A DNA stretch of 64,000 bases, from NCBI GenBank assembly GCA_905478415.1, contig CAJQIG010000004.1, positions 75,523-139,522 on the forward strand, written 5' to 3'. Made by a program: the position numbers and the translations under genes. Source of the DNA: an uncultured Patescibacteria group bacterium. GTDB lineage: Bacteria > Patescibacteriota > Microgenomatia > UBA1400 > PJMF01. Numbering within the stretch: the stretch's first letter is position 1; the number at the start of each line of letters is the position of its first letter. Below the pieces are notes generated by a model. That model saw only the letters and a list, made by a program, of their open reading frames with translations. It searched no databases and was not told the DNA's origin. Below are positions 1 through 64,000 of the stretch, in pieces.

Positions 1-210
1 AGGATCTTCTAATATCTCGATGTGTTCTCGCCACTGCACTGGCAGTTGAATCTGTTGTTCCTCGGCCAAAATTTTAACTTGGGCACGGGTAAATCCACGT
101 TTAAGTTCAGCTGTAAATGAAAAATACAGTGCAGTACTAAACAATGCACTAATCGACATAATAGTCACTACAAACCAAAGGGTTAGCTGCAACCGAGCTG
201 AACGAAACAT
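1..210 (-). CDS. Sensor histidine kinase, N-terminal fragment (runs off window start)
   Basis: Hand translation of the minus strand from ATG (cat at 208-210) gives MFRSARLQLTLWFVVTIMSISALFSTALYFSF..., a TM helix typical of a kinase N-terminus. AGGAG RBS about 13 nt upstream. Immediately downstream of the response regulator in the same orientation. Confidence 0.5.
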   Translation of the reverse strand, partial: MFRSARLQLTLWFVVTIMSISALFSTALYFSFTAELKRGFTRAQVKILAEEQQIQLPVQWREHIEILEDP

Positions 211-237
211 ACTAAACACAATCTTCTCCTTTTTGTT

Positions 238-915
238 TTACTGTTCTTGCACAGTATACCCAAAACCTCGCACAGTCTTAATGAGTGATTTGGCTTTTGG
301 AAATGGTTTTTCTAGTTTTACGCGTAAATACCCCACATATACTTCAACCGTATTTGGCAACACATTTGCATCAAATTCCCACACATGTTCAAGTAGCTGA
401 TCTTTAGAAATAACTTGACCGGCATTCTTTATCAAATAAACAAGCAAAGCAAACTCACGTCTCGAAAGATTAATTTCTGTACCCAGCCTTTGAACGGTCA
501 TTGCACCTGTATCAATTGTAAGATCAGCAAATTCTAGAACTTCCTTTTGGTATGAGTGTGGTCGTCTCCCCAAAGCCTGAACTCTGGCAATCAACTCGGC
601 AAATTCGAATGGTTTTACGAGGTAATCATCGGCTCCACCATCGAGCCCTTCAAGCTTGTCATCAAGTGTGCCTCGAGCTGTTAACATTAAAATAGGAGTG
701 ACTTTACCTTCTTTTCTCAGATCTCTACAAACTTCATACCCATTTTTTTCTGGAAGCATAATATCCAATATCATGACATCATACTGTTCATTTAAGGCCA
801 AGTCATAGCCTTCAAGACCATCGAAGGCTAAATCAACAACATGTCCATACGTTTCCAACCCCTTTTTAAGCGAGGTTGCAATGGTTCGGTTATCTTCCAC
901 AATAAGTAATTTCAT
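238..915 (-). CDS. Two-component response regulator, OmpR/PhoB family (receiver + winged helix)
   Basis: Receiver motifs (LIVEDN, ILDIMLP with phospho-acceptor Asp, MLTA) and a C-terminal winged-helix (RGFGY). Confidence 0.9.
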   Translation of the reverse strand: MKLLIVEDNRTIATSLKKGLETYGHVVDLAFDGLEGYDLALNEQYDVMILDIMLPEKNGYEVCRDLRKEGKVTPILMLTARGTLDDKLEGLDGGADDYLVKPFEFAELIARVQALGRRPHSYQKEVLEFADLTIDTGAMTVQRLGTEINLSRREFALLVYLIKNAGQVISKDQLLEHVWEFDANVLPNTVEVYVGYLRVKLEKPFPKAKSLIKTVRGFGYTVQEQ

Positions 916-1093
916 AACTTATACCATTCTACACCCACTAGCTGAGAAATACCTGAGCACCAGCTCTTTTAGAGTGGCTATTTAAACCAAAAAGTGCTAT
1001 ACTTAGCGCCTGCCTGAACTACAAGACCTGGGCTCGTCCCTGGTTTTTTTATTTGAGCACAGACAAGCAACTATAACTACATAAAGACTCACT

Positions 1094-2923
1094 ATGCAAA
1101 ACATCAGAAACATCGCCGTTATCGCCCACGTTGACCATGGAAAAACTACCCTGGTAGATGCCATGCTTAAACAAACAAATGTTTTTCGTGATAATCAGCG
1201 AGAAATGAATGTCGAACAAATTCTTGACAGCAACGACCTTGAAAGAGAACGCGGTATTACCATTTTAGCTAAGAACTGTGCTATCGAGTATGGAGATACA
1301 AAAATCAACATTATCGATACGCCAGGCCATGCCGATTTTTCTGGAGAAGTCGAGCGAACACTCTCGATGGCTGATGGAGCGCTGCTCATCATTGATGCCC
1401 AAGAGGGTCCCATGCCACAATCTAGATTTGTACTAAAGCAGGCCTTAGCATTGGGTTTAAAAGTTATAGTTGTTATCAATAAAATTGATAAAAAATTCGC
1501 CCGAACCGAAAAAGTGATCTCAAAAACTGAAGACCTTTTCTTAGAACTTGCTCACACAGAGGAGCAACTGAAATTCATTACTCTCTTTGCAGTAGCTAGA
1601 GAAGGAAAAGTCTTTAAAACAATGCCAAATGATTTTAATCAGCCTGGAAACGTTATTCCTCTTCTCGAAACAATTCTTGAAGAAATCCCCGCTCCACCTG
1701 TTTTAGATGAAGGACCATTCAAAATGGTGGTCTCTTCTCTCGAGTATGATCGTCATCTGGGTCGTATTATCATTGGTAGAATTTCTCAAGGAACTATATC
1801 AAAAAGAGAAACTGTCATTGTTACTGACAAACCAAGCAAAAATCTAACTGTAGAAAAGATTATGTTATCAAAAGGACTCGGTCGCTATGAAGTTCCTTCT
1901 GCCCACGCTGGTGATATCGTTGCCATAACGGGGATTAGTGATGTCACTATTGGCCAAACTATTTCTGATCCAAGTGATACTACTTCTCTACACACCATCG
2001 AAATCTCGGAGCCAACGCTGCATATGCAGATGGGCTCAAATACTTCTCCTTTTTCTGCTAAAGAAGGTGATTTCACTACTAGTCGCCAAATTGAAGAAAG
2101 ACTGGATCGAGAACTTGAGAGTAATCTCTCGCTTCGTGTCGAAAAGCTCGATGGCGGTCAATTTAAACTTTCTGGACGTGGAGAACTTCACCTCTCAATT
2201 TTACTTGAAAACATGCGTCGTGAAGGCTATGAGATGGAAGTGAGTAAACCTCAAGTTATTACCAAACAAGTTGATGGCATTCTCTGCGAACCAGTTGAAG
2301 AAGTCAGTATTATTGTTCCCGAAGAATTTAGTGGAGCTATTAACCAAGAACTGGGTAAGCGCTATGGAGAACTCCAAAAAATGGAGCCTGTCACAGACAC
2401 CGAAGTTGAATTCACGTACAAAATGGCTAGCCGCGGTTTAATTGGTCTCAGAAGCACTCTACTCACCCAAACTAAGGGAACCGTGATTGTGAATAGTCAA
2501 TTTCTAGCATTTGAGCCAATCGGTAAAGACATTCCACAGCTGAGAAATGGAACACTGATCTCTTCCGAAAGTGGCGTTGTCACAGCCTATGGTCTCAATG
2601 CAGCTCAAGGTCGAGGAATGACCCTTGTTAAACCAGGTGACATCATCTATGAAGGTCAAGTTATTGGTTTAAATGCAAAAAAAGAAGATATGGAAGTCAA
2701 TATCTGTAAAGGTAAGAAACTGACTAATATGAGAACTTCAGGCACTGATGGCATTACCCAAGTTATTCCACCAGTTATTCTCAGTTTAGAACAATCTCTT
2801 GAGTTTATCGAAGATGATGAGTTGCTCGAAGTCACTCCTAAATCCTTGAGAATCAGAAAAAAGCAGCTCACAACTGTCGACAGAAAACGTCAACGACGTA
2901 AAGTGCGAGAATCAGCCAACTAA
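1094..2923 (+). CDS. typA: Translational GTPase TypA/BipA
   Basis: G1 motif AHVDHGKTTLVD, DTPGH, NKID; 609 aa two-part EF-G-like architecture typical of BipA. Confidence 0.93.
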   Translation: MQNIRNIAVIAHVDHGKTTLVDAMLKQTNVFRDNQREMNVEQILDSNDLERERGITILAKNCAIEYGDTKINIIDTPGHADFSGEVERTLSMADGALLIIDAQEGPMPQSRFVLKQALALGLKVIVVINKIDKKFARTEKVISKTEDLFLELAHTEEQLKFITLFAVAREGKVFKTMPNDFNQPGNVIPLLETILEEIPAPPVLDEGPFKMVVSSLEYDRHLGRIIIGRISQGTISKRETVIVTDKPSKNLTVEKIMLSKGLGRYEVPSAHAGDIVAITGISDVTIGQTISDPSDTTSLHTIEISEPTLHMQMGSNTSPFSAKEGDFTTSRQIEERLDRELESNLSLRVEKLDGGQFKLSGRGELHLSILLENMRREGYEMEVSKPQVITKQVDGILCEPVEEVSIIVPEEFSGAINQELGKRYGELQKMEPVTDTEVEFTYKMASRGLIGLRSTLLTQTKGTVIVNSQFLAFEPIGKDIPQLRNGTLISSESGVVTAYGLNAAQGRGMTLVKPGDIIYEGQVIGLNAKKEDMEVNICKGKKLTNMRTSGTDGITQVIPPVILSLEQSLEFIEDDELLEVTPKSLRIRKKQLTTVDRKRQRRKVRESAN

Positions 2924-2929
2924 AGCCCT

Positions 2930-3148
2930 TTACTTAACTCTGATTTTTATTGGCGTATCATCAAACTCAACACCATCGTACATATCGAGTGCAAGCTGTG
3001 CATCGGTGGCGGACATTTCAAACTCCACACAGTTCAATGCATGGGTCCCAGAGTACTTAAATTGAGTCACCTCGCCTACTTCTTCGAAAAGTTCGATGAT
3101 ATCATCTTTAGAAAGATAGTTTGGTAAAGAACAAACATGCATTTTCAT
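2930..3148 (-). CDS. Small RRM-type RNA-binding protein
   Basis: 72 aa; the beta-alpha-beta pattern (MHVCSLPNYLSKDDIIELFEEVGEV...) resembles RNP1/RNP2 of RRM proteins. Confidence 0.7.
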   Translation of the reverse strand: MKMHVCSLPNYLSKDDIIELFEEVGEVTQFKYSGTHALNCVEFEMSATDAQLALDMYDGVEFDDTPIKIRVK

Positions 3149-3257
3149 GGTGTGTACTCGACTTATTTCAAGTCTAGGGCTTCCTTCCAGCCAAAATAAT
3201 TAGATACGTGTCTGCACAAATTTTATACCTTTTTATCTCACAGAAAAGGAGCAATTT

Positions 3258-3785
3258 TTGGACTCTTTTCGAGGCCTCTCAAAGTGTTACACTGTCACTA
3301 CTATGCACACCCTTACAGCTGGCAATAAAGCTCCATTAGAAATTACAGTCCAGAACGAACAAGAACAGCCTGTTTCACTCAAAGAGAAAAAGGGCACGTA
3401 CGTGGTCCTCTATTTTTATCCCAGAGACAATACTCCAGGATGTACCACTGAAGCCTGTAGCTTTCGGGATACTACAGCGGACCTGAAAGCCTTAGGAGTT
3501 GAAGTCATTGGGGTTAGTGCAGATAGTGTCAGTTCACATGAAAAATTTAAACAAAAACACAAACTCCCATTCGAACTTTGGTCAGATCCAGAAAAAAAAC
3601 TCATTGATGCATTTGGGGCTTTAGGAGAGAAAAAACTATTTGGAAAAACCTATATTGGCATCAAACGCATAACTTTTGCTCTTAATCCAGATGGAGTCAT
3701 CATTAAAGTCTGGTCTAAGGTCTCTCCCCAAAAACATGGTAGTGAAGTACTTAATTTTTTCAAAGAAATCATCTCAAAAATATAA
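3258..3785 (+). CDS. bcp: Thiol peroxidase / peroxiredoxin, Bcp family
   Basis: VVLYFYPRDNTPGCTTEACSFRD peroxidatic-Cys motif. TTG start at 3258 preceded by AAAGGAG RBS at 3245-3251. Confidence 0.85.
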   Translation: MDSFRGLSKCYTVTTMHTLTAGNKAPLEITVQNEQEQPVSLKEKKGTYVVLYFYPRDNTPGCTTEACSFRDTTADLKALGVEVIGVSADSVSSHEKFKQKHKLPFELWSDPEKKLIDAFGALGEKKLFGKTYIGIKRITFALNPDGVIIKVWSKVSPQKHGSEVLNFFKEIISKI

Positions 3786-3845
3786 AGGTATCTGCCTCTT
3801 TCCCACTAGTCAGCAACCGCAAGTATTCTGTACACTAGAAGCACT

Positions 3846-4676
3846 ATGGAAAATCTGCCCCAAACTGAACCTGTTGTTCCACAGCCAGATCAACAACCAA
3901 TCACTCCAACACCACAACCTACCACGATAACGGCAACTCAAGAACAACAGCCACTACAATCACCGCTCACAACTACTACTCCTGTCGTAACCCCCACACC
4001 TCAAAAAACAAATAGCTTCATACTTCTCATCATTGGAATACTACTCTTACTCTTTTTGGGAGTTGGTGGCTTCCTCTTCTATAAAAACCTCACCACCCCC
4101 GAGAGCATTCCTCTCACCGGGATTGCAACTGACTATGGTTTTACGTTAGAAATTCCAGAAACTACGGAAGCTTCCCCATCAACAGTTGTGGATGAAGCAA
4201 GAGGTTGGAAAGAATATAACAACTACGAACTTGAATACTCCTTTAAACATCCTCAGCAAGAAGTAAACCTCACCACTTCATGTACTCCCTATTTCGAAAA
4301 TGGAATACAAAAAGGTGAATTTAAATATATTTTCTATGATTCATCGGCGATCACAAACAACCAAGAATTGATGGCAGTCTGTGAACCAGAATATGAAAAC
4401 AAGTACCTTAAACTCACCCATAGTAGCTCTCAACAAACATGTGCAGGATCTACTCAAAAAATCACTGTTGCAGGAGTAACAGCCACCCAATGCTCTGGTA
4501 AAACAGACTCAAACACCTCAACTGAAACCAGTGTCAGCTTGTTTATTCCTATTCAAAATAGATTTGTCATTATCGAGGTGAACTCGAAAGAGTATCTTCC
4601 AGTACTTCAAAACAGTATTGATACCTTCGCTTTTGAAACCCGAGAACCAATTTCGATTGAAGAAGAAACCCCATAA
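3846..4676 (+). CDS. Hypothetical membrane-anchored protein with Pro/Thr/Gln-rich N-terminus
   Basis: Low-complexity PT-rich N-terminus, one TM helix (FILLIIGILLLLFLGVGGFLFY), then a Cys-containing extracytoplasmic domain. Confidence 0.5.
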   Translation: MENLPQTEPVVPQPDQQPITPTPQPTTITATQEQQPLQSPLTTTTPVVTPTPQKTNSFILLIIGILLLLFLGVGGFLFYKNLTTPESIPLTGIATDYGFTLEIPETTEASPSTVVDEARGWKEYNNYELEYSFKHPQQEVNLTTSCTPYFENGIQKGEFKYIFYDSSAITNNQELMAVCEPEYENKYLKLTHSSSQQTCAGSTQKITVAGVTATQCSGKTDSNTSTETSVSLFIPIQNRFVIIEVNSKEYLPVLQNSIDTFAFETREPISIEEETP

Positions 4677-4712
4677 GGTACCTTGAGATCTCCTTTAAGC
4701 ACCATTCTTTGA

Positions 4713-5240
4713 TTAAGTACTCTCTGGTAACACTACTCGCTCATGTTCAAACGTCTCTAAATCAAGCAGCACGAAACTACTTTCTTTATCAGGCTCTTGT
4801 GGCAACCACTTATCTTTGGTAACTGTATTGCCTGGATTTATGAACAATGTCTTTCCAAACTCTTTTATACGGTACAGATGATCATGACCGCCGATACAAA
4901 GATCATACTTTTGAGCTTCTGCAACTCGTTCACTCATATCAGAAAAATGGTGCATAAATATGCTCTTGCCCTCTAAGTCTAGTAGCATGGTATCTCCATA
5001 ACATGTCATGTTTTCATAGCCATTGGCACGATTTGTCAGGCCCACTCGCTCCCCATCATTATTTCCTAAAATAAAATGAAGATGCCCTGAGTAGTGCTCG
5101 TGAAACCGATGTAAAATACCGGGATTAATTAAGTCACCAGCGTGAAGCGCAATAGAGATATTATGGGTATTGAGATACTCAATAATCCAGACAATTGCTG
5201 GTGTGTTGTCGTGAGTATCGGAGATGAGAGCGATTTTCAT
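4713..5240 (-). CDS. Metallophosphoesterase (YfcE/MJ0936-like)
   Basis: Calcineurin-like motifs: ISDTHDN, GDLIN, GNND, GGHDH. Confidence 0.8.
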   Translation of the reverse strand: MKIALISDTHDNTPAIVWIIEYLNTHNISIALHAGDLINPGILHRFHEHYSGHLHFILGNNDGERVGLTNRANGYENMTCYGDTMLLDLEGKSIFMHHFSDMSERVAEAQKYDLCIGGHDHLYRIKEFGKTLFINPGNTVTKDKWLPQEPDKESSFVLLDLETFEHERVVLPEST

Positions 5241-5255
5241 AGTGTTGTTAGTATA

Positions 5256-5753
5256 TCACTGCAACCATGCTTCAATAGACTTACGAACCGACACAGTATC
5301 AACAAACTGTTCAGCGTGCATGCCAGCCTGACGAGCAGCTGTAATGTTATGAATTGAGTCATCAATAAACATAATGTTACTTATTGGCTCACCTACTAGT
5401 GCTGAAATCTGTTTGTAAGCTGCGGGATCAGTCTTGGCAAAGCCAACAGAAGGCACCGTAAAAACTGTTTCAAAGACCTCCATCACTCGATCCTTGATTT
5501 CTGGGGCATCCTGTACCGTTCCCGTTGTAAAGATATGCTTTTGAATTCCTTCCAAAGACTGAATGTAGGACAGAAGTTCAGTATTTAGTTGATACATATC
5601 GAGAAAATTAAAACCTCTTTCTTGAATTTTTTTGTAGAGCCCATTGAGGCTCCCTTGATAACTCAGGTCTTTTGGGAACAGAATAACTTGTGAAAAATCA
5701 GAGAGAAGAACTTTCATATAGATAAGTATGTCTGAGAGAAAAAAATCTTGCAA
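5256..5753 (-). CDS. HAD-superfamily hydrolase-like protein (possibly degenerate motif I)
   Basis: C-terminal HAD motifs (K...FIDDS) are present. The N-terminal DxD is replaced by LLSDFS. Confidence 0.45.
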   Translation of the reverse strand: MQDFFLSDILIYMKVLLSDFSQVILFPKDLSYQGSLNGLYKKIQERGFNFLDMYQLNTELLSYIQSLEGIQKHIFTTGTVQDAPEIKDRVMEVFETVFTVPSVGFAKTDPAAYKQISALVGEPISNIMFIDDSIHNITAARQAGMHAEQFVDTVSVRKSIEAWLQ

Positions 5754-5810
5754 GTTGTAAAAAAATACTAACTATCAAAAAAAACAAATCACCTATACTA
5801 TACAAGGAAG

Positions 5811-7013
5811 ATGCACTATTCTCAGATAAAAACCATTGTCCTTGGCACCGAAAACCTTGAAAGATGGAGTCAACACAAAAATGATTTTTTCAATTGTCTT
5901 GCCATCCCGATTACCCACGAGCCCCTCTCATCCCAAATAGCTTCACTACAAAAGTATGTAACCCTTTGTAAGAACTTAGAATCTATTGTCGGTCTTAATG
6001 ACCGAGCAATCCTCATTATTTCACTGCTTGAAAATAACCAAATACAAGTCTTAGATGCTCAGACTGTCGTACAGTTTCAACATAAAGAGTCTTTTTTGAA
6101 ACTCCTTTCAAAACTCGCTATTCCCATTATGAACTGGCAGACAATTTCTTCTACCCAAGAGGAAACCATACAGCTTAAGTTTCCATTCTTTATTAAACCA
6201 ATCCGAGGCGCTTTTTCAGAAAAAACTGGCAAAATACATTCCCTTGTTGAGTTGAAGAATCATTTTTCAAAGTACTCGGTCAATGAGAAGATTGATCCTA
6301 CAATCAAAAAATTATTTATGTGTGAAAACACGGAACATCTCAACTCATATATTATTCAAGAATTTGTCTCAGCCCCTCAATACACTGTGGACTTTTATGT
6401 CAGATCTGGAAAAGTAATTATTGAAGCTATCACTGAAAGTTTAATAGATTCTCACTACCAAAGTTTTATTGGTTTCGAAACTCCGTCTCTCTTGCCAAAA
6501 GAATGCGTACAGGATCTTAAGAACTATATCCAGAAAATTACTACGCATCTAGCACTGCCTAATGCTTATTTTAATGTTGAATTTTTTGTTAAAGATAACC
6601 AAATTCTTATTATTGAATGGAACCCTCGGCTTTCAGCCCAATTTTTAAAAATGTTTGAGTACTCTTTAGGAAAAAACTATTTACAATCAGTACTGCACTT
6701 GGGCCAAGGAGAAGAGGTACTAAATACTAAGGAAGAAGAAACAAAAATTGCTCATATTTTCGTCCTAAGAAAAAAACGAGACCAAGTAATGCAACGAACA
6801 CTCTCAAAATCTGAAGTTGCAGTAATCGAAAAAAAATATGATCTCTTAGAACTCAAAATCACTGCTCTTCCAAATAAAAAACTCTCTGAAGTCAGACAAG
6901 ATAGCCAAAGCTTTAGATTCGGCTACGCAACTCTAGCTGGTTCATTTTTGGATAGGGCTGCTACTCATAGAGCCTTACAGACAGAACTTGAAGCTCTCTT
7001 TTTAGATAGTTAA
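5811..7013 (+). CDS. ATP-grasp domain protein (unknown ligase)
   Basis: FPFFIKPIRGAFSEKTG, IIQEFV, IIEWNPR motifs resemble ATP-grasp B/C-loop signatures. Confidence 0.5.
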   Translation: MHYSQIKTIVLGTENLERWSQHKNDFFNCLAIPITHEPLSSQIASLQKYVTLCKNLESIVGLNDRAILIISLLENNQIQVLDAQTVVQFQHKESFLKLLSKLAIPIMNWQTISSTQEETIQLKFPFFIKPIRGAFSEKTGKIHSLVELKNHFSKYSVNEKIDPTIKKLFMCENTEHLNSYIIQEFVSAPQYTVDFYVRSGKVIIEAITESLIDSHYQSFIGFETPSLLPKECVQDLKNYIQKITTHLALPNAYFNVEFFVKDNQILIIEWNPRLSAQFLKMFEYSLGKNYLQSVLHLGQGEEVLNTKEEETKIAHIFVLRKKRDQVMQRTLSKSEVAVIEKKYDLLELKITALPNKKLSEVRQDSQSFRFGYATLAGSFLDRAATHRALQTELEALFLDS

Positions 7014-7019
7014 GCGCTT

Positions 7020-7256
7020 CTACTCGACAGTATACTTAAGCCCTTCAATCACTGCCTTAAGCTTCTTAGGCTGTACCTTGGTTGGATCGTACTCAATTGT
7101 TGTCTGTGAAGCTGCGTAGCTCGTAGTGGCCTGCAATACCCCAGCTACATCCTCGAGCTCTCCATCGATACTCATACTGCAGCTGGTGCAATGCATACCA
7201 CTAATCTTAAACACAACTTTTTCTCCAACTGGTTTTTTCTTTAGAAAATTGAACAT
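7020..7256 (-). CDS. copZ: Heavy-metal-associated (HMA) copper chaperone, CopZ-like
   Basis: GMHCTSC metal-binding motif; 78 aa; first-but-last gene (3' end) of the cop operon. Confidence 0.8.
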   Translation of the reverse strand: MFNFLKKKPVGEKVVFKISGMHCTSCSMSIDGELEDVAGVLQATTSYAASQTTIEYDPTKVQPKKLKAVIEGLKYTVE

Positions 7257-7265
7257 ACCTACCTC

Positions 7266-8375
7266 CTATATAACTTCCATTGTGCCACTATACATACCCA
7301 TTGAACAAGTATAGGTATACCGTCCTGGCTTCTTTGGTATAAATGTAACGGTTTGCCTATCAGTTGACTCTAAAAACTTTGAAATACCAAACTCTTTGAA
7401 AACAAATGATAACGCGCACGAATAGACTCCATTACTTTGTAACGTTAATTGAACTGGAACTCCACTTTCAACCTTAAAATAATTGGGGCTATATCCGTTG
7501 CTCAACACATTCAGTGTCACTTGTTGCACTCCGTTTGTAACTGCAGTTGTAGTGGTATTCGAAAATCTATCACCAGAAAAAAAGTAAGTGACCGGCCTTA
7601 CAATTCGGTTAAGCGTTAGTGGTGAGTCCATGACCAATAGTACTCCATTCACACTGTATACAGCCATGCCAACGAGCACGTAGGCAGCAACTTTCATAAA
7701 GGTTTGATACCAGCCTTCACTGAGTTTTGCAGTTGCAACACCAATCAACGCAAAGAGAGGAAGCGTTCCTAATACAAACGAAAACATAATCACGGCCCCT
7801 TGAAAGGGATTACCAGAATTTATAGCTAATACTTCCATTGCTTGTGTAACTCCACACGGAATAAAAACCGTCATTAACCCCAGCACAGCTGGAGCAAATA
7901 AAGCTCTGCTCTGACTGGTATTTCGAACTAGTCGTTGCAAAAACTTTGGTGGCTGAAAAGCTACATACCTAAAAATTGGGTGTACATCTAACAGATTCAT
8001 AGCTGTAGCAAACATGAAGAGAGCAGTGAAGACCTGGAAGCCAAGTCGAACTCCCAAACTCAAAGTAATTGCCGAACCTGCTAACCCGAGTAAAAATCCA
8101 AGGACTGTATGAGCTACTAACTTTGTTGTCAAAAACATGGCCACTGGCATCCAATCAAGCGAATCAAAGGACTTCAAAGAAAAATTATTCTTTTGTAACG
8201 TCTGCAAGTAGGCAGACTTTTTCTTTTCTTTTATCTTTTTTTTGTCAGAGATAATTTCGTCACGTTCTTGGTCTTTTTGATTTGCAATCACACTGGTCAA
8301 CAAACCACCTTGCATAGCTACACACGAGAGGCCTCCAGTTGTTAAGCCCGTTAAAAAAATAAGTAAAGTATTCAT
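7266..8375 (-). CDS. DsbD_2-like polytopic membrane protein fused to a C-terminal cupredoxin-like Cys/Met-rich domain
   Basis: TM motifs GGLSC and IPCGVT in helices. The C-terminal beta-rich domain ends YTYTCSMGMYSGTMEV (cupredoxin-like). Tight spacing to copA and copZ (8-9 nt). Confidence 0.55.
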   Translation of the reverse strand: MNTLLIFLTGLTTGGLSCVAMQGGLLTSVIANQKDQERDEIISDKKKIKEKKKSAYLQTLQKNNFSLKSFDSLDWMPVAMFLTTKLVAHTVLGFLLGLAGSAITLSLGVRLGFQVFTALFMFATAMNLLDVHPIFRYVAFQPPKFLQRLVRNTSQSRALFAPAVLGLMTVFIPCGVTQAMEVLAINSGNPFQGAVIMFSFVLGTLPLFALIGVATAKLSEGWYQTFMKVAAYVLVGMAVYSVNGVLLVMDSPLTLNRIVRPVTYFFSGDRFSNTTTTAVTNGVQQVTLNVLSNGYSPNYFKVESGVPVQLTLQSNGVYSCALSFVFKEFGISKFLESTDRQTVTFIPKKPGRYTYTCSMGMYSGTMEVI

Positions 8376-8383
8376 GGTGTTGC

Positions 8384-10636
8384 TTATTCTAAATGAGTAG
8401 TTTTTAATCGTAAGGCATTCAGGACTACACTCACACTTGAGAAAGCCATGGCCGCACCTGCTAACACCGGATTCAGTACAATTCCAAAGGTGGGATAGAG
8501 AACACCCATTGCTACTGGAATGAGCACCACGTTATATCCAAAAGCCCAAAATAAGTTTTGACGAATGTTGCGCATAGTAGCCTTAGAGAGTGAGAGCGCC
8601 GTTGGCACTAAACTAATGTCACTTCTCAGAAGCGTGACCCCAGCTGACTCAATCGCCACATCAGTTCCACCTCCCATAGCAATACCAACGTCGGCAGTAG
8701 CCAATGCTGGTGCATCATTTATGCCATCACCAACCATAGCGACAACTGGATATTTTTTGCGCAACTCCCGAATAGTCTTCTCTTTTTGATCTGGAAGAAC
8801 CTCAGCAACAACCTCTGTAATGTCAACTTCTTTAGCTATGGCTAATGCAGTACTCTTATTATCTCCCGTTAACATAATGCTGGTCACACCCATCTTCTTG
8901 AGTGTTTCTATAACTGATGCAGACTTTTCTTTGACTGGATCAGCTATTCCAAAGAATGCAACCAGTTTTCCCTTTACCGCCATAAATGTGACAGTCTGTC
9001 CTTTTTCCATCAGGCCCTGAATTTCATTTGTATACTGTTCTGGAATAGAAATAGTTTGTTCTGCTAGTAACTTTTGACTGCCAATCACAATAGCTATACC
9101 GGCAACTTGAGCAGTTACCCCCTTTCCACTGATATCTTTAAATTTCTGCACTTCTAGAGATGATTTAGACGGTAGTTTCTCTTTGGCATAGAGTGCTAAA
9201 GCTGTAGCCAGTGGATGATGAGAGAGTTCCTCTACTGCATACAACTGTGCTACCGTTTCTTTTTCTGCACCTGTGACAAAAACTGCAGCTTGAACTGTCG
9301 GACTTCCTTCAGTCAATGTGCCCGTTTTATCGAAAACAACTGCGCTGACTTTGTTCGCAATTTCTAGTGCCCGAGCATCTTTGATTAACACTCCTAACTG
9401 TGCTCCTTTACCCATACCAACCATCAGGGATGTTGGTGTTGCCAAACCTAAAGCACAAGGGCAAGCAATAATTAGTACATTGATCATACTTACTAGTGCA
9501 AATAAAAACCGTGGTTCTGGACCAATGATCATCCAAACACCAAAAGTAGCTACTGCTATTACAATCACAACTGGCACAAAATAAGATGCAATCGTATCAA
9601 CGAGTGCTTGAATTGGTGGCCGAGACCCCTGAGCCTCTTTCACAGACCGAATAATAGCAGCTAGCATCGTCTCACTACCTACTTTGGTAGCTTTCATCTC
9701 AAAACTACCAGATTTGTTGAGCGTTGCACCAACAACTGCATCACCAACTTGCTTACTCACGGGCATACTTTCTCCCGTTACCATACTTTCATCAATAGAA
9801 CTTTCTCCTTTACTCACTTGCCCATCAACAGCAACTTTTTCTCCTGGCTTAACCAGTAAGGTATCTCCAACTTTGACTTGGTCTGTAGGAACTTCAACCC
9901 ACTCTCTACCTTTTTTAACTAGAGCAGTTTTGACCTGTAAATTAAGTAATTCTTTAATTGCAGAAGATGTTTGAGCTTTAGCCCGAATCTCGAGATACTT
10001 ACCAAGTAAGATAAACGTGATAATAGCTGCTGCAGCTTCAAAGTACACATGAGTCTCAATCCCAGCTTCCGTAAACTGCGCACCAAAGATTGTTACTACC
10101 ACTGAGTAAAAGTATGCCACCGAAGTTCCAAGCACCACCAAAGTATCCATATTAGCAGAAAAATTTTTCAGACCAGACCAAGCTCCCTGATAAAAACGCT
10201 TTCCAACCCAAAACTGGACAGGTGTTGCTAGAACCATCAAAACCCAAGGGTTATGTAAGAACTCAGGCACTGCTGGCACCATACTTGCTATTAGTAGCAC
10301 TGAAAGCACTCCACTCACCTGCAACTTTGACTTCAGCGATTGCAACTCCTTAGCCCGCTCGACTTCAGCAATATCTCCATCATCTTCAATATGAGCTACA
10401 TACCCCACAGAACTCACTGCAGCTACAAGTGTATCTGTAGTTACCTGGTCACTGTTGAAAGTAACGGTGGCTTGTTCGTTGGCGTAGTTGACCGCGGCTT
10501 CAGTTACTCCAGTGGTCTTACTCAATTTTCTAGAGATATTAGTAGCACAACTAGCACAGTGCATACCCGAGACATGAAAGGAAAGTGTGCTTTTATTGTC
10601 TGTTTTAGTCGACATATTTTTGGGGTTCCTTTTCAA
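8384..10636 (-). CDS. copA: Copper-translocating P1B-type ATPase
   Basis: N-terminal HMA GMHCASC, CPC in TM6, [15 protein letters not shown]. Confidence 0.93.
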
Positions 10637-11087
10637 ATACTTTTAAACAACCACTGGCACAGAAATAAAAATCATGACCTTCATGCTTGGTGTGAAAGCC
10701 TGCTGTCTTGGGAGAAACTCTCATATGGCAAACGGGGTCTGTAACTACTGGCACTAGCTCTTTCATTTTTAATGTAAGCTCATTGGCCATTTGAGTACCT
10801 GTGTTCTGATCAACAAGCACCTCACGTAGGAGGTCACTGGCCGCAATAATTTTGGGACTACTGACCTTGTAGTACACCTGTTTTCCATCGCGACGACTCT
10901 CAACAATTTGCGCATCTCGAAGCACCATCAGATGCTGACTAATATTTGCCTGAGGCAAGTCAAGCATGGTATGAATATCACCTACTGGCAACTCTTGGTC
11001 TCGAAGTAAGTGAATAATTTCTAATCGCCTAGGATGTGCAATTGCTTTGAGCAAGTGGGCATGCAGTTCGAAAATTTGTGAATACAT
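10605..11087 (-). CDS. ArsR/SmtB-family metalloregulator fused to a C-terminal YHS/TRASH metal-binding domain
   Basis: [15 protein letters not shown]...[10 protein letters not shown], plus DPVCHMRV...[24 protein letters not shown]. Overlaps the copA start. Confidence 0.8.
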
Positions 11088-11106
11088 ATTCGAATTTTAG
11101 AATATA
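11087..11106. promoter_or_regulatory. Imperfect inverted repeat ATATTCGAAttttaGAATAT at the regulator start; candidate ArsR/SmtB-type operator
   Basis: Palindromic arms ATATTC/GAATAT read directly; resembles SmtB/CzrA AT-rich 12-2-12 operators. Confidence 0.3.
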
Positions 11107-11375
11107 TAGGGGTCACTTGTCAACATCAAGATACAAGCTTAAAAGCAGCTCATAACTTGCAATTATAATGTTTACATGTTATACTTACGGTTCTCTTTTA
11201 TTAAAAGAGCCAAATGGGTTTAAGCTCGCATTAGTTTTTGAAAAAAACTTTCCTGAATTTCACTGCTTCTTGTCTTTCACCTTTTGTAATTATCTGTCTT
11301 GCATAATGGTAAGACATAATAGTTGGTGTGTTTTCTTAGTGGAAACAACTTTCCGGCTAGAAGAAAGAAGTATAT

Positions 11376-12605
11376 ATGTATCGACAACGAAATTCGTCCT
11401 CGAATTCGAACTCTAAGAGAGATCAACGGGGCAACTATGGTAAGAGACGTAGCTCAGGTGGTTTTGGAAGATCAAGAGGGGGCTCTAGAAATTCTAGAAG
11501 AATGTCCTCATTTGATCCTTCAATGCTCATTCAAAGAGCAGTCCCTGAAGCACCGAAACCAGAATATGTTTCAACTAATCTGTTTGTTGATTTTGCTATT
11601 CATGCAGACCTCAAAAGAAATATTGTTGAGCGTGGTTATGAAACGCCAACTCCTATCCAAGATCAAGTCATTCCTCATATTTTAGACGGTCGTGACGTTA
11701 TTGGTCTAGCTAGTACCGGAACAGGAAAAACAGCTGCCTTTTTAATTCCTCTGATTCATGATGTGTATGAAAGAGAAAATCATAAAGTCTTGATTATGGC
11801 TCCTACCCGAGAACTAGCAGTACAAATTGAAGCTGAGTTCAAACTATTCTCTCAAGGAATGGGACTCTACTCTGCACTTTGTATTGGTGGGGCTTCGATG
11901 GGTCGTCAAATTGATAACCTTCGCAGAAAACCAGAATTTGTAATTGGAACTCCAGGTCGATTAATTGACCTAGAGCGTCAAAGAAAAATTAACTTTAACT
12001 CATTTTCAGCTATTGTTTTAGACGAAGTTGACCAGATGCTTGATATGGGATTTATTAATGACATGAAATATGTCATCGATAAACTCCCTAAAGAACGTCA
12101 CTCACTCTTTTTCTCAGCTACGTTAGCTGACAAGATGACTGACATCGTCAATAGTTTTCTACAAAACCCTGTAAAAGTTCAAATTGAAAAACAAAAAGCA
12201 GCTACTAATGTTAATCAAGATATTGTGAAGCTCAAAGGTCAATCAAAAGTTGATGTCCTTCATGACCTACTCAACACCGAAGGGTTTGATAAAGTCTTAG
12301 TGTTTGGTAGAACCAAACATGGTCTCGACAAGCTATCTAAGATCCTCTACCAAAGAGGTGTCCGAGTCGCTGCCATTCATGGTAATAAAAGCCAAAATCA
12401 GCGACAGCGATCTCTGCAACAATTTAAGCGAAACGCGGTACAAGTGTTACTCGCAACAGATATTGCATCAAGAGGTCTCGATATTGATGATGTTACTCAC
12501 GTGATTAATTATGATCTTCCTCAAACGTACGAAGATTATATTCATCGTATTGGTAGAACTGGTCGTGCTAATAAAACTGGTACTGCCTTAAGTTTTGTTG
12601 ACTAA
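11376..12605 (+). CDS. DEAD-box ATP-dependent RNA helicase with N-terminal Arg/Gly/Ser-rich extension
   Basis: Q motif (TPTPIQ), ASTGTGKT, motif II reads DEVD rather than DEAD, SAT, HRIGRTGRA. N-terminal RGG-like region. Confidence 0.9.
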   Translation: MYRQRNSSSNSNSKRDQRGNYGKRRSSGGFGRSRGGSRNSRRMSSFDPSMLIQRAVPEAPKPEYVSTNLFVDFAIHADLKRNIVERGYETPTPIQDQVIPHILDGRDVIGLASTGTGKTAAFLIPLIHDVYERENHKVLIMAPTRELAVQIEAEFKLFSQGMGLYSALCIGGASMGRQIDNLRRKPEFVIGTPGRLIDLERQRKINFNSFSAIVLDEVDQMLDMGFINDMKYVIDKLPKERHSLFFSATLADKMTDIVNSFLQNPVKVQIEKQKAATNVNQDIVKLKGQSKVDVLHDLLNTEGFDKVLVFGRTKHGLDKLSKILYQRGVRVAAIHGNKSQNQRQRSLQQFKRNAVQVLLATDIASRGLDIDDVTHVINYDLPQTYEDYIHRIGRTGRANKTGTALSFVD

Positions 12606-12627
12606 CTAACTGCAATTTCTAAGTAAC

Positions 12628-12657
12628 AAAAAGCCCCTCTGTTTGAGGGGCTTTTTA
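12628..12657. terminator. Rho-independent terminator (bidirectional) between the helicase and the RimK-like gene
   Basis: AGCCCCTC-tgttt-GAGGGGCT stem flanked by an A-run and a T-run. Confidence 0.7.
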
Positions 12658-12678
12658 GTTCTATCTTACTTCTAATTA

Positions 12679-13734
12679 TTACTTTGTTTGTTCCTTTAAT
12701 TCTGGAAACAGCAAGTATAAAAACTCTCGGGCTGCGTGTCTATTTTTGCCCACGTAGGGGTAATCATGAATATCAAAACCGGGAGAATCATTTATTTCAA
12801 GAATCACATATCGATCTTTTGTCTGCGGTTTAGTAATATCGGTACTCATAAAATCAAGGCCGGTAAAAGAAAGCCCTGGGATTGTTCTAATAGCTGTCAA
12901 AGCAATCTCATTCACACTTGGATGAACCTTATCAGTGTAGTCTATGGCATCTCCACCTTGAGATATATTTGAGATCTTCCTGAGAAAGATCTGTTTACCA
13001 TCCTCAACCACAGAATCTAGAGATAGTGCTTGATTTGCCAAATTTTCTTTCAGCTTCTTATCCATTCTGATTTTGAGATGAGTTTTCTTAATTCCTTCTG
13101 CACTTCGTATCTCCTCGGCATTCTTTGTGATAATCAGCTGTTTAATGGTGTCAGTACCATTCCCTGTAACATTGGCGGGGATTCGCTTCAAGACACCAAT
13201 AACTTTGTCCCGAGTTACTAGAACACGGTACTCTTCTCCAGGAAACATCTCCTCGACAATAATAGTATACTTTTTCTTTGTTGAGTATGAAAAAGCCATA
13301 GCAATAGCTTCTAGATACTGTTCATAGGTCGACACACTTAAGGTAATGTTTTCTCCCCAGGTTCCATCTCCTGGTTTAACTACTAACGGTTTTTCAAGTG
13401 AATCAAAAATTTCAGCTAAGTCAGCATCACTTTGCTCATGAGTAACCCGAAACCCACGAGGAACACTGATGCCAGCCTGTTGCAACAAATTGCTCGTCAT
13501 CTTTTTATTATTACAGGCATATTTTGCAAGTGCTGTCGTTGATGAGGGAATTTGATGATAATATGATCTCTCAATGCCACGGTACGTTAAGGTCACAATT
13601 TGTGTACCAGGAATGATTTTCCAAACAATGCCATGTTTCTCTGCTTCCTCAATCACTAATCGAGAGCTATTGCTCAGGTTTTTATTTTTCTTAAGTCCAG
13701 TTGGAGAATAGTACTTATATATCAATTTTGACAA
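12679..13734 (-). CDS. ATP-grasp ligase, RimK/cyanophycin-synthetase-like
   Basis: PLVVKPGDGTWGENI, EEMFPGEEYRV, ILEINDSPGF motifs. Confidence 0.6.
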   Translation of the reverse strand: MSKLIYKYYSPTGLKKNKNLSNSSRLVIEEAEKHGIVWKIIPGTQIVTLTYRGIERSYYHQIPSSTTALAKYACNNKKMTSNLLQQAGISVPRGFRVTHEQSDADLAEIFDSLEKPLVVKPGDGTWGENITLSVSTYEQYLEAIAMAFSYSTKKKYTIIVEEMFPGEEYRVLVTRDKVIGVLKRIPANVTGNGTDTIKQLIITKNAEEIRSAEGIKKTHLKIRMDKKLKENLANQALSLDSVVEDGKQIFLRKISNISQGGDAIDYTDKVHPSVNEIALTAIRTIPGLSFTGLDFMSTDITKPQTKDRYVILEINDSPGFDIHDYPYVGKNRHAAREFLYLLFPELKEQTK

Positions 13735-13915
13735 AAATGTCCTTTCTTATGACACAAGCGCATAAGTTCTGAAACAGAACTTGGTCTACAAGTCGTCACG
13801 GTATTACATTCAGAAATAAATTTCTAGATACTCCACTGAGTGGAAAAACTCTCTAAAGAGTAAGTATGTGGCCCTTATTATACCAGATTTTTGTGTCTTA
13901 TAGTATTTCAATTTT

Positions 13916-14215
13916 CTAATCACTAAGTCTGATTATAAAAGTAACCCTTTTCCCCAACGTCATACCTTCTTTTTCACGGACCGCAACTTTAAGTGGTAAC
14001 ATAAACGAACTGCTCTTTTTGTCTGGAAAAATGGAAGTTTCCCAAGTAGTAGCTCCAACTTGGACAGATACTCTGAGCGATCCCCAACCTCGCTTTGCAT
14101 GACTGAAAAAATAATTAATTTCTTTAGCTATATCGACCGGTAAAGTTGTGAAGTACCAGGCTGCTTTTCCTGGGTGTACGAAAACTTTTGTTTTGAAATG
14201 GTATGTCTTTGTCAT
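13916..14215 (-). CDS. DUF1905-family protein (YdeI-like)
   Basis: KTYHFKTKVF...GWGSLRVSVQVGATTWETSIFP. The start is trimmed to Met21 because a minus-strand terminator hairpin at 14243-14269 lies inside the longer ORF. Confidence 0.55.
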   Translation of the reverse strand: MTKTYHFKTKVFVHPGKAAWYFTTLPVDIAKEINYFFSHAKRGWGSLRVSVQVGATTWETSIFPDKKSSSFMLPLKVAVREKEGMTLGKRVTFIIRLSD

Positions 14216-14242
14216 ATGGAGCTTACTTATTATAGCGTATAT

Positions 14243-14269
14243 ACAAAAATACCTCCCGGGAAGGGAGGT
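14243..14269 (-). terminator. Rho-independent terminator of the PH-domain gene
   Basis: ACCTCCC-gggaa-GGGAGGT 7-bp stem followed on the minus strand by a TTTTT run. Confidence 0.65.
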
Positions 14270-14295
14270 ATGCATCGTTATTTATTGATCAAATT

Positions 14296-14667
14296 TTACT
14301 TGAGAACATAACGTGCTAACGTCTGTTGGACAGCCAAAATATTGCTGCCCTTCTTAAAACGCTTAATCGTCGGAGCTGATTGGCCTTTAACCCAAATTTT
14401 TAGTTCTGAGTCAAGATCCCAGCTACCCGCCGTTTCAGTAGCAAACGCAATGATACTTGACCAGGGAATAGAAAGATATTCAACTTTCTTCCCTGTTAGA
14501 CCTTGCTTATCTACTAAAATTAAGCGCTTTGGTGTAAACACCATCATGTCACGAATAATTAAAAATGCTGTTTCTACGACTTCGCCTTCAATCAGAACAT
14601 CAGCAACTTCAGCTCGTGCATCTTCAACTGTCATCTCTGTGGCGTTTCCAAGTAAACCATGAAACAT
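14296..14667 (-). CDS. Bacterial PH-domain (YdbT/bPH-like) protein
   Basis: 123 aa all-beta sequence with the bPH-like pattern; weak recognition. Confidence 0.4.
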   Translation of the reverse strand: MFHGLLGNATEMTVEDARAEVADVLIEGEVVETAFLIIRDMMVFTPKRLILVDKQGLTGKKVEYLSIPWSSIIAFATETAGSWDLDSELKIWVKGQSAPTIKRFKKGSNILAVQQTLARYVLK

Positions 14668-14824
14668 TTTTTTCTCCTTTTTTTGAACAATAAATTGTAA
14701 AGATCATTGAGCACTACACTAAAAACGCTATTTTAATGCTCACTCAAGAGTATTATCGTATTCTATAGTAGATATTTTGCTTGTCAACAATTATGGGACT
14801 ATTTACAAATAAAAGCTATTAATT

Positions 14825-15631
14825 CTATAGTTGTGGCGGAATAGGCTCAAAACTAGCTCTTGGCTTGAAGCTCGGGTTGGGCACAGAGCTGCTGATTGGG
14901 CTTGGAAGTGGCTGTGTTATCTTACCTGGAACATCTCGAAGGTTGCCTCTTTCTTCTTCTTTTTCCATAGCAGAATCATCTTGAGAATACTCTGAACTGA
15001 CTTTCAAAACACCTAAGCTTACAAGCGTGTTTTCTCTACTACCTACTGAGGTAACCATAGATGCTCGGTCAATTTTAACCTGAGTTTTCAAAGACTCAGG
15101 CTTCATTTTGAACTCAATTGTAGCCGCAAGTAACTGAGTATCACTGGCTAAGATAGTAGGATCTCTACCTAAGATAATACTCACTACCCCACTTTGATCA
15201 TCGATACTAGCTTCTTGCAAAGTAATAGAAAAATCTTTTCCAGGAAAAACGCGAAGTACTTCAACCGCATTCGAATCATAGGAAAAAACAAGTTGTGCTG
15301 CTGATGGGTTCGTCTGACCAATGGGCTCAAGCATAACACTTGAACGAAGTATCTCTCCATCGGTACTTTGTATTTCCGATTCATCAAAGTAAGCTTTTAC
15401 CCCATGTTGCATTGCAGCCTGGCTACGGTCATCGGAGTTGTAGTTAACTATCATTCTACCAACTATGAGCCCTACAATAAGTACTGTCACCACAAATCCA
15501 TTAACCAAGAAATAACGATTCTTTTTATTTTTAAAAAAGGTTTTAACAGGAGATACAGTTTTTTGAGAACTCTCATCACTGAGAACTTGCATAGGTTCGT
15601 GTATTGTTTGTTCTTCTTTTTTCATATTCAT
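14825..15631 (-). CDS. Hypothetical single-pass membrane protein
   Basis: N-terminal cytoplasmic segment, TM helix FLVNGFVVTVLIVGLIVGRMIV, extracytoplasmic domain with a Pro/Ser-rich C-terminus. Confidence 0.45.
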   Translation of the reverse strand: MNMKKEEQTIHEPMQVLSDESSQKTVSPVKTFFKNKKNRYFLVNGFVVTVLIVGLIVGRMIVNYNSDDRSQAAMQHGVKAYFDESEIQSTDGEILRSSVMLEPIGQTNPSAAQLVFSYDSNAVEVLRVFPGKDFSITLQEASIDDQSGVVSIILGRDPTILASDTQLLAATIEFKMKPESLKTQVKIDRASMVTSVGSRENTLVSLGVLKVSSEYSQDDSAMEKEEERGNLRDVPGKITQPLPSPISSSVPNPSFKPRASFEPIPPQL

Positions 15632-15632
15632 A

Positions 15633-16967
15633 TCACTGACTTATGTATGCTGTATATAAAAGGTTGTAATCAAAAATATCAATGAGACAACTACCCGTAA
15701 TATTCTTTTCACAACTTTCTGTAAGGAAGAGCTCTCTCAGAGCTGTGAAGTCCTGAACATCAATAACGTTATTACCATTGAGATCAGCTGACAGTCGTTC
15801 AACTGCCGTAATTGCTTCATTATTTGTTGTTTTCTTTGGTCGAGTTGTCGGACTTGGTCGAGGACTATTAGTTGATCCTGGTCGAGTACTTGGTGATGGC
15901 GTAGGTACAGCACTCGGTGCTGAGGTAGGAGAAGCTACAGGACTTGGGCTTGCTATCGGACTGATTGAAGGACTTGGCACTATCGTGGGATCAGGTGTTG
16001 GACTTGCCTGTGGAGAGGGAGTAATCGTTGGAGCAGGAGAGTCTCCAAAATGAGCCCAATGAAATAATCCCAAACTTAAACCAAAAGATGTATTTGAACT
16101 TACAATTACATTTAATTGAGCACTTACATCATGGCCTATTCCTGTCAAAACTTGCAGTGGTGCCACAGAAAAGTTTTGATTAACTAATAATCCCTGATAC
16201 TCACTTTGCCAACTGGTAATAGCTAGCTGCTCGCTTCCATTACTGAGTTTAACAGCCGGCTTAACACTTCCCAATGAAACCGTATTCTGGATAATCTGAC
16301 TCTGAACATCGTCACAACTAGCAAGTAAATAGCAGGCACTCGATAAGCTAGCAACAGAGCTGAAAAGTTCTGGATACTTAGTGGCATAGTAACTTGATCC
16401 AATACCACCCATAGAGAATCCCTGAATAGCACGTGCTTCTCTAGTTCCATACGTTCTAAAAGTAGCATCAACAACCGGGATCAACTCAGTAATCAACATT
16501 GTTTCTGGACAAGCTTTGGTTTGAGTACAATCTCCCACAGCATCAATGTAATTCAGTCCTTTTCCTCCGTTGGGAAAAATAACAATTGTCTTAGGGAGAG
16601 CACCGGCGTCTATAAGGCTTGGAAGACTATTGGCATTACCACTGGTTGAATTATGATAATTCCACTCATTACCATTTATTCCGTGAAGGAAGTAAATAAC
16701 CGGGTAGTATTCATTACTAGCCTCATATCCAGGGGGTAAATACACTGTATATCCTACTTCAGTTTGCATTGTGGAGCTAAAAAATGAGTAGTGGCTAATG
16801 TTAGCCGGACCATTAATTACAGATGGATAGTTCCATTTAACAGTCCCAGATTGTGCAAGCACGCTTTCTGGCTTAAAAAGTAAAAGCCCAATCAGTGAGA
16901 ATGTTACTAGTAAGAAGAGAAAACGGGACAACTTATGCATAGTTGGCATTATAAACAAATCGTTCAC
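15633..16967 (-). CDS. Secreted alpha/beta-hydrolase esterase (esterase D/PF00756-like) with Pro/Ser/Thr linker and C-terminal dockerin-like repeat
   Basis: Signal peptide; YPVIYFLHGINGN and GFSMGG nucleophile elbow; linker SPSPVASPTSAPSAVPTPSPS; C-terminal DLNGNNVIDVQDF matches a dockerin/EF-hand-like Ca-binding repeat. Confidence 0.65.
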   Translation of the reverse strand: MNDLFIMPTMHKLSRFLFLLVTFSLIGLLLFKPESVLAQSGTVKWNYPSVINGPANISHYSFFSSTMQTEVGYTVYLPPGYEASNEYYPVIYFLHGINGNEWNYHNSTSGNANSLPSLIDAGALPKTIVIFPNGGKGLNYIDAVGDCTQTKACPETMLITELIPVVDATFRTYGTREARAIQGFSMGGIGSSYYATKYPELFSSVASLSSACYLLASCDDVQSQIIQNTVSLGSVKPAVKLSNGSEQLAITSWQSEYQGLLVNQNFSVAPLQVLTGIGHDVSAQLNVIVSSNTSFGLSLGLFHWAHFGDSPAPTITPSPQASPTPDPTIVPSPSISPIASPSPVASPTSAPSAVPTPSPSTRPGSTNSPRPSPTTRPKKTTNNEAITAVERLSADLNGNNVIDVQDFTALRELFLTESCEKNITGSCLIDIFDYNLLYTAYISQ

Positions 16968-17008
16968 TCATACACAACCGCAAGTTTTTCGTATAAAAAT
17001 TAAGTTAC

Positions 17009-18469
17009 CTACTTTTCCAAGTCTAAAATTGAATCAATTCGAATCTGAGAGACAAAGTCATCAACGTGAGAAACCATGATCATGGTGCCCTGATAAGTGT
17101 CGAGCGCAGCTGCAATAACTGGTAAATGTCTGAAGTTGATGTGATTTGTTGGTTCGTCCAATATCAACAGACCAGGTGCCTGAAGCACTAATCTGGCAAA
17201 ACTAACTAATCCTTTTTGACCTTCTGAGAGATCTCTAATCTCTGTCTTAATTAATTGAGAGGTCATTAAAAAGCCTGAGGCCACAGCGCGTAGATGCTCC
17301 TCTGTACCGCTGCCATCTCCAGATAACATGGCTTCAACTAAGGATTGGTGCACAGTGTGAGAATAATCAAGTGTAGAAAAATCCTGACGATAGTAGCCAA
17401 CCCGCACTCCTGGAGAGATTTTGGCACCTACTGCAGTCCCACGAGCCATAGATTCAATCAAGGTCGTCTTCCCAATGCCATTTGGACCCTTCACCAGTAA
17501 ATGTTGATTTTTACCAAGTAAAATACGTGCTGGTTTGGTAATTTCTTGACCATCCTGCATAATGGTAAATGAATCAACAGTCATGACGGTACTTGGAACA
17601 TCCTTTTGAGCAGGAATCATAAACTTTCGAATCGTTTTATCTTCTTTACGAACTTCTACCTTTTCGCTTTCGTACGCCTCAACTTTTTCACGCATTTTTC
17701 TGGCTACGAGACGCATCTTGCCACCCTTATGGGCAAAGTAGTTAATTTTTTCTTTATTTTCCTGAATTTCTTTAGCCATACGAGCATTTTTGCGATTCTC
17801 TTTTTCAATTCTGGTCTTAATCTCTTCGACTACATCGTAGTACGTGCCAACATATTGTTCTACCTGTCGTTTATAGACATCTAGATATAAGACTCCATCG
17901 GTGAAGGTATTTAAAAAATCGGCATCATGAGAAATAACGAGGACTGTTTTTGGATAGGTCATCAAAAACACCATTAAGTGACCAATCCCCTCTGCATCTA
18001 AGTTATTTGTTGGTTCATCAAGCAGTAGAATATCTGGTTCTTGAATCAAAGCCGCTGCTAACAGCAATCGTGCCTGTTGGCCTCCCGAAAAATCATCCAC
18101 TACTTTTTCTAAATCTGCAGTCAAGTTTACTGCTCCCAGTGCTGCACTGATTCTTTTCTGCAACTCGTGAGGTTCCACATCCACCACTTTTCTAAAAAAA
18201 GCTTCGACTGTGAGTTTTCTCTCTTCTGGAGTAATAACTTGATGTGCTGTTGCTACTGTTAATTCTTTGTTGACTGCCACAATGCCAGATTGTGGCTGTA
18301 AATCGCCTGTGATCAACTTAAAAATAGTGCTTTTACCTGCCCCATTTTGGCCCATCAGTGCTACCTTCATGCCTCTACGCACCGTAAAGCTGACCTCTTC
18401 GAGAATTTCTCTTCGATAGCCATGTTCAAAGGTCACGTCGGTAAAGTTAATCACTGTTTCGTTTGACAT
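17009..18469 (-). CDS. ABC-F family ATPase (tandem ABC domains, no TMD)
   Basis: Two Walker A motifs (GQNGAGKST, GPNGIGKTT) and two LSGGQ signatures. Start moved to MSNETV (18469) to avoid overlap with the upstream peptidase gene. Confidence 0.85.
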   Translation of the reverse strand: MSNETVINFTDVTFEHGYRREILEEVSFTVRRGMKVALMGQNGAGKSTIFKLITGDLQPQSGIVAVNKELTVATAHQVITPEERKLTVEAFFRKVVDVEPHELQKRISAALGAVNLTADLEKVVDDFSGGQQARLLLAAALIQEPDILLLDEPTNNLDAEGIGHLMVFLMTYPKTVLVISHDADFLNTFTDGVLYLDVYKRQVEQYVGTYYDVVEEIKTRIEKENRKNARMAKEIQENKEKINYFAHKGGKMRLVARKMREKVEAYESEKVEVRKEDKTIRKFMIPAQKDVPSTVMTVDSFTIMQDGQEITKPARILLGKNQHLLVKGPNGIGKTTLIESMARGTAVGAKISPGVRVGYYRQDFSTLDYSHTVHQSLVEAMLSGDGSGTEEHLRAVASGFLMTSQLIKTEIRDLSEGQKGLVSFARLVLQAPGLLILDEPTNHINFRHLPVIAAALDTYQGTMIMVSHVDDFVSQIRIDSILDLEK

Positions 18470-18522
18470 ATAACAATTTGCTAGTGTATCACATTTTTGC
18501 CCTAAAAACTTGACTGATACCT

Positions 18523-19191
18523 CTATAAAAGAATAGGCAGAAGTTCTGAAAAAACCAGCCCTATTGCTCGTCTCTTCGTTTCTGTCGAACACTGGGTAGG
18601 AATTTCTGGCAAAATACCTCGCTTTGTCTTGTGGTTAAAAAGTAAGTAATCAGATAAATTTCCAGAGTGGGGATTTGGCTGCATGTGGCCTGAAGAAAAG
18701 TATCCATTCACAAATCTATGTCCAAGAGCTGGGTCGGCAGGGTCATCAACTCCGTCATACGTATCCAAATTTATTGCTGCTAATTTATTGGTAAACCGCT
18801 GCCACTTCTCCTGAGAAATAAGACCAGTATCGTAGAGATACAACTCCGAGAATTCATAATCTTCATGAATAGAAACAAACAACTCAAAAGAGTGTTGGTT
18901 AATAAGCTCCAAGTTATCTATGACTTCGGGATGAGTGCAAGTGGTAAAGAAATTTCGATTTACATCTAACCCATCTGCATTTTTTCTAGTTTTTTGAGCA
19001 ACTGCCGAAGGGCTGACTTCAGGAACATAAATAAAATCGGGTAACTGATCAGTGTGAGCTAGAATATATTCCCTTGTTGGCTCAATCACGCTCCATTCGT
19101 CACCATGGGTACCAGTATGGATCAGTAACTGAGGGTGCTCACCTTTTTGATAGTATGAGATCGTACCAAGTTTTTTTTCTTGAAGTTGCAT
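18523..19191 (-). CDS. M14-family zinc carboxypeptidase-like protein (AstE/AspA superfamily)
   Basis: HTGTHGDEW (HxxE zinc site), GLDVNRNF, SIHED motifs. Confidence 0.6.
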   Translation of the reverse strand: MQLQEKKLGTISYYQKGEHPQLLIHTGTHGDEWSVIEPTREYILAHTDQLPDFIYVPEVSPSAVAQKTRKNADGLDVNRNFFTTCTHPEVIDNLELINQHSFELFVSIHEDYEFSELYLYDTGLISQEKWQRFTNKLAAINLDTYDGVDDPADPALGHRFVNGYFSSGHMQPNPHSGNLSDYLLFNHKTKRGILPEIPTQCSTETKRRAIGLVFSELLPILL

Positions 19192-19333
19192 ACTTCACTT
19201 TCTGCTATAAAAATAACATTACAAAGTGTGGAAATTCTGTTCTTCTATTCTACTTGAGGTCTCAAGGTAATTCAATCAGCTTGTTTTTCCTATTGTATTC
19301 GGTAAAAAAACAGCGATACTATCATGTATATAT

Positions 19334-20341
19334 ATGAAACCACTCCCTAAAAAAATTGCGATTCTGTACTCAGAAGCAAAACGAAGTTACTTTCCCACCG
19401 AACAGCAATATATTTCAGAAGCAGAAGTCAAAGGCAGATCGAAGCTATTAGCCACGCACCTCGAAAAAATTGGTGTTGAAGTTGCCCTGATACCTGGAAA
19501 CGACTCTCTTTCATCCCACTTAAAACGCAGTAAGCCTGATTTTGTCATAAACTTAGTTGACTCCGTCTACGGCAAAGAATATCTTAGTGCTGTTATTCCT
19601 GGCACTCTAGAATTACTGCAAATTCCTTACACCGGTACCGGTATGCTCGGACAAGCTATTAACTCAAATAAGTTTTTTACAAAGAATTTGCTCGAACAGT
19701 ATGGTATCACTACCCCTAAGTACCAACTTATTAAAGAGGTGAACGAGCAAATTGACCCCGTGCTCGATTATCCACTGATCGCCAAGCTCAACGAGATACA
19801 TGGTTCTGTTGAAATCGATGATTCATCCGTCTGCAGTGATGAAAAAGAGCTCCATAAACGAATCCAGTACCTCATTCAAACCTACAAACAACCCGTATTG
19901 ATCGAAGAATTTTTAGTAGGCAGAGAAATTACAGTCATCGTCTTTGAAGGTCTTCACACAAAAGTGTATGCAGCGGAAAAAATATTTGACAAGCCGGCAG
20001 GCTCTAAATATAAAATTGTGACCTTCGATGATAACTGGAACGAAGATGCCGACACCATTAGCTATGTGAAATATCAATTACCACACCGAGTTAAAGAATC
20101 AATTAAACTGGCCTTTCAAGTTCTAAAAATGGAAGACTATGCCAAGTTTGATATTCGTCTCGATGAATCTGGCCGCCACTATATTATTGACTGCAACACC
20201 AATCCTGCACTTGGTCCCAAAAACATGGCCGCTATTGGGAGCATTACTGATTTATATGGCATCAACTTTGAAGAGCTGCTGACCCGTCTGATTCAAAGCC
20301 AGCTCTATGAGCAAGAACAAGAAAAACTCCAACTCTCATGA
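19334..20341 (+). CDS. D-alanine--D-alanine ligase-family ATP-grasp enzyme
   Basis: N-terminal Ddl-like pre-ATP-grasp region (PDFVINLVDSVYGKEY...IPYTGTG) followed by an ATP-grasp fold. Confidence 0.6.
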   Translation: MKPLPKKIAILYSEAKRSYFPTEQQYISEAEVKGRSKLLATHLEKIGVEVALIPGNDSLSSHLKRSKPDFVINLVDSVYGKEYLSAVIPGTLELLQIPYTGTGMLGQAINSNKFFTKNLLEQYGITTPKYQLIKEVNEQIDPVLDYPLIAKLNEIHGSVEIDDSSVCSDEKELHKRIQYLIQTYKQPVLIEEFLVGREITVIVFEGLHTKVYAAEKIFDKPAGSKYKIVTFDDNWNEDADTISYVKYQLPHRVKESIKLAFQVLKMEDYAKFDIRLDESGRHYIIDCNTNPALGPKNMAAIGSITDLYGINFEELLTRLIQSQLYEQEQEKLQLS

Positions 20342-21069
20342 GCCTCATTTCGACTAGCATTTTATCAGACCAAAGTTTGTGTCATCCAACCTGGTTGCAA
20401 TTAGAAACAACAGACACTACCACAGAAATACTCGTTTTAGAACAGCTTGAAACCCTCCTGACTGAAATTTCAAACAGAGCTCAACAGCAGAAAGTAACTC
20501 AAATTTCATTGCTATATCCAGTAGAATGGAAGACTCTCGAAGAACAATTATTGAAAAAAAAATGGCATAAAGGACTCGTAGAACTTCAGAAAGAGCTCGT
20601 CCTTCCTTTGAAAAACCGCTCTCTCAATCAAAGTATCAAGACTCATCCGCTCCCCTTTGCATCTTTACGCGAAATTCTTAAAGAACAAGCGACCTATCAC
20701 GCCACTGCGTATCCAGACTACTACGCTTCAGCCCAAACCATCGATTGGCATCGCTATGCAGCTGATATTGACGCTGATAGCACCTTACCTACTACAATTC
20801 AAGCTTCTTGGGTTGAAAACAACAAAGTTCTCGGTACCCTTATTGGAGCAAGCGATACAACAACGGCCCACATCTATGAGTTTGTCGTCGCTAAAGCAGC
20901 TCGGGGCAAAGGAGTTGGTACCCTTCTCTTAGAGAGTTTTTTACAACAAGTACCTGCCCGTGGAGCTAAAAAAACTCTCGTAGAAACCTGGTGGAATCAA
21001 CCATCACTCAGTCTCTACCTCAGGCACGGATTTACAGTAAAAAAACAAGAGTGCTATCTCCACCTATAA
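20338..21069 (+). CDS. GNAT-family N-acetyltransferase domain protein
   Basis: C-terminal motif A VVAKAARGKGVGTLLL; ATGA start/stop overlap with the Ddl-like gene. Confidence 0.55.
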   Translation: MSLISTSILSDQSLCHPTWLQLETTDTTTEILVLEQLETLLTEISNRAQQQKVTQISLLYPVEWKTLEEQLLKKKWHKGLVELQKELVLPLKNRSLNQSIKTHPLPFASLREILKEQATYHATAYPDYYASAQTIDWHRYAADIDADSTLPTTIQASWVENNKVLGTLIGASDTTTAHIYEFVVAKAARGKGVGTLLLESFLQQVPARGAKKTLVETWWNQPSLSLYLRHGFTVKKQECYLHL

Positions 21070-21322
21070 ACGGTATACTACCCTTACCAAAGAAGCCGTT
21101 ATAAACGAAAGCTATTGATGTCACAAAAACCAAAAAAGAAGCGATTAAAAAAGCCCAAAACAAAGCGAGCAGAGTTTGCACCTAAACTCTCGCTCAGTTC
21201 TCTAGCGGCTGGAAATCAACAATTTAATCAAAAAAATACCAGAACTACAAAGATTCATATCCCTCGCAAACCAAGTAGATAACCATCAAAAGCACTTTTG
21301 CAACTTTTATAAGACATTTATC

Positions 21323-21331
21323 TGGTATAAT
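21323..21331 (+). promoter_or_regulatory. Extended -10 promoter element TGgTATAAT
   Basis: TGgTATAAT read at 21323-21331, about 30 nt upstream of the 21361 start. Confidence 0.35.
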
Positions 21332-21360
21332 AGATTCTTCTTACTAAGTACATCCTAAGA

Positions 21361-21864
21361 ATGTTACGCATGAATAATTACAACAATAACTCCAATAGAT
21401 CTCAAGGTGGATACCGATCTGAAAACAGAGGCTCAAGTAGACCTCGATTTGGATCAAGAGATTCACGACAAAGTGAGATGCACGATGCAACCTGCGCTCA
21501 GTGTGGTGATAGCTGCAAAGTTCCCTTTCGTCCAACATCAGGTAAGCCAGTATTCTGTAGTAAGTGTTTCGAGAAAAAAGATCAAGGCTCATCTAACTCA
21601 AATGGCTCACGTTTTTCAGACAAGAGAAGTTTTTCTCCTCGACCTCAACAACGCCCACAAGAAGATTATTCTAAACAGCTTGGTGTCTTGAGCCATAAGA
21701 TGGATATAATCATAAAGATGCTTTCAGAAAAAAAAGTTGTAAAAAAAGCTGCTGAACCAGAAGCTGAGCAAAAAGAAGTTGCTGCTAAAACTAAGGCTGT
21801 AAAGAAAACTGCTAAACCAAAAGCTAAGAAAAAAGAGGTTGCTGTAGAAACAACAGAGGCTTAA
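21361..21864 (+). CDS. Small nucleic-acid-binding protein: N-terminal RGG-like region, CxxC...CxxC zinc ribbon (zf-trcl-like), Lys/Ala-rich histone-H1-like tail
   Basis: CAQCGDSCKVPFRPTSGKPVFCSKCF, then KKAAEPEAEQKEVAAKTKAVKKTAKPKAKKKEV. Confidence 0.55.
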   Translation: MLRMNNYNNNSNRSQGGYRSENRGSSRPRFGSRDSRQSEMHDATCAQCGDSCKVPFRPTSGKPVFCSKCFEKKDQGSSNSNGSRFSDKRSFSPRPQQRPQEDYSKQLGVLSHKMDIIIKMLSEKKVVKKAAEPEAEQKEVAAKTKAVKKTAKPKAKKKEVAVETTEA

Positions 21865-21984
21865 GAACTACTTGAACTAAGTAGGAACAGCTTCAAGAAG
21901 TTTTTCAAAAAAATAAATACATACTGCTTTTATTTATAACACTCCCTGCTCTTACTTTTAAAAAAGTAATGCTATAGTTATTCT

Positions 21985-22851
21985 ATGGCACATTCTGAAC
22001 AGGACTTTCTTGACCTCAGTGGTAAGAACCACCCTATTTCCTTTATTCCAGATCAAAAAGATGACCTTGGAGCAGGATCTGAAAAACAAAAAGAGCAAGC
22101 AATTGCCTTTTGTAAAAAAGTAGTCTATAAAGTAGAAACATATCTTCAGCATAAGTTTTCTCTGTCTGAAACAGAACTCACTGATACTCCAAAGTTTGTT
22201 TTTACTTCACTGCAAAATCATGCTGAAATAAATCCTTTAACTGGTACTATCTATGTATCCAGCGAATATCTATCAAATTTAATTCCCTTAGAACCCGTAC
22301 TTATCCACGAACTACTGCATTATTACGCCAGCCGTTGGTTTGACTTTAGAGAATTAGATCAATATCTTGTCAAAGGCAGAAAAACTGGACTTTCTATCAG
22401 GTATACTCTTGAAGGCGAGGCCGTTGATGGCTTCGGAATTTTTGATGAAGCAATTGTAGCTTTACTCACTAAAGAGATTTTTTCATTTAAAAATACTGAA
22501 TTTCCTAAGATTGAAGATAGTTACATCCTCGAACAGAAACTACTCGAAACAGTCATCACTAGGACACTTCCATTAAAAATCAAACTTTGGGATACCAATA
22601 ATGAACTCCATGACAAAATATTTACTGATTCTAACGCAGTTATTTTCGAATTGCAGAAAAGTGCGTGGGCTAAAAAGAAACCTGAACACGCACCTATTCA
22701 TCGAAATGTAGGCCGAATACTAGTTGCCTTGTTTGGAGAAAAAAATTTACATACCATTGCTACTGCAACTAGAAGACGTACCCAAGATGAATCCCCCGAT
22801 GAATATAATGCTAGAATTGTAGGTATTTTAGATATAAAAAAATCTGATTAA
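21985..22851 (+). CDS. Hypothetical protein with HExxH motif (possible metallopeptidase-like)
   Basis: LIHELLHYY contains HELLH; no other recognisable domain. Confidence 0.4.
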   Translation: MAHSEQDFLDLSGKNHPISFIPDQKDDLGAGSEKQKEQAIAFCKKVVYKVETYLQHKFSLSETELTDTPKFVFTSLQNHAEINPLTGTIYVSSEYLSNLIPLEPVLIHELLHYYASRWFDFRELDQYLVKGRKTGLSIRYTLEGEAVDGFGIFDEAIVALLTKEIFSFKNTEFPKIEDSYILEQKLLETVITRTLPLKIKLWDTNNELHDKIFTDSNAVIFELQKSAWAKKKPEHAPIHRNVGRILVALFGEKNLHTIATATRRRTQDESPDEYNARIVGILDIKKSD

Positions 22852-22858
22852 TTAAAAA

Positions 22859-22886
22859 AAGACGCCCAAATTAAGAGCGTCTTTTC
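22859..22886. terminator. Candidate bidirectional terminator between convergent genes
   Basis: AAGACGC...GCGTCTT stem flanked by an A-run and TTTT. Confidence 0.45.
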
Positions 22887-22909
22887 ATACTTAAAAACCA
22901 AATTTGACT

Positions 22910-23296
22910 CTACCGAGGTGCTTCTAACACCTCGTAGGAGAAGATGTCTGGGACCTTAATTCTGATAGGCCCAAGATAGATCATTCGGCCACGAGCTTCA
23001 AACGCAATGTAGGCATCTCTCATCATGCCATCCCAATGCATCCGTCCCCAGAAGACTCGGTACACCCGAGAATCAGTGAATTGAACCATATAATCGTGCG
23101 ATGTGGTGCAATCACCATCACTGTCACACGAAGTATTTGTTTCAACCCACTTGTCAGCCACACTGCCCTGCCCACTGGCGTCGGCAGAATAAAACCAGAT
23201 GCTGAAGATAATGATAAAACCGAAAAGTATTACATAGGCAATGCCTCGGCCACTATCTGTGCTGAACCTCGATCTTGAAGAGTAGGAATAACTCAT
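22910..23296 (-). CDS. Hypothetical small membrane-anchored protein
   Basis: One TM helix (IAYVILFGFIIIFSIWFY) plus a Cys/Asp-rich ectodomain. Confidence 0.4.
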   Translation of the reverse strand: MSYSYSSRSRFSTDSGRGIAYVILFGFIIIFSIWFYSADASGQGSVADKWVETNTSCDSDGDCTTSHDYMVQFTDSRVYRVFWGRMHWDGMMRDAYIAFEARGRMIYLGPIRIKVPDIFSYEVLEAPR

Positions 23297-23298
23297 GG

Positions 23299-23739
23299 TT
23301 ACGCCTCCCCGCGTTCATCTGCTGTTCCTTTCCAGGATAGGTAATAACCAAAACCTGTTAAAAGGATACCTAAGATAAAGAAAATTGCTTTGGGGGCAAT
23401 GATCAATAAAATAGCATTCGTAAAATATGAATATGGTATGAGTGGGATCTGTGTGGCCAGGTGTTTCAAAACCGAGCCAACAATAAAACTCACTAACGTA
23501 CCCAGTCGGGCATGCATACTCCCACTAAAGTGAGTTTTATACTGTACATTTTTATCCATGTAGTGGAATAAAATTCCCGAGCCAAAACCAATGGCCACTG
23601 GAGCGATCAAGATCGCAACCAGAATAAATGGTTTTGCAAGTACTTCGATAAACGAAAGCACCACTACCAGAACCAGTAAACCCAGCAAAGCCGCTTCCAG
23701 TTGATCGTTCTTCAAACCCTTCAAAAAGCTCATGTTCAT
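23299..23739 (-). CDS. Hypothetical 4-TM membrane protein
   Basis: Four hydrophobic helices; no recognised motif. Confidence 0.4.
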   Translation of the reverse strand: MNMSFLKGLKNDQLEAALLGLLVLVVVLSFIEVLAKPFILVAILIAPVAIGFGSGILFHYMDKNVQYKTHFSGSMHARLGTLVSFIVGSVLKHLATQIPLIPYSYFTNAILLIIAPKAIFFILGILLTGFGYYLSWKGTADERGEA

Positions 23740-24008
23740 CTCCTGTAAAAGTTAAGAAATTGTAAAGATTTTAGAGGATTGATTTCCTCAAGTAAGCAAA
23801 ACAATAGACGATACATCTACTCTTTTGCTCACTTGAGAGAATTTGTTTTAAAAGTATGTTAATGTTCAAAAGGTACCGAGAAAAGTAAATCACACGTATG
23901 GGATTTACGGCTCAACAACCTTAACCAAGTAATTATAGCAAAAAAAGCACTAAAAATCAATATTATAGGCTTTTAAAACCTATTCATATTCATATACTCT
24001 CTTAAGAA

Positions 24009-24017
24009 TGGTATGAT
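24009..24017 (+). promoter_or_regulatory. Extended -10 (TGgTATGAT) immediately upstream of hflX; implies a leaderless or near-leaderless mRNA
   Basis: TGgTATGAT ends 6 nt before ATG 24024. Confidence 0.3.
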
Positions 24018-24023
24018 CCAAGC

Positions 24024-25166
24024 ATGAACCAGAGTAAAAAAGACCATCAGCCACGCTTTCTAGTCATTCAAGTTATCCCCAAACAATCGAAAGAAAGTGA
24101 TATAGAAACCGATCTGCGTGAAACTGAACAGCTCATCAAAACATTTGGCGGCACTGTCATCAAAGAAATGATCCAGCGAATGGATCATCCAAACCCAAAT
24201 TTCTACATTGGAACTGGAAAAGTTGAAGAACTTAAACGCTGGTGTGACGCTGAGAGTATTGACATCGTAGTTGTTAATGGACTCGTTAAAAGCAGTCAAC
24301 TGTTTCGTATAGAAAAGGAGCTTTGGAGCATTTCTCCCCAAATTATGGTATGGGATCGAATTGACTTAATTCTCAATATTTTCGACCAACATGCCACTAC
24401 CATCGAATCAAAACTGCAAATTAAACTTGCCCGGGCCACCCACATGGGACCAAGAATTTATGGTCTTGGAAAGACAGAACTCTCTCGCCAGGGTGGTGGC
24501 GTTGGAACTCGTGGAAAAGGCGAAACAAATATTGAGTTTGAACGCAGGCAAATAAAAGTCGATCAGCAAAAAATCAAAAAAGAGTTAAAAAAGGTACTGA
24601 AACAAAAACAAAACAGACTTCGAAAAAGAAATGAAATGGGCATTGGCCCTGTAGCACTCGTTGGATATACCAGTGCTGGAAAGACTACGCTCTTCAACAC
24701 CCTCACCGGCAAAGAAAAAGAAATGAACAAGGGTCTCTTCACCACACTTGATACTGTGGTCGGTAAACTCAAGTCACCAAATTTTGAACAGCCAATCCTC
24801 GTTTCTGACACCATTGGTTTTATTAGTAATCTGCCTCCAGTGTTAATTGATTCGTTCAAATCAACTCTCCTTGAGTCACTGGAAGCCAAATTACTCCTCC
24901 ATGTGGTTGATGTTAATGATCCACAGATTCTTGAAAAAATTGCAGTCGTTGAAGACATTTTGAAAAGTCTTAAAGCCAATCAACCTATGATTTTAGTACT
25001 TAATAAAGTTGATTTAGTTAATAAGGAATCACTTGCTGATATTGAGAAATCAATAGAAACTTATTTTTCTGATAAAAATTCAAATCTTCAATCTATTCAA
25101 AAAATTTCTGCTCAAACTGGATCAAATATCCAAAGTCTCATTGCCGAAATTGAAGACTTCTTTTAA
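24024..25166 (+). CDS. hflX: GTPase HflX
   Basis: N-terminal HflX domain followed by a G domain (GYTSAGKTTLFN, DTIGF, NKVD). Confidence 0.9.
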   Translation: MNQSKKDHQPRFLVIQVIPKQSKESDIETDLRETEQLIKTFGGTVIKEMIQRMDHPNPNFYIGTGKVEELKRWCDAESIDIVVVNGLVKSSQLFRIEKELWSISPQIMVWDRIDLILNIFDQHATTIESKLQIKLARATHMGPRIYGLGKTELSRQGGGVGTRGKGETNIEFERRQIKVDQQKIKKELKKVLKQKQNRLRKRNEMGIGPVALVGYTSAGKTTLFNTLTGKEKEMNKGLFTTLDTVVGKLKSPNFEQPILVSDTIGFISNLPPVLIDSFKSTLLESLEAKLLLHVVDVNDPQILEKIAVVEDILKSLKANQPMILVLNKVDLVNKESLADIEKSIETYFSDKNSNLQSIQKISAQTGSNIQSLIAEIEDFF

Positions 25167-25303
25167 ACTAATGGAACCACTAGCGTATGTGTCGTTAGTT
25201 ATTTTATCGATTGGTGCCAACCTCATACCAATCGATTTTTTATATGAGTATTCATGTGTTACCCTATTAACTACAATAGTTACCAAACTAAAGGAACATT
25301 CCT

Positions 25304-25549
25304 ATGAAAACAATGACCTGCAACCAACTTGGAGGAGCTTGTGACACCCAATTTCATGCTGAAACTTTTGAAGAAATGGCTGAGCTCAGCAAAACCCATG
25401 CTATGGAGATGGCTAAAAAAAATGATGCTGCTCACATAAAAAAAATGGAAGAAATGAAAAACCTGATGATGACAACTCCAGAAAAAGCTCAAGAGTGGTT
25501 TGCAAACACAAAAAAAATGTTTGATGAACTACCGGAAGATGCATCATAA
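25304..25549 (+). CDS. DUF1059-family small protein
   Basis: MKTMTCNQLGGACDTQFHAETFEEMAELSKTHAMEM... matches the DUF1059 pattern. Confidence 0.65.
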   Translation: MKTMTCNQLGGACDTQFHAETFEEMAELSKTHAMEMAKKNDAAHIKKMEEMKNLMMTTPEKAQEWFANTKKMFDELPEDAS

Positions 25550-25586
25550 CAATTTGAAAATCAAAGAGTGATATACTATCTACTCT

Positions 25587-26483
25587 ATGCATCAAAACCT
25601 CACTGTCAAAAAAACTGATTGGAAAAACTACGAACTCATCGACACAGGTGACGGTCAAAGACTAGAAAAATTTGGTGATTATACCGTAGTTCGACCATAC
25701 CCGGAAATTACCTGGTCAAAATCACAACCGCAAAGTGTCTGGGATGCTGCTGATGCAGTTTTTATACGAACCCGTGGTGACAAGGGACGTTGGGAAACAA
25801 AAAAACAGTTACCAAAATCATGGCCAATGCACTGGCAGGATCTGACCGCGACCGTTTACCCTTCACCTTTTAAACACACTGGAGTTTTCCCTGAACAAAG
25901 TGCTCACTGGGATTGGATGCGACAGTTACTGATCGAGCAAAAAAATTCAAATCCAGAGTATCAACCACATGTTCTTAACTTATTTGCCTACACTGGCATG
26001 GCTAGTGTCGTCTGTGCAAGTACTGGTGCTAAAGTGACGCATGTTGACTCTTCACGAGCATCAATTGGGTGGGCAAAACAGAATCAAGCGGCTTCGGGGC
26101 TAGATAGTCGGTCGATCCGTTGGATTCTTGATGATGTCATAAAATTTGTCTCTAGAGAAGTAAAACGTGGCGTCACATATGATGGCATTATTATGGATCC
26201 ACCGGTATATGGCCACGGCATCACTGGAGAAATTTGGGACTTCAAATCTTCTTTTCCAGAACTGTTACATCTCTGTCGTCAAATTTTAGTGGAAGACCCG
26301 CTCTTCGTTTTGATTAATGCGTATGCTGTTTCCATTTCTTCAGAAGATTTAGAAGAAAGATTACAAAAACTCATGAAAAACCATACCGGCACTATTTCTT
26401 CAGGTGAGTTATCTTTGGAAGAAACAGAATCTAAGCGGTTGCTTTCAACTGGAATATTTGCCCGATTTGAAAACAAAGTTTAA
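25587..26483 (+). CDS. Class I SAM-dependent RNA methyltransferase (RlmI/YccW-like)
   Basis: Methylase core LFAYTGMASVV...HVDSS...IIMDPP. Confidence 0.65.
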   Translation: MHQNLTVKKTDWKNYELIDTGDGQRLEKFGDYTVVRPYPEITWSKSQPQSVWDAADAVFIRTRGDKGRWETKKQLPKSWPMHWQDLTATVYPSPFKHTGVFPEQSAHWDWMRQLLIEQKNSNPEYQPHVLNLFAYTGMASVVCASTGAKVTHVDSSRASIGWAKQNQAASGLDSRSIRWILDDVIKFVSREVKRGVTYDGIIMDPPVYGHGITGEIWDFKSSFPELLHLCRQILVEDPLFVLINAYAVSISSEDLEERLQKLMKNHTGTISSGELSLEETESKRLLSTGIFARFENKV

Positions 26484-26486
26484 AAA

Positions 26487-27785
26487 TTATACTGGATCAA
26501 ATCCCGCATACTTAAATAATTTTTTTGACTTACTCTCATAAATCCAGATAAAATTTTCATTTGGTCTGTAAAGTAAGTGCCATCTATTTACTTCTCCTTT
26601 TGATAAAGGAATTTCAATTTTTCCAACAAGATTAGTTTCTCCCACAGATCCATCCGAAGCAACACCACTCACCATTTCTTGTACTTGCGGCTCTGTTAAT
26701 CCAAGTAAAGCTGAGCCAGTCATAAGGTGCGTTCTATTTTCTCCCAAGTCTGGTCTATACTTTCTAGAACTCTCAAGATCAACTTGCTCAACCCCCGCAA
26801 TTGCATCACTTGGATCTTTCTCATGAAAATACTCGACGGTATCAAATTGCACACTGCCAAAAGGTCCTGAAACGAGAATTACATCCAGATCTTCTCTTCG
26901 TTGTAGCATTAGAACAGCGCCAGCTGCCTCAGACCAAGTAGATTGATGTATCAGTGAAATCATTCCCGTTTCCCGATTTTTGATAAGAGCTGCCCCACAC
27001 TGAACAAATCCACGACTATACATTGTTTCTCCTTGTGAGCAAAGTGTCCAACCTTCACTACCCGAAAGTAAACCCATTGTTTCCTCCTGGGTTGCAAACG
27101 GTTTGGTATATATATCATCACTTTCTGAAAACTCAACACCTTCTAGTACTTCCAAAGGTTCTCTCTGAATGCTTTCAATTTTTTCAGGCAAATAAACCAT
27201 CACTCCTTCAGGAATAATGGGTAAATACATTTCTAGAGATGCAGAGAAAATGCCATCAAGCCCCTGTTCTGCATAGAGATTCATTGATGGGTTTTGTTTA
27301 AAGTACTCAACGAATTCAGAAATGGGAACGGCTATCAAGCAGGGGTCTTTCCGTTCACCCACGTACGAGTTATACACTTTATCTGAAGCTTCATCAAAGA
27401 AAAAGGTAAAGGATCCTCTAATGCCATTTTCTAAATCTTCCATAGAACCACCTCGGTAGACATAGGGAGTATCAAATTTTTTTGAGAAAATTTCCATAAA
27501 CCTAATAACAAACGCATTCACATGGATACCTGTTTCGGGTAAATCACTAAGTTTTTCAATAGGATCTTGATTTAAGGCAGTAAGCAGTTCCTGATTTAAC
27601 TCAACAACTTCTGGCTCAAAAACTGTAGGATCTAGTAGCCAACCTGGATCTTCAAGGATCTCTAAAAGAATCTCCGCAACTACTTCATCCCATCGTTCAA
27701 TTACAATATCAGATAACTCAGCATCTTTAGCAACTCTATCAATTTGTTCTATTGCTCGCTCTGAAACTGAAATTTCGTGCATCAT
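26487..27785 (-). CDS. Hypothetical acidic protein, 432 aa
   Basis: Long ORF, no recognisable motif. Confidence 0.4.
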   Translation of the reverse strand: MMHEISVSERAIEQIDRVAKDAELSDIVIERWDEVVAEILLEILEDPGWLLDPTVFEPEVVELNQELLTALNQDPIEKLSDLPETGIHVNAFVIRFMEIFSKKFDTPYVYRGGSMEDLENGIRGSFTFFFDEASDKVYNSYVGERKDPCLIAVPISEFVEYFKQNPSMNLYAEQGLDGIFSASLEMYLPIIPEGVMVYLPEKIESIQREPLEVLEGVEFSESDDIYTKPFATQEETMGLLSGSEGWTLCSQGETMYSRGFVQCGAALIKNRETGMISLIHQSTWSEAAGAVLMLQRREDLDVILVSGPFGSVQFDTVEYFHEKDPSDAIAGVEQVDLESSRKYRPDLGENRTHLMTGSALLGLTEPQVQEMVSGVASDGSVGETNLVGKIEIPLSKGEVNRWHLLYRPNENFIWIYESKSKKLFKYAGFDPV

Positions 27786-27861
27786 GGTAAACGTTCACTC
27801 TTTAATAATTATTTGTGAAATAGCCCTACTTCACTCCCGCGGACAGTTTCTCCTATTCTGA

Positions 27862-28791
27862 TCACAGGTCTAGTCCTTTAGTAGCAAGCAATCTCAATTC
27901 AGTACCATCTGGACCTGTCTCTGCACCAAAGTTGAAAGGTTTAAAAAAGTTATCCGGAACTTTAATAGACAAGACGGCATATGACCCCCTCTCCCAATTA
28001 GACTCCACATCATCTGAATGATAGTAAGAAGCAAACATATTTTTTTCTTCTTCTGAAAAAATATCACTGGGAGTTGATAAGTAGTACGAAGCATATACTC
28101 TCGAAATGCCAGCAGCTTTCAAAGCTTCAACCGCTCTCCAAGTAATAGCAGTCACCATGACCTCAAACTTGAGATCTGGACGGGCATTTAAGATGCTTTT
28201 TATATTTGTCACTATTCTTGCACCAGAGTATGAGGCATCATCATAAACAACTACTGTAGATCCAAGCGGATACTTTTCTGTACTGTTCAGTCCCTCACTC
28301 CCATCATCATCGTAGTAGTCATCTGCTGTCACAAATGTTATGTTTTCTGACTGAGGACTCACAATAGGTTGAAAAACATCCATTGCAGCAATTTTAAAAC
28401 CACTCTCACCAATCATGTCCGGCAAAACTATTACTGGCGATTCTTCTGCCAACTGCTCTATTTTTTCTACAATTTGAGAAATTGCCTCAATAAACTGAGC
28501 TCTATTCACAACCTCAACTTTAGAAAACACTTTTTTCAATAAATCTAAATCTTGCTCCTGTTCAGTCCAGTTTGCAATAAATGCTCTCAGCATGTCCTGA
28601 GGCTGTAATACATTTCGCTCCTCCGCAGGCAGCTCAATAATGGTACCAGGAAGTGAGAGTTGTTCTTTGAGTGCAGCTTTATCGATATCACCCTCCAGAG
28701 AAATTTCGACAAGTGGAGCTAGATGATTCTGGCCCACTTCTTTGTTTTTATCATGCTCACCAGTAACTGCTGCTATCTTAGTTTCGTTCAT
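27862..28791 (-). CDS. Hypothetical protein with possible PRTase-like motif
   Basis: TVVVYDDASYSGARIV resembles the PRPP-binding loop of phosphoribosyltransferases; weak. Confidence 0.35.
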   Translation of the reverse strand: MNETKIAAVTGEHDKNKEVGQNHLAPLVEISLEGDIDKAALKEQLSLPGTIIELPAEERNVLQPQDMLRAFIANWTEQEQDLDLLKKVFSKVEVVNRAQFIEAISQIVEKIEQLAEESPVIVLPDMIGESGFKIAAMDVFQPIVSPQSENITFVTADDYYDDDGSEGLNSTEKYPLGSTVVVYDDASYSGARIVTNIKSILNARPDLKFEVMVTAITWRAVEALKAAGISRVYASYYLSTPSDIFSEEEKNMFASYYHSDDVESNWERGSYAVLSIKVPDNFFKPFNFGAETGPDGTELRLLATKGLDL

Positions 28792-28872
28792 TACACTACT
28801 CTTTCTTCATCAGAATATCCTAAAAAAAGAGGGAAGACAAGATCGAGCATTTTTAAGGTATAATCATCCTTC

Positions 28873-30495
28873 ATGCTAATTGGAGTTAAACATCTATCAA
28901 AATCAGTTGGGGCTAAAAATCTTTTCAAAGATATCAGTTTTACTATTGCAGCTGGAGAAAAGATTGCCTTGATAGGTCGAAATGGATATGGCAAAACTAC
29001 TCTTCTCAAGATCCTCAGTGGAGAAGATCATAATTTTCTTGGCCAAGTCGAAAGCAAAAAAGGATTGAGAATCACCTTAACAAAACAAGAACATATTCAT
29101 GAAGCAGAGCAATCTGCGTTGGACTACATTTTAAAGAGTGTTCCCCACTTTCACAACTATAAAAAAATTATGGACGACTATGAACAAGGTCGAAACACAA
29201 ACCTCAATCAGTACTTAAAAATTTTGGAGTACTGTACCGAAAACAGACATTTTAATATTGAGTCCGCAATCGAAAGCACCCTCTTAGACTTTAATCTTTC
29301 GAGTGAATCTATTCTGGGTCCACTCTCAAAACTCTCGGGTGGTCAAAAACGATATGTTGAGATGACACGGATGATGTTCTCAAAATCTGACCTGCTCTTG
29401 GTCGATGAACCGACTAACCACATGGATTATCAGGGGAAAAAACGATTTATCAGTTGGATGAAAGCGGTACCGCAAACTGTCGTCGTTGTCACTCACGATC
29501 GAGATGTTCTGAGAAATGTGACAAGGATTATCGAACTTAAAGAACACAAAATTGATATCTTCAAAGGCAACTACGATAGTTATATTTCTCAAAATGCCAA
29601 TCAGACACTCACTTCTGTCAAACTCTACTCTGACCAATTAAATCGACTTAAAGAAGCCAAGAAAAAAGTTGATTGGGGACTAAAAATGCGCGCCAAAAGT
29701 AAAGCCTGGAAAATACGGTACGACCACTGGCTGAGAGACTACGAAAAAATAAAAGCAGCGACTGTCAAACCCTCCTTTTGGATCGATCAGGATTCAGTTG
29801 AAGCACTCGATAAAAAGGTTGTTGATTCATATCACAAGTTTAAACAAAAGAATATTAAAATCTCTACTCCTACTGGTGATAAAGGTGGCTCGCAACTCAT
29901 TAGAATTAAAAATCTAGCCCTCGGATATGATGAACCAGTATTTAGTAACCTCGACTTCTCTGTCGGGGCAGCCGATCGGGTATTTATCAAAGGTAAAAAT
30001 GGGGCCGGTAAAAGCACACTTGTCCGAACACTCATGTCTCTGTCAAAAAAAGCCACTCCTCAAGCTCTACAAATTGAAGGGGAAATCACTCTCAGTGAAG
30101 ACCTCAGAATTGGTGAGTACGAACAAGAAATTAGTAAAAAATATCTATCACTACCATTACAGGAAGCAATCTTTCGAAGCTACCAGGAAAAGAAACTCCC
30201 AATAGATCTTCAAAAAGTCAGAAAACTGCTGGCGCAGTACTTGTTTGATCCAATTCTTGATGGAAATCAAACTATCATGAACTTATCAGGTGGACAAAAA
30301 GCACGATTTCAACTCATCAAAATGTTTATTGGAGAACCCAATCTTTTAATTTTGGATGAGCCAACAAACCACCTAGACTTACCCTCAATTGAAGAGCTTG
30401 AAAATGCGCTCTCAGCCTTTAAAGGCTCGATTCTCTTTATCTCTCACGACACCTACTTTATTAAGCGGATGAGTGGGAAAATAGTAAAGATATAG
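28873..30495 (+). CDS. ABC-F family ATPase (second paralog)
   Basis: GRNGYGKTT and GKNGAGKST Walker A motifs; two LSGGQ signatures. Confidence 0.85.
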   Translation: MLIGVKHLSKSVGAKNLFKDISFTIAAGEKIALIGRNGYGKTTLLKILSGEDHNFLGQVESKKGLRITLTKQEHIHEAEQSALDYILKSVPHFHNYKKIMDDYEQGRNTNLNQYLKILEYCTENRHFNIESAIESTLLDFNLSSESILGPLSKLSGGQKRYVEMTRMMFSKSDLLLVDEPTNHMDYQGKKRFISWMKAVPQTVVVVTHDRDVLRNVTRIIELKEHKIDIFKGNYDSYISQNANQTLTSVKLYSDQLNRLKEAKKKVDWGLKMRAKSKAWKIRYDHWLRDYEKIKAATVKPSFWIDQDSVEALDKKVVDSYHKFKQKNIKISTPTGDKGGSQLIRIKNLALGYDEPVFSNLDFSVGAADRVFIKGKNGAGKSTLVRTLMSLSKKATPQALQIEGEITLSEDLRIGEYEQEISKKYLSLPLQEAIFRSYQEKKLPIDLQKVRKLLAQYLFDPILDGNQTIMNLSGGQKARFQLIKMFIGEPNLLILDEPTNHLDLPSIEELENALSAFKGSILFISHDTYFIKRMSGKIVKI

Positions 30496-30540
30496 CAGGT
30501 AATAATTAGTCACTGTTTTGAGTACATCAGTGTACTGTTC

Positions 30541-30924
30541 CTACTCCAAATCCGGATGCAAAACCTTATCATTCTTTATAACATCGTGCTGATTCACTCT
30601 TTGTGGCACAAACCTAAAAGCCACCATTTTGCATACTTCGCCAAATGGATTAGAAAAAGTATGAGGAGTGTCTTCAACCTGGACTACATCACCCGGAACG
30701 ATGGTCTTTTCTTGTCTTTGTTGTCCGTCTAAATAGTGAAGTATAACTTTACCTTCTACAATGTAGAGCGTCTCACTAATAATCTCATGATGATGCCACG
30801 GTTGCACAACTTTTGGGGCTAACTCACCATAGTGCACTTCATACTCATCAAAAATGTAATAAGAAATGTCTGTACCATCTTCTCTGTTTCTACTAATGGC
30901 ATCTGATTTTTTTGTTATTTTCAT
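30541..30924 (-). CDS. Cupin-domain protein
   Basis: PWHHHEIISETLYIVEGK cupin motif 1 and the beta-barrel pattern. Confidence 0.65.
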   Translation of the reverse strand: MKITKKSDAISRNREDGTDISYYIFDEYEVHYGELAPKVVQPWHHHEIISETLYIVEGKVILHYLDGQQRQEKTIVPGDVVQVEDTPHTFSNPFGEVCKMVAFRFVPQRVNQHDVIKNDKVLHPDLE

Positions 30925-30943
30925 ACAAGCGCACTTACGTTAT

Positions 30944-31522
30944 TTATGTATACAAAACTACATGTTCACATTCATTCAGAACCAAGATAGGTAGGTCAGA
31001 ACTTTTACGCAGTAATTGGAGTTTCTTTTCTTTTTCTTCTTCTAGATCCCAATGACAGAGTGTCTGAATTGGTAACAATCCCAAACCTTTATGAACTGTG
31101 TTTGAATCTTGGCTATCAAAAGAGAGCACATACTGTTGAGAAGCAAAAAACATTCCCATTGAGCTGCCAATAAAAACCCTACCGGCAAGTTTTTCTTTTA
31201 TTGAAATAAAATCTGGATACAGTGGCTCAAGTAACTCCGCTTCGCCACCAGCTACATATAAAACATCAGAATCATCCAACTTCCTTAACAAATCCCTAGG
31301 ATTTTCTGCTATTAGAATCTTGACCTCTTTTTCTGAATTATTCTTAATACTTGCAGTGTCTCTTTGAATAAGTAAATCCCATTTTTCTGTTTCACTTGAA
31401 AAATAACAAAGTAAAATTGTTACCGTCTCTTTAGCAACTAGCTCAGTAAATTGAGCAAAGAAAGCTTCATTTTGTGCATTTCTTTTTGAGGTTCTGCCAC
31501 CGTGTAAAATATATGTTGTCAT
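30944..31522 (-). CDS. Peptidase S51 family (dipeptidase E/cyanophycinase-like), paralog 1
   Basis: VLYVAGGEAELL and IGSSMG motifs, cf. the S51 GGNTF/GSSAG pattern. Confidence 0.55.
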   Translation of the reverse strand: MTTYILHGGRTSKRNAQNEAFFAQFTELVAKETVTILLCYFSSETEKWDLLIQRDTASIKNNSEKEVKILIAENPRDLLRKLDDSDVLYVAGGEAELLEPLYPDFISIKEKLAGRVFIGSSMGMFFASQQYVLSFDSQDSNTVHKGLGLLPIQTLCHWDLEEEKEKKLQLLRKSSDLPILVLNECEHVVLYT

Positions 31523-32166
31523 TACTGAATTTCCATAATTTTATATGTAGCATCTTCAACAAAAATATATTGTGTATCTCTTAAGAGAATGATTTTGTAG
31601 TCTTCTGCGTAAATAGATTCAAGAGACTTCATTTGTCTTTCTTTAAATCGCTCATGTCCCCAGTGTGGAAACATGATGAAATCAACCAAATTTAGAGCAT
31701 CGTATGATTTTAATTCTGAGGCTTTACTTGGGTCATCAAAAAATGTAATCGGGTTAATATTAGGACATACAAGTAATGAACCTGCACTCGAACCTATGTA
31801 CACTACATCTCTCTCCAGTAAGTTTTGAACCACTTTTTTAAAGTTGCACTTATTTGCCTGTTCAAGTAAATAAAAAGTATTCCCTCCAGCCACAAACAAG
31901 ACATCGATCGTTGCTAAGGCTGCTGATACTTCTTCGTAACTCTTTCCGGTAACTGAGTAATCAAAAACATCAAAGCCTTGTTTTACTAAGGCATCTCTAT
32001 CATCATCGAGCCAAGCCAAATCCCCTCTTTCTGCTTCAGACGCTGTGTCTATAAAAGCAACTTTTAAACCGGGAACTGGCTTGTCAAAGTAGTTCACTAC
32101 ATCGTGCAGAACGGTACTTGCTGATGACGTGAGAAATAGTTTGCGCATATGAAGTAAGTATACCAA
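31522..32166 (-). CDS. Peptidase S51 family (dipeptidase E-like), paralog 2
   Basis: LFVAGGNTFYLL and IGSSAGS, with a His downstream; canonical PepE-like. Confidence 0.7.
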   Translation of the reverse strand: MVYLLHMRKLFLTSSASTVLHDVVNYFDKPVPGLKVAFIDTASEAERGDLAWLDDDRDALVKQGFDVFDYSVTGKSYEEVSAALATIDVLFVAGGNTFYLLEQANKCNFKKVVQNLLERDVVYIGSSAGSLLVCPNINPITFFDDPSKASELKSYDALNLVDFIMFPHWGHERFKERQMKSLESIYAEDYKIILLRDTQYIFVEDATYKIMEIQ

Positions 32167-32181
32167 AAATCTGAGTATCTA

Positions 32182-33165
32182 CTATAAATATAAAAAGTTA
32201 AACAAATATCCAATTAAAATTATTCCCACAATCGTTATCCCAAAGAAGAGTGCTAACAACTGCCACCGCATGACCTTCTTGAGTATGAGTGCTTCAGGAA
32301 TAGAGAGTGTGACCGTTGCAGTCATAAATGCTAAAGCTGTTCCTAATGGAATTCCCTTTCCTACAAACGCTTCAACCACGGGTATCACAGAGACAGAGTT
32401 AGCATAGAGAGGTACTCCCAAAATAACTGCTGCTGGGACACTCCACCATGTTTTCATTCCCAGATACTGTTCCAGTAAGCTCTGTGGTACATAACCATGG
32501 ATGATAGCTCCTATCGCTACGCCTAAAATGACATAGGGATACACTTTTTTCGTAATTCCCCAACCATCTACCCACCATAATTTTATTTTCTCTCCTAATT
32601 TTAGCTCGTTTCCTTCATTCTCCATTAACACTTGAGAATGATTTTTGAATTTCAAAAGAGACGATTCTACATAGTTTTCCATCTTCAATTTTTCAATCAA
32701 GATGCCCCCTAAGATACTGACTCCAATACCTACCAGGTTATACACAATTGTTGTCTTCATTCCAAATAATGCTGGGAAAAGAAATAGTGAAGACTCATTC
32801 ACTAATGGTGAACTAATCAAAAAGGTGAACGTAACTCCCATTGGTATTCCAGCCGAAAGAAAACCAATAAATAATGGAATAGATGAACAAGAACAGAAAG
32901 GTGTGACCACGCCAAGCAACGCCGCCAAAAGATAGTCCATCCCGTACCAGCGTCTCTTAGTAAGGACATCTCGCACTTTTTTCATCGGAAAATAAAATCG
33001 AGTAATTGCCATTAAATAATTAATAAAAATCAAGAGAATACCAATTTTGAGTACATCGTAGATAAAGAAACTACTAGCATTTCCTAAGTAACTATCTTGA
33101 GCTATGTTCAACCATAGATACGTAACTTTATCGGCAAAGGTTTGTAGAGGACTAAATATGTCCAT
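32182..33165 (-). CDS. arsP: ArsP/YraQ-family permease (putative organoarsenical or metalloid efflux)
   Basis: VVTPFCSCSSIPLF matches the ArsP TPFCSCS motif; 8-10 TM helices. Confidence 0.7.
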   Translation of the reverse strand: MDIFSPLQTFADKVTYLWLNIAQDSYLGNASSFFIYDVLKIGILLIFINYLMAITRFYFPMKKVRDVLTKRRWYGMDYLLAALLGVVTPFCSCSSIPLFIGFLSAGIPMGVTFTFLISSPLVNESSLFLFPALFGMKTTIVYNLVGIGVSILGGILIEKLKMENYVESSLLKFKNHSQVLMENEGNELKLGEKIKLWWVDGWGITKKVYPYVILGVAIGAIIHGYVPQSLLEQYLGMKTWWSVPAAVILGVPLYANSVSVIPVVEAFVGKGIPLGTALAFMTATVTLSIPEALILKKVMRWQLLALFFGITIVGIILIGYLFNFLYL

Positions 33166-33400
33166 AGATTTTTTCCTTGACCTTATCTTTATTCGAATTG
33201 AAACCGACCATAACGACTTTTCCGTCGACTACTAAAACTGGACTGCTCATTGCACCGGTTTTTAAAATTTCCTGGATACCTTTGTCACCGGTTATATACT
33301 CAACAACGTCAGTTTCATTCACTTCTGCGACAATTGTTTTTACCAGTTCATGTAATTTTTGACAAGTCTGACACCCGGAACCTAAAACTTTTATTTTCAT
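33152..33400 (-). CDS. Thioredoxin-fold redox-active disulfide protein (Thioredoxin_3-like)
   Basis: GSGCQTC motif; 82 aa; overlaps the arsP start. Confidence 0.7.
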   Translation of the reverse strand: MKIKVLGSGCQTCQKLHELVKTIVAEVNETDVVEYITGDKGIQEILKTGAMSSPVLVVDGKVVMVGFNSNKDKVKEKIYGHI

Positions 33401-33412
33401 ATCACATTCCTT

Positions 33413-33733
33413 CTACATACTAAATACCAACTCAACTATCCTTACTCCTTTTGGAGTCAAGCTGTAATAAACCTGCAAGCCTGTTTTTTTTCCTACAATT
33501 AGTTTAGCTTTTCGTAAATCAGCTAAGTGGTGAGATAACAAACTTTGAGATAACTGGACATGTTCAGAAAACTCACACACACAGTGAGTGCCTTGTCTAA
33601 GAATACAAAGAATTTTTAGTCTACTTGGCTCAGCAACTAATTTGAGAAGTGTAGACAAACTATCAATACGACTAAACTCTGTATCACTTGGCTGGCAACA
33701 ACTATATGAATGCATATTCATATAGTACATCAA
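33413..33733 (-). CDS. arsR: ArsR-family repressor with CVC metalloid-binding motif
   Basis: HTH plus HCVCEF, matching the ArsR As(III) site ELCVCDL. Confidence 0.8.
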   Translation of the reverse strand: MMYYMNMHSYSCCQPSDTEFSRIDSLSTLLKLVAEPSRLKILCILRQGTHCVCEFSEHVQLSQSLLSHHLADLRKAKLIVGKKTGLQVYYSLTPKGVRIVELVFSM

Positions 33734-33846
33734 AAAAATATAAATGCCAATGTGAAGTGGAAGGTTTATTAGAAATTACTAAAGCTGATACAAACAATTT
33801 TAGAGAGTTGTTTTCACACATCGTTACAAACAAAACCCAACTAAAA

Positions 33847-34044
33847 TTAAGATTCGTACTCTTTTGTTGCACCGTTCTCTAGTGCTCTTTCAGCATTAGC
33901 TTTAGACATCATTGCACAAACAGTTGTTCCACACTTCTCGTGCTTCCCTTTGGCCATGAAACCACCTTTTTTAGTTTTGTGAATCCCTGGTGCTGACAAT
34001 TCAACGCCTTTTTCCTTACATTTAACGCAGTATCCTGTGACCAT
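33847..34044 (-). CDS. DUF5679-family small zinc-ribbon protein
   Basis: CVKCKEK...KCGTTVCAM Cys pattern typical of DUF5679. Confidence 0.55.
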   Translation of the reverse strand: MVTGYCVKCKEKGVELSAPGIHKTKKGGFMAKGKHEKCGTTVCAMMSKANAERALENGATKEYES

Positions 34045-34223
34045 GTCGATCTCCCTTTAAATTATATCTTGTTGCATTATAACGCCATTTTATGTTGATT
34101 CATACCTTAAAGGTAAAAGCAGGCAAACCTAGAGGTTGTTTTTCCTAGCAAACTTAGAATTTCGTGTCAGAAAAAAATAAATAAAGTTGAGGCTCGCTGT
34201 CGTGGATGAAGTTAGGAACTGTT

Positions 34224-34427
34224 TTATTTAGCTTCTTCTATCTGTTTAGGTGGACATTTACTATCTGCATAAGAACAAAAAACACAACAATCACCTTTTT
34301 TAGGAGTCATTGTCTTTTCACATTTCTCACACTTGAAAAAGTGCTGACAAGCATCTGTCGGCATTTCAGAAATTTGATCATGACCACAAAAGGGGCAAGT
34401 TATTGTAGCAGTTGTTTTTATTTCCAT
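34224..34427 (-). CDS. Cys-rich small zinc-ribbon protein (10 Cys in 67 aa)
   Basis: CPFCGH...CQHFFKCEKCEK...GDCCVFCSY...CPP. Confidence 0.4.
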   Translation of the reverse strand: MEIKTTATITCPFCGHDQISEMPTDACQHFFKCEKCEKTMTPKKGDCCVFCSYADSKCPPKQIEEAK

Positions 34428-34570
34428 GCTTCCATCATAGCAGGTTCGAGCCTCCTATTCGGGTTATAAAAAATACTCGAGGAAAAACCTCGTGCTCCCC
34501 GCTCTTGAAGAAGTTAGGAACGGATTACTTTTAACAAACTACATGCCACCACAATCTCTGTAAGCCCTAT

Positions 34571-35002
34571 CTAGTTCACTTTTCTAACCTTCACCAAGTC
34601 ATCAACACCCTCAACAGAAATCTGCCTACCATTAACACCATCAATTACCATCGCATTTGGTAAATGTGCGTATCGGTACTTGTATTTGCCCTCAGTCTGC
34701 TCCCAAACTTGACCATTCTGAAACTGAAACTTCATTCCATGATTAAAACCTTCAAATTTTGAGGTAATTCTGCCCTCAGTCACTATTTGAATTTGTTGCA
34801 CCTCTACCGTGTCATTCATTCCTTCAATACTGATAACATAACTACCAGTAGAATTAGGTTTAATGACCACAGCAGGTCGATAAGCATAATGGTAGTTATA
34901 CTTATACACACTCTGCTGCCAAACTTGTCCATTATCTAGTTTAAAGACGGATTCACCATCAAACCCATGGAACTCACCTTCTATGTGACTATGTATTGTC
35001 AT
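34571..35002 (-). CDS. Hypothetical protein with two tandem ~67-aa beta-rich repeats (possible di-Ubl/beta-grasp)
   Basis: Internal duplication: GEFHGFDGESVFKLDNGQVWQQSVYKYNYHYAYRP... vs SKFEGFNHGMKFQFQNGQVWEQTEGKYKYRYAHLP... Last gene of the cassette operon. Confidence 0.5.
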   Translation of the reverse strand: MTIHSHIEGEFHGFDGESVFKLDNGQVWQQSVYKYNYHYAYRPAVVIKPNSTGSYVISIEGMNDTVEVQQIQIVTEGRITSKFEGFNHGMKFQFQNGQVWEQTEGKYKYRYAHLPNAMVIDGVNGRQISVEGVDDLVKVRKVN

Positions 35003-35351
35003 AATTTTCCTCCAATTCTCTGTACCATACTATTCTACCGCTATTTAACCAAAAGTGGCTTTTACATCCCTTTAGTCTCCATATTGAAGGAGATAGCGAA
35101 GGTCGTTTCTTTTTTACTGTCATCTCCCAACGAGGATGCACATCTTCTTGACAATTTAAATAGATTTTTGCTCCACAACCACAAGGGCACTTGAGAATGA
35201 AATACCATTGATAGCCATTTTCGCCGACCACATATAAGACCTTGTCCTTTACTGACTTTGGATTAAAACTCTGCACTGAAACAATTTTAAAGTATTCATC
35301 AAACCCAATTTTATTTCTAAGCCAACGGACAAAAGTATTTACTATTTTCAT
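34989..35351 (-). CDS. Zinc-binding Cys/His cluster protein (possible treble-clef/RING-like), 120 aa
   Basis: LKCPCGCGAKIYLNCQEDVHPRW...KGCKSHFW; 4-nt overlap with the JAB-E1 gene. Confidence 0.45.
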   Translation of the reverse strand: MKIVNTFVRWLRNKIGFDEYFKIVSVQSFNPKSVKDKVLYVVGENGYQWYFILKCPCGCGAKIYLNCQEDVHPRWEMTVKKKRPSLSPSIWRLKGCKSHFWLNSGRIVWYRELEENYDNT

Positions 35352-36745
35352 AGTGATGGGTATCCCAGTACTACTTTCTGGTCACCTAGACCAATCTTTT
35401 TCACTAAACTAGTATCTATTCCTCTTGATTTGATTGGCTCAATATAACTATCCAAAAGACTCATCCTCAAGCTCACAATTTCAGTATCTAAACCAAATCT
35501 AAGACCATGTAGTCTATTAAGTAACTCTAGTATTCCAAAGCTAGCAGCGAATGAGTTAGGAGTAATAACTGCAGGAACTTCTTCTGGTAGTCCAGGTAAG
35601 TAACCCTCATCAAGCTGCTTTCTGTATTCTTCTCTGTTGGAGGCTTTCATAGATGCAGCAGCTAATTGTGATGAATTAAAAATCCCCCGTTTATGAAGTG
35701 ACTCACCTGGTAAAATATAGTCTGCTCTTGCTGATACATGCTCAACCCCTCCATTACCATCAATCAAAATTTTCACTCCTACATCTATTATTGGAATTAG
35801 ATAGTATGTCCCCATGCGGTTGATAACCTGCCTTGCATATACATCATCAACACAGCTAAATAAAACATCGCACCCTTTCAAAAAATCAACTGCAGCTCGG
35901 CTTGCGATACTTTCTTGCATTACATTAACAGTTGTTCCTAAACCAAGTTCATTTGCATATCTAACAAATACATCTACCTTTGACGACTTATTTTTGACAT
36001 CTCCTGTTGTCGCCCCAACAATTCTATTAAGATTTTTTGCTTCAACTATGTCTGGGTCAATCAAGGTAAGAGACTGAACTCCATAATGAAGCAGCTGTTG
36101 GATAACTAAACTTCCTGTACCAGAACAACCAATTACTCCAACACGAAGCTTTTTTAGTTTTGATAAGGTTTCTGACCCAAAAACCTGATGTGACCTTTTT
36201 TCATGCTCAGCTAATTCACCGATATTTTTTATTTTGGGCGATATTCTGTCCCCAACCATAAGAACGTCATCCACATCTTCAAATTTTTCTTGATTGAAAA
36301 CTCTTGCTTTTATTACACCATCTGGCAAAAGTATTGCACTCATGAATGAATTCTCTCTTCCTAGCCAAGAATGGACAGTATTTGCTAGCGACTTATCAGA
36401 GATATCATCTGCATTCGAGAATGTCTCAATGCCCGAGGGGTGACTATGAATCTTAAGTATTCCATAGGAACCATCAATGTATTCACTCAATTTTTCTGCC
36501 AGAAGAGCCGTCTTCCAAGTTATATGAGATTTAGAACGACTCTTAATTTCTTCTAAATTAAAAGGGACTATCTCGTGAACCAAAAAAATAATTTCACCTT
36601 TACTTTCTGCAACTCCACATACAACAATAGCCACCGATTCCTTTGAGTCCCCAGGGTAAAGATAACCTTTTATTTCTGTTAGCTGCGGTTCTGTAATTCT
36701 CAGCCTAATCGATTTTTTCATGCTAATGTCTCTTTTTCCAACCAA
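35348..36745 (-). CDS. JAB/JAMM deubiquitinase-like domain fused to E1-like (ThiF/MoeB) adenylyltransferase domain
   Basis: N-terminal JAMM motif E...HSHPSGIETFSNADD (HxHx7Sx2D). C-terminal Rossmann VGVIGCSGTGS...LIDPDIVEAKNLNR typical of E1/ThiF. Confidence 0.8.
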   Translation of the reverse strand: MVGKRDISMKKSIRLRITEPQLTEIKGYLYPGDSKESVAIVVCGVAESKGEIIFLVHEIVPFNLEEIKSRSKSHITWKTALLAEKLSEYIDGSYGILKIHSHPSGIETFSNADDISDKSLANTVHSWLGRENSFMSAILLPDGVIKARVFNQEKFEDVDDVLMVGDRISPKIKNIGELAEHEKRSHQVFGSETLSKLKKLRVGVIGCSGTGSLVIQQLLHYGVQSLTLIDPDIVEAKNLNRIVGATTGDVKNKSSKVDVFVRYANELGLGTTVNVMQESIASRAAVDFLKGCDVLFSCVDDVYARQVINRMGTYYLIPIIDVGVKILIDGNGGVEHVSARADYILPGESLHKRGIFNSSQLAAASMKASNREEYRKQLDEGYLPGLPEEVPAVITPNSFAASFGILELLNRLHGLRFGLDTEIVSLRMSLLDSYIEPIKSRGIDTSLVKKIGLGDQKVVLGYPSL

Positions 36746-37440
36746 GTAGTAACCTGGAGAATGTGTGTGCCAACCCCATCTACATCAGACCTCCATTCAT
36801 CAGCGCTTTTTCTATGTCTTGACCACCTTTGGAAAGATTGACCCTTAATTTGTTGTTCTGATATTTTTTCTACAGTTTTTTTTGAATTTAGAGTTAAATG
36901 TGGGTGAAAGTATGCCATATCAATCTGCACATCTGGATATGCTGGAGGAATCATCAATGCTAAAGTTGCTCTCTTTTGGTCATATCCATGCGGAACTTCA
37001 AAGTCATAGAGAAGGAGCCAGTTACTGGCTCCTTCCTTTATTGCTTCCCATTTTTTGAAAGATTTAGTGAGATGGCTTTTGTCATCTTCAGGTAAATCAA
37101 AATCATTCCCATCACCCTCTGTTTGGTCAAGTGGCATTGTTATGAATCGTTCTACACCAGGTCGTGTTAAGTTGATTATTTCGTCATAATCAATGCGTTG
37201 AACTTGTCCTCCATGTAGTTTTTGACTAATCATAAACTGCTCCACGGGTGTTTTACCTGCAAGCTCGAGCAACGAACGACCTGATATGGTTTCTGTATTA
37301 ACCACGAAATGCTGGCGGTCGATGAGAATTTTATATCTACGTCCTTTCGGAATAGGCTTTTTAGACCTTGCATGAGCTTGGAGGTCAATTACCTCAGCTT
37401 TACTAGCTTCTACTGTTTTGTTGGGGGTGTCATTAGACAT
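36718..37440 (-). CDS. Ubiquitin-like (multiubiquitin-type beta-grasp) domain fused to an E2/UEV-like domain that has no cysteine
   Basis: N-terminal YKILIDRQHFVVNTETISGRSLLELAGK...IDYDEIINL beta-grasp pattern. C-terminal LALMIPPAYPDVQIDMAYFHPHL resembles the UBC fold up to the HPN-like motif, but there is no Cys anywhere in the protein. Confidence 0.55.
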   Translation of the reverse strand: MSNDTPNKTVEASKAEVIDLQAHARSKKPIPKGRRYKILIDRQHFVVNTETISGRSLLELAGKTPVEQFMISQKLHGGQVQRIDYDEIINLTRPGVERFITMPLDQTEGDGNDFDLPEDDKSHLTKSFKKWEAIKEGASNWLLLYDFEVPHGYDQKRATLALMIPPAYPDVQIDMAYFHPHLTLNSKKTVEKISEQQIKGQSFQRWSRHRKSADEWRSDVDGVGTHILQVTTWLEKETLA

Positions 37441-37533
37441 ATCCCTCCTTTATCGCCTGTCCAAAGCAATACTTTATATAAACAGGGTTTTCAATAGAAA
37501 CTGTATGCTATACAATGAAAGTGTAACGTCACT

Positions 37534-37607
37534 GCAACAGTTGTTTCATTCCAACCCTGTGTGAGTTGGACTAAAAACTAGTTATACACCAACGAAACAG
37601 CTGTTGC
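37534..37607. promoter_or_regulatory. Pair of near-palindromic 14-bp sites GCAACAGTTGTTTC / GAAACAGCTGTTGC in the divergent promoter region; candidate XRE-repressor operators
   Basis: Two inverted copies (13/14 identical) at 37534-37547 and 37594-37607, between the Ubl operon and the XRE gene. Confidence 0.4.
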
Positions 37608-37639
37608 AAGTGTTAAACACTTAGGATATACTAACTACT

Positions 37640-38002
37640 ATGAGCAAACTTACAATTCAACGTATTGGCATCGAGATAAAAAACAAAAGAGGCACCAAAG
37701 GATTAAGAGAAACAGCTAAAATAATCGGAGTAAGTGCTGCAACACTTTCAAGAATTGAATCTGGAAAACAACCCGATTTAGATACATTTGTCAAAATCTG
37801 TAAGTGGCTCGAAATCAACCCCTCAGAAATACTTTCTTTTGAAGAAACTCAGCCCTTTTCCTCAGACGACGTTAACAACAATAGTTTCACATCAGCACAT
37901 TTAAGAGCAAATAGAGAACTCTCTCCTGAAACCGCTAGTCATTTAACACAGGCTATACTTTCCATGCGTGAATTCCTCTCTATGAACGATGATGTTTCAT
38001 AA
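37640..38002 (+). CDS. XRE-family helix-turn-helix transcriptional regulator (CapH/ImmR-like)
   Basis: LRETAKIIGVSAATLSRIESGKQ HTH_3 motif. Confidence 0.75.
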   Translation: MSKLTIQRIGIEIKNKRGTKGLRETAKIIGVSAATLSRIESGKQPDLDTFVKICKWLEINPSEILSFEETQPFSSDDVNNNSFTSAHLRANRELSPETASHLTQAILSMREFLSMNDDVS

Positions 38003-38010
38003 GGGGTGTC

Positions 38011-38577
38011 ATGTCAAACTTCAAACTTAACCCAGGATTCAAGAGATGGTGCGAGAAAGCTGCAACTGCTTTTCGAAGTGAATTTGGTCTCCTGGCAACT
38101 GCTGCTCTTCCATCAGAAAAAATGGCTGAATATCTGAATGTTCAGGTTGTTGAATTTTCTGAGTTGAGAATCCCTGCTGAATCTAAGACATATTTGCTGA
38201 CACAAGGTTCCAAAGAATGGTCTGCAGCAACTGTATCTAGCTCAAAAAAAACAGTTATTTTAATCAATGAAAGTCATACTGAGGAAAGAAAAAACAATAG
38301 CCTTATGCATGAGCTCTCTCATATTATTTTGAAGCACGAGCCATCAAAGTTTACCAACCTACTCGAAGCTGGTATTTCCTTTCGCACATACGATGAAAAG
38401 CTTGAAAAAGAAGCTGATTGGCTCGCCGCAACACTACTTCTTCCCAAAGATGTTTTAGAAACTATTGGAGCAATAGTTTCTAAGGCTGATATAGAGAGAA
38501 AACACACCGTAAGTCCAGAGCTTCTTAGATTTAGGTTGAATCTAACTGGAATTGGTAAGAAAATTAAAAATCAATAA
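38011..38577 (+). CDS. ImmA/IrrE-family zinc metallopeptidase (CapP-like)
   Basis: SLMHELSHIILKHE HExxH motif; located immediately downstream of the XRE gene. Confidence 0.7.
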   Translation: MSNFKLNPGFKRWCEKAATAFRSEFGLLATAALPSEKMAEYLNVQVVEFSELRIPAESKTYLLTQGSKEWSAATVSSSKKTVILINESHTEERKNNSLMHELSHIILKHEPSKFTNLLEAGISFRTYDEKLEKEADWLAATLLLPKDVLETIGAIVSKADIERKHTVSPELLRFRLNLTGIGKKIKNQ

Positions 38578-38582
38578 AAGAA

Positions 38583-39035
38583 CTAACCCAAAGTAACATA
38601 GAAAAATGTTCTTTTTATTATCAGGTGACATGCAGATACCAAGAACGATGATATTGTTGAAAAAAGTATAAAAGCTATGATATCAGTTTCGTAAAAAATT
38701 TCTGCATTATGCTCATTGCAACTTATATAGCTCACCACCTGCCCCTCTTCATATCCTTGACTTCTTAAACTCTTAAATTCCTGTACCTTGGCTGGAGAAA
38801 TGCCCTGAGGAAGAATTACCTCATCTTTCTTCCCAAACCCTTTAAATTCATATTCTGGTTTAGACAAATAAGTTGAGCAGTCTTTATATCCATCCGTTGG
38901 TTTCTGAGACATCGAATAGCTAACACCAAACCCCACCAAGACAGTAAAAATAAGACCAAAAGTGTAAATTACTTTTATCAACCTTGTAAAGGGATTTTTC
39001 TCAAGTATATTTTGGTTTTGTTCGTTTTTTTTCAT
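38583..39035 (-). CDS. Hypothetical membrane protein
   Basis: N-terminal and C-terminal TM helices; no recognisable motif. Confidence 0.4.
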   Translation of the reverse strand: MKKNEQNQNILEKNPFTRLIKVIYTFGLIFTVLVGFGVSYSMSQKPTDGYKDCSTYLSKPEYEFKGFGKKDEVILPQGISPAKVQEFKSLRSQGYEEGQVVSYISCNEHNAEIFYETDIIAFILFSTISSFLVSACHLIIKRTFFYVTLG

Positions 39036-39096
39036 ATTTTCTTTGGCATGTACGCCAAAGACATTTTATCTCAACTTTGGCATAAAGACCATATAC

Positions 39097-39327
39097 ATGT
39101 TGAATAAAAATCAAATTGATTTAATCAAACAAACATTTGGTGAAGTAGTAAAAGAACTCAGAGACCAACACAACTTATCTCAAGAAAAACTTGGATTCGC
39201 TGCCGACCTCGACTTAACATCAATCAATGAAATTGAAAAAGGTCACAGAAACCCAAAGCTAACTACAGTATGCAAGCTTGCAAAAGCACTTGGAGTTAGC
39301 CCTTCTGCCTTATTAAAAAACCTTTAG
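39097..39327 (+). CDS. XRE-family HTH regulator (small)
   Basis: LRDQHNLSQEKLGFAADLDLTSINEIEKGHRNPKLTTVCKLAKALGV; start taken at MLNK. Confidence 0.6.
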   Translation: MLNKNQIDLIKQTFGEVVKELRDQHNLSQEKLGFAADLDLTSINEIEKGHRNPKLTTVCKLAKALGVSPSALLKNL

Positions 39328-39677
39328 ATTTCATCGTCCTCATCTACAAACATAATTTTCATTGGTTGGCTACTAACCTCTACTTCAATAGTTCCAAACT
39401 CTTCTCTAGCTTTCTTCTCTAAATACCACTTCGCCACTCCTACACTGTCTAAATTATCAAAAATAGTTTTTCTTGCTTTTAACACCGGATTAATTTTCCA
39501 GGTGTTTTTTTGCTCCGAAAACTCATTATTTTCTTGTTGATATAGGTAGAGTGTGCTTTGAGAAATATCTGCGTAAATACAGGCTTCTCTATCAGTACAT
39601 CCCATCAAAAAAGCTTCTCTTAATCTCGAAATAGTTTCTGGAGTCATGATAGTTGGTCTACCTAATTGTTCGCTCAT
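39324..39677 (-). CDS. Hypothetical HTH-containing protein (terminase-small-subunit/transposase-HTH-like)
   Basis: RPTIMTPETISRLREAFLMGCTDREACIYADISQSTLY resembles HTH_23-like folds; weak. Confidence 0.35.
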   Translation of the reverse strand: MSEQLGRPTIMTPETISRLREAFLMGCTDREACIYADISQSTLYLYQQENNEFSEQKNTWKINPVLKARKTIFDNLDSVGVAKWYLEKKAREEFGTIEVEVSSQPMKIMFVDEDDEI

Positions 39678-40024
39678 GCTTCTAGTCTAACAATTTTTAT
39701 TTCAAAACATTACTTTCTTGAAAAGTAATTTTCTCAAGGAGCTGAGCAATTTTTTCTAAAAGGTAAGGTTTTGCAATCGAAATCTGTAAGCTGTAAGAAC
39801 AAGCGGGCTTCATGTGAGTCCCCATCAGTACATCTTCTAGCCCCAGGTGTACTGACAGGGGTTCAAATCTCCCAAAAACGCAAAAATGAACAAATCAGCA
39901 AACCCATTGCCAAAAGAAGCAGTGGAAGAATACCAGCGTATCTATTTCAGTGCCTATGGAAAGCAGCTTCCATACGAGGAAGCTGAATTAAGTGGTGCCA
40001 AACTCATACAACTGATTATGTTAA

Positions 40025-40600
40025 TTGAAAGGGCTGAGGATGCAAACAATCAACCTTAATCCTTTACATGGTATTAAACAAATGAGCATGGGTTACTTTA
40101 CAATTCCAAGGGTTGTCATATTGGAGTTAATAAAAGAAAAACATCTAAACCTTACAGAACTCGGCTATTTTATTATCTTGATTACTATAGCTGATTGGGA
40201 CAAAGGTAGATTCCGTAATGGCTTTATACGTTACGAAATAAGTGAATTAGCAAAGGTGCTAGAAATATCTGAATCTAGCTTGTACAAGTATATAGCTAAG
40301 TTTAAAAAAATTGGACTCATAACTGAGACAAGAAATGTTTGTAAAATTGAAAATTATAAAGATTTTACTCTACGAGGCTCCCAAGAAATAAGCAAAGTAC
40401 CTCTTTCAATAGAAAAATACCTAGTACTATTTCCACATTTAGCTAGTGAAGATTCCAACATCATGGAACATGCCCAGGCTAACACAGCATCTAACTTTAA
40501 TAATTCTTTTAAGAGTTCTTTGGGGGATTCTTTAGGAGTTGGATTACAAGAGGAAAGAAAAAAGCTAATCAAATCTAAAACAGTAAAGAGTATAAAATAG
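40025..40600 (+). CDS. Hypothetical island protein (possible winged-helix DNA-binding)
   Basis: No recognisable motif; position upstream of the recombinase. Confidence 0.35.
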   Translation: MKGLRMQTINLNPLHGIKQMSMGYFTIPRVVILELIKEKHLNLTELGYFIILITIADWDKGRFRNGFIRYEISELAKVLEISESSLYKYIAKFKKIGLITETRNVCKIENYKDFTLRGSQEISKVPLSIEKYLVLFPHLASEDSNIMEHAQANTASNFNNSFKSSLGDSLGVGLQEERKKLIKSKTVKSIK

Positions 40601-40608
40601 GAGTTATT

Positions 40609-42216
40609 ATGAAACGTGTTTTTATGTACTGCAGAAAATCAAGTGAAGATAAGGGTAAACAGATACTCTCAATAGACGACCAAAAACGTGAATTATGGCG
40701 AATTGCTAAAAACCTAAACTTAAAAGTAATTGATGAGCCAATCGAAGAAGTAAAGTCAGCTAAAGCACCAGGAAGACCAAAGTTTAGTGAGTTGGTAAAA
40801 AAAATCTATAATAATGAAGCTGATGGTATTTTATGTTGGAAACTAGACCGACTTGCTAGAAATCCCATTGATGGTGGCAACATCATTTGGATTGTAAAAG
40901 ACCAAGGAAAGGTTATTTACACACCTTCTCAAACCTTCTCCCATCAGTCAGAAAATACTATCATGATGTACATCGAGTTTGGTATGGCACAAAAATACAT
41001 TGATGATTTAGGAAAAAGCGCAAAAAGAGGCATGAAAACAAAAGCTGAGATGGGGTGGTATCCTGCTCATGCTCCACTTGGTTATGAAAATACACCTGGT
41101 GAAAAGAAAGGTTCAAGAAAAATAATAAGTGATAATAATTTCAAGCTAGTTCAACGGTGTTTTTACGAAATTCTCAAAGGCAAACAAGCTTCACATGTTT
41201 GGAGAAAAGCTAGAGAAAAATGGGGGTTAAAGTCAAAAAAAGGGAATCCCGTTGCTCACTCTACTTTTTACAACATATTAACTCACCCCTTTTACTATGG
41301 TGAATATGAGTGGCCTCGTGGTAGTGGAAATTGGTACCAGGGAAAGCATGAGCCAATGATTACCAAAGAGCAATTTGATGTTGTGCAAAAAATGTTAGGA
41401 AAAAATGGAAAGCCAATCTCTAGGAGTCATACTTTTGATTTAACTGGACTCTTTAGATGTTCAATCTGTAGCTGCGCAATTACTGCCACAAAAAAAACTA
41501 AACACTATAAAACTACAGGAAGAATTGCAGAATACACCTATTATCACTGTTCCAAGAAAAATCAAAATATCAAGTGTTCACAACCCCCTGTCAGTGAAAA
41601 AGACTTCGAGAACGAAATTATGAAGCAACTAATGATGCTCAGACCTCCAGAGGAGTTTGTGACTTGGGCGAAAAAATGGATTAAAACTGTACATGACTAC
41701 GAATCTCAAACAGAAGAAGAAATACTTGCATCTCAAAATAAAGAGCTTGAATCAGTCGAAAATCAGCTGAGCAATTTACTTGATTTGCGTATCAGAAGTG
41801 ATATTGACGACTCAACATATAGGAGCAAAAAAACACTCCTTGAACAGGAAAAATTGACTGTTAAAAGAAAGATTAACGAATCAGGAAACAACCTTTCATC
41901 TCTTAGAATTAGAGTAGAGAACGCTATCGACATAGCCTATGGCTCACATCTAAGGTTTAAGACTGGAAAACGTGAGACAAAACAAGAGATTCTAGTGAGC
42001 CTTGGCTCGAACCTCATCTTAAATCATAAAAAAATACGGATAGACCTGTTAAAACACTTTGAAGTCTTTAGAGATAATGAAAAATGGGAAGATACATATG
42101 AAGATTGGCTCGAACCTCAAAAATACATGGAACTATTCGAAAAAAGACCTGATTTGCGACCTGCAAATCCAGTATGGCTCCCCCGGGAGGATTCGAACCT
42201 CCAACCTACCGGTTAA
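40609..42216 (+). CDS. Large serine recombinase (resolvase/invertase N-domain + recombinase domain + zinc ribbon). The 3' end of the ORF reads into tRNA-Asn, so the true stop may be earlier.
   Basis: YCRKSSEDKGKQ...SIDDQ (catalytic Ser); recombinase-domain and CxxC...C zinc-ribbon region; 535 aa. Confidence 0.8.
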   Translation: MKRVFMYCRKSSEDKGKQILSIDDQKRELWRIAKNLNLKVIDEPIEEVKSAKAPGRPKFSELVKKIYNNEADGILCWKLDRLARNPIDGGNIIWIVKDQGKVIYTPSQTFSHQSENTIMMYIEFGMAQKYIDDLGKSAKRGMKTKAEMGWYPAHAPLGYENTPGEKKGSRKIISDNNFKLVQRCFYEILKGKQASHVWRKAREKWGLKSKKGNPVAHSTFYNILTHPFYYGEYEWPRGSGNWYQGKHEPMITKEQFDVVQKMLGKNGKPISRSHTFDLTGLFRCSICSCAITATKKTKHYKTTGRIAEYTYYHCSKKNQNIKCSQPPVSEKDFENEIMKQLMMLRPPEEFVTWAKKWIKTVHDYESQTEEEILASQNKELESVENQLSNLLDLRIRSDIDDSTYRSKKTLLEQEKLTVKRKINESGNNLSSLRIRVENAIDIAYGSHLRFKTGKRETKQEILVSLGSNLILNHKKIRIDLLKHFEVFRDNEKWEDTYEDWLEPQKYMELFEKRPDLRPANPVWLPREDSNLQPTG

Positions 42217-42249
42217 CAGCCGGGCGCTCTGCCATTGAGCTACAGGGGA
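42175..42249 (-). tRNA. tRNA-Asn (anticodon GTT), CCA encoded
   Basis: Hand-folded cloverleaf: acceptor UCCCCUG/CGGGGGA, D-stem GCUC/GAGC, anticodon loop CUGUUAA, T-arm GGAGGUUCGAAUCCUCC, discriminator G plus CCA. Close to E. coli tRNA-Asn. Confidence 0.85.
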
Positions 42250-42357
42250 TTGTGTCGGAATGTGATGTTTATATAAAAGCAGGTACCAAACCACAAACAG
42301 AATTAAAAGAACTTTGTTATTTTACCACACCTGGAAAGCAAGTAAACAAGAACCAAC

Positions 42358-43818
42358 CTATCTTAAGCTACTACTTTGAATCTCGGAAGCAGTAATACTC
42401 GTAAACACACCTGGTTCATAGGCGTGCATAATCTCAGTTATTAATTTTTCGAAGTTGCGATTAAAATCTATTCTGAGTCGAACTATCTCTATATCAAAAA
42501 CCTCTATTTCTTCCTTAAGGGCCTTTCTTTCTTCTCCATTCTCCTCTGGAGTCTTCATAAACTGTTCTTTGAGAGGTTTGAGTAACTGCCACTGAGCTGC
42601 AATTTTTTCATGTTGAGAAACTACCCGATCTGCAATATCTCTCAAGGGTGGGTGTGTTGCTATAAAATCAAGGTATTCAGACAAATAAGCTCTATCTTTA
42701 TATCGTGGATCCTGTTCGCCTACCAGCAGGAGTGTCAGCAAAAAAATTTGCTCATTATCCGCTCTCATAACAGCCACAACTTTTTCAAAGTCTTCAGGTG
42801 GCGAGTTATTTAAATGATAGTTTATAGCCTCACAGGAAAAATTACTTCCATATGAATCGAAGATACACTTTTTCAAGTAGTCTGATAGAGACGCACTTCC
42901 CAGCACATCGTTACTGTAGACAAGGTTATACTTCTGAAAAGAAGATGGATCATTTCCAGTAAAAATGTCAGAAATGTTTAAACCTGAGATCACATCTTGC
43001 ACTGTGTCACGAGGTTGTTTGAGATCTTCGGGATGTGCATGAACTTTAGGAACTGGGTAGAGTTGTCCCCAAAGCCAAAACAAATCTTCTTGATTCTCAC
43101 CTGCGACTGGATTGGGGCGACTTTTTAGATGTGGAAACTCTCCCTTACCATGGGTCAAAATAGCCCGGGTAATAACCTTAGTAATAACTTCAACCTCTTC
43201 AGGTGAAAGGTCAATAAGGCCCTTCTCAGCTGCCATTTTTAAGGCCTCTCCAACTAACTGGCCACCCGTCAAAGTACTTGCTAACTCATGGAGCGTCAGC
43301 TTCATATTGCCATTCTGGTCATACTTATGAGAATCGTGAACCAATGCTGCCATCTGTAAAATCATGTTATTGGGATAAAATTTCTTAGCAAGATCAGCAA
43401 CTGCTTGATAATGCAGCAACTCATTCCGAACAACATCAGGATTCACTCCCTTATTGACTAGAGAAGCCTCAATTGCAGTCAACAGAACACCATTCCAGCC
43501 ATCAGCCCCAAACAAAAGTGTTTGAATGGCAGGGTTTTCTAAAAATTTCGTATTGACCGTATCTACAAGGTCGCGTTCTTCTTCAGTGAATACAGAAGCT
43601 TCAACTTTTTTTCTCTCCACTTGTAAGGGTGAGTGTAAGAAGGCTTCGACTTTTTCTTCTTTCGTCCCTGCCTGAGCAATTGCCTCAAACGTTTCTGTGC
43701 CTTTTTGATAGGCACCTCTCACTGCCTCACTCTTCAGCAAGTCAGCTGCAAATATCTGTCTCTCTGGAAGAGACACAGACACCTCTGTTTCTACAACTAA
43801 TGATCTGTCTTCAAACAT
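42358..43818 (-). CDS. HD-domain phosphohydrolase-like protein
   Basis: LHYQAV...AALVHDSHK matches the H...HD motif. Confidence 0.5.
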   Translation of the reverse strand: MFEDRSLVVETEVSVSLPERQIFAADLLKSEAVRGAYQKGTETFEAIAQAGTKEEKVEAFLHSPLQVERKKVEASVFTEEERDLVDTVNTKFLENPAIQTLLFGADGWNGVLLTAIEASLVNKGVNPDVVRNELLHYQAVADLAKKFYPNNMILQMAALVHDSHKYDQNGNMKLTLHELASTLTGGQLVGEALKMAAEKGLIDLSPEEVEVITKVITRAILTHGKGEFPHLKSRPNPVAGENQEDLFWLWGQLYPVPKVHAHPEDLKQPRDTVQDVISGLNISDIFTGNDPSSFQKYNLVYSNDVLGSASLSDYLKKCIFDSYGSNFSCEAINYHLNNSPPEDFEKVVAVMRADNEQIFLLTLLLVGEQDPRYKDRAYLSEYLDFIATHPPLRDIADRVVSQHEKIAAQWQLLKPLKEQFMKTPEENGEERKALKEEIEVFDIEIVRLRIDFNRNFEKLITEIMHAYEPGVFTSITASEIQSSSLR

Positions 43819-43835
43819 ATTCTGACACCTAATAA

Positions 43836-45026
43836 TTAATGACTATGCCCCTTGATCATACCACTTTTGGCTACTTTCTTAATGTGTTCAGCATTTAAAA
43901 AGTACACTGCCAACAAGGTTGTCACTGGTACCGCCATCACCAGCCCAATCGAGCCAGTTAGTGTCCGAACAACCTCCTCAGCAATAATTTGGTCATTTAT
44001 CTTTACCCAAGCTGGAATATCAGTATTTACAAAAAAGAGTAAAAAAAGCGGTAAACTTGTACCTGCGTAGGCTAGAACAAGTGTATTTACCAATGAAGCC
44101 ACATGGTCTTTACCTACTTCAAGTGCTCTAAAGTACAACTCTTGTTTGGAAATCTTTTTTTGCACTGCAAGTAACTGTTCAACCACGGAAACCTGTGCAA
44201 TCACGATATCATCCAAAACACCGAGTGCTCCAATAATGATTCCGGCTAAAAACAGCCCTTGCAAATTAATGTTGCCATAGTTAGCAAACTGTAAAAAATA
44301 AGATTCTTCGTCACCCAGGCCCAGTAAGTGAGAGGCTGAAACCACCAGGCTTGAAAGTACAACCACCACCAGTAAAACTGCCACAATAGCACCAAAAGCA
44401 ATGTGTGATTTTCTGTTAAAACCATGTGCTAAATAAATCGTCATGAAGCCAACCATAACTGAAGCAATCACACTCACCACAATCGGACTTGAACCAGATA
44501 AAATCGCTGGCAACATATATCCTCCCAGCACCAAGAACGTTGAAAGCATACCAATAATCGAGAGAATGCCTCGGATACCACCAACAGCCGCCACTAACAA
44601 GAAAAATGCTAGAGTCACAAACAGAAGGATAGGAATCCTAAACATATCTACTAATACAGTAAACTCATTATTTTCAGCATCAGTTTGAGTCGTCAAAATA
44701 ACCTTATCACCAACTTTAAAACGTTGGCCTTCAAGAATTGGTTGAAATTCATTCCCCACCATAACCTCTGAAATTTCGTCAGTTTCCTGATTCTTGACTC
44801 GCAACTTCTGGGTATAAACGGTAGTGCCATCAACTTCAAAAACTTGCTCTTCTATAACTGCTAGGACATTCCCAAGATCATACGTTTGCTTGGTAACAAA
44901 ATTTTCTATGACCACTTGATCAGCTGCTTCAGTTGCAAGAGCAGCTTCCTCTTGAGCAGAAACTGGAATAGCACGCAAAAAAAATAACAGTATCAATAGA
45001 GTACATATATAAAAAAGTTTTTTCAC
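43836..45026 (-). CDS. YibE/F-family polytopic membrane protein
   Basis: Signal/TM, soluble N-domain, then a multi-TM region with LGVLDDIVIAQVS typical of YibE/F. Confidence 0.55.
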   Translation of the reverse strand: MKKLFYICTLLILLFFLRAIPVSAQEEAALATEAADQVVIENFVTKQTYDLGNVLAVIEEQVFEVDGTTVYTQKLRVKNQETDEISEVMVGNEFQPILEGQRFKVGDKVILTTQTDAENNEFTVLVDMFRIPILLFVTLAFFLLVAAVGGIRGILSIIGMLSTFLVLGGYMLPAILSGSSPIVVSVIASVMVGFMTIYLAHGFNRKSHIAFGAIVAVLLVVVVLSSLVVSASHLLGLGDEESYFLQFANYGNINLQGLFLAGIIIGALGVLDDIVIAQVSVVEQLLAVQKKISKQELYFRALEVGKDHVASLVNTLVLAYAGTSLPLFLLFFVNTDIPAWVKINDQIIAEEVVRTLTGSIGLVMAVPVTTLLAVYFLNAEHIKKVAKSGMIKGHSH

Positions 45027-45100
45027 AGTAGATCATAGTATATCGAGATTTATGCAAAAGGTCACTGTACAAACATCCCTGGACCGGTAGAATAGTCTCT

Positions 45101-46213
45101 ATGACCAAACGTATTCTCCTTGTCTCTGACACTTATTTGCCAACTATTAGCGGGGTCACTACCGTAGTATCAGAGTATAAAAAAGAACTCGAAGCATTAG
45201 GTCACACAGTTGCGGTCTTAGTCCCAGAGACAAAAGAAGCAGCGGATGAAAAAAATGTCATCACTGTTCCTGGTCTTCAAAGCATTTTACGATCAGACAC
45301 TGTAGTTCCACTTTACTTCATCGGACTAAAAAAAGAAGTGGCTGCTTTTAATCCTGATGTTATTCATATTCATAGCCCGGGCCCATTAGGCCTTTGGGCA
45401 CGTAAGTGGGCAAAGAAAAATGACGTTACAGTAGTCACAACTGTCCATGGTACCCCAGATTTTTCTGCTAGCTATCTTCCCTTTAGCTACCTATACGAAG
45501 ACTTTATTAAAGAAAGTGGTTGGAAGTTTTGGGAATGGTTCTTAGAAACAAGTGAAGTAGTAGTAGCTCCTTCTTATTTTATTGTAGAAAAACTACAAGA
45601 GATTGGCATTAAAAGCACCATAATCAGAGCTCCCTTTTGGATTGAACCGTACCGACTAGAAAAGAATAATAATAAAAAGAATGTCACCAATTTCCTGTTC
45701 TTTGGGCGACTTGATCCTGATAAAAACCTACCATTTTTACTTGAGAGTTGGTCAAAAATGAATGGTCACAGTGCCCACTTAACTATTGCTGGCAGAGACC
45801 TCGAAAATCAAAAAGAAGATTTACAGACATTGGCAAAAACTTTTGGTTGCGAAGCCACTGTCACCGTTTTGGGAAAAGTCAGTGAAAAAAAGAAGCTCAA
45901 CCTTTTCTCACACGCAGACTTTTTCGTCATGCCTTCAAAAGTTGAAGTCCAAAGTATTGTCACCTATCAAGCAGCTCTGTCTGGAATTCCGGTATTGGTG
46001 GCGCGCGCCAGCGCGCTCCCTGAGATTGTAGCTCACTCAACTGCTCCAGATCTTATTTTTGACCCTGATGATCCAACCTCGCTCACCAAACTACTAAAAA
46101 AATGTTGTAAAGAAAAAGCCACCTATACCAAAAACTATTCTCTCTCAGAAGATTTTAAAAAATCTTTTACTAAAGAAAAAATCCTCCACGACCTAGTCGA
46201 AAAGATATACTAA
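45101..46213 (+). CDS. Glycosyltransferase family 4 (GT-B, group 1)
   Basis: N-terminal LVSDTYLPTISGV and C-terminal E-x7-E region with the GT4 pattern. Confidence 0.75.
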   Translation: MTKRILLVSDTYLPTISGVTTVVSEYKKELEALGHTVAVLVPETKEAADEKNVITVPGLQSILRSDTVVPLYFIGLKKEVAAFNPDVIHIHSPGPLGLWARKWAKKNDVTVVTTVHGTPDFSASYLPFSYLYEDFIKESGWKFWEWFLETSEVVVAPSYFIVEKLQEIGIKSTIIRAPFWIEPYRLEKNNNKKNVTNFLFFGRLDPDKNLPFLLESWSKMNGHSAHLTIAGRDLENQKEDLQTLAKTFGCEATVTVLGKVSEKKKLNLFSHADFFVMPSKVEVQSIVTYQAALSGIPVLVARASALPEIVAHSTAPDLIFDPDDPTSLTKLLKKCCKEKATYTKNYSLSEDFKKSFTKEKILHDLVEKIY

Positions 46214-46306
46214 GTTCATATCTCATCACTGTTATGTTATAATATGGGTCGCTTTTGTAGTTATCGCAACTGCAATAAAGCAGTGTTCGTTAACAGTTGT
46301 AAAACT

Positions 46307-46371
46307 GTAGCCAGATTTTTTTGTTTTGCTGTTGCCCAATTGGTGACAGAAGGATAAAAAAATCTGGCTAC
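46307..46371. repeat. Perfect 16-bp inverted repeat GTAGCCAGATTTTTTT / AAAAAAATCTGGCTAC with a 33-nt loop
   Basis: Read directly; lies between the GT4 gene and the downstream GTG-start gene (RBS AAGGAG at 46404). Confidence 0.6.
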
Positions 46372-46418
46372 TGCATACTCTTATTTTGCCAGAAATATTC
46401 TTTTTAAGGAGATAAAAA

Positions 46419-46994
46419 GTGGAAAAAAACACTCCAAAGTGGTTGGTAAAAAGCAGTTTTTTGAGTTTGGGTTTCTTAGCTGGCTACGGCTTAAGTCAAT
46501 TAATTGAAAGAATTCGGCGAGAAAACGCAACAGATTGGCGAAAAGTGGTTGAAGAAGTTGCTGCCAAGACTGGCATGAAAATTTTGGTTAACCCCACACC
46601 CCAAGAACTGGCCCAAGCCACAGGATCGGATGCCCTGTTGGTTGAAACTGGTACCCTAGTAGCAACAAAAATCACCAAAAACAACGAAATTTCAATCTCG
46701 ATCGAGGACAAAGAAGGAACATTCAGGGGAGAACTTGGCATAGGTGTTCGCTCTGATCATCCTGGACAACTCGACTTTTGGATGTTTGATAAAAATGATC
46801 TAGAAACAACGGCTCAGCTCTTTGCATTCGGCATTAAGGCTGAAGAAGATGAAAGTAACACAATCTTTTTCACCCAGGATACAATTATTAAACTCGAAAG
46901 CGCCACCTTAAGAGCCGAACTTCGGCTTGATAATGTCATTTTTGCCGATGATGGTGATCGGGCAACCTACACCATTTCTGTCTGGAAAAAATAA
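46419..46994 (+). CDS. Hypothetical membrane-anchored protein
   Basis: GTG start with AAGGAG RBS; N-terminal TM helix. Confidence 0.45.
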   Translation: MEKNTPKWLVKSSFLSLGFLAGYGLSQLIERIRRENATDWRKVVEEVAAKTGMKILVNPTPQELAQATGSDALLVETGTLVATKITKNNEISISIEDKEGTFRGELGIGVRSDHPGQLDFWMFDKNDLETTAQLFAFGIKAEEDESNTIFFTQDTIIKLESATLRAELRLDNVIFADDGDRATYTISVWKK

Positions 46995-47015
46995 TTAATT
47001 CGTTTTGCAACTAAT

Positions 47016-47044
47016 AAAAAAGGCGCTTTCCAGCGCCTTTTTTC
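47016..47044 (+). terminator. Rho-independent terminator
   Basis: GGCGCT-ttcc-AGCGCC followed by TTTTTT. Confidence 0.7.
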
Positions 47045-47201
47045 ATATCATTTTTAATACTGATATGGTATACTTTCACACTCTTGTGTTCGTTATCGCT
47101 TCGAACAATAAGAACGCACATTATACATGCACCCATCTTTTTGGTCAGATATATGTGTCTCTCTTTTTCAGAGATAGATATATCTGGCTAAATCGATTTA
47201 T

Positions 47202-47387
47202 ATGGCCAGAATATTTCTTACAAAGGAGAAACTCTTGAACAAAAAGAAAAAGTTTTCGCTTTTAGCCGCAATTTTGGCTGCTGCTTCGGCAGCGGGATAC
47301 TGGTTCTACATTCAGAACCAGGAAGAAATTGACGGACAGATAACTGAATATACATTTCGGATCAAAGATTACATTGAATTAATGTAG
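47202..47387 (+). CDS. Small single-TM protein, 61 aa
   Basis: LLAAILAAASAAGYWFYI helix; weak. Confidence 0.3.
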   Translation: MARIFLTKEKLLNKKKKFSLLAAILAAASAAGYWFYIQNQEEIDGQITEYTFRIKDYIELM

Positions 47388-47405
47388 CCCGGCCGTTGCA
47401 TGTTT

Positions 47406-47437
47406 CAAAAAAACCGTGTCATTGACACGGTTTTTTA
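47406..47437. terminator. Bidirectional rho-independent terminator downstream of rpoD
   Basis: AACCGTGTC-attg-ACACGGTT flanked by A- and T-runs. Confidence 0.7.
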
Positions 47438-47457
47438 CTTTTTATTTCAATTAATAA

Positions 47458-48585
47458 CTAATCCAGAAAGTCCTGTAACTTCTTACGTCGACTTGGATGC
47501 TTTAGCTTTCTTAGTGCCTTGGCCTCAATCTGACGGATACGTTCGCGAGTCACACCAAACTGTTTTCCAACTTCTTCCAAAGTCATCATCTTGTTGCCGC
47601 TTAAGCCAAAACGCATCTTCAAAACTTTTGCTTCACGGTCACTCAAAGCTCCAAGTACTTCTTCGACATTTTCACGCAGCATCTGCATACTGGTAGCTTC
47701 GTACGGAGAGACTTGACCATCGTCAGAAATAAAGTCACCTAAGACACTGTCGTCGTCACCATCTCCGACTGGAGACTCAAGTGAAGTCGTGTTTTGAGAA
47801 ATCTTGAGAATTTCACGGACCTTTTCAGGATCCATCTCCATGACTTTACCAATTTCTTCTGGACTAGGTTCTCGACCAAGATCCTGCATGAGACGACGAG
47901 AAGTTCTCATCAGCTTGTTGATGGTCTCAACCATGTGTACTGGAATACGAATAGTTCGAGCTTGATCAGCAATAGAGCGAGTAATAGCTTGGCGAATCCA
48001 CCAGGTGGCATAGGTAGAAAATTTAAAACCTTTAGTCCAGTCAAATTTTTCAACTGCACGAATCAGCCCTTTGTTACCCTCTTGGATAAGATCCAAAAAG
48101 GTCATTCCACGACCAATATATTTTTTTGCAATCGAAACAACTAATCGAAGGTTAGCATCGATCAAACCTTTTTTAGCAATGGGATCGCCAGCTTCAACTT
48201 TTTGAGCCAGTCTAATTTCTTCTTCACGAGTTAAGAGTGGAATACGACCAATTTCTTTTAGGTACATTCTGACAGGATCAGCAACGGTGCGGTCTTTGAG
48301 CGTTGAAAGGGTAGCGAGCTCTTGGGTAAGATCGTCTTCACCTGGCTCCTCTTTCTTTTGAGCTACTGATTCAAAGATATCAGTACCGAGTTTAATCAAA
48401 TTATCGTATAAATCATCGAGAGCCTCGACATGATCTTCTGGTTCGACAAAAGCGGTCAGAATATCATCTTGGGTAATATATCCCTGTTTCTTTGCAAGCT
48501 TAATAAGCTTTTCAATATCTTTTTGGAGAGCTGCGGACATTTTTGACATACGTAAAAAAAGAGAGCTGGAAATTACCAGCGACAC
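47458..48585 (-). CDS. rpoD: RNA polymerase primary sigma factor
   Basis: Regions 1.2-4 present, with [18 protein letters not shown] and [13 protein letters not shown]. Confidence 0.93.
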
Positions 48586-48830
48586 CTACTACTTTCTGTT
48601 TCTGTATAATTATACACCCATTTGTCAAGGTCGCAACTCTGTATCTGGAAGAGAAACTGCACACTCAGTCACCAAAAACCTATATTTTTTGATTATATGT
48701 TTTCTCATGATATAATTACAATCACTTTGTGGTGTTAACAGCTCAATCTTGAGTTTCTTACCACTGCACTGTTTTTTAAAAACTTCATTCTTATGTCTAG
48801 ATTTTTCAATCTAGAAAGCGAGGAAAAATC

Positions 48831-49151
48831 GTGAGATCTCCTGAAAAAAAAACAAGTAGACTGGGTAAATGGCTCCTAGGCTTGGGAATCGCACTCCCAA
48901 TTTTGGTTGTCGTTTTATGGTTAGTTGGATATGTGGGGATGTACTGGATGGTATCCAGTCTCCTGGTACATTACTTTGGTGCACTCATCCTTAGCGCCAA
49001 ATGCGCAATCTGGTTTGTTTTGTTCTTTGTTTGGGCCTGGTTATACACCGGGCTTATTGCTGGAACAGCGGCTATTTTAGGCATTTCGGCAGGTGGTGCT
49101 TTCACCATCGGTGGATTGTGGGCATCATTCCGGGGTTCCTGGTCGAAGTAA
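48831..49151 (+). CDS. Small hypothetical membrane protein
   Basis: Three hydrophobic helices; GTG start. Confidence 0.4.
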   Translation: MRSPEKKTSRLGKWLLGLGIALPILVVVLWLVGYVGMYWMVSSLLVHYFGALILSAKCAIWFVLFFVWAWLYTGLIAGTAAILGISAGGAFTIGGLWASFRGSWSK

Positions 49152-49165
49152 GTTGAAGTTTTATA

Positions 49166-49196
49166 AAATGCGCAGGCCAAAAACCTGCGCATTTTT
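49166..49196. terminator. Bidirectional rho-independent terminator downstream of gdhA
   Basis: AAAATGCGCAGG-ccaaaaa-CCTGCGCATTTT. Confidence 0.65.
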
Positions 49197-49218
49197 CGTG
49201 TATACTCTTTTTTTTCTT

Positions 49219-50511
49219 TTATACTCGACCACGAAGCAACATTAAATCAACCACACTTTTCACGGCTTTCATATACGTAGCCATGCGCATTGACTGTTTA
49301 GAGGTTTCTTTCACTTTCCAAATTTCGATAAAAGCTCTATCCATAAGCGGTTGCAACTTGGCCAAAACTTCGGCATGAGACCAATAGTACCCATGTAAAT
49401 TTTGAACCCACTCAAAGTATGAAGTCGTAACTCCACCAGCATTTGCCAAAACATCTGGAATCAAAACAATGCCTTTTTTTTCAAGCAGAGCATCAGCTTC
49501 TGGCGTAGTTGGACCATTGGCCATTTCAATAATTGCCGCAGCCTTAATTTTAGGAGCTATCTCAGCCGTTATGACATTCTCAAGTGCGGCTGGTACCAGC
49601 ACAGTGACATCAAGGGCAAGTAGCTCCTCGTTAGTAATAGCTTTTCCCCCACTCAATGTGCCAGTTTTTTGTTTGGTAGCGAGTACTTTTTCAGGATCAA
49701 GTCCTTCAGGGTTGTAGATTGCTCCCTTTGAGTCAGAAAGCGCTACCACAGTGTACCCACGATCAAATGCATGTTTTGCAAACCAGTACCCAACATTTCC
49801 AAAGCCTTGAATAGCAATGCTGACTTTTTTCTTGTCACTCCATTTCATTTTCTCTGCAAGTTTTTCAAGTACATAGATTCCACCCAAACCAGTTGCTTCT
49901 TCTCTACCCTGTGAGCCACCAAGTTCTAACGGTTTCCCCGTAAAAGTAGCTACAGGATTTTCTCCCTGACTTTTATTTGTTTCGAGTTGAAACTGCTCAT
50001 ATTCATCAACCATCCATGCCATAATTTGACCATTGGTATTGACATCAGGAGCAGGCACATCAACCCAAGGACCAATGTACGGAGCTAAAAATCGAGCATA
50101 GGCGCGACTGAGTCTCTGCAACTCACCAGCGCTGAGTATGCGTGGATTTACTATAACTCCACCTTTACCTCCACCATAAGGAATACCAGTAACTGCACAT
50201 TTCCAGGTCATCCAAGTTGATAACGCCATAACTTCGTCACGGCTCACATTTTCATGAAATCGAATGCCTCCTTTGTAAGGACCGCGGGCATTATCGTGTT
50301 GTGAGCGAAAAGCTGTAAATTCACGACTAGACCCATCATCCATCTGGATGGTGAGTGATTCCTCAAAAACTCTATCTGGAGTTTTTAGCTTATCGATAGC
50401 AGTATCAAATCGAGACTGTACTTCATCAGCGTATTCATTTCTCAAGATCTTGGCAACTTGTTCTAACTGTATTACCGCATTTTCATGCGCACTGTGCGTC
50501 TTCATACTCAA
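49219..50511 (-). CDS. gdhA: Glutamate dehydrogenase (Glu/Leu/Phe/Val dehydrogenase family)
   Basis: Catalytic KGGIRF and IPYGGGKGG; NAD(P) Rossmann GFGNVG. Confidence 0.9.
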   Translation of the reverse strand: MSMKTHSAHENAVIQLEQVAKILRNEYADEVQSRFDTAIDKLKTPDRVFEESLTIQMDDGSSREFTAFRSQHDNARGPYKGGIRFHENVSRDEVMALSTWMTWKCAVTGIPYGGGKGGVIVNPRILSAGELQRLSRAYARFLAPYIGPWVDVPAPDVNTNGQIMAWMVDEYEQFQLETNKSQGENPVATFTGKPLELGGSQGREEATGLGGIYVLEKLAEKMKWSDKKKVSIAIQGFGNVGYWFAKHAFDRGYTVVALSDSKGAIYNPEGLDPEKVLATKQKTGTLSGGKAITNEELLALDVTVLVPAALENVITAEIAPKIKAAAIIEMANGPTTPEADALLEKKGIVLIPDVLANAGGVTTSYFEWVQNLHGYYWSHAEVLAKLQPLMDRAFIEIWKVKETSKQSMRMATYMKAVKSVVDLMLLRGRV

Positions 50512-50587
50512 CCTTTCATCTTTTTTTAGGATCTAGAAGCAAAGCTTAGCACCTCCTAAACTACTTCTCATTTTTTTTAATTATTTT

Positions 50588-51655
50588 TTATGAATCTTGT
50601 CGTTCAAGCCATCGCTCAGCGTCAAGTGATGCAGCACAACCTTGTCCCGCTGCAGTAACCGCTTGCTTATACCTCACATCAACATTATCTCCTGCTGCAA
50701 ACACACCTTCGACTGAAGTCATGCTTGGATACTGTACTAATCCATCAGCTAAAGCGGCTTGTGCATGCTGCACACCAACCTCAGTAGCACTTTGGCGAGT
50801 TACTACGTAACCGTGTCCATCTAGTTCTATTTGCTCAGCAAATATTCCTGTTTGAGGACGATGCCCAATAGCAATGAAAACACCTTGAGCCGGTAGTATT
50901 TTTTCTTCACCATTTTCTTTAACTTTAACCTGTTCAACTACTTGAGTTCCAATTATTTCCTCAAGAGTAGTGTTCCACAGTACCGAAATTTTTTCGTGGT
51001 TTAAGACACGCTCCTGCATAATTTTGCTGGCTTTAAAGCTATCACGACGATGAATCACTGTTACGTGACTCGCAAACTTCGCAAGCGCTAACGCATCCTC
51101 CATAGCACTGTCTCCACCGCCTACCACATAGGTTTCTTTCTCTCTAAAGAAGGCAGCATCACAAACAGCACAGTAACTCACTCCTTTGGCTGAGAATTCT
51201 TCCTCTCCTAGAATACCAGGCTTAATTGGTGAAGCTCCGGTCGCAATAATCACGGCATCAGCTATAAATTCTGGCTCACCTGTTTTTATTTTTGCAGAAA
51301 GTTCTTTTTGTTCATCAACCGTTAAGTCTGCTAACTTTTGAGGATCGGTTCCTTCTGGAAGTGTAGTCCAAATTTTAAAGGGACGAGCAGAAAAATCGAC
51401 AGCTGTCACATGAATATCTTGAACAGTTGTGCCAAAGCGTTCTGCTTGCTTACGAAACTGCATCATCATTTTTGGCCCCATAATTCCTTCAGGGAATCCA
51501 GGAAAATTTTCAACGTCTGTTGTAAACATTAGTTGTCCACCTGATTGATACCCAGCAAAAACTGTGGTCTCAAGTTGGGCTCTGCTGGTATAAATAGCAG
51601 CGGTATATCCTGCTGGACCAGAACCAATAATAGCAATCTTTACAGCTTTTGACAC
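50588..51655 (-). CDS. trxB: Thioredoxin reductase
   Basis: FAD-binding GSGPAGYTAA, redox CAVCD, NADPH-binding GGGDSA. Confidence 0.9.
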   Translation of the reverse strand: MSKAVKIAIIGSGPAGYTAAIYTSRAQLETTVFAGYQSGGQLMFTTDVENFPGFPEGIMGPKMMMQFRKQAERFGTTVQDIHVTAVDFSARPFKIWTTLPEGTDPQKLADLTVDEQKELSAKIKTGEPEFIADAVIIATGASPIKPGILGEEEFSAKGVSYCAVCDAAFFREKETYVVGGGDSAMEDALALAKFASHVTVIHRRDSFKASKIMQERVLNHEKISVLWNTTLEEIIGTQVVEQVKVKENGEEKILPAQGVFIAIGHRPQTGIFAEQIELDGHGYVVTRQSATEVGVQHAQAALADGLVQYPSMTSVEGVFAAGDNVDVRYKQAVTAAGQGCAASLDAERWLERQDS

Positions 51656-51694
51656 AACTATCCTTTTCTTTTCAATTTCTATTTAGTACAAAGC

Positions 51695-52039
51695 TTACTC
51701 TTTCAGAGCAGCTTCAATCATATCTACATAGCCCTGCTCACCAGGAAAGCCAACTTTTTGATCAGCAACTTCACCATCTTTAATGACAACAACTGTTGGG
51801 ATACTCATCACACCATAGTTAGCAGCTGTTTGACCATTCTCGTCAACATTAACCTTAACAATGTGAGCTTTGCCTTCGTAGGTACCAGCTAGTTTATCGA
51901 CAATTGGGGCTGCCATTTGACAAGGGCCACACCACTCTGCATAAAAATCAACAAAGACTGGTTGACCTGCTTCTTTTGCTTTATCAATATTTTCCTGGAA
52001 ATCTGCATCGCTCCAGTGGGCTGCTTTTGAATCTGCCAT
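51695..52039 (-). CDS. trxA: Thioredoxin
   Basis: WCGPC active site. Confidence 0.9.
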   Translation of the reverse strand: MADSKAAHWSDADFQENIDKAKEAGQPVFVDFYAEWCGPCQMAAPIVDKLAGTYEGKAHIVKVNVDENGQTAANYGVMSIPTVVVIKDGEVADQKVGFPGEQGYVDMIEAALKE

Positions 52040-52101
52040 AGTTTCTCCTTTTTTATTACTTTCGGTATTTCCTACCTACTACTTTACTACTATAGAACGT
52101 A

Positions 52102-52341
52102 CTATTCATACTTAAAAAGTTCTTTTAAGACAACATCAAGGTCATCGGTTCTTGATTCTCGAGAACACTTACCAGCTTCACCAGTGAGCATATCTCGAGC
52201 GGTACGACCTAAAGAACTGCGAACCGCAATAATTTGACGACAAATGTCGATACACGCACGCTCTTCTTCGTACATCTTAATGACACCATCAATCTGACCA
52301 CGAATTCGTTTAAGCTGAGCTAGTTTGGGATCTATTACCAT
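52102..52341 (-). CDS. CsoR/RcnR/CstR-family (DUF156) metal- or persulfide-sensing repressor
   Basis: LKRIRGQIDGVIKMYEEERACIDICRQIIAV. Two Cys and no His in the sensing positions (CstR-like). Start trimmed to Met13 because the 5' end of the longer ORF is the operator palindrome. Confidence 0.7.
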   Translation of the reverse strand: MVIDPKLAQLKRIRGQIDGVIKMYEEERACIDICRQIIAVRSSLGRTARDMLTGEAGKCSRESRTDDLDVVLKELFKYE

Positions 52342-52352
52342 GCTTTTTAATA

Positions 52353-52369
52353 TACCCCCAGGGGGTATG
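52353..52369. promoter_or_regulatory. Perfect palindrome ATACCCCCaGGGGGTAT; candidate CsoR-family operator upstream of the csoR-like/trxA/trxB operon
   Basis: Read directly; closely resembles the B. subtilis CsoR operator TACCCTACGGGGGTATGGTA. Confidence 0.55.
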
Positions 52370-52385
52370 GGTGTCAAGAGAGAAT

Positions 52386-54167
52386 TTATGCCTGCTTCCG
52401 CAGTAACACAATCTCTTTAAGCAGCTGGTTTTGCTTTTCTTCTTCGACAGAAGTTTTATCTGGCTTGTCGTCGAGTAGGGCTAACTGACGAGTAATTTGG
52501 TTAATTCGCTCGACAATACTGACTTTTTTAAGTTTTTTAAGTGCCGAGTTCCACTCGGTTTCAGAATCTGGATCAACGTTACGCTTTTGGTGTTCTATAT
52601 TTGCTTGCAATTCAAAAATAGTTTGTTTGAGATCTTCTGGCAAGTGTGAAACAAACTGCTTAATATCAACCGAACCTTCAAGGTCGGCCATTGAACGAAT
52701 AATTTGATTTACACCAGGGGTCTCAAAGTTAAACTCACTTATTTCTATAGCTCGATCTAACCATTTCTTTTCGTGAGCTGAGAAAAGAAGGAAAATGCAG
52801 TACTGCTCTTGCACTTCTTTTGGTGAAAGCACTTTGGCAGGTTTTTGTTCCTTTTCTGATTGTTTCACTTTAGCAGGAGTGATTTTTTTATGTTTTTTAT
52901 AGGAATCAACGTCATCTTTGACACTGCTTACTTGTGTTCCCAACTGTGTAGCTACTTTTTTAACATAATGTTCAAGCTCTACGGCGTGACTCACACTCGC
53001 AAGCATGGGAGCCAACTCCTCCATAATTTTTCGCTTTCCCGTTGGGGATTGGGCATCAAACTGGGTAAAGGCTGCAGCAATCAGAAAATCATATGCTGTC
53101 ACACTTTGTTTCGAGATATCTCGCCATACTTTTGGATCTTTTCGAATTAATTCGTCTGGATCTTTACCTTCTGGAACCTGGAGCACACGCAGTTCTACTC
53201 CGGTCGATTTAAGAACTTCGATCGATTTTTTGGTAGCCTTCACACCAGCACTATCACTATCTAGAGCCAAGATAACTGTTTCGGCTACCCGTGCCAGTAA
53301 CTTGGCATGATCCTCAGTAAGAGCCGAGCCTTTAATAGCAACAATATTGTTCACATGGGCCTGCTGCGAAGTAATGACATCGAACTCACCTTCAACCACA
53401 ATCACTTGTTTTTCTTTACGAATATGCTGAAAAAGTTCACTAAAACCAAATAACATCTTACTTTTGTGGTAGAGCAATGTTTCTGGAGAGTTAATATACT
53501 TGGCATCTTTTGCAGTCGAATCCAGTAAGCGCCCCGAGAAACCAACGACGCGACCTCTGATATCTCGTAAAGGAAACATCACCCGACCTCTAAAGCGGTC
53601 ATAGTAACGATTATTTTTCCCTTTAATAACCAGACCTGCCTGTTCTAGCAACAGTAACGAGTATTTTTTCTTATTATGTAAAAACTTGATCAGCCCATCC
53701 CATTCGGGCATCGCATATCCCAACTGAAAAAGAGTAATCGAACTATTCGAAACTTTTCTATCTGCTAAGTAGGCGCGAGCATCTGCACCTGTTTTATGAG
53801 TGGTCAATAAGTAGTGGTAGTATTCTTTGGCTAAATTAAGAACTTCGATAATTTGTTCACGCAAGGCGTCATCACTGGACTTTTTATATGCTTCAAGAGT
53901 AATGTTGGCTTTATCTGCTAAATCTTGGAGAGATTCGGCAAAAGTCATACCTTCGTACTTTTCTAAAAAGGTAAAGACATCACCACTCTCGCCACACCCA
54001 AAGCACTTGTATCGTTGCAATCGTTCATCAACAAAAAAGGAGGGACTTTTCTCTCCATGAAAGGGACAGAGACCTTTAAAATAGGTCCCACTACGCTGCA
54101 AAGTTATTCGGGAACCAATAACCTCAACAATATCGGTGGCATCTTTGACTTCTTGAATTTGAGACAT
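52386..54167 (-). CDS. dnaG: DNA primase
   Basis: Zinc finger CPFHGEKSPSF; TOPRIM EGEFD...DSDSAG. Confidence 0.9.
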   Translation of the reverse strand: MSQIQEVKDATDIVEVIGSRITLQRSGTYFKGLCPFHGEKSPSFFVDERLQRYKCFGCGESGDVFTFLEKYEGMTFAESLQDLADKANITLEAYKKSSDDALREQIIEVLNLAKEYYHYLLTTHKTGADARAYLADRKVSNSSITLFQLGYAMPEWDGLIKFLHNKKKYSLLLLEQAGLVIKGKNNRYYDRFRGRVMFPLRDIRGRVVGFSGRLLDSTAKDAKYINSPETLLYHKSKMLFGFSELFQHIRKEKQVIVVEGEFDVITSQQAHVNNIVAIKGSALTEDHAKLLARVAETVILALDSDSAGVKATKKSIEVLKSTGVELRVLQVPEGKDPDELIRKDPKVWRDISKQSVTAYDFLIAAAFTQFDAQSPTGKRKIMEELAPMLASVSHAVELEHYVKKVATQLGTQVSSVKDDVDSYKKHKKITPAKVKQSEKEQKPAKVLSPKEVQEQYCIFLLFSAHEKKWLDRAIEISEFNFETPGVNQIIRSMADLEGSVDIKQFVSHLPEDLKQTIFELQANIEHQKRNVDPDSETEWNSALKKLKKVSIVERINQITRQLALLDDKPDKTSVEEEKQNQLLKEIVLLRKQA

Positions 54168-54260
54168 GGTGTTACTTCATTCTATACTGTATCAAATCAG
54201 ATCGCTAGCAGTAGCTAGCATTCTTGACCCTCTGTGAGATACTACAGTGAAAGGAATCAT

Positions 54261-54626
54261 ATGAAAACAACAAATACTGATACTCAAAATAATAGCGTGC
54301 CACATCACAGTACTCCTTTTTCGAAGTACTTTAATATTCTCAGTGACATCGATAAAAATAAGCGCTACTCAAAAGAGTATGGCTCAATCTTGATACTCAG
54401 CCTAGTTGAGGAAGTTGGCGAAATGGCTCGCGCCTACTTGGCAGAACATGGACGTAAAAAAAGCAATCTTTCGGCCCAAGCTGATGAAACCTACGAGCAA
54501 GAACTTGGCGACATCCTTTTAGTTATTCTTCGCTTTGCCCGCATTAAACACATTGATCTAGACGAACGGTTAATGTACTCACTTAATAAGATCTTGGCTC
54601 GAAAAGAAAAACCCAAGGGAAGTTAA
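54261..54626 (+). CDS. MazG-like nucleotide pyrophosphohydrolase
   Basis: EEVGEMARA...ELGDILLVIL EExxE/D motifs; start at MKTTN with GAAAGGA RBS. Confidence 0.65.
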   Translation: MKTTNTDTQNNSVPHHSTPFSKYFNILSDIDKNKRYSKEYGSILILSLVEEVGEMARAYLAEHGRKKSNLSAQADETYEQELGDILLVILRFARIKHIDLDERLMYSLNKILARKEKPKGS

Positions 54627-54671
54627 GCCTCCCAGCTGTAAAGAGCTTCGATCTAGTGATACACTGAGAAA

Positions 54672-56258
54672 GTGCGACAGCTACTTACCTTTTTCTCTAG
54701 CAAAAAAACTCGTCCCCATGCAGTAGCACTGGTTTGTTTTATAGGTTTTTTTGCCCTCTTTTTTGTTCGCCAGATTAATTTGGTAACCGCTGATCTCGGG
54801 CGCCATATTGTCAACGGCCGAGAAATTCTCTCTGGAATAAACCATTCCGAAGTTTTTTCAACCAACTACTACTCTTATTCTCACCCAGATGCACCCTTCA
54901 TAAATCATCACTGGTTCTATGGCGTCATTGTCTACTCTGTGTATCAGGTTGTGGGTTTTACGGGCCTGAGTCTTTTCAACCTAGTTATAGCCACTCTTGC
55001 TTTTGGACTTATCTTAAGTTGGACATATAAAAAGCATGGCCTCTGGCCCACTCTCTTGAGCGGATTGCTCTCGATTCCCTTGATTACCACTCGAACAGAT
55101 GTTAGACCAGAAACACTCAGTTTACTTGGAGTCGCTCTCTACTTTGTTGTTTTGGATCAATTTGTGCATAAAAAACTTTCTGTATCATGGCTCTGGATTT
55201 TATTGCTCACTACTCAATTGATCTGGCAAAATACTCATTTATTCTTTGTTCTTGGCCTGTTTGAAGTTTTCATCTTCTGGATCTCTGCAATTATCAACAA
55301 AAAACGCCTTGAGATCATACAATTAGGGCTTTTAGGCATTGTCTCAGCCTTAGTGACACTCATCAATCCTAATGGCGTAAACGGGGCCTTGATGCCGTTT
55401 AGAATATTTTCGAGCTACGGCTATGAAGTCTACGAAAACCAACCACTGTTATTCTTGTTGCAACGCTTTCCAACCCCAACATTGATGTACGAACTGCTGT
55501 TTGCAGGTATCGGACTCGTTGGGATCCTTTCTTTTGCCTGGTTCTGCAAGAAAAAAACTACCTCTTTTTTCTATCTAACTACTTTCTTCATAGTACTTGG
55601 GATTGCCACCTTCAAAGTAATCCGCCTCGAGTCATTTTGGGGACTACTTGGTATCCCCTTTAGTGCCGCACTCCTTGCACTCTGGCAACCACAAGCAACT
55701 CGATTTATAGAAACCATTCAAAAAAGACCACTTGTGCTTATGTTCGCTTCGACAGCACTGTTTGGAGTTGTGCTATTGATGATCTGGGCTGGAATTTTCT
55801 TACCCTTTTCTCGACTTCTTGGGCTTGGCCTCATACCAAAATCCACCACATCAGTTGACTTTATCAAAGAAGAGCAACTGAGCGGTCCCATTTTTAATAA
55901 CTATGATATTGGTGGCTTCCTGATCTTTTACCTTTTTCCTGCAGAAAAAGTGTTTGTAGATAATAGGCCAGAAGCATACCCTGTTGATTTTTTTGAAGAA
56001 GAATATCGTGCTCCTCAAAATAAACAAGAACCATGGAAACAACTGGATAAAAAGTATCACTTCAACCTAATTGTTTTCAACCGTCTTGACTACACACCCT
56101 GGGGACAAGCATTCCTGGTAGCACGCATTCAAGATCCAGAGTGGGCACCAATCTTTGTTGATGACCAAGTTATCATTTTCCTCAAAAATACAGACAGGAA
56201 TGTTAGTGAGATCGAACGATTACGACTTCCTGCTGAAATGTTTGGGATACGAAAATGA
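54672..56258 (+). CDS. Polytopic membrane protein (GT-C-like glycosyltransferase candidate)
   Basis: About 12 TM helices with a C-terminal soluble domain; no firm motif. Confidence 0.45.
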   Translation: MRQLLTFFSSKKTRPHAVALVCFIGFFALFFVRQINLVTADLGRHIVNGREILSGINHSEVFSTNYYSYSHPDAPFINHHWFYGVIVYSVYQVVGFTGLSLFNLVIATLAFGLILSWTYKKHGLWPTLLSGLLSIPLITTRTDVRPETLSLLGVALYFVVLDQFVHKKLSVSWLWILLLTTQLIWQNTHLFFVLGLFEVFIFWISAIINKKRLEIIQLGLLGIVSALVTLINPNGVNGALMPFRIFSSYGYEVYENQPLLFLLQRFPTPTLMYELLFAGIGLVGILSFAWFCKKKTTSFFYLTTFFIVLGIATFKVIRLESFWGLLGIPFSAALLALWQPQATRFIETIQKRPLVLMFASTALFGVVLLMIWAGIFLPFSRLLGLGLIPKSTTSVDFIKEEQLSGPIFNNYDIGGFLIFYLFPAEKVFVDNRPEAYPVDFFEEEYRAPQNKQEPWKQLDKKYHFNLIVFNRLDYTPWGQAFLVARIQDPEWAPIFVDDQVIIFLKNTDRNVSEIERLRLPAEMFGIRK

Positions 56259-56277
56259 CGCGCCCTGCGGCGCGTCA
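56256..56277. terminator. GC-rich palindromic hairpin between convergent genes
   Basis: TGACGCGCC-ctgc-GGCGCGTCA. Confidence 0.45.
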
Positions 56278-56307
56278 TTACAACACAAACTGTTTCTCCC
56301 TCTTCCT

Positions 56308-57033
56308 TTATTCCTCCACTGGCAATGCATCTGGTTCTGCCATCAGCTCTTCGAGCCGCTCCTCAACCGACAGCAACTCTTCCTCATTTTCATCTTCTGG
56401 GTATTTCTCAGCCTTATGAATCAGCCAAGCTTCCCAAACAAGGGCAGCGCCAATCAGCATCGGAATTGCACCCCAAATCAAATAGGGCATGGGTGCAACT
56501 ACTGTCCAGGCAAACGAAAAAAGGACCATGGCCCAGGAGTTATAGTTCCTGTTCCAAGCAACCATTTTTTTATTGGTGATCACCAAAGTGCGGACTAGTA
56601 CATAGTACGCAACAGTGATTACTGTCACCAACGTCATCATCTGCAAAGTTAGTGGCCAACCTAAAAACAAGCCAACAATGACCCGCAGGTACCCTACAGG
56701 GACAGACAACAGCAAACTCCATTTGTAGGTCATTTCTAAAAGCGTGAGCTCTGCAGCGTCGCGCATCGAGTCCATTGACCAAAAAATCTCAAAAAGAGTA
56801 ATTAACAAGACTAAATAGATCAGTCCTACCGCTATAAAACCAAACAAGGCAGTTGTAGTTAAAAACCAACCATACAGAAACCAGATGGCAGGTATTCCAA
56901 CGACAACTCCTAAAAAGCGAAACAAAGTAGAATCAAAGAGATTCTTGAAATTGGGCATGTAAGCTCCTTTTCCTTTTGGGAAAAACAATCTGTTAAAGAA
57001 AACCGCGAAACTTCCCACGATGGGAGTCCGCAA
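56308..57033 (-). CDS. Hypothetical polytopic membrane protein
   Basis: Six predicted TM helices; acidic C-terminus. Confidence 0.45.
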   Translation of the reverse strand: MRTPIVGSFAVFFNRLFFPKGKGAYMPNFKNLFDSTLFRFLGVVVGIPAIWFLYGWFLTTTALFGFIAVGLIYLVLLITLFEIFWSMDSMRDAAELTLLEMTYKWSLLLSVPVGYLRVIVGLFLGWPLTLQMMTLVTVITVAYYVLVRTLVITNKKMVAWNRNYNSWAMVLFSFAWTVVAPMPYLIWGAIPMLIGAALVWEAWLIHKAEKYPEDENEEELLSVEERLEELMAEPDALPVEE

Positions 57034-57120
57034 CTAATATCTAACTGGAGATTATACTATGGGATTTATGAAAACGCAAAAAGACGCCTCACAATGGAAG
57101 CGTCTTTATATAATTGGCAA

Positions 57121-57630
57121 TTATCGACGAATGCGGCCACGCACTTGGCTGAGCAGCAACTCAACCTGTACACGGCGCATCTCCATCACAATCCGGGGAT
57201 AAATGCTAAAGGGCAATGCCCCTAAAATGAATATAATTGCCCCCACGATGGCAAGTAACATTGATGGGGGGAAGACTATTAAAAGTAGTCCCATTCCCAT
57301 CAGGAAACCCGGATTAATCGAGGTAATAAAGAATCTCAGTTCCTCATCACCCCAAACGTTTCCAGATCCAAACTGCCAAAGCCAAATAGCTCCTGCCCAA
57401 ATTAATGGGATCAGCATCAGGGGGGTATCCAACAGCACCGTCAAAATAGCTATAACAGGAACTGAATACTTCATAACCTCTTTCACCGCTGGTTTCAAAT
57501 TTGAATCCAACAACGCCCAACGTTGGTCCGGGCGCATTTTTTCAAGATCGAGTTCATTCACGTCATCCATCAAAAACCTCCAATTTATTAAAAAACAGCA
57601 ACCAAGCTTCGCGTTTGAGGCAAGTTGCAT
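57121..57630 (-). CDS. Hypothetical membrane protein
   Basis: Four TM helices. Confidence 0.45.
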   Translation of the reverse strand: MQLASNAKLGCCFLINWRFLMDDVNELDLEKMRPDQRWALLDSNLKPAVKEVMKYSVPVIAILTVLLDTPLMLIPLIWAGAIWLWQFGSGNVWGDEELRFFITSINPGFLMGMGLLLIVFPPSMLLAIVGAIIFILGALPFSIYPRIVMEMRRVQVELLLSQVRGRIRR

Positions 57631-57687
57631 AACAATAAAAATTGCTCACTCATTATATTATAGGATTAAAATAAAGTCAAGAAAAAG

Positions 57688-57709
57688 GGCGCTGGTGTTA
57701 GCAGCGCCC
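57688..57709 (-). terminator. Candidate minus-strand intrinsic terminator at the end of a long non-coding region
   Basis: GGGCGCTG-gtgtta-CAGCGCCC followed on the minus strand by CTTTTTC. Confidence 0.4.
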
Positions 57710-58198
57710 GTATAAAAAAACAAAAAATGTACTTTGAGCAAGTAGTGAGGTACGTTACCTCACAGGAGAGTCACGGCTCATATTCAAATCATCTCCTAAA
57801 TATTAGTAGATAGAAATTTTCCTGGAACAAACAAAGTTATTTAAATCACATCATAGGCAGGCACCTCCACAGTGAGCTCGTCTGTTCTCAGACGGAGAAG
57901 TGTGGATCACCCCCTTTTGCATGAATTTTTATAGCGCTCATAGTTTGCTCCTTCCTCCTCAACTTTTTAGTAAAAGTCGGATAGGATGTTGAGGAAGAAA
58001 AAAGGCACACCAGCACGACCAGTATACCTTTATGCTTCCCCAACACTATGGTTGAAAAAGAGAATGCATATTTTTTATTCTTAACGATCAGTTATAAAGA
58101 AAAGAAATCGAGTTATATCAACCTTTTTCTTTACAACACAAGTAACGAAAGATTATAGCACACAAAAAATCTACTTCAATACATCTTGGTTACACATC

Positions 58199-59884
58199 TT
58201 ATAAGATTCGTTTGAAGAGTTTATGAAGATCATGCATTTCCAAATCTATATAGACTGGTCGACCATGAGGGCAAGTAAACTGTGTTTTTGTAGAGAACAG
58301 TTTTTCGAGTAATCGCCTTCTCTCATCTTGCGCTAGTGGTTCTCCGGCTTTAATAGCAGTTCTACAAGCCAGGAAAGCTAACGTTCTATGGGTGGTACTA
58401 TCAAGTTCTGAGATTTCTCTATCCGAAAGTAGATCTGCAGCAAACTCAGAAAAAAGTTCGGTGAAATTTCGACCAGAAAAAAGAGTTGGGACCGCTTTGA
58501 CTTTAATTGCATCACCAAGGAACTGTAATAAAAAACCCATTTCCTGCAGAATGGCTTGCTTTTCAGAAAGGGCTGCGAACTCTTCAGTTGAAAGTGTGAC
58601 TGTAACCTGAGGACGAACCTTCGTCACCAGCTGTGACTTTTTAGCTTCAAACGCTTCCAAAAATTGTTGATATAAAATCCGCTCATGGGCAGCATGCTGA
58701 TCAATAATGACAATACCATGGGATGTTTGCGCTATCAGGTACAAATTATGAACTTGTAAAATTTCGGCCGAATCATCAAGTGAAAAATCCTTGACAGTCC
58801 ATGGATCAATGTCTGATCGAAGAACCGAAGCCGTCACTGGCTCCATAGTTTTAGTCCGAAGCAGAGCCTCAAAACCTTGGCCATGACTGGTATAGTGCAA
58901 ATCTTCGCGCTCGAGCACTTCGACAACAGCCTGCTGCACTAAAGTTCTCACAGCTGTCTCGTTGTAGAACGTGACCGTATCTTTTTTAGGATTTACATTC
59001 ACATCAACCATTTCCTGTGGCAGTGTCAGATACAGAATAAAAACAGGAAATGACCGAGGTTCGAGCAGTGTTCCATAGGCATCCTTTACAACTTTGGCAA
59101 GATCTGACCGATGTGTGGGTCGACCATTGATGAATAAAAACTGTCTGTGACTTCCCTTGTTAGCCAGTTGGGGAGCTCCCAGAAAACCAGCTACTGTGTA
59201 ATGCTGATCACTATATTCAAAAGGAAATAAAACTCCCGAGTGTAACCGTAAGACAGCAGCTATACGTTCTTCTGGAGTTTGGGCTGGGACATCAATAACT
59301 GTTTTTGTGTTATGAATGAGCGAAAACGCCACTTCAGGATGAACCAAAATCAGCGGAACAACTACCGAGAGAATCTTCTTCTGCTCTGTTGCCTCTGATT
59401 TCAAGAATTTTTTTCGGGCTGGAGTTGCTTCAAATAGTTTCGTTACAGTCACGCTTGTTCCTGGTGACATACCCACTTGAGTCACTGCTCCCAATTTCCC
59501 CTGCGTCACCGTCAGCTGAGAACCAATTTTTTCTTCAGCCACTCGGCTTGCCAAGGTGACTGCAGCTACAGTCGCCATACTTGCTAGCGCTTCTCCTCGA
59601 AACCCAAAAGAAAGTAACTGCGCCAAGTCTTCGACCGTTGCAATTTTACTGGTACTCTGTGGTTGAACTGCCAATGACAATTCTTCCGAGTACATACCAC
59701 AGCCGTTATCGGCAACCGTGATTCTATGTGTTCCACCTTTTTCTAAAATAATATCTATAGCAGTTGCCCCGGCATCCAAAGCATTTTCTACAAGCTCTTT
59801 CACTACCGAAGCTGGGTTCTCAATCACCTGGCCAGCCGCAATTTGAGCTTTGAGATCAGCTGAAAGTTCTTTAATGCGAATCAT
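58199..59884 (-). CDS. mutL: DNA mismatch repair protein MutL
   Basis: GHKL ATPase N-terminus (ELVENALDAGAT, DNGCGM) and C-terminal dimerisation domain. Confidence 0.9.
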   Translation of the reverse strand: MIRIKELSADLKAQIAAGQVIENPASVVKELVENALDAGATAIDIILEKGGTHRITVADNGCGMYSEELSLAVQPQSTSKIATVEDLAQLLSFGFRGEALASMATVAAVTLASRVAEEKIGSQLTVTQGKLGAVTQVGMSPGTSVTVTKLFEATPARKKFLKSEATEQKKILSVVVPLILVHPEVAFSLIHNTKTVIDVPAQTPEERIAAVLRLHSGVLFPFEYSDQHYTVAGFLGAPQLANKGSHRQFLFINGRPTHRSDLAKVVKDAYGTLLEPRSFPVFILYLTLPQEMVDVNVNPKKDTVTFYNETAVRTLVQQAVVEVLEREDLHYTSHGQGFEALLRTKTMEPVTASVLRSDIDPWTVKDFSLDDSAEILQVHNLYLIAQTSHGIVIIDQHAAHERILYQQFLEAFEAKKSQLVTKVRPQVTVTLSTEEFAALSEKQAILQEMGFLLQFLGDAIKVKAVPTLFSGRNFTELFSEFAADLLSDREISELDSTTHRTLAFLACRTAIKAGEPLAQDERRRLLEKLFSTKTQFTCPHGRPVYIDLEMHDLHKLFKRIL

Positions 59885-59893
59885 ACTAGTACC

Positions 59894-62482
59894 CTACACC
59901 TTTTTTTTGAGCTCCTCAAGAAGTTGTAAGGCTTCGAGCGGAGTACAGGAATCAAGGTCAGTAGTTTTTAGAATCCTCACCACTTCACTCACCCCAGAAA
60001 CTTTTGTATCTAAATCACTTGGCACTACAGAAACAGTCTGAGCAGCTTGTGCTTCAAGCTCAACTAACAGGACCTCAGCCCGTTTGGTAACTTCTGGTGG
60101 GACACCAGCCATTTTAGCAACTGCTACACCAAAACTGTGAGAAGCTCCTCCTTCAAGCACTGTATGTAAGAAGGTTGGTGGATCCGTGGTATCGTCGATC
60201 GCTACATGTACATTTTTAATACTCTTTTTAAAAACCTTTTCGAGTTGTTGGAGTTCGTGGTAATGAGTTGCAAACAAGGTCTTTGGTTTTGAGTCGGTAG
60301 ATGAAACTAAGTATTCAGCAATTGCCCATGCAATACTAATACCATCGTAGGTGCTAGTACCACGACCAATTTCATCCATAATAATCAGGCTTTTGCTGGT
60401 TGCATGGCGTAAAATGGTGGCGGCTTCGACCATCTCCACCATAAAAGTAGACATGCCCGAAGTAATAAAATCTGAAGCCCCACTCCGCACAAAGATACGG
60501 TCGACTACACTAATTTGAGCTTCTCGGGCAGGCACAAAGCTCCCAATATGCGCTAATAAAACGATGAGAGCAACCTGACGCATATAGACTGACTTACCGG
60601 CCATATTTGGGCCAGTGATGAGGAGCAGCTGATGATCACTGGCATTCAAAAAGGTATCATTGGGCACAAACTGACCTCGCTCCTGAATGGTTTCAACAAC
60701 CGGATGACGACCAGCAGTTATCTTAATTTCATCACTCAAGCCAACCACGGGTTTGCAGTAACGTTTTTCGACTGCATTTTGAGCGAAGGCGAGTAAACAA
60801 TCAAGCTCTGCAATCGAGACAGCCGCAGTTTGCATAACTACCAGATAGGTGAGTACTTTCTCCACAACTTCTGCAAAAAGAGCTACTTCTAAGGTTTCTA
60901 TCTTTTCTTCTGCTGTTACAATTCTCTCTTCGTATTTTTTAAGCTCAGGGGTGATGAAACGCTCCCCGTTTACGAGTGTTTGCTTGCGATCGTACTCACC
61001 CGGAACTAAATGAACATACGATTTACTGACTTCAATATAGTAGCCAAAGACTTTGTTACTTTTCACTTTCAGCGACGTAATACCTGTTTTCTCCCGCTCA
61101 GTTTTTTCAAACTCTAGTATCCAATCGGTATCTCCTTTTTTTAGTGCGTATAATTCGTCTAACTCTTTACTTATGCCACGAGCAATAACGCCACCCTTTT
61201 TGACATCGACTCGTGGATCTTCTAACAAATGCGTATCTAAGTAGGTGACTAATTCTGAAAGTTGTTCTGAGAGTCCTTCGCAAGATTCTTGAATATGAGC
61301 TGCAGCACAGGTCTCTAAGTTAGTTTTGACTTCGAGCATATGAGCCAAGGAATGTTTTAGTCGAATGAGCTCTGGAGGAATTCCCAAACCTACTGAAAAA
61401 CGAGAAATACTTCGTTCAACATCATGTATTTGGGAAATTGTTTTTTGAGTCTTCTCTCTGAGTTGTTGGTTTTGTGCTAACTCTTCGACAGCTTGCAAAC
61501 GACGACCAATAGCTTTTTTTGTCACTAGTGGCTCTACTATCCAACGACGTACCATCCGAGCTCCTAGTGCGCTCTTAGTTGTGTCAAGAGTGTCTAAGAG
61601 TGAACCTTTAGCTCCGCCTTCCCTAATAGTTTTGAATAGCTCTAAATTAGAAATAGTTGAACGATCGAGCACAACTGCATGCCCCGCTGCTAGTTGTCCT
61701 GGAGCCTGTAAATGCACTACCGTCGTCTTTTGAGTTGTCGTCACATATCCAAGCAATGCGGCTGCCGCCACTTGAGCTTGAATTTTTTTTTCAATTCCAA
61801 AACCAGATAGTGTGGCAACTTTAAAGTGCTCTTTTAAATATGATCTAGCATCAGTTGTGTACTGTTCCCACTCGTGAAATACTGTCAAATTGCAGTCTTG
61901 GTAGTCCGTAAAAAAAGATATAACTTCATACTGAGCATAGTCATCTTTAGCTAAAATAACCTCTCGAGGTTCGTATGTCAAAATAATAGTATCAAGCTCT
62001 TTCTTCCATGTGGCTACTGGAAATTCAGATGTGTAAAAACTACCTGTCGAAATATCTGCCAGTGCACACCCCACCCATTTTTTACCAATCGAGACGGCAC
62101 AGACATAATTATTTTTGCGGGCATGGAGTGACGCATCACTCATAACCGTGCCGGGCGTTACTACTCTAACTACTTCCCGTTCGACAATACCTTTTTTATT
62201 TGGCTCAGACATTTGCTCGCAGATAGCAACTTTGTAACCGGCTGCAACTAACTTTGCCAAATAAGAATCGGCAGCATGAAATGGTACACCTGCCATAGGC
62301 ACATGACCATCTTTGCCTCTAGGCCGAGCAGTGAGTGTAATACCTAATACCCGAGCACCAAGCTCTGCATCTTCCAAAAAAAGTTCGTAAAAATCTCCTA
62401 ATCTGAAAAAAAGCAAACAATCGGGATACTGACGTTTAATCTCCAGATACTGTTGCATCATGGGAGTCTGAAATTCTCGCAT
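59894..62482 (-). CDS. mutS: DNA mismatch repair protein MutS
   Basis: Walker A GPNMAGKS and MDEIGRGTST; 862 aa. Confidence 0.93.
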   Translation of the reverse strand: MREFQTPMMQQYLEIKRQYPDCLLFFRLGDFYELFLEDAELGARVLGITLTARPRGKDGHVPMAGVPFHAADSYLAKLVAAGYKVAICEQMSEPNKKGIVEREVVRVVTPGTVMSDASLHARKNNYVCAVSIGKKWVGCALADISTGSFYTSEFPVATWKKELDTIILTYEPREVILAKDDYAQYEVISFFTDYQDCNLTVFHEWEQYTTDARSYLKEHFKVATLSGFGIEKKIQAQVAAAALLGYVTTTQKTTVVHLQAPGQLAAGHAVVLDRSTISNLELFKTIREGGAKGSLLDTLDTTKSALGARMVRRWIVEPLVTKKAIGRRLQAVEELAQNQQLREKTQKTISQIHDVERSISRFSVGLGIPPELIRLKHSLAHMLEVKTNLETCAAAHIQESCEGLSEQLSELVTYLDTHLLEDPRVDVKKGGVIARGISKELDELYALKKGDTDWILEFEKTEREKTGITSLKVKSNKVFGYYIEVSKSYVHLVPGEYDRKQTLVNGERFITPELKKYEERIVTAEEKIETLEVALFAEVVEKVLTYLVVMQTAAVSIAELDCLLAFAQNAVEKRYCKPVVGLSDEIKITAGRHPVVETIQERGQFVPNDTFLNASDHQLLLITGPNMAGKSVYMRQVALIVLLAHIGSFVPAREAQISVVDRIFVRSGASDFITSGMSTFMVEMVEAATILRHATSKSLIIMDEIGRGTSTYDGISIAWAIAEYLVSSTDSKPKTLFATHYHELQQLEKVFKKSIKNVHVAIDDTTDPPTFLHTVLEGGASHSFGVAVAKMAGVPPEVTKRAEVLLVELEAQAAQTVSVVPSDLDTKVSGVSEVVRILKTTDLDSCTPLEALQLLEELKKKV

Positions 62483-62570
62483 ACGTACTTCACTATAGCA
62501 GGTTCTTTTAGAAGAGAAAGAGAAAAAGTTCTAAAAAGTAGGTCTTAAAAATAGCTCGTAGTGTATCTTG

Positions 62571-63302
62571 TTACTCAACCGCCATTACGTGAGTACTTCC
62601 ATTAGGATATACTCTGATTTCGCAGACTTCTTTTCCAGGAAATTGTTGTTCTAAAGTTGTCATAAAATGTTCGAGCCAGAATCTATCACAGAGCTGACTT
62701 CTTATCGGTAAAATACTAGTAAAGTACTGATAAAGGTGCGCAAAGTGAGTCGTATAGAGTTGATCAACATCACTTTCTAATTTTCTTGCATGCACCGACC
62801 GTTTTGTCTGTACCGAATAATGATCAGAGCCAAACAGTATTCGAACATGTAATGCATTCTTTTGTAACTCAACATGCTCTAAATGAACTAATACTAATTT
62901 GTCTTTTTGATCCAAGATAAAAGTATCTATCATATTTTGCTGTTTGCTATCTGTAATATCAGCAACAGGTAACCATGGCAGAGATGTTTGTTTCCTGTTC
63001 ATTCCTCCGCTAGCCACCCTCAAGATAACTCCTGGATGTTCACCTAATTCAGCACAGTGCAACTCTAACAAAGCATCTAAACTGCGCTTGAGATTTCCAT
63101 GAATCAACGCATCACTACTTGCCTGGTTAGCCACAACGACTGCAGTTGGTAATGAACAAAAGCCAAGTTGATGGAGTTGTATCCGGGAGACTGCCTTAGG
63201 CGTTAAATCCCGCTCAGATATATCGTGAGAACAAAGAAGCGCTGGATACTTCTCAGTAAGCACAAAAGGCTCGTGCCTTTTTTTTTCAAAATGCATAACC
63301 AT
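62571..63302 (-). CDS. Hypothetical protein
   Basis: No confident motif. Confidence 0.35.
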   Translation of the reverse strand: MVMHFEKKRHEPFVLTEKYPALLCSHDISERDLTPKAVSRIQLHQLGFCSLPTAVVVANQASSDALIHGNLKRSLDALLELHCAELGEHPGVILRVASGGMNRKQTSLPWLPVADITDSKQQNMIDTFILDQKDKLVLVHLEHVELQKNALHVRILFGSDHYSVQTKRSVHARKLESDVDQLYTTHFAHLYQYFTSILPIRSQLCDRFWLEHFMTTLEQQFPGKEVCEIRVYPNGSTHVMAVE

Positions 63303-63544
63303 ACCCCTAACAAACCCCTACTTATTAAGTGAGCTTATACTCACCACAACGCATTGTAACCCATACATCCATCTATATCAAATTGCAACAAAATATTTAC
63401 TTTTATTTTTCGATTAATATTCCATAGTATTGAAGTAAGTGAGTTTTTAAGATATAATACCTCGATACAGAAAAAAATATGTGCTCAGATAGGGTTAGAA
63501 TAACCTACTAACTGAGCGCAGTCGCTATTTAATAAAGGAGAAGA

Positions 63545-63775
63545 ATGATGCATCCCTTCTGGGAAGTTGTTCTAACATGGTTATTGATGAAAGTCCTGTT
63601 GTTTGGAACAGGCCTGATTGCCGGAGTAATTGTTGCTCTCCTTGGATCCTGGATCCAAGGAATCTTGATTGTTCTAGTTTTTATTGGATCAATCTTGGCA
63701 TGCTGGACACTATTGCAGCATACCTTTGCTGAAAGGAGTATTTTCATAGGCATAATAATTTCTCTACTTATATAA
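63545..63775 (+). CDS. Small 2-TM membrane protein
   Basis: Two hydrophobic helices. Confidence 0.3.
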   Translation: MMHPFWEVVLTWLLMKVLLFGTGLIAGVIVALLGSWIQGILIVLVFIGSILACWTLLQHTFAERSIFIGIIISLLI

Positions 63776-63800
63776 ATTTTACAATCAAAGGAGACACCCA

Positions 63801-64000
63801 ATGAGTAAGGTTTGGCAAAAAATTATAGTAGGCTTCATCTCTGGAGTAGGCTTAACAAAAATAGCCCAAGTACTACTGGCTGGAATTTATTTCTTGCTGT
63901 TCGGAACCACAGCCTTTACCGGGACTGCTGGCCTTCTAGCAGCAACAGTACTATTGTTAGTACCACCCATAGTGGCGGTACTCATCCTCAATCGACATAT
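63801..64000 (+). CDS. Small membrane protein, partial (runs off window end)
   Basis: ATG preceded by AAAGGAG; hydrophobic; truncated by the window edge. Confidence 0.3.
   Translation, partial: MSKVWQKIIVGFISGVGLTKIAQVLLAGIYFLLFGTTAFTGTAGLLAATVLLLVPPIVAVLILNRH

Follow-up and report, generated by a model that had tools for sequence, protein, structure and literature searches.

A large serine integrase gene that ends inside tRNA-Asn and its probable 7.7-kb element in a Patescibacteria genome

The window analyzed is a 64,000-nucleotide stretch of contig CAJQIG010000004.1 from an uncultured Patescibacteria group bacterium. In it, a gene for a large serine recombinase (LSR, the integrase) runs into the 3′ end of a tRNA gene on the opposite strand, and a series of genes precedes it:

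34571–37440, minus strand: cargo operon encoding an unknown 143-aa protein, DUF6527/BubE, JAB-E1 (ThiF) and Multiubiquitin-E2 family E (Pfam and defence-type matches)
37640–38577, plus strand: HTH gene and M78/IrrE-type peptidase gene, a CapH/CapP-like regulator pair divergent from the cargo operon (Pfam; capP, 1.4e-13)
38583–40600, both strands: element backbone, comprising a 150-aa membrane-like ORF (minus), an HTH_3 regulator (plus), a 117-aa small-terminase-like protein (minus), small ORFs and, just upstream of the LSR gene, a 191-aa wHTH/DnaD-like protein (plus) (Pfam, PHROG)
40609–42216, plus strand: LSR gene, 535 aa (ORF list and Pfam)
42175–42249, minus strand: tRNA-Asn(GTT), intact and with an encoded CCA; the integration target and B′ side of attR (ARAGORN; Rfam)

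The LSR is built as expected of a serine integrase, with an N-terminal resolvase-type catalytic domain that holds the Arg and the Ser nucleophile (Resolvase PF00239, residues 4–149, 2.3e-21) and C-terminal Recombinase (PF07508, 3.2e-13) and zinc beta-ribbon (Zn_ribbon_recom PF13408, 1.1e-9) domains; it matches phrog_95 (integrase) at 1.5e-69. The family-invariant Y7, R9 and S11 are all present, R9 and S11 being invariant across an alignment of 25 homologues, and none of the island ORFs gave a Phage_integrase-type (tyrosine recombinase) match. The LSR and tRNA genes share 42 nt (42175–42216), equal to 13 sense codons plus the stop, and the tRNA gene terminates in ...GGGGGAG-CCA; its Rfam match (42178–42249) scores 68.8 bits against a gathering score of 29. 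The initial annotation, made from the letters alone, had described a recombinase that reads through into tRNA-Asn(GTT), its last ~14 codons antisense to the 3′ end of a tRNA that folds canonically, and all of this is borne out by the ORF list, the Pfam domains, the codon count and the ARAGORN and Rfam calls.

This read-through is a family-wide design and not a peculiarity of the tRNA-Asn locus. Among 103 homologous copies whose loci were fetched, mostly from Patescibacteria (CPR) genomes and metagenomes, the LSR end lies within an antisense tRNA in 48, and because of this count the overlap is, on the comparison of homologues, far beyond what chance would give. The targets comprise ten tRNA species (Asn 22, Gln 9, Ser 5, His 4, others fewer). 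Most of the 120 best homologues carry a ...WLP(R)xDSNxxP C-terminus, the antisense translation of the tRNA 3′ end, and in related loci the LSR Trp codon (TGG) coincides with the tRNA CCA. A single-protein query of genome contigs gave 17 loci, a search of viral contigs with the LSR returned distant relatives only (≤39% identity), and no tRNA lies within 10 kb of the more distant LSR loci L037, L066, L087 and L094. We conclude that the junction of the LSR gene with tRNA-Asn is a real integration site, and the comparison supports the island insertion proposed in the initial annotation. Its right-hand side contains three features:

42154–42161: P-arm motif TTGCGACC, a putative zinc-ribbon-domain site that pairs quasi-palindromically with the P′ motif (P arms aligned by eye)
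42177–42183: attR core GCTCCCC, the complement of tRNA positions 74–68 (first C of the CCA, discriminator and top of the acceptor stem), shared with attL2
42190–42198: B′ motif GATTCGAAC of the tRNA T-loop region, a putative zinc-ribbon-domain site of attB, its end 21 nt away from the final G of TGG (position set by canonical tRNA architecture)

The P-arm motif is conserved at the nucleotide level among relatives that are only ~50% identical in protein. The P′ motif, GTTAGGAAC, resembles the tRNA T-loop TTCGAAC but lies 5–6 bp further from the core, its end standing 26–27 nt away versus 21 for the T-loop motif. Serine integrases have their outer motif 5 bp further out in the attP than in the attB half-site (PMC3783163), and the P′/T-loop offset, as far as motif alignment can tell, is a match to this attP/attB signature. 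The att sites are short, with a 7-bp common core and a shift of the outer motif, which at the sequence level is the pattern demanded of a serine integrase; the B arm gave a weak half-site match only. Symmetry between the P and P′ motifs, taken with the 11–19/16–24 rule of PMC3783163, leads us to infer a crossover dinucleotide at about 42178–42180, within GCTC. The predicted attP junction reads CCAGTATGGCTCCCCGCTCTTGAAGAAGTTAGGAAC and the predicted attB AAAACCTCGTGCTCCCCCGGGAGGATTCGAACC.

On the left, two candidate junctions lie some 300 bp apart:

About 34191–34219: attL1, a GGCTC core and, after it, a further P′ arm GATGAAGTTAGGAAC; a junction that is outer or older (repeat D3 and P′ motif)
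34224–34427, minus strand: 67-aa Cys-rich ORF between attL1 and attL2 (ORF list; weak Pfam Zn_ribbon match only)
About 34468–34492, minus strand: terminator-like hairpin CGAGG-TTTTT-CCTCG plus T-run, adjoining attL2 on its outer side and read as the displaced native tRNA-Asn terminator (B arm)
34494–34500: attL2 core GCTCCCC, the inner junction and most likely the left end of the LSR-bearing element (core common with the tRNA 3′ end)
34507–34521: attL2 P′ arm motif GAAGAAGTTAGGAAC, whose end is 27 nt away from the core G, 6 bp beyond the position of the T-loop motif in the tRNA

The left boundary had earlier been left open around 33.8–34.5 kb. That range was right, since both junctions (34494–34521 and 34192–34219) fall inside it, and the boundary can now be placed: judged by these motifs, the LSR-bearing element most likely spans about 34495–42180, or 7.7 kb. 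The 12-mer GAAGTTAGGAAC occurs in the 64 kb only at the attL1 and attL2 P′ arms, and a general repeat search yielded mostly chance pairs, the exceptions being D4 and D3, the latter formed by the two P′ arms. When the tRNA 3′ end was used as a 25-nt probe, it matched itself alone at up to three mismatches, with no displaced tRNA-fragment repeat; the earlier statements that the tRNA 3′ end has no long direct repeat, and that the chemistry is that of a serine rather than a tyrosine recombinase, both agree with this result and with a shared core of only 7 bp. Joined to the P arm, the attL2 P′ arm would extend the LSR ORF as ...NPVWLPALEEVRNGLLLTNYMPPQSL, which resembles the tail of P0077, ...WLPALEQIRTSIFT. 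No recognisable P arm was found in the 300-bp segment between attL1 and attL2, which we interpret as an LSR-less mini-cassette or remnant.

The tRNA had been described as carrying its own CCA. The CCA is indeed encoded in the gene; the word "own" probably does not hold, since the element most likely contributed the CCA through the LSR's TGG Trp codon: neighbouring non-target tRNAs in related loci are mostly without an encoded CCA and the displaced native tRNA end at attL2 reads GCAC, not GCCA. Directly downstream of the tRNA is a further feature:

42141–42169, minus strand: intrinsic-terminator-like hairpin GATTTGC-AGGTC-GCAAATC plus T-run, within the LSR codons PDLRPANP

A hairpin with covarying stems was found downstream of the tRNA in 19 of 40 related loci, compared with 3.1 expected from shuffles, and the hairpin at 42141–42169 appears to be a tRNA terminator supplied by the element and encoded antisense in the LSR coding region.

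We consider it very probable that an integrative element of 7.7 kb occupies the interval ~34,495–42,180 and that its own LSR inserted it directly at the 3′ terminus of the host's tRNA-Asn(GTT) gene. Of the six steps that make up the proposed mechanism, 1–3 are supported by sequence comparison and 4–6 are deduced. In the free form, attP would lie across the last LSR codons (step 1), with a P arm (...TTGCGACC-N15-TGG), the core GCTC and, contributed by the other end of the element, a P′ arm (N15-GTTAGGAAC). The attB would be the tRNA 3′ end (step 2): its B arm would be the native terminator, with the core placed over the discriminator and acceptor-stem top and with acceptor, T-stem and T-loop forming B′. 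The T-loop TTCGAAC and its look-alike in P′ would be the motif of the zinc-ribbon domain (step 3), with the 5-bp difference in register known from characterised serine integrases. The arms would then be exchanged through a staggered cut of 2 bp in GCTC, at about 42178–42180 (step 4), after which the tRNA would keep host positions 1 to about 72; the element would provide the tRNA's discriminator and CCA (the LSR TGG codon) and, in the PDLRPANP codons, a new intrinsic terminator, and the native one would end up at attL (step 5). The LSR ORF would read on in tRNA antisense to a fortuitous stop, with the ~13-residue tail as a by-product of integration (step 6). Because each insertion would recreate a usable tRNA end, elements could stack in tandem, and this would account for the additional P′ arm at 34,192.

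The cargo operon is, by its domain matches, a ubiquitination-like (Bub/6E-type) cassette, and the element carrying it is a putative mobile defence island. A phage-satellite nature of the element was also weighed: taking as PICI-like an integrase, regulators, a replication module, a small-terminase homologue and no capsid genes in <15 kb, we found a TerS-like match (phrog_4102, 2e-15), a DnaD-like wHTH match (phrog_186, 3e-8) and no structural genes, the matches being remote and no helper phage being known. The order HTH_36 then LSR recurs at L112 and L119, and at L111 and L120 the upstream gene is without a Pfam match. Small ORFs at 39771–40059 and the 191-aa wHTH protein are candidates for a recombination directionality factor (RDF).

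In the comparison with related loci, tRNA-Asn emerges as a hot spot where defence islands stack in these reduced genomes. Close LSR relatives that sit at tRNA-Asn come with other cargo, and the cargo seen elsewhere includes a reverse-transcriptase gene beside one for an HTH protein, as well as methylase/GmrSD-HNH, Zeta-toxin-like and Fic genes. A core of the locus's own tRNA end together with the P′ motif is found 10–16 kb upstream of the target tRNA at L054, L075, L006 and L112; the available 10 kb of the close relatives L001, L008, L031, L119 and L120 yielded no P′ arm. L112 holds a P|P′ junction in a tandem array that ends at tRNA-Asn, where two unrelated LSR elements stack against one tRNA, and also has paired P′ arms separated by short LSR-less DNA. 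A related genome with the same gene order and no indel at tRNA-Asn had been named as the finding that would speak against an insertion. In L117, the only moderately related genome available (66%), the identical tRNA and right flank (YibE_F and a 486-aa protein) are present without an LSR and with different content, the tRNA being followed by a Fic-only mini-island bounded by the same P′ arm and a 13-bp repeat of the tRNA end. By this check the insertion is not refuted.

At L005 and L007, which look like exceptions to the family pattern, the tRNA-Asn genes are split by a group I intron (Rfam), and the tRNA is followed by host genes that include rpoD (both) and eno/gpmI (L005), as in the window. 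The tRNA 3′ half followed by GGACTATCTCAT was considered there as an attP with half a tRNA, or as a second, tyrosine-type element; both were rejected, as Rfam places the introns in the anticodon loop and housekeeping genes lie downstream. The non-tRNA tails of LSRs on long contigs were considered as a contradiction to the attP reading; the case at L112 is accounted for as a tandem-array junction, an answer that does not extend to the more distant L037, L066, L087 and L094.

It is possible, if clearly less probable than not, that the island was inserted as proposed and is now a fossil, fixed and immobile, with its LSR retained or domesticated. A search for an empty attB within the species gave none, as all 11 contigs with the identical right-flank protein also carry the island, and this protein has two non-identical homologues only, one of them on a contig that ends at the gene. 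The two predicted attP-form proteins were absent from an exact look-up in a 15-billion-protein collection, which gave no excised or tandem form of the element in the record, and no RDF family was recognised among the island ORFs. Against immobility, the LSR ORF is intact with every family-invariant residue in place, both junctions keep their motifs, and absence of excised forms from assemblies is weak evidence. Alternatively, the element could be a single one of 8.0 kb with its true left end at attL1 (34192). In that case attL2 would be a pseudo-site inside the element or a duplicate of the arm, the 34478–34492 hairpin would terminate the neighbour of the 67-aa gene rather than the tRNA, and the predicted junction would read CCAGTATGGCTCGCTGTCGTGGATGAAGTTAGGAAC. 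We hold this to be unlikely. The attL1 site matches attL2 in P′ motif and spacing and has an outer flank that is T-rich on the minus strand, but its identity with the tRNA end is 4–5 bp (GGCTC) compared with 7 bp (GCTCCCC) at attL2, the terminator adjoins attL2 exactly where that of the tRNA would be, and stacked remnants are common, as the paired P′ arms of L112 and the mini-island of L117 illustrate.

Mobile elements often carry tRNAs, and this one stands directly adjacent to a recombinase, so that tRNA-Asn might itself be cargo and the true attachment site lie elsewhere. Such a reading is very improbable given the identical tRNA beside the same host flank genes in the LSR-less L117, the host genes that follow the tRNA at L005 and L007, the two unrelated elements stacked against a single tRNA at L112, and the P′ arm and core repeats that bracket the island and leave the tRNA body outside. 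That the LSR ORF merely runs on by chance into a convergent tRNA gene, as the varying stop positions and unconserved length of the tRNA-encoded tail might suggest, has practically no likelihood beside the same arrangement in 48 of the 103 homologues and ten tRNA species, the coincidence of Trp codon and CCA, and the recurring junction motifs.

Insertion at tRNA genes is classically the work of tyrosine integrases. With the tRNA islands of these enzymes (Islander-type, P4-like) the LSR island shares a site at the tRNA 3′ end, a tRNA left functional and tandem arrays, but it is without a tyrosine recombinase and without a tRNA-fragment repeat, the common core being only 4–7 bp (13 bp in L117). 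Integrases of the SSV1 type are split by integration, and integration-dependent immunity of mycobacteriophages removes a degradation tag; both are tyrosine recombinase systems. There, as proposed for the LSR, the integrase ORF spans the crossover, giving a C-terminus that differs between free and integrated forms, whereas in the LSR the exchange would be confined to a short tail of poor conservation. The LSR element is like the phage-type large serine integrases (Listeria A118/LI integrase, phiC31, Bxb1, SPbeta SprA) in its three domains, short attachment sites, minimal attP/attB identity, quasi-palindromic half-sites and 5-bp outer shift. Unlike them, the LSR element targets a tRNA 3′ end and not a protein-coding or intergenic site, with the near-universal T-loop and acceptor as attB′, and it has its proposed attP across the last codons of its integrase gene and a putative antisense tRNA terminator and CCA in the integrase coding sequence. 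The Islander authors state that serine integrases are not known to use tRNA genes (PMC4383910). For the Paracoccus phage vB_PamS_Pami6, a serine recombinase with a predicted tRNA-Met site has been reported (PMC6536676); in the part of that report considered here, it is a single predicted case from an alphaproteobacterial phage, described without a family pattern, site architecture or recombinase-gene overlap. Among the papers searched, none describes a tRNA-targeting LSR family; an earlier description may exist.

The present locus and its roughly 100 relatives indicate, at the level of sequence comparison, a serine-integrase lineage that uses tRNA genes. A broader conjecture, to which we would give only a slim chance, is that of a large clade of mostly Patescibacteria-associated serine integrases specialised on tRNA 3′ ends, with the T-loop/acceptor as attB′ half-site and with attP, replacement CCA and replacement terminator in their own last ~25 codons; the C-terminal tail would switch between free (...WLxxx[DE][DE]VR[TN]...) and integrated (tRNA-antisense) forms and could sense the integration state for stability or directionality. 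The T-loop/acceptor half-site, if true, would explain hopping between at least ten tRNA species. The overlap is compact, placing the attachment site, the tRNA CCA and the predicted tRNA terminator all inside the integrase coding sequence. If the site model holds, these enzymes recognise a motif of nearly every tRNA and are active in CPR bacteria, a group with few genetic tools, and such integrases would be attractive candidates as integration vectors and as subjects for work on serine-integrase retargeting.

The large serine recombinase (LSR) gene and the gene for tRNA-Asn(GTT), the sole tRNA called by ARAGORN in the 64-kb window, overlap by 42 nt, comprising 13 codons and the stop codon of the recombinase.

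40609..42216, plus strand: LSR gene, 535 aa; Pfam Resolvase, Recombinase and Zn_ribbon_recom
42175..42249, minus strand: tRNA-Asn(GTT); ARAGORN, Rfam 68.8 bits

The large serine recombinase domain set is complete in the 535-aa protein, which matches the PHROG integrase family phrog_95 (1.5e-69) and, judged by its sequence, would qualify as a serine integrase on every count. The tRNA gene ends in ...GGGGGAG-CCA, with the CCA encoded, and no second copy of its 3' end was found in the window using a 25-nt probe and up to 3 mismatches. These results bear out the initial annotation, in which the recombinase ran into the antisense of the 3' half of a canonically folding, CCA-bearing tRNA-Asn that had no long direct repeat of its 3' end. 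Public gene annotation has a 73-aa "protein" spanning tRNA-Asn (window 42174-42395, plus strand; 11424-11645 in locus L115, fetched for comparison); this ORF is spurious.

A homology search with the LSR found over 3,000 relatives, of which the top 120, mostly 520-580 aa long, share 39-67% identity with it, in addition to one identical copy, and belong to Patescibacteria/CPR in the few sources that give a name. Most of these 120 end in ...RPANPxWLP(R)xDSNxxP, which is the tRNA 3' end translated antisense (TGG corresponding to CCA, and GAT-TCG-AAC to the T-loop). Loci were fetched from genomes (17), viral contigs (13) and metagenomes (80), with several more obtained via exact protein look-up, and the non-redundant LSR copies were classified by tail.

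Tail classes of 103 non-redundant LSR copies
Ending inside an ARAGORN-called antisense tRNA: 48/103
T-loop-like sequence without a tRNA call: 15/103
Different, conserved tail: 19/103
Other: 15/103
Off the contig end: 6/103

The tRNAs targeted by the 48 LSRs are Asn (22), Gln (9), Ser (5), His (4), Glu (2), Gly (2) and Tyr, Met, Leu and Trp (1 each), and overlap with an antisense tRNA is a property of the family. The position of the stop codon inside the tRNA varies, in some homologues falling directly after WLPR, and the tRNA-encoded tail therefore looks incidental. In the distant relatives L037, L066, L087 and L094, which lie on long contigs and have P'-type tails, there is no tRNA within 10 kb of the LSR. 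A second LSR copy in the Shapirobacteria genome shared by L001 and L004 enters a tRNA-like stretch with T-loop spacing, TGGCTCCGGCAAATGGGATCGAACTCC (L004 11540-11590), at which neither ARAGORN nor Rfam calls a tRNA, possibly a target that has decayed or a pseudo-attB.

Two loci of the class lacking a tRNA call, both from Patescibacteria-type genomes, contain a tRNA-Asn(GTT) whose anticodon loop is split by a group I intron and which ARAGORN missed.

L005 11607-11856, minus strand: group I intron-split tRNA-Asn; Rfam 100 bits
L007 11606-11828, minus strand: group I intron-split tRNA-Asn; Rfam 72 bits

Housekeeping genes lie beyond tRNA-Asn in these loci (rpoD in both, enolase and iPGM in L005, a primase-domain ORF in L007), and the right flank of the window agrees with them. 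A conserved GGACTATCTCAT, probably the intron end, follows the "3' half" in L003, L005 and L007, with variant forms in L053 and L062.

Alternative, non-tRNA LSR tails carry the motif [DE][DE][VI]R[TN] about 8-10 residues past WL (for example, WLRVVDDMRT and WLRLLDDIRT), the DNA form of which is GAnGAnGTT(A/C)GAAC; such a tail would be the P' arm of attP. Relative to the final G of TGG, all canonical tRNAs place the end of the T-loop motif (G)ATTCGAAC at position 21, and the end of the P' motif, GTT(A/C)GAAC, is at 26 in L002, L065, L094, L087, L054, L075 and L112 and, with one extra base, at 27 in L117 and the two arms of the window. At the mirror position, the P arm has the motif TTGCGACC (42154-42161), which is kept at the nucleotide level where the LSR proteins are only about 50% identical. 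According to Rutherford et al. (PMC3783163), serine integrases distinguish attP from attB by a zinc-ribbon-domain motif that lies 5 bp further out in attP (base pairs 16-24 vs 11-19). When this numbering is applied to the motifs of the window, the crossover would fall at about 42178-42180, inside GCTC, at the discriminator/top of the acceptor stem. The proposed sites fit the A118/LI paradigm, with differences in target and layout. A 14-mer, TGGCTCGAACCTCA, that looks like a tRNA end minus acceptor and T-stem (core GGCTC plus TCGAAC) occurs twice in the LSR 3' region (42000-42016 and 42103-42119, plus strand), in different frames encoding GSNL and WLEPQ; both copies are conserved at the DNA level in L112 and L007, and its core, GGCTCGAACCT, has one inverted copy just outside the inner left junction, attL2, at 34441-34451. 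It may serve as an accessory or pseudo-site or simply reflect two conserved peptide motifs that coincide.

The P' motif also marks the left side of the island, where the 12-mer GAAGTTAGGAAC has its only two copies in the window (34208 and 34510; same strand, 302 bp apart). Before the inner copy stands GCTCCCC (34494-34500), identical to 7 bp at the tRNA 3' end (42177-42183), and before the outer copy GGCTC (34191-34195). Joined in silico to the P arm at 42.18 kb, the inner P' arm gives an ORF tail, ...NPVWLPALEEVRNGLLLTNYMPPQSL, that resembles that of the homologous LSR P0077, ...NPVWLPALEQIRTSIFT..., and the outer P' arm gives ...WLAVVDEVRNCFI, similar to ...WLRVVDDMRTYFL of P0028/L002. On the tRNA strand, directly outside the 34494 core, a hairpin (CGAGG-TTTTT-CCTCG) precedes AGTATTTTTT, as expected of a displaced tRNA terminator. 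The left boundary, which the initial annotation correctly located near 33.8-34.5 kb and left open, can now be placed by the GCTCCCC core and P' motif at 34494, taken here as the putative left end of a 7.7-kb LSR-bearing element. Just to the left of the hot spot, genes for an ArsR-family regulator, a small thioredoxin and an ArsP-type permease occupy 32182-33733 (minus strand), with a DUF5679 zinc-ribbon gene between them and the junctions (33847-34044); all are presumed to be host genes.

The CCA of tRNA-Asn, previously described as the tRNA's own, is encoded in the gene but is most likely the Trp codon of the LSR, because neighbouring tRNAs in related loci mostly lack it and the native end displaced to attL2 is ...GAGCAC rather than ...GAGCCA. 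LSR-adjacent tRNAs encode CCA in L006, L009, L012 and L031, where their neighbours do so in 0/6, 0/4, 0/8 and 1/7 cases, respectively; LSR subfamilies with LL or ML instead of WL supply no CCA. Five nt past the CCA on the tRNA strand, within the codons for PDLRPANP, is the hairpin GATTTGC-AGGTC-GCAAATC followed by AGGTCTTTTT, a putative tRNA terminator given by the element. A hairpin and T-run occupy the corresponding place in 19 of 40 related target loci (3.1 expected from shuffles), with stems that differ yet stay complementary (GCCGAG/CTCGGC, GCCACG/CGTGGC, TGGCGG/CCGCCA and GGACTCTGGGAG/CTTCCAGAGTCC). In its last ~25 codons the integrase gene thus seems to combine protein, P arm, tRNA terminator and CCA, four functions that overlap.

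Four other loci, L054, L075, L006 and L112, have such a junction 10-16 kb upstream of their target tRNA, made up of the locus's own tRNA-end core and the P' motif at unchanged spacing; L112 has two. After the L112 LSR that has a non-tRNA tail come a 6-kb block (SDH-protease, EcoRI-methylase, GmrSD/HNH), an unrelated second LSR that reads into tRNA-Asn, and the tRNA itself; thus, a non-tRNA tail can be the junction of stacked elements (P of one, P' of the next) or, equivalently, attP. The two LSRs (556 and 489 aa; 10001-19014) head stacked defence islands at one tRNA-Asn, and show no similarity detectable in these sequence comparisons. TGGCTCC is read through by both, and more than one LSR lineage therefore uses the tRNA-end strategy. 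In L117, from the only moderately close relative of the host (66% identity in a 486-aa flank protein), an identical tRNA-Asn lies beside the same flank genes, and a lone Fic gene occupies the place of the island, followed by GTTCCGTAAC...GGGGGAGCCAAAT (the P' arm and a 13-bp repeat of the tRNA end) and an unrelated host gene; synteny with the window is not conserved on the left. This comparison with a related genome, which had been proposed as a check, reveals variable content at the same tRNA-Asn bounded by the family's P' arm. Short segments that contain no LSR occur in three loci on the side of the hot spot away from the tRNA.

LSR-less segments
Window 34191-34500: 67-aa Cys-rich ORF
L117 3489-4609: lone Fic gene
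L112 2525-4190: about 1.6 kb

Each has a P' arm and a copy of the tRNA-end core at its borders and no recognisable P arm; they may be what deletions left behind, or mini-elements that were mobilised in trans. We tentatively interpret the 300 bp between the P' arms of the window, which hold the 67-aa ORF, as a remnant or LSR-less mini-cassette. The island was present in 11/11 contigs with an identical flank protein, none of which has an empty site, and proteins of the predicted attP form were absent from a collection of 15 billion proteins.

According to Hudson et al. (PMC4383910), tDNAs are known targets of tyrosine-family integrases only, and Durrant et al. do not use the word tRNA in their large survey of LSRs; the only counter-example we found is one predicted tRNA-Met site of a Paracoccus phage (PMC6536676). 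The serine-integrase mechanism class is established. In the literature searched, which may not include every earlier report, we saw no description of the T-loop as outer motif, of the tRNA-end specialisation, or of attP, CCA and terminator overlapping the integrase's coding end.

The island carries a ubiquitination-like cargo operon and a backbone of HTH regulators, a small-terminase-like protein, a DnaD-like winged-helix protein and the LSR.

34571-37440, minus strand: cargo operon; Multiubiquitin-E2 family E, JAB-E1 (ThiF), DUF6527 and a 143-aa protein
37640-38577, plus strand: divergent HTH and M78 peptidase pair resembling the CapH/CapP regulators of CBASS (capP 1.4e-13)
39324-39677, minus strand: small-terminase-like protein, 117 aa (phrog_4102, 2e-15)
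40025-40600, plus strand: DnaD/RepA_N-like gene upstream of the LSR (phrog_186)

DUF6527 is named BubE in the protein collection, and PADLOC 2023 recognised only the E1 part of the cargo. The 143-aa protein has an internal duplication (repeat D1, 34659/34875). Cargo differs among close LSR relatives at tRNA-Asn, with a Zeta-toxin-like gene in L119 and, in L120, a reverse-transcriptase gene adjoining an HTH gene plus an EcoRI-type methylase; an HTH_36 gene lies just upstream of the LSR in L112 and L119, and DUF5659 occurs in L111, L112 and L120. No RDF was recognised in the island. It contains no capsid or conjugation genes and would therefore be a small integrative, possibly satellite-like, defence island. 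Its terminase-like, DnaD/RepA_N-like, integrase and repressor-type HTH genes resemble the backbone of a phage satellite (PICI-like), which would be unusual for CPR bacteria.

Follow-up and report, generated by a model that had tools for sequence, protein, structure and literature searches.

Organization of the regulator-trxA-trxB locus

The 64-kb stretch of patescibacterial DNA analysed here (the window) contains a small gene of the CsoR/RcnR family, whose neighbours in the window are dnaG, trxA, trxB, and gdh. It was tracked as a 91-aa ORF (52102..52377, minus strand) with a TTG start and the N-terminus MTPIPPGGILKS. The features of the locus, in the direction of transcription, are as follows.

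52372..52377, minus strand: -35 hexamer TTGACA, whose TTG is the false start codon of the 91-aa ORF
52352..52368, no strand assigned: predicted operator, a perfect 17-bp palindrome ATACCCCC-A-GGGGGTAT, TAC-N9-GTA, a type-2 CsoR/CstR box
52349..52354, minus strand: -10 hexamer TATATT, whose opening TAT is shared with the end of the palindrome
52342..52377, minus strand: spurious N-terminal extension MTPIPPGGILKS, made up of promoter and operator, as judged from homologue lengths and IPPGGI entries
52102..52341, minus strand: CsoR/RcnR-family repressor gene, 79 aa, PF02583, stop codon at 52102-52104, predicted to be leaderless
52252..52254, minus strand: codon for Cys30, position X, N-terminus of helix 2; aligns with Mycobacterium tuberculosis CsoR (MtCsoR) Cys36
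52177..52179, minus strand: codon for Glu55, position Y; aligns with His61 of the Cu-sensing CsoR and with the CstR wedge residue Asn55
52165..52167, minus strand: codon for Cys59, position Z, at the C-terminus of helix 2; MtCsoR Cys65 and the second SpCstR Cys align with it
51695..52039, minus strand: trxA, thioredoxin (WCGPC), with an AAGGAG Shine-Dalgarno sequence, 62 nt past the regulator stop codon; predicted operon member
50588..51655, minus strand: trxB, thioredoxin-disulfide reductase (CAVC), 39 nt past trxA; predicted operon member
49219..50511, minus strand: gdh, glutamate dehydrogenase gene, 76 nt past trxB; often syntenic, co-transcription uncertain

A predicted operator within the promoter

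A pattern search located the 17-bp perfect palindrome ATACCCCCAGGGGGTAT at 52352-52368, which a repeat finder with a 6-nt seed and a 10-nt minimum had missed. It is the sole match in the 64 kb even when up to 3 mismatches are allowed (0.05 expected). Its layout, A-TAC-CCCCAGGGG-GTA-T, corresponds to the TAC-X9-GTA motif by which CsoR operators are defined (PMC3902906), and its geometry is identical to that of the Streptococcus mitis cst operator, ATACCC-N5-GGGTAT (ATACCCTTATGGGGTAT; PMC8643695). It is laid out as a G/C-tract pseudopalindrome flanked by TAC and GTA at the promoter of the predicted operon, the layout of CsoR/RcnR-family operators. Of 54 related Patescibacteria genome loci, 53 have a 17-bp ATACCC-N5-GGGTAT box at this point of the promoter, most with the full 12/12 arm matches, and the box is the most conserved part of the upstream region; no second box is present in 308 kb of these loci. 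The only other site in the window with at least 10/12 arm matches, at 27526-27542 (ATACCTGTTTCGGGTAA), is within chance, about 2 such sites being expected per shuffle.

The palindrome fills the 17-nt spacer of a minus-strand sigma-70 promoter, TTGACA-17 nt-TATATT, which at 11/12 has the top score of the 4 kb scanned. The overlap between the palindrome and the -10 hexamer recurs in the related loci, most of which also have TTGACA or a one-mismatch variant at a spacing of 16–18 nt, and an in-frame ATG 6–11 nt past the -10. The first 12 codons of the 91-aa ORF span this entire promoter, codons 1–2 (TTG ACA) being the -35 hexamer and codons 4–9 (IPPGGI) the palindrome, and the predicted real start is Met13 (ATG at 52341-52339). 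Most homologues are 77–85 aa long and begin at the Met13 equivalent, and the database entries that carry an extension (P0001, P0009, P0139, and P0144) again read IPPGGI, i.e. the translated box. The earlier note on this DNA had taken the palindrome for a CsoR-type operator and the first 12 codons for regulatory DNA ahead of Met13, and both predictions agree with the conserved placement and geometry of the box and with the homologue lengths. This corrects a recurring annotation error: promoter and operator DNA is read as coding for an 'IPPGGI' N-terminus, and the resulting proteins are labelled 'copper-sensing'. Because the Met13 ATG, which has no Shine-Dalgarno sequence, is only 7 nt past the -10, the regulator mRNA is probably leaderless, and the locus suggests that the regulator is translated without a leader.

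The regulator has two conserved cysteines and no histidine

The 79-aa protein matches PF02583 (Trns_repr_metal) over residues 7–75 (63.6 bits versus a cutoff of 22.8, E=2.3e-17). An AF2 single-chain model (pLDDT 82.6) predicts three helices (5–25, 30–59, and 65–77) with the X-position Cys at the N-terminus of helix 2, consistent with the all-alpha, three-helix CsoR/RcnR protomer, and the top 19 Foldseek matches in the PDB are all CsoR, CstR, FrmR, or InrS (probability 0.96–1.00). By homology, the protein would assemble as a dimer-of-dimers tetramer with its sensing site across the dimer interface.

Alignment with the sensing residues of CsoR, CstR, RcnR, and FrmR gives the correspondences listed above and places the regulator as a two-Cys, no-His member of the family, its Cys pair falling on the Cys residues that bind Cu or react with persulfide in the solved CsoR and CstR structures. 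Cys30 is invariant in the family alignment and kept in 135/136 homologues, Cys59 is likewise invariant (alignment A1), and a reading of the sequence finds no histidine anywhere in the 79 residues. The earlier note had proposed such a sensor from the motif CIDIC; the Cys pair at X and Z stands, whereas Cys34, the other Cys of that motif, occurs in only 9/135 homologues and is ruled out as a sensor residue. Position Y is Glu in 133/135 close homologues. Across the 53 genome loci (L001–L053), Y is Ala, Ser, or Lys in nine, all of which keep the box and trxA-trxB except one that is cut by a contig end, and Glu55 is ruled out as an essential ligand because trx-linked relatives carry these residues. 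The residue preceding Cys30 is Ala29, at a position (MtCsoR Tyr35) that varies (A, T, S, G, P, and others) and is Tyr in 1/135 homologues.

Linkage to trxA and trxB

The trxB product exceeds the TIGR01292 cutoff (349 bits versus 343). Scans for promoters and terminators found no site resembling either in the gap between regulator and trxA, no terminator between trxA and trxB, and no terminator-like minus-strand site between trxB and gdh. Regulator and trxA are co-directional in 75 loci with a median gap of 40 nt, and trxB follows in 67 of the 75 with a median trxA-trxB gap of 15 nt. In some loci the regulator-trxA gap is 100–270 nt, and there trxA could conceivably have an internal promoter.

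Many loci preserve the whole block dnaG-regulator-trxA-trxB-gdh, so some of this adjacency could reflect inherited gene order and not co-regulation. The regulator-trxA-trxB trio is kept in loci where the flanks examined show no dnaG or gdh, and gdh is absent from the examined flanks of several loci that keep the trio. The placement of the regulator directly upstream of trxA-trxB, which had been pointed out from the window alone, is a conserved linkage that outlasts both the loss of flanking genes and the change of operator type described below.

Divergent relatives and a change of operator

Divergent members of the family were scanned through an alignment of 8, chosen from 23 that were too diverse together. 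The divergent trx-linked relatives keep both Cys residues and trxA-trxB but have an RcnR-like operator, ATACT-G6/7-AGTAT. Individual boxes read ATACT-G7-AGTAT or ATACT-A-G6-AGTAT and fit the RcnR type-1 pattern, TACT-G6-N-AGTA (PMC3902906). The operator thus appears to have switched between type 2 (ATACCC-N5-GGGTAT) and type 1 (TACT-G6/7-AGTA) within a single orthologous trx-linked group, and this switch offers a natural case in which to study DNA recognition by CsoR proteins. The X and Z cysteines are kept down to ~32–35% identity and across the change of operator, while position Y and the position preceding Cys X are free to vary. Relatives with His at Y adjoin copA/copZ instead.

A probable thiol switch controlling the thioredoxin system

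Many ultrasmall (Patescibacteria/CPR) bacteria share the conserved arrangement described here, and we think it probable that the 79-aa protein is an autoregulated dithiol-switch repressor of the regulator-trxA-trxB operon. The reduced tetramer would bind the ATACCCCC-A-GGGGGTAT box, which fills the spacer of the only promoter and overlaps its -10, and would thereby keep RNA polymerase off. Thiol-oxidising stress would modify the Cys30/Cys59' pair, whose members are expected by homology to lie opposite each other across the dimer interface, and would join the subunits through a disulfide or through a per/polysulfide bridge. The modified repressor would leave the DNA, the leaderless regulator-trxA-trxB transcript would be made, and thioredoxin and thioredoxin reductase would rise; the Trx system would then reduce cell thiols, and probably the repressor too, closing a negative feedback loop.

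The proposed chemistry has precedents among characterised proteins. CstR loses DNA binding on treatment with persulfide or tetrathionate, and reductant reverses the loss (PMC8643695); with H2O2 it rapidly forms disulfides (PMC11672702). TTHA1953, another two-Cys protein of the CsoR family, is linked into dimers by disulfides on exposure to H2O2, and its DNA binding is strongest in the reduced state (PMC10318464). Against the thiol-switch reading, the closest sequence neighbours are Cu(I)-type CsoRs and not CstRs. The nearly invariant Glu55 is also unexplained by a plain two-Cys switch, although the trx-linked relatives with Ala, Ser, or Lys show that it is dispensable.

Alternative explanations

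A true CstR-type sensor of persulfides (reactive sulfur species) departs from the thiol-switch repressor in its inducer only: Cys30 and Cys59' would form di-, tri-, or tetrasulfides, and the induced thioredoxin and thioredoxin reductase would serve as reductases of protein and low-molecular-weight persulfides. The x-C-x-C pattern without His is that of CstR (PMC8643695), the operator has the geometry of the S. mitis cst box, and thioredoxin-like proteins reduce protein persulfides in Staphylococcus aureus (PMC6196236). We nonetheless regard this as rather unlikely, as the conserved partners are trxA and trxB only, and no rhodanese, persulfide dioxygenase, SQR, CoA-persulfide reductase, or TauE genes are present in the operon or the related loci examined; a motif search likewise found no rhodanese in the window. 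In addition, the wedge Asn55 of CstR is replaced by Glu, and among the 150 closest cluster representatives only 1 is C-N-C and 87 are C-H-C.

Another reading is a metal sensor, in which Cys30, Cys59', and perhaps Glu55 or Asp4 would bind Cu(I) or a different thiophilic metal (Cd, Ag, or Zn, for example), and thioredoxin would be induced against metal-caused thiol damage. The nearest neighbours outside the subfamily are Cu-type CsoRs (Y-C-H-C), and Cu-CsoRs also lead the sequence matches in the PDB. Close homologues almost always keep Glu55 and Asp4, and the public database names of homologues are 'metal-sensitive' or 'copper-sensing'. This explanation is nevertheless improbable: the His at Y and the second-shell Tyr are replaced by Glu55 and Ala29 in a protein that lacks histidine altogether, Glu55 itself gives way to Ala, Ser, or Lys in trx-linked relatives, and the N-terminus is too short for a W ligand such as RcnR His3. 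The operon contains no metal efflux gene, and the window has its own cop cluster (7020-11087; an ArsR-HTH+YHS regulator, CopA, a DsbD_2/cupredoxin protein, and CopZ) ~41 kb from the regulator, in which no CsoR box is found.

The two Cys residues might also be structural leftovers in a plain autoregulator with no signal input that buffers constitutive Trx expression, as negative autoregulation alone can stabilise expression; this is more improbable still, given that both are kept to ~32–35% identity and through the operator change while Y and the pre-X residue vary. Finally, that the palindrome is an RNA hairpin terminating or stabilising the upstream dnaG transcript, with the CsoR-like protein acting elsewhere, is very improbable even though it lies 17 nt past the dnaG stop codon and could form a 7-bp stem with a 3-nt loop in RNA, since no U-tract follows it (tail AUUAAAAAGC), the terminator scan does not call it, it folds no better than shuffled sequence (z = +1.0), there is no Rfam match in 51900-52600, the arms are conserved as the sequence ATACCC/GGGTAT with no compensatory changes, as expected of a protein site and not of a hairpin, its register with the -35 and -10 is kept, which argues strongly against a hairpin, and the box is present in ~10 loci with no dnaG in the ~0.7–3 kb upstream (L012, L013, L019, L032, L038, L041, and L048–L051).

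Implications of a probable thiol-switch repressor

Patescibacteria have very few regulators, and the sensors known in the CsoR family respond to Cu(I), Ni/Co, formaldehyde, or persulfides. A member given over to the thioredoxin system would extend the family by a class for redox homeostasis, and would supply the comparison protein for oxidant specificity that the field calls missing (PMC11672702). More tentatively, the regulator may found a class of sensors for general thiol-disulfide or peroxide stress and not for metal, formaldehyde, or persulfide, and may serve a large branch of the Patescibacteria as its main redox homeostat, with Cys30-Cys59' oxidation derepressing its own leaderless operon and TrxA/TrxB resetting the repressor. 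According to a 2024 review, an H2O2-specific sensor has yet to be characterised in the CsoR family (PMC11672702). The literature searched, with most subscription journals outside its scope, does not describe any CsoR-family regulator of trxA/trxB, nor one in Patescibacteria. With its regulator, operator, promoter, and target genes, the locus offers one of few concrete, testable circuits for uncultured Patescibacteria.

Comparison with known systems

The CstR proteins of S. aureus, Enterococcus faecalis, Streptococcus pneumoniae, and S. mitis have in common with the regulator the PF02583 fold and Cys at X and Z with no His, and the intersubunit Cys-Cys bridging that releases CstR from DNA is, by analogy, the mechanism expected here too. 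SpCstR is ~38% identical over 63 aligned residues, the loop between helices 2 and 3 being shorter in the regulator. CstRs have the wedge Asn at Y (clusters 4 and 10; Asn55 in SpCstR) whereas the trx-linked proteins have Glu, Ala, Ser, or Lys; their targets are rhodanese, persulfide dioxygenase, SQR, and CoA-persulfide reductase genes rather than trxA-trxB; their hosts are Firmicutes rather than Patescibacteria; and the predicted leaderless mRNA is a further difference. The regulator thus appears to be CstR-like in chemistry only, its neighbourhood and wedge residue setting it apart from the CstRs.

The Cu(I)-sensing CsoRs (M. tuberculosis, Bacillus subtilis, Geobacillus thermodenitrificans, and Streptomyces lividans) give the top sequence hits in the PDB, 2hh7 and 4m1p (profile E ~2e-17), and have the same Cys pair and a G-tract operator of the TAC-X9-GTA form (PMC3902906). 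The operator of the M. tuberculosis cso promoter overlaps promoter elements, as here, according to a quotation in PMC10318464. In contrast, the His ligand (MtCsoR His61) and second-shell Tyr (Tyr35) of these proteins correspond to Glu55 and Ala29, and the linkage to copA/copZ is absent, the cop cluster of the window being under a separate ArsR/YHS regulator.

RcnR and InrS (H-C-H-H and H-C-H-C) have a W His ~32 residues before Cys X as well as the Y His, whereas in the regulator Cys X is itself residue 30 and there is no histidine. FrmR has Pro2 and a Y His, where the regulator has Val2 and Glu, and the NCBIfam FrmR model gives 25.8 bits against a cutoff of 133. The residues of RcnR (H-C-H-H) and FrmR (P-C-H-x) are absent from the trx-linked proteins, although the type-1 operators of Escherichia coli RcnR and FrmR match the boxes of the divergent trx-linked members; the window box is type 2.

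Thiol-based sensors that raise the thioredoxin system under oxidative or disulfide stress include Spx and RsrA/SigR, whose folds and mechanisms are unrelated to the CsoR family, Spx binding RNA polymerase and RsrA being an anti-sigma factor. RexT of Nostoc, an ArsR-family H2O2 sensor that induces thioredoxin (PMC8960804), is likewise a functional analogue, a thiol-based sensor with a winged-helix ArsR fold unrelated to the regulator. TTHA1953 of Thermus thermophilus is a two-Cys CsoR-family repressor of sox genes that resembles the regulator by its features and not by any evidence of orthology. Its operator, TACNNTACNNNNGTANNGTA, is unlike the window box, and its targets belong to a sulfur-oxidation pathway rather than being a housekeeping TrxA/TrxB pair; it forms disulfide-linked dimers with Cu(II) also, and its regulon includes the thioredoxin-like SoxW (PMC10318464).

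Promoter, palindrome and start codon

Past the dnaG stop codon the minus strand reads, 5' to 3', ...ATTCTCTC TTGACA CCCATACCCCCTGGGGG TATATT AAAAAGC ATG GTA ATA GAT..., and a promoter scan identifies both hexamers with a score of 11/12, the top promoter-like site of the 4 kb scanned:

52386-52388, minus strand: dnaG stop codon
52377-52372, minus strand: -35 hexamer TTGACA (promoter scan)
52352-52368: palindrome ATACCCCC-A-GGGGGTAT
52354-52349, minus strand: -10 hexamer TATATT (promoter scan), after a 17-nt spacer
52341-52339, minus strand: ATG start codon of the regulator (Met13), the sole ATG, 7 nt past the -10
52102..52377, minus strand: tracked open reading frame, 91 aa, TTG start, N-terminus MTPIPPGGILKS...

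The spacer is occupied by the palindrome, whose final three bases also open the -10 hexamer. It has a single match in the 64-kb window at up to three mismatches (chance expectation 0.05), and a looser scan of the window (ATACCC-N5-GGGTAT, at least 10/12 arm matches) gives one extra site, a number explicable by chance. Because the promoter scan puts TTGACA at 52377-52372, the TTG start of the tracked frame is that of the -35 hexamer, and codons 4-9 (IPPGGI) are the palindrome in translation. The earlier note had taken this N-terminus to be the operator and Met13 to be the likely start; both readings hold, the latter also in most homologues, which are mostly 77-85 aa long and begin at the Met13 equivalent. 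No Shine-Dalgarno sequence lies ahead of Met13, and the mRNA appears from this geometry to be leaderless; trxA, by contrast, begins 62 nt past the regulator stop and has a strong AAGGAG. The IPPGGI, IPPRGI or IPLRGI N-terminal extensions on the homologous protein entries P0001, P0009, P0139, P0144 and P0158 are translated operator, and the start-codon error therefore recurs in public annotation.

Conservation of the box

Among 185,579 species genomes scanned, 54 loci were recovered; by name or isolate code they are Patescibacteria ('Candidatus Paceibacterota' being the phylum-level name), except for one unrelated protein and a few that are evidently mislabelled. The 17-bp ATACCC-N5-GGGTAT box is present upstream of the regulator in 53 of the 54, with 12/12 arm matches in most and 11/12 in the others. 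No other part of the upstream region is as well conserved, and 308 kb of the loci contained no further box. In related loci the last TAT of the box opens the -10 hexamer, with a TTGACA-like -35 at 16-18 nt, and in most (L001-L053) an in-frame ATG follows 6-11 nt past the -10 with no Shine-Dalgarno sequence (window region 52339-52349). The palindrome is a predicted operator, as the earlier note had proposed. Its arms are kept as sequence without compensatory changes and variation is confined to the centre, as is typical of a protein-binding site and not of an RNA stem.

The regulator protein and its family

Translation from Met13 gives a protein of 79 aa; it scores 63.6 bits (cutoff 22.8) against Pfam PF02583 (CsoR/RcnR 'metal-sensitive repressor') and is near none of the cutoffs of the NCBIfam equivalogs RicR, RcnR and FrmR. 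An AlphaFold model (35 homologues in the alignment, pLDDT 82.6) has helices at residues 5-25, 30-59 and 65-77, and its best 19 Foldseek matches in the PDB are all CsoR, CstR, FrmR or InrS. Sensing residues were placed by sequence and profile alignment to solved structures: Cys30 corresponds to M. tuberculosis CsoR Cys36 (position X), Cys59 to Cys65 (Z), Glu55 to His61 (Y) and to the wedge Asn55 of S. pneumoniae CstR, and Ala29 to Tyr35 (second shell). The protein contains no histidine, as the earlier note had observed along with the Cys at X and Z, and its N-terminus is too short for a W-position ligand.

Searches returned 62 homologues initially and 1152 with a profile (E<=1e-8), with taxonomic names limited to Pacebacteria, Woesebacteria and 'Patescibacteria group' and generic functional names ('metal-sensitive', 'copper-sensing', 'FrmR family'); many entries are titled 'copper-sensing repressor' or 'FrmR family'. 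Cys30 and Cys59 show no variation across the homologue alignment, and Y is Glu in 133/135 close homologues. Within the CIDIC...GKCS motif proposed as the sensor, the X/Z pair is conserved, but the second Cys of CIDIC (Cys34) occurs in only 9/135 homologues.

Extra cysteines occur in close relatives of the window protein (P0002, P0008, P0009, P0012, P0014): Cys34 (52241-52243), one helical turn past Cys30, and in some a Cys two residues ahead of Cys59 (EACKCS). P0011 has Phe in place of the Cys at Z and retains the Cys at Z-2. Such residues may be alternative resolving cysteines peculiar to certain lineages.

A family-wide HMM search over 1.84 billion cluster representatives gave 7366 family members. 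The best ~30 representatives are nearly all C-E-C (residues X-Y-Z), which accounts for 39 of the best 150; the second tier comprises Cu-type CsoRs with Y-C-H-C (the residue before X, then X-Y-Z; 87/150), and a single one of the 150 is C-N-C. On these tiers we place the regulator group, by sequence, as a distinct subfamily whose closest neighbours are Cu-type CsoRs, not CstRs.

Linkage to trxA and trxB

Neighbours were identified by tblastn of window proteins against the loci, and most have the order dnaG-regulator-trxA-trxB-gdh; regulator-trxA-trxB is kept in about 10 loci with no dnaG found in the upstream DNA examined, and in several without gdh. Among all loci examined, trxA lies downstream of the regulator on the same strand in 75, with median gaps of 40 nt from regulator to trxA and 15 nt from trxA to trxB. 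The window has the same order, in agreement with the earlier note, and no terminator-like or promoter-like site was found there between the three genes, which form a tightly packed unit.

The larger mazG(+)/dnaG-regulator-trxA-trxB-gdh block (window 49219-54626) is syntenic over many Patescibacteria loci. The gdh gene begins 76 nt past trxB with no terminator-like site between, and might be co-transcribed with it. The window TrxB (50588-51655) is 355 aa, ~35-40 residues above the usual length, with an extra segment at ~residues 95-130, and matches TIGR01292 in two stretches, barely over the cutoff (349 vs 343 bits).

Divergent relatives and operator replacement

The genome loci include a subclade with Ala at Y and single members with Ser or Lys; in all of these both Cys and the box are retained, and so is trxA-trxB where the contig extends far enough. 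What stays invariant in the regulator is the Cys pair. A profile made from divergent C-E-C representatives, run over metagenome contigs, picked up 80 loci of several kinds, and ~25 relatives with Glu at Y all have trxA directly downstream, usually with trxB, where the contig is long enough. Many divergent trx-linked members (L059-L062, L065-L075, L078, L080, L094) have an ATACT-G7-AGTAT or ATACT-A-G6-AGTAT box, matching the RcnR-type 'type-1' operator pattern TACT-G6-N-AGTA (PMC3902906), in contrast to the type-2 box of the window. Here the box contains the -10 (TATACT), and in several loci its end supplies the ATG (...AGTATG). The regulator-trxAB link thus persists through replacement of the operator type, which argues for a real regulator-target relation over mere inherited gene order. 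The helix-1 motif is QLKRIRGQ in type-2 loci and xLNRIEGQ, SLKRIEGQ or ALARAKGQ in others, a difference that hints at protein-DNA co-variation.

The Y-C-H-C relatives adjoin copA/copZ or a distant (35%) TrxB-like oxidoreductase, and P0062, a C-H-C CsoR of 51% identity, comes directly after a CopA ATPase. These Cu-type loci (L077, L079, L082, L083, L092; L055-L058) often have a TrxB-like pyridine-nucleotide disulfide oxidoreductase within ~0.3-0.5 kb downstream, which in the first five is 34-37% identical to the window TrxB. The order is CsoR-CopZ-oxidoreductase in L092 and CopA-CsoR-SpoU methylase-oxidoreductase in L055 (the L056-L058 contigs are too short to show it), and such loci may represent an evolutionary link between the Cu-type CsoRs and the trx-linked subfamily. 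The P-C-Y-C group has no trx neighbours; this sizeable subgroup with Tyr at Y (many of L085, L088-L091, L099-L138) has no trx or cop among the neighbour genes tested, and some members have an ATACCC-N5-GGGTAT box 110-140 nt upstream.

Proposed mechanism and alternatives

A canonical TAC-N9-GTA G-tract box lies within the core promoter of the regulator's own gene, and the X/Z Cys pair, the promoter-internal box and the regulator-trxA-trxB unit are all conserved over wide divergence. CsoR-family tetramers bind G-tract boxes of this kind, and residue X of one protomer faces residue Z of the opposite protomer. Operators over the -35/-10 repress transcription in M. tuberculosis cso, as quoted in PMC10318464; CstR with a bridged Cys pair releases DNA, reversibly by reductant (PMC8643695), H2O2 rapidly forms a disulfide in CstR (PMC11672702), and TTHA1953 behaves like CstR (PMC10318464). 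We propose that thiol-oxidising stress would bridge Cys30-Cys59', that the regulator-trxA-trxB operon would then be derepressed, and that TrxA/TrxB would bring back the reduced state, probably including that of the repressor. Candidate inducers are peroxide/disulfide stress, persulfides and electrophiles; we favour general thiol oxidation because the sole conserved targets are the Trx system.

A true CstR, sensing persulfide, is an unlikely though credible alternative; its chemistry may well be the same, but the wedge Asn is absent, as are a sulfur-detoxification neighbourhood and any sequence proximity to CstR clusters. A sensor of copper or, counted jointly, of another thiophilic metal is decidedly improbable, as the protein lacks the Cu(I)-site His and Tyr and the window has a separate cop cluster, in which no CsoR box was found (7020-11087):

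10605-11087, minus strand: ArsR-type HTH + YHS fusion
8384-10636, minus strand: CopA P1B-ATPase
7266-8375, minus strand: DsbD_2 + cupredoxin-like membrane protein
7020-7256, minus strand: CopZ-like HMA protein

The ArsR+YHS fusion is likely the Cu regulator of this cluster, itself an unusual role for such a fusion. That the palindrome is a terminator or RNA element of dnaG is very hard to credit, since no U-tract follows it, the terminator scan gives no call there, the region folds no better than shuffled sequence (z = +1.0) and has no Rfam match, and the promoter register of the box is kept in loci without dnaG.

Comparison with known CsoR-family systems

The feature, a CsoR-family repressor gene with a predicted operator in its own promoter, is real, and the earlier note read it correctly. 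The literature searched does not describe any CsoR-family regulator of trxA/trxB, nor one in Patescibacteria. The text of the main survey of the family (PMC8643695) is without thioredoxin and lists clusters 6-9 as uncharacterised, and according to a 2024 review (PMC11672702) no member of the CsoR family is known to be an H2O2-specific sensor. Fold, operator type and two-Cys logic all have precedents; the target regulon, the Glu at Y, the host lineage and the predicted leaderless promoter-operator design are new.
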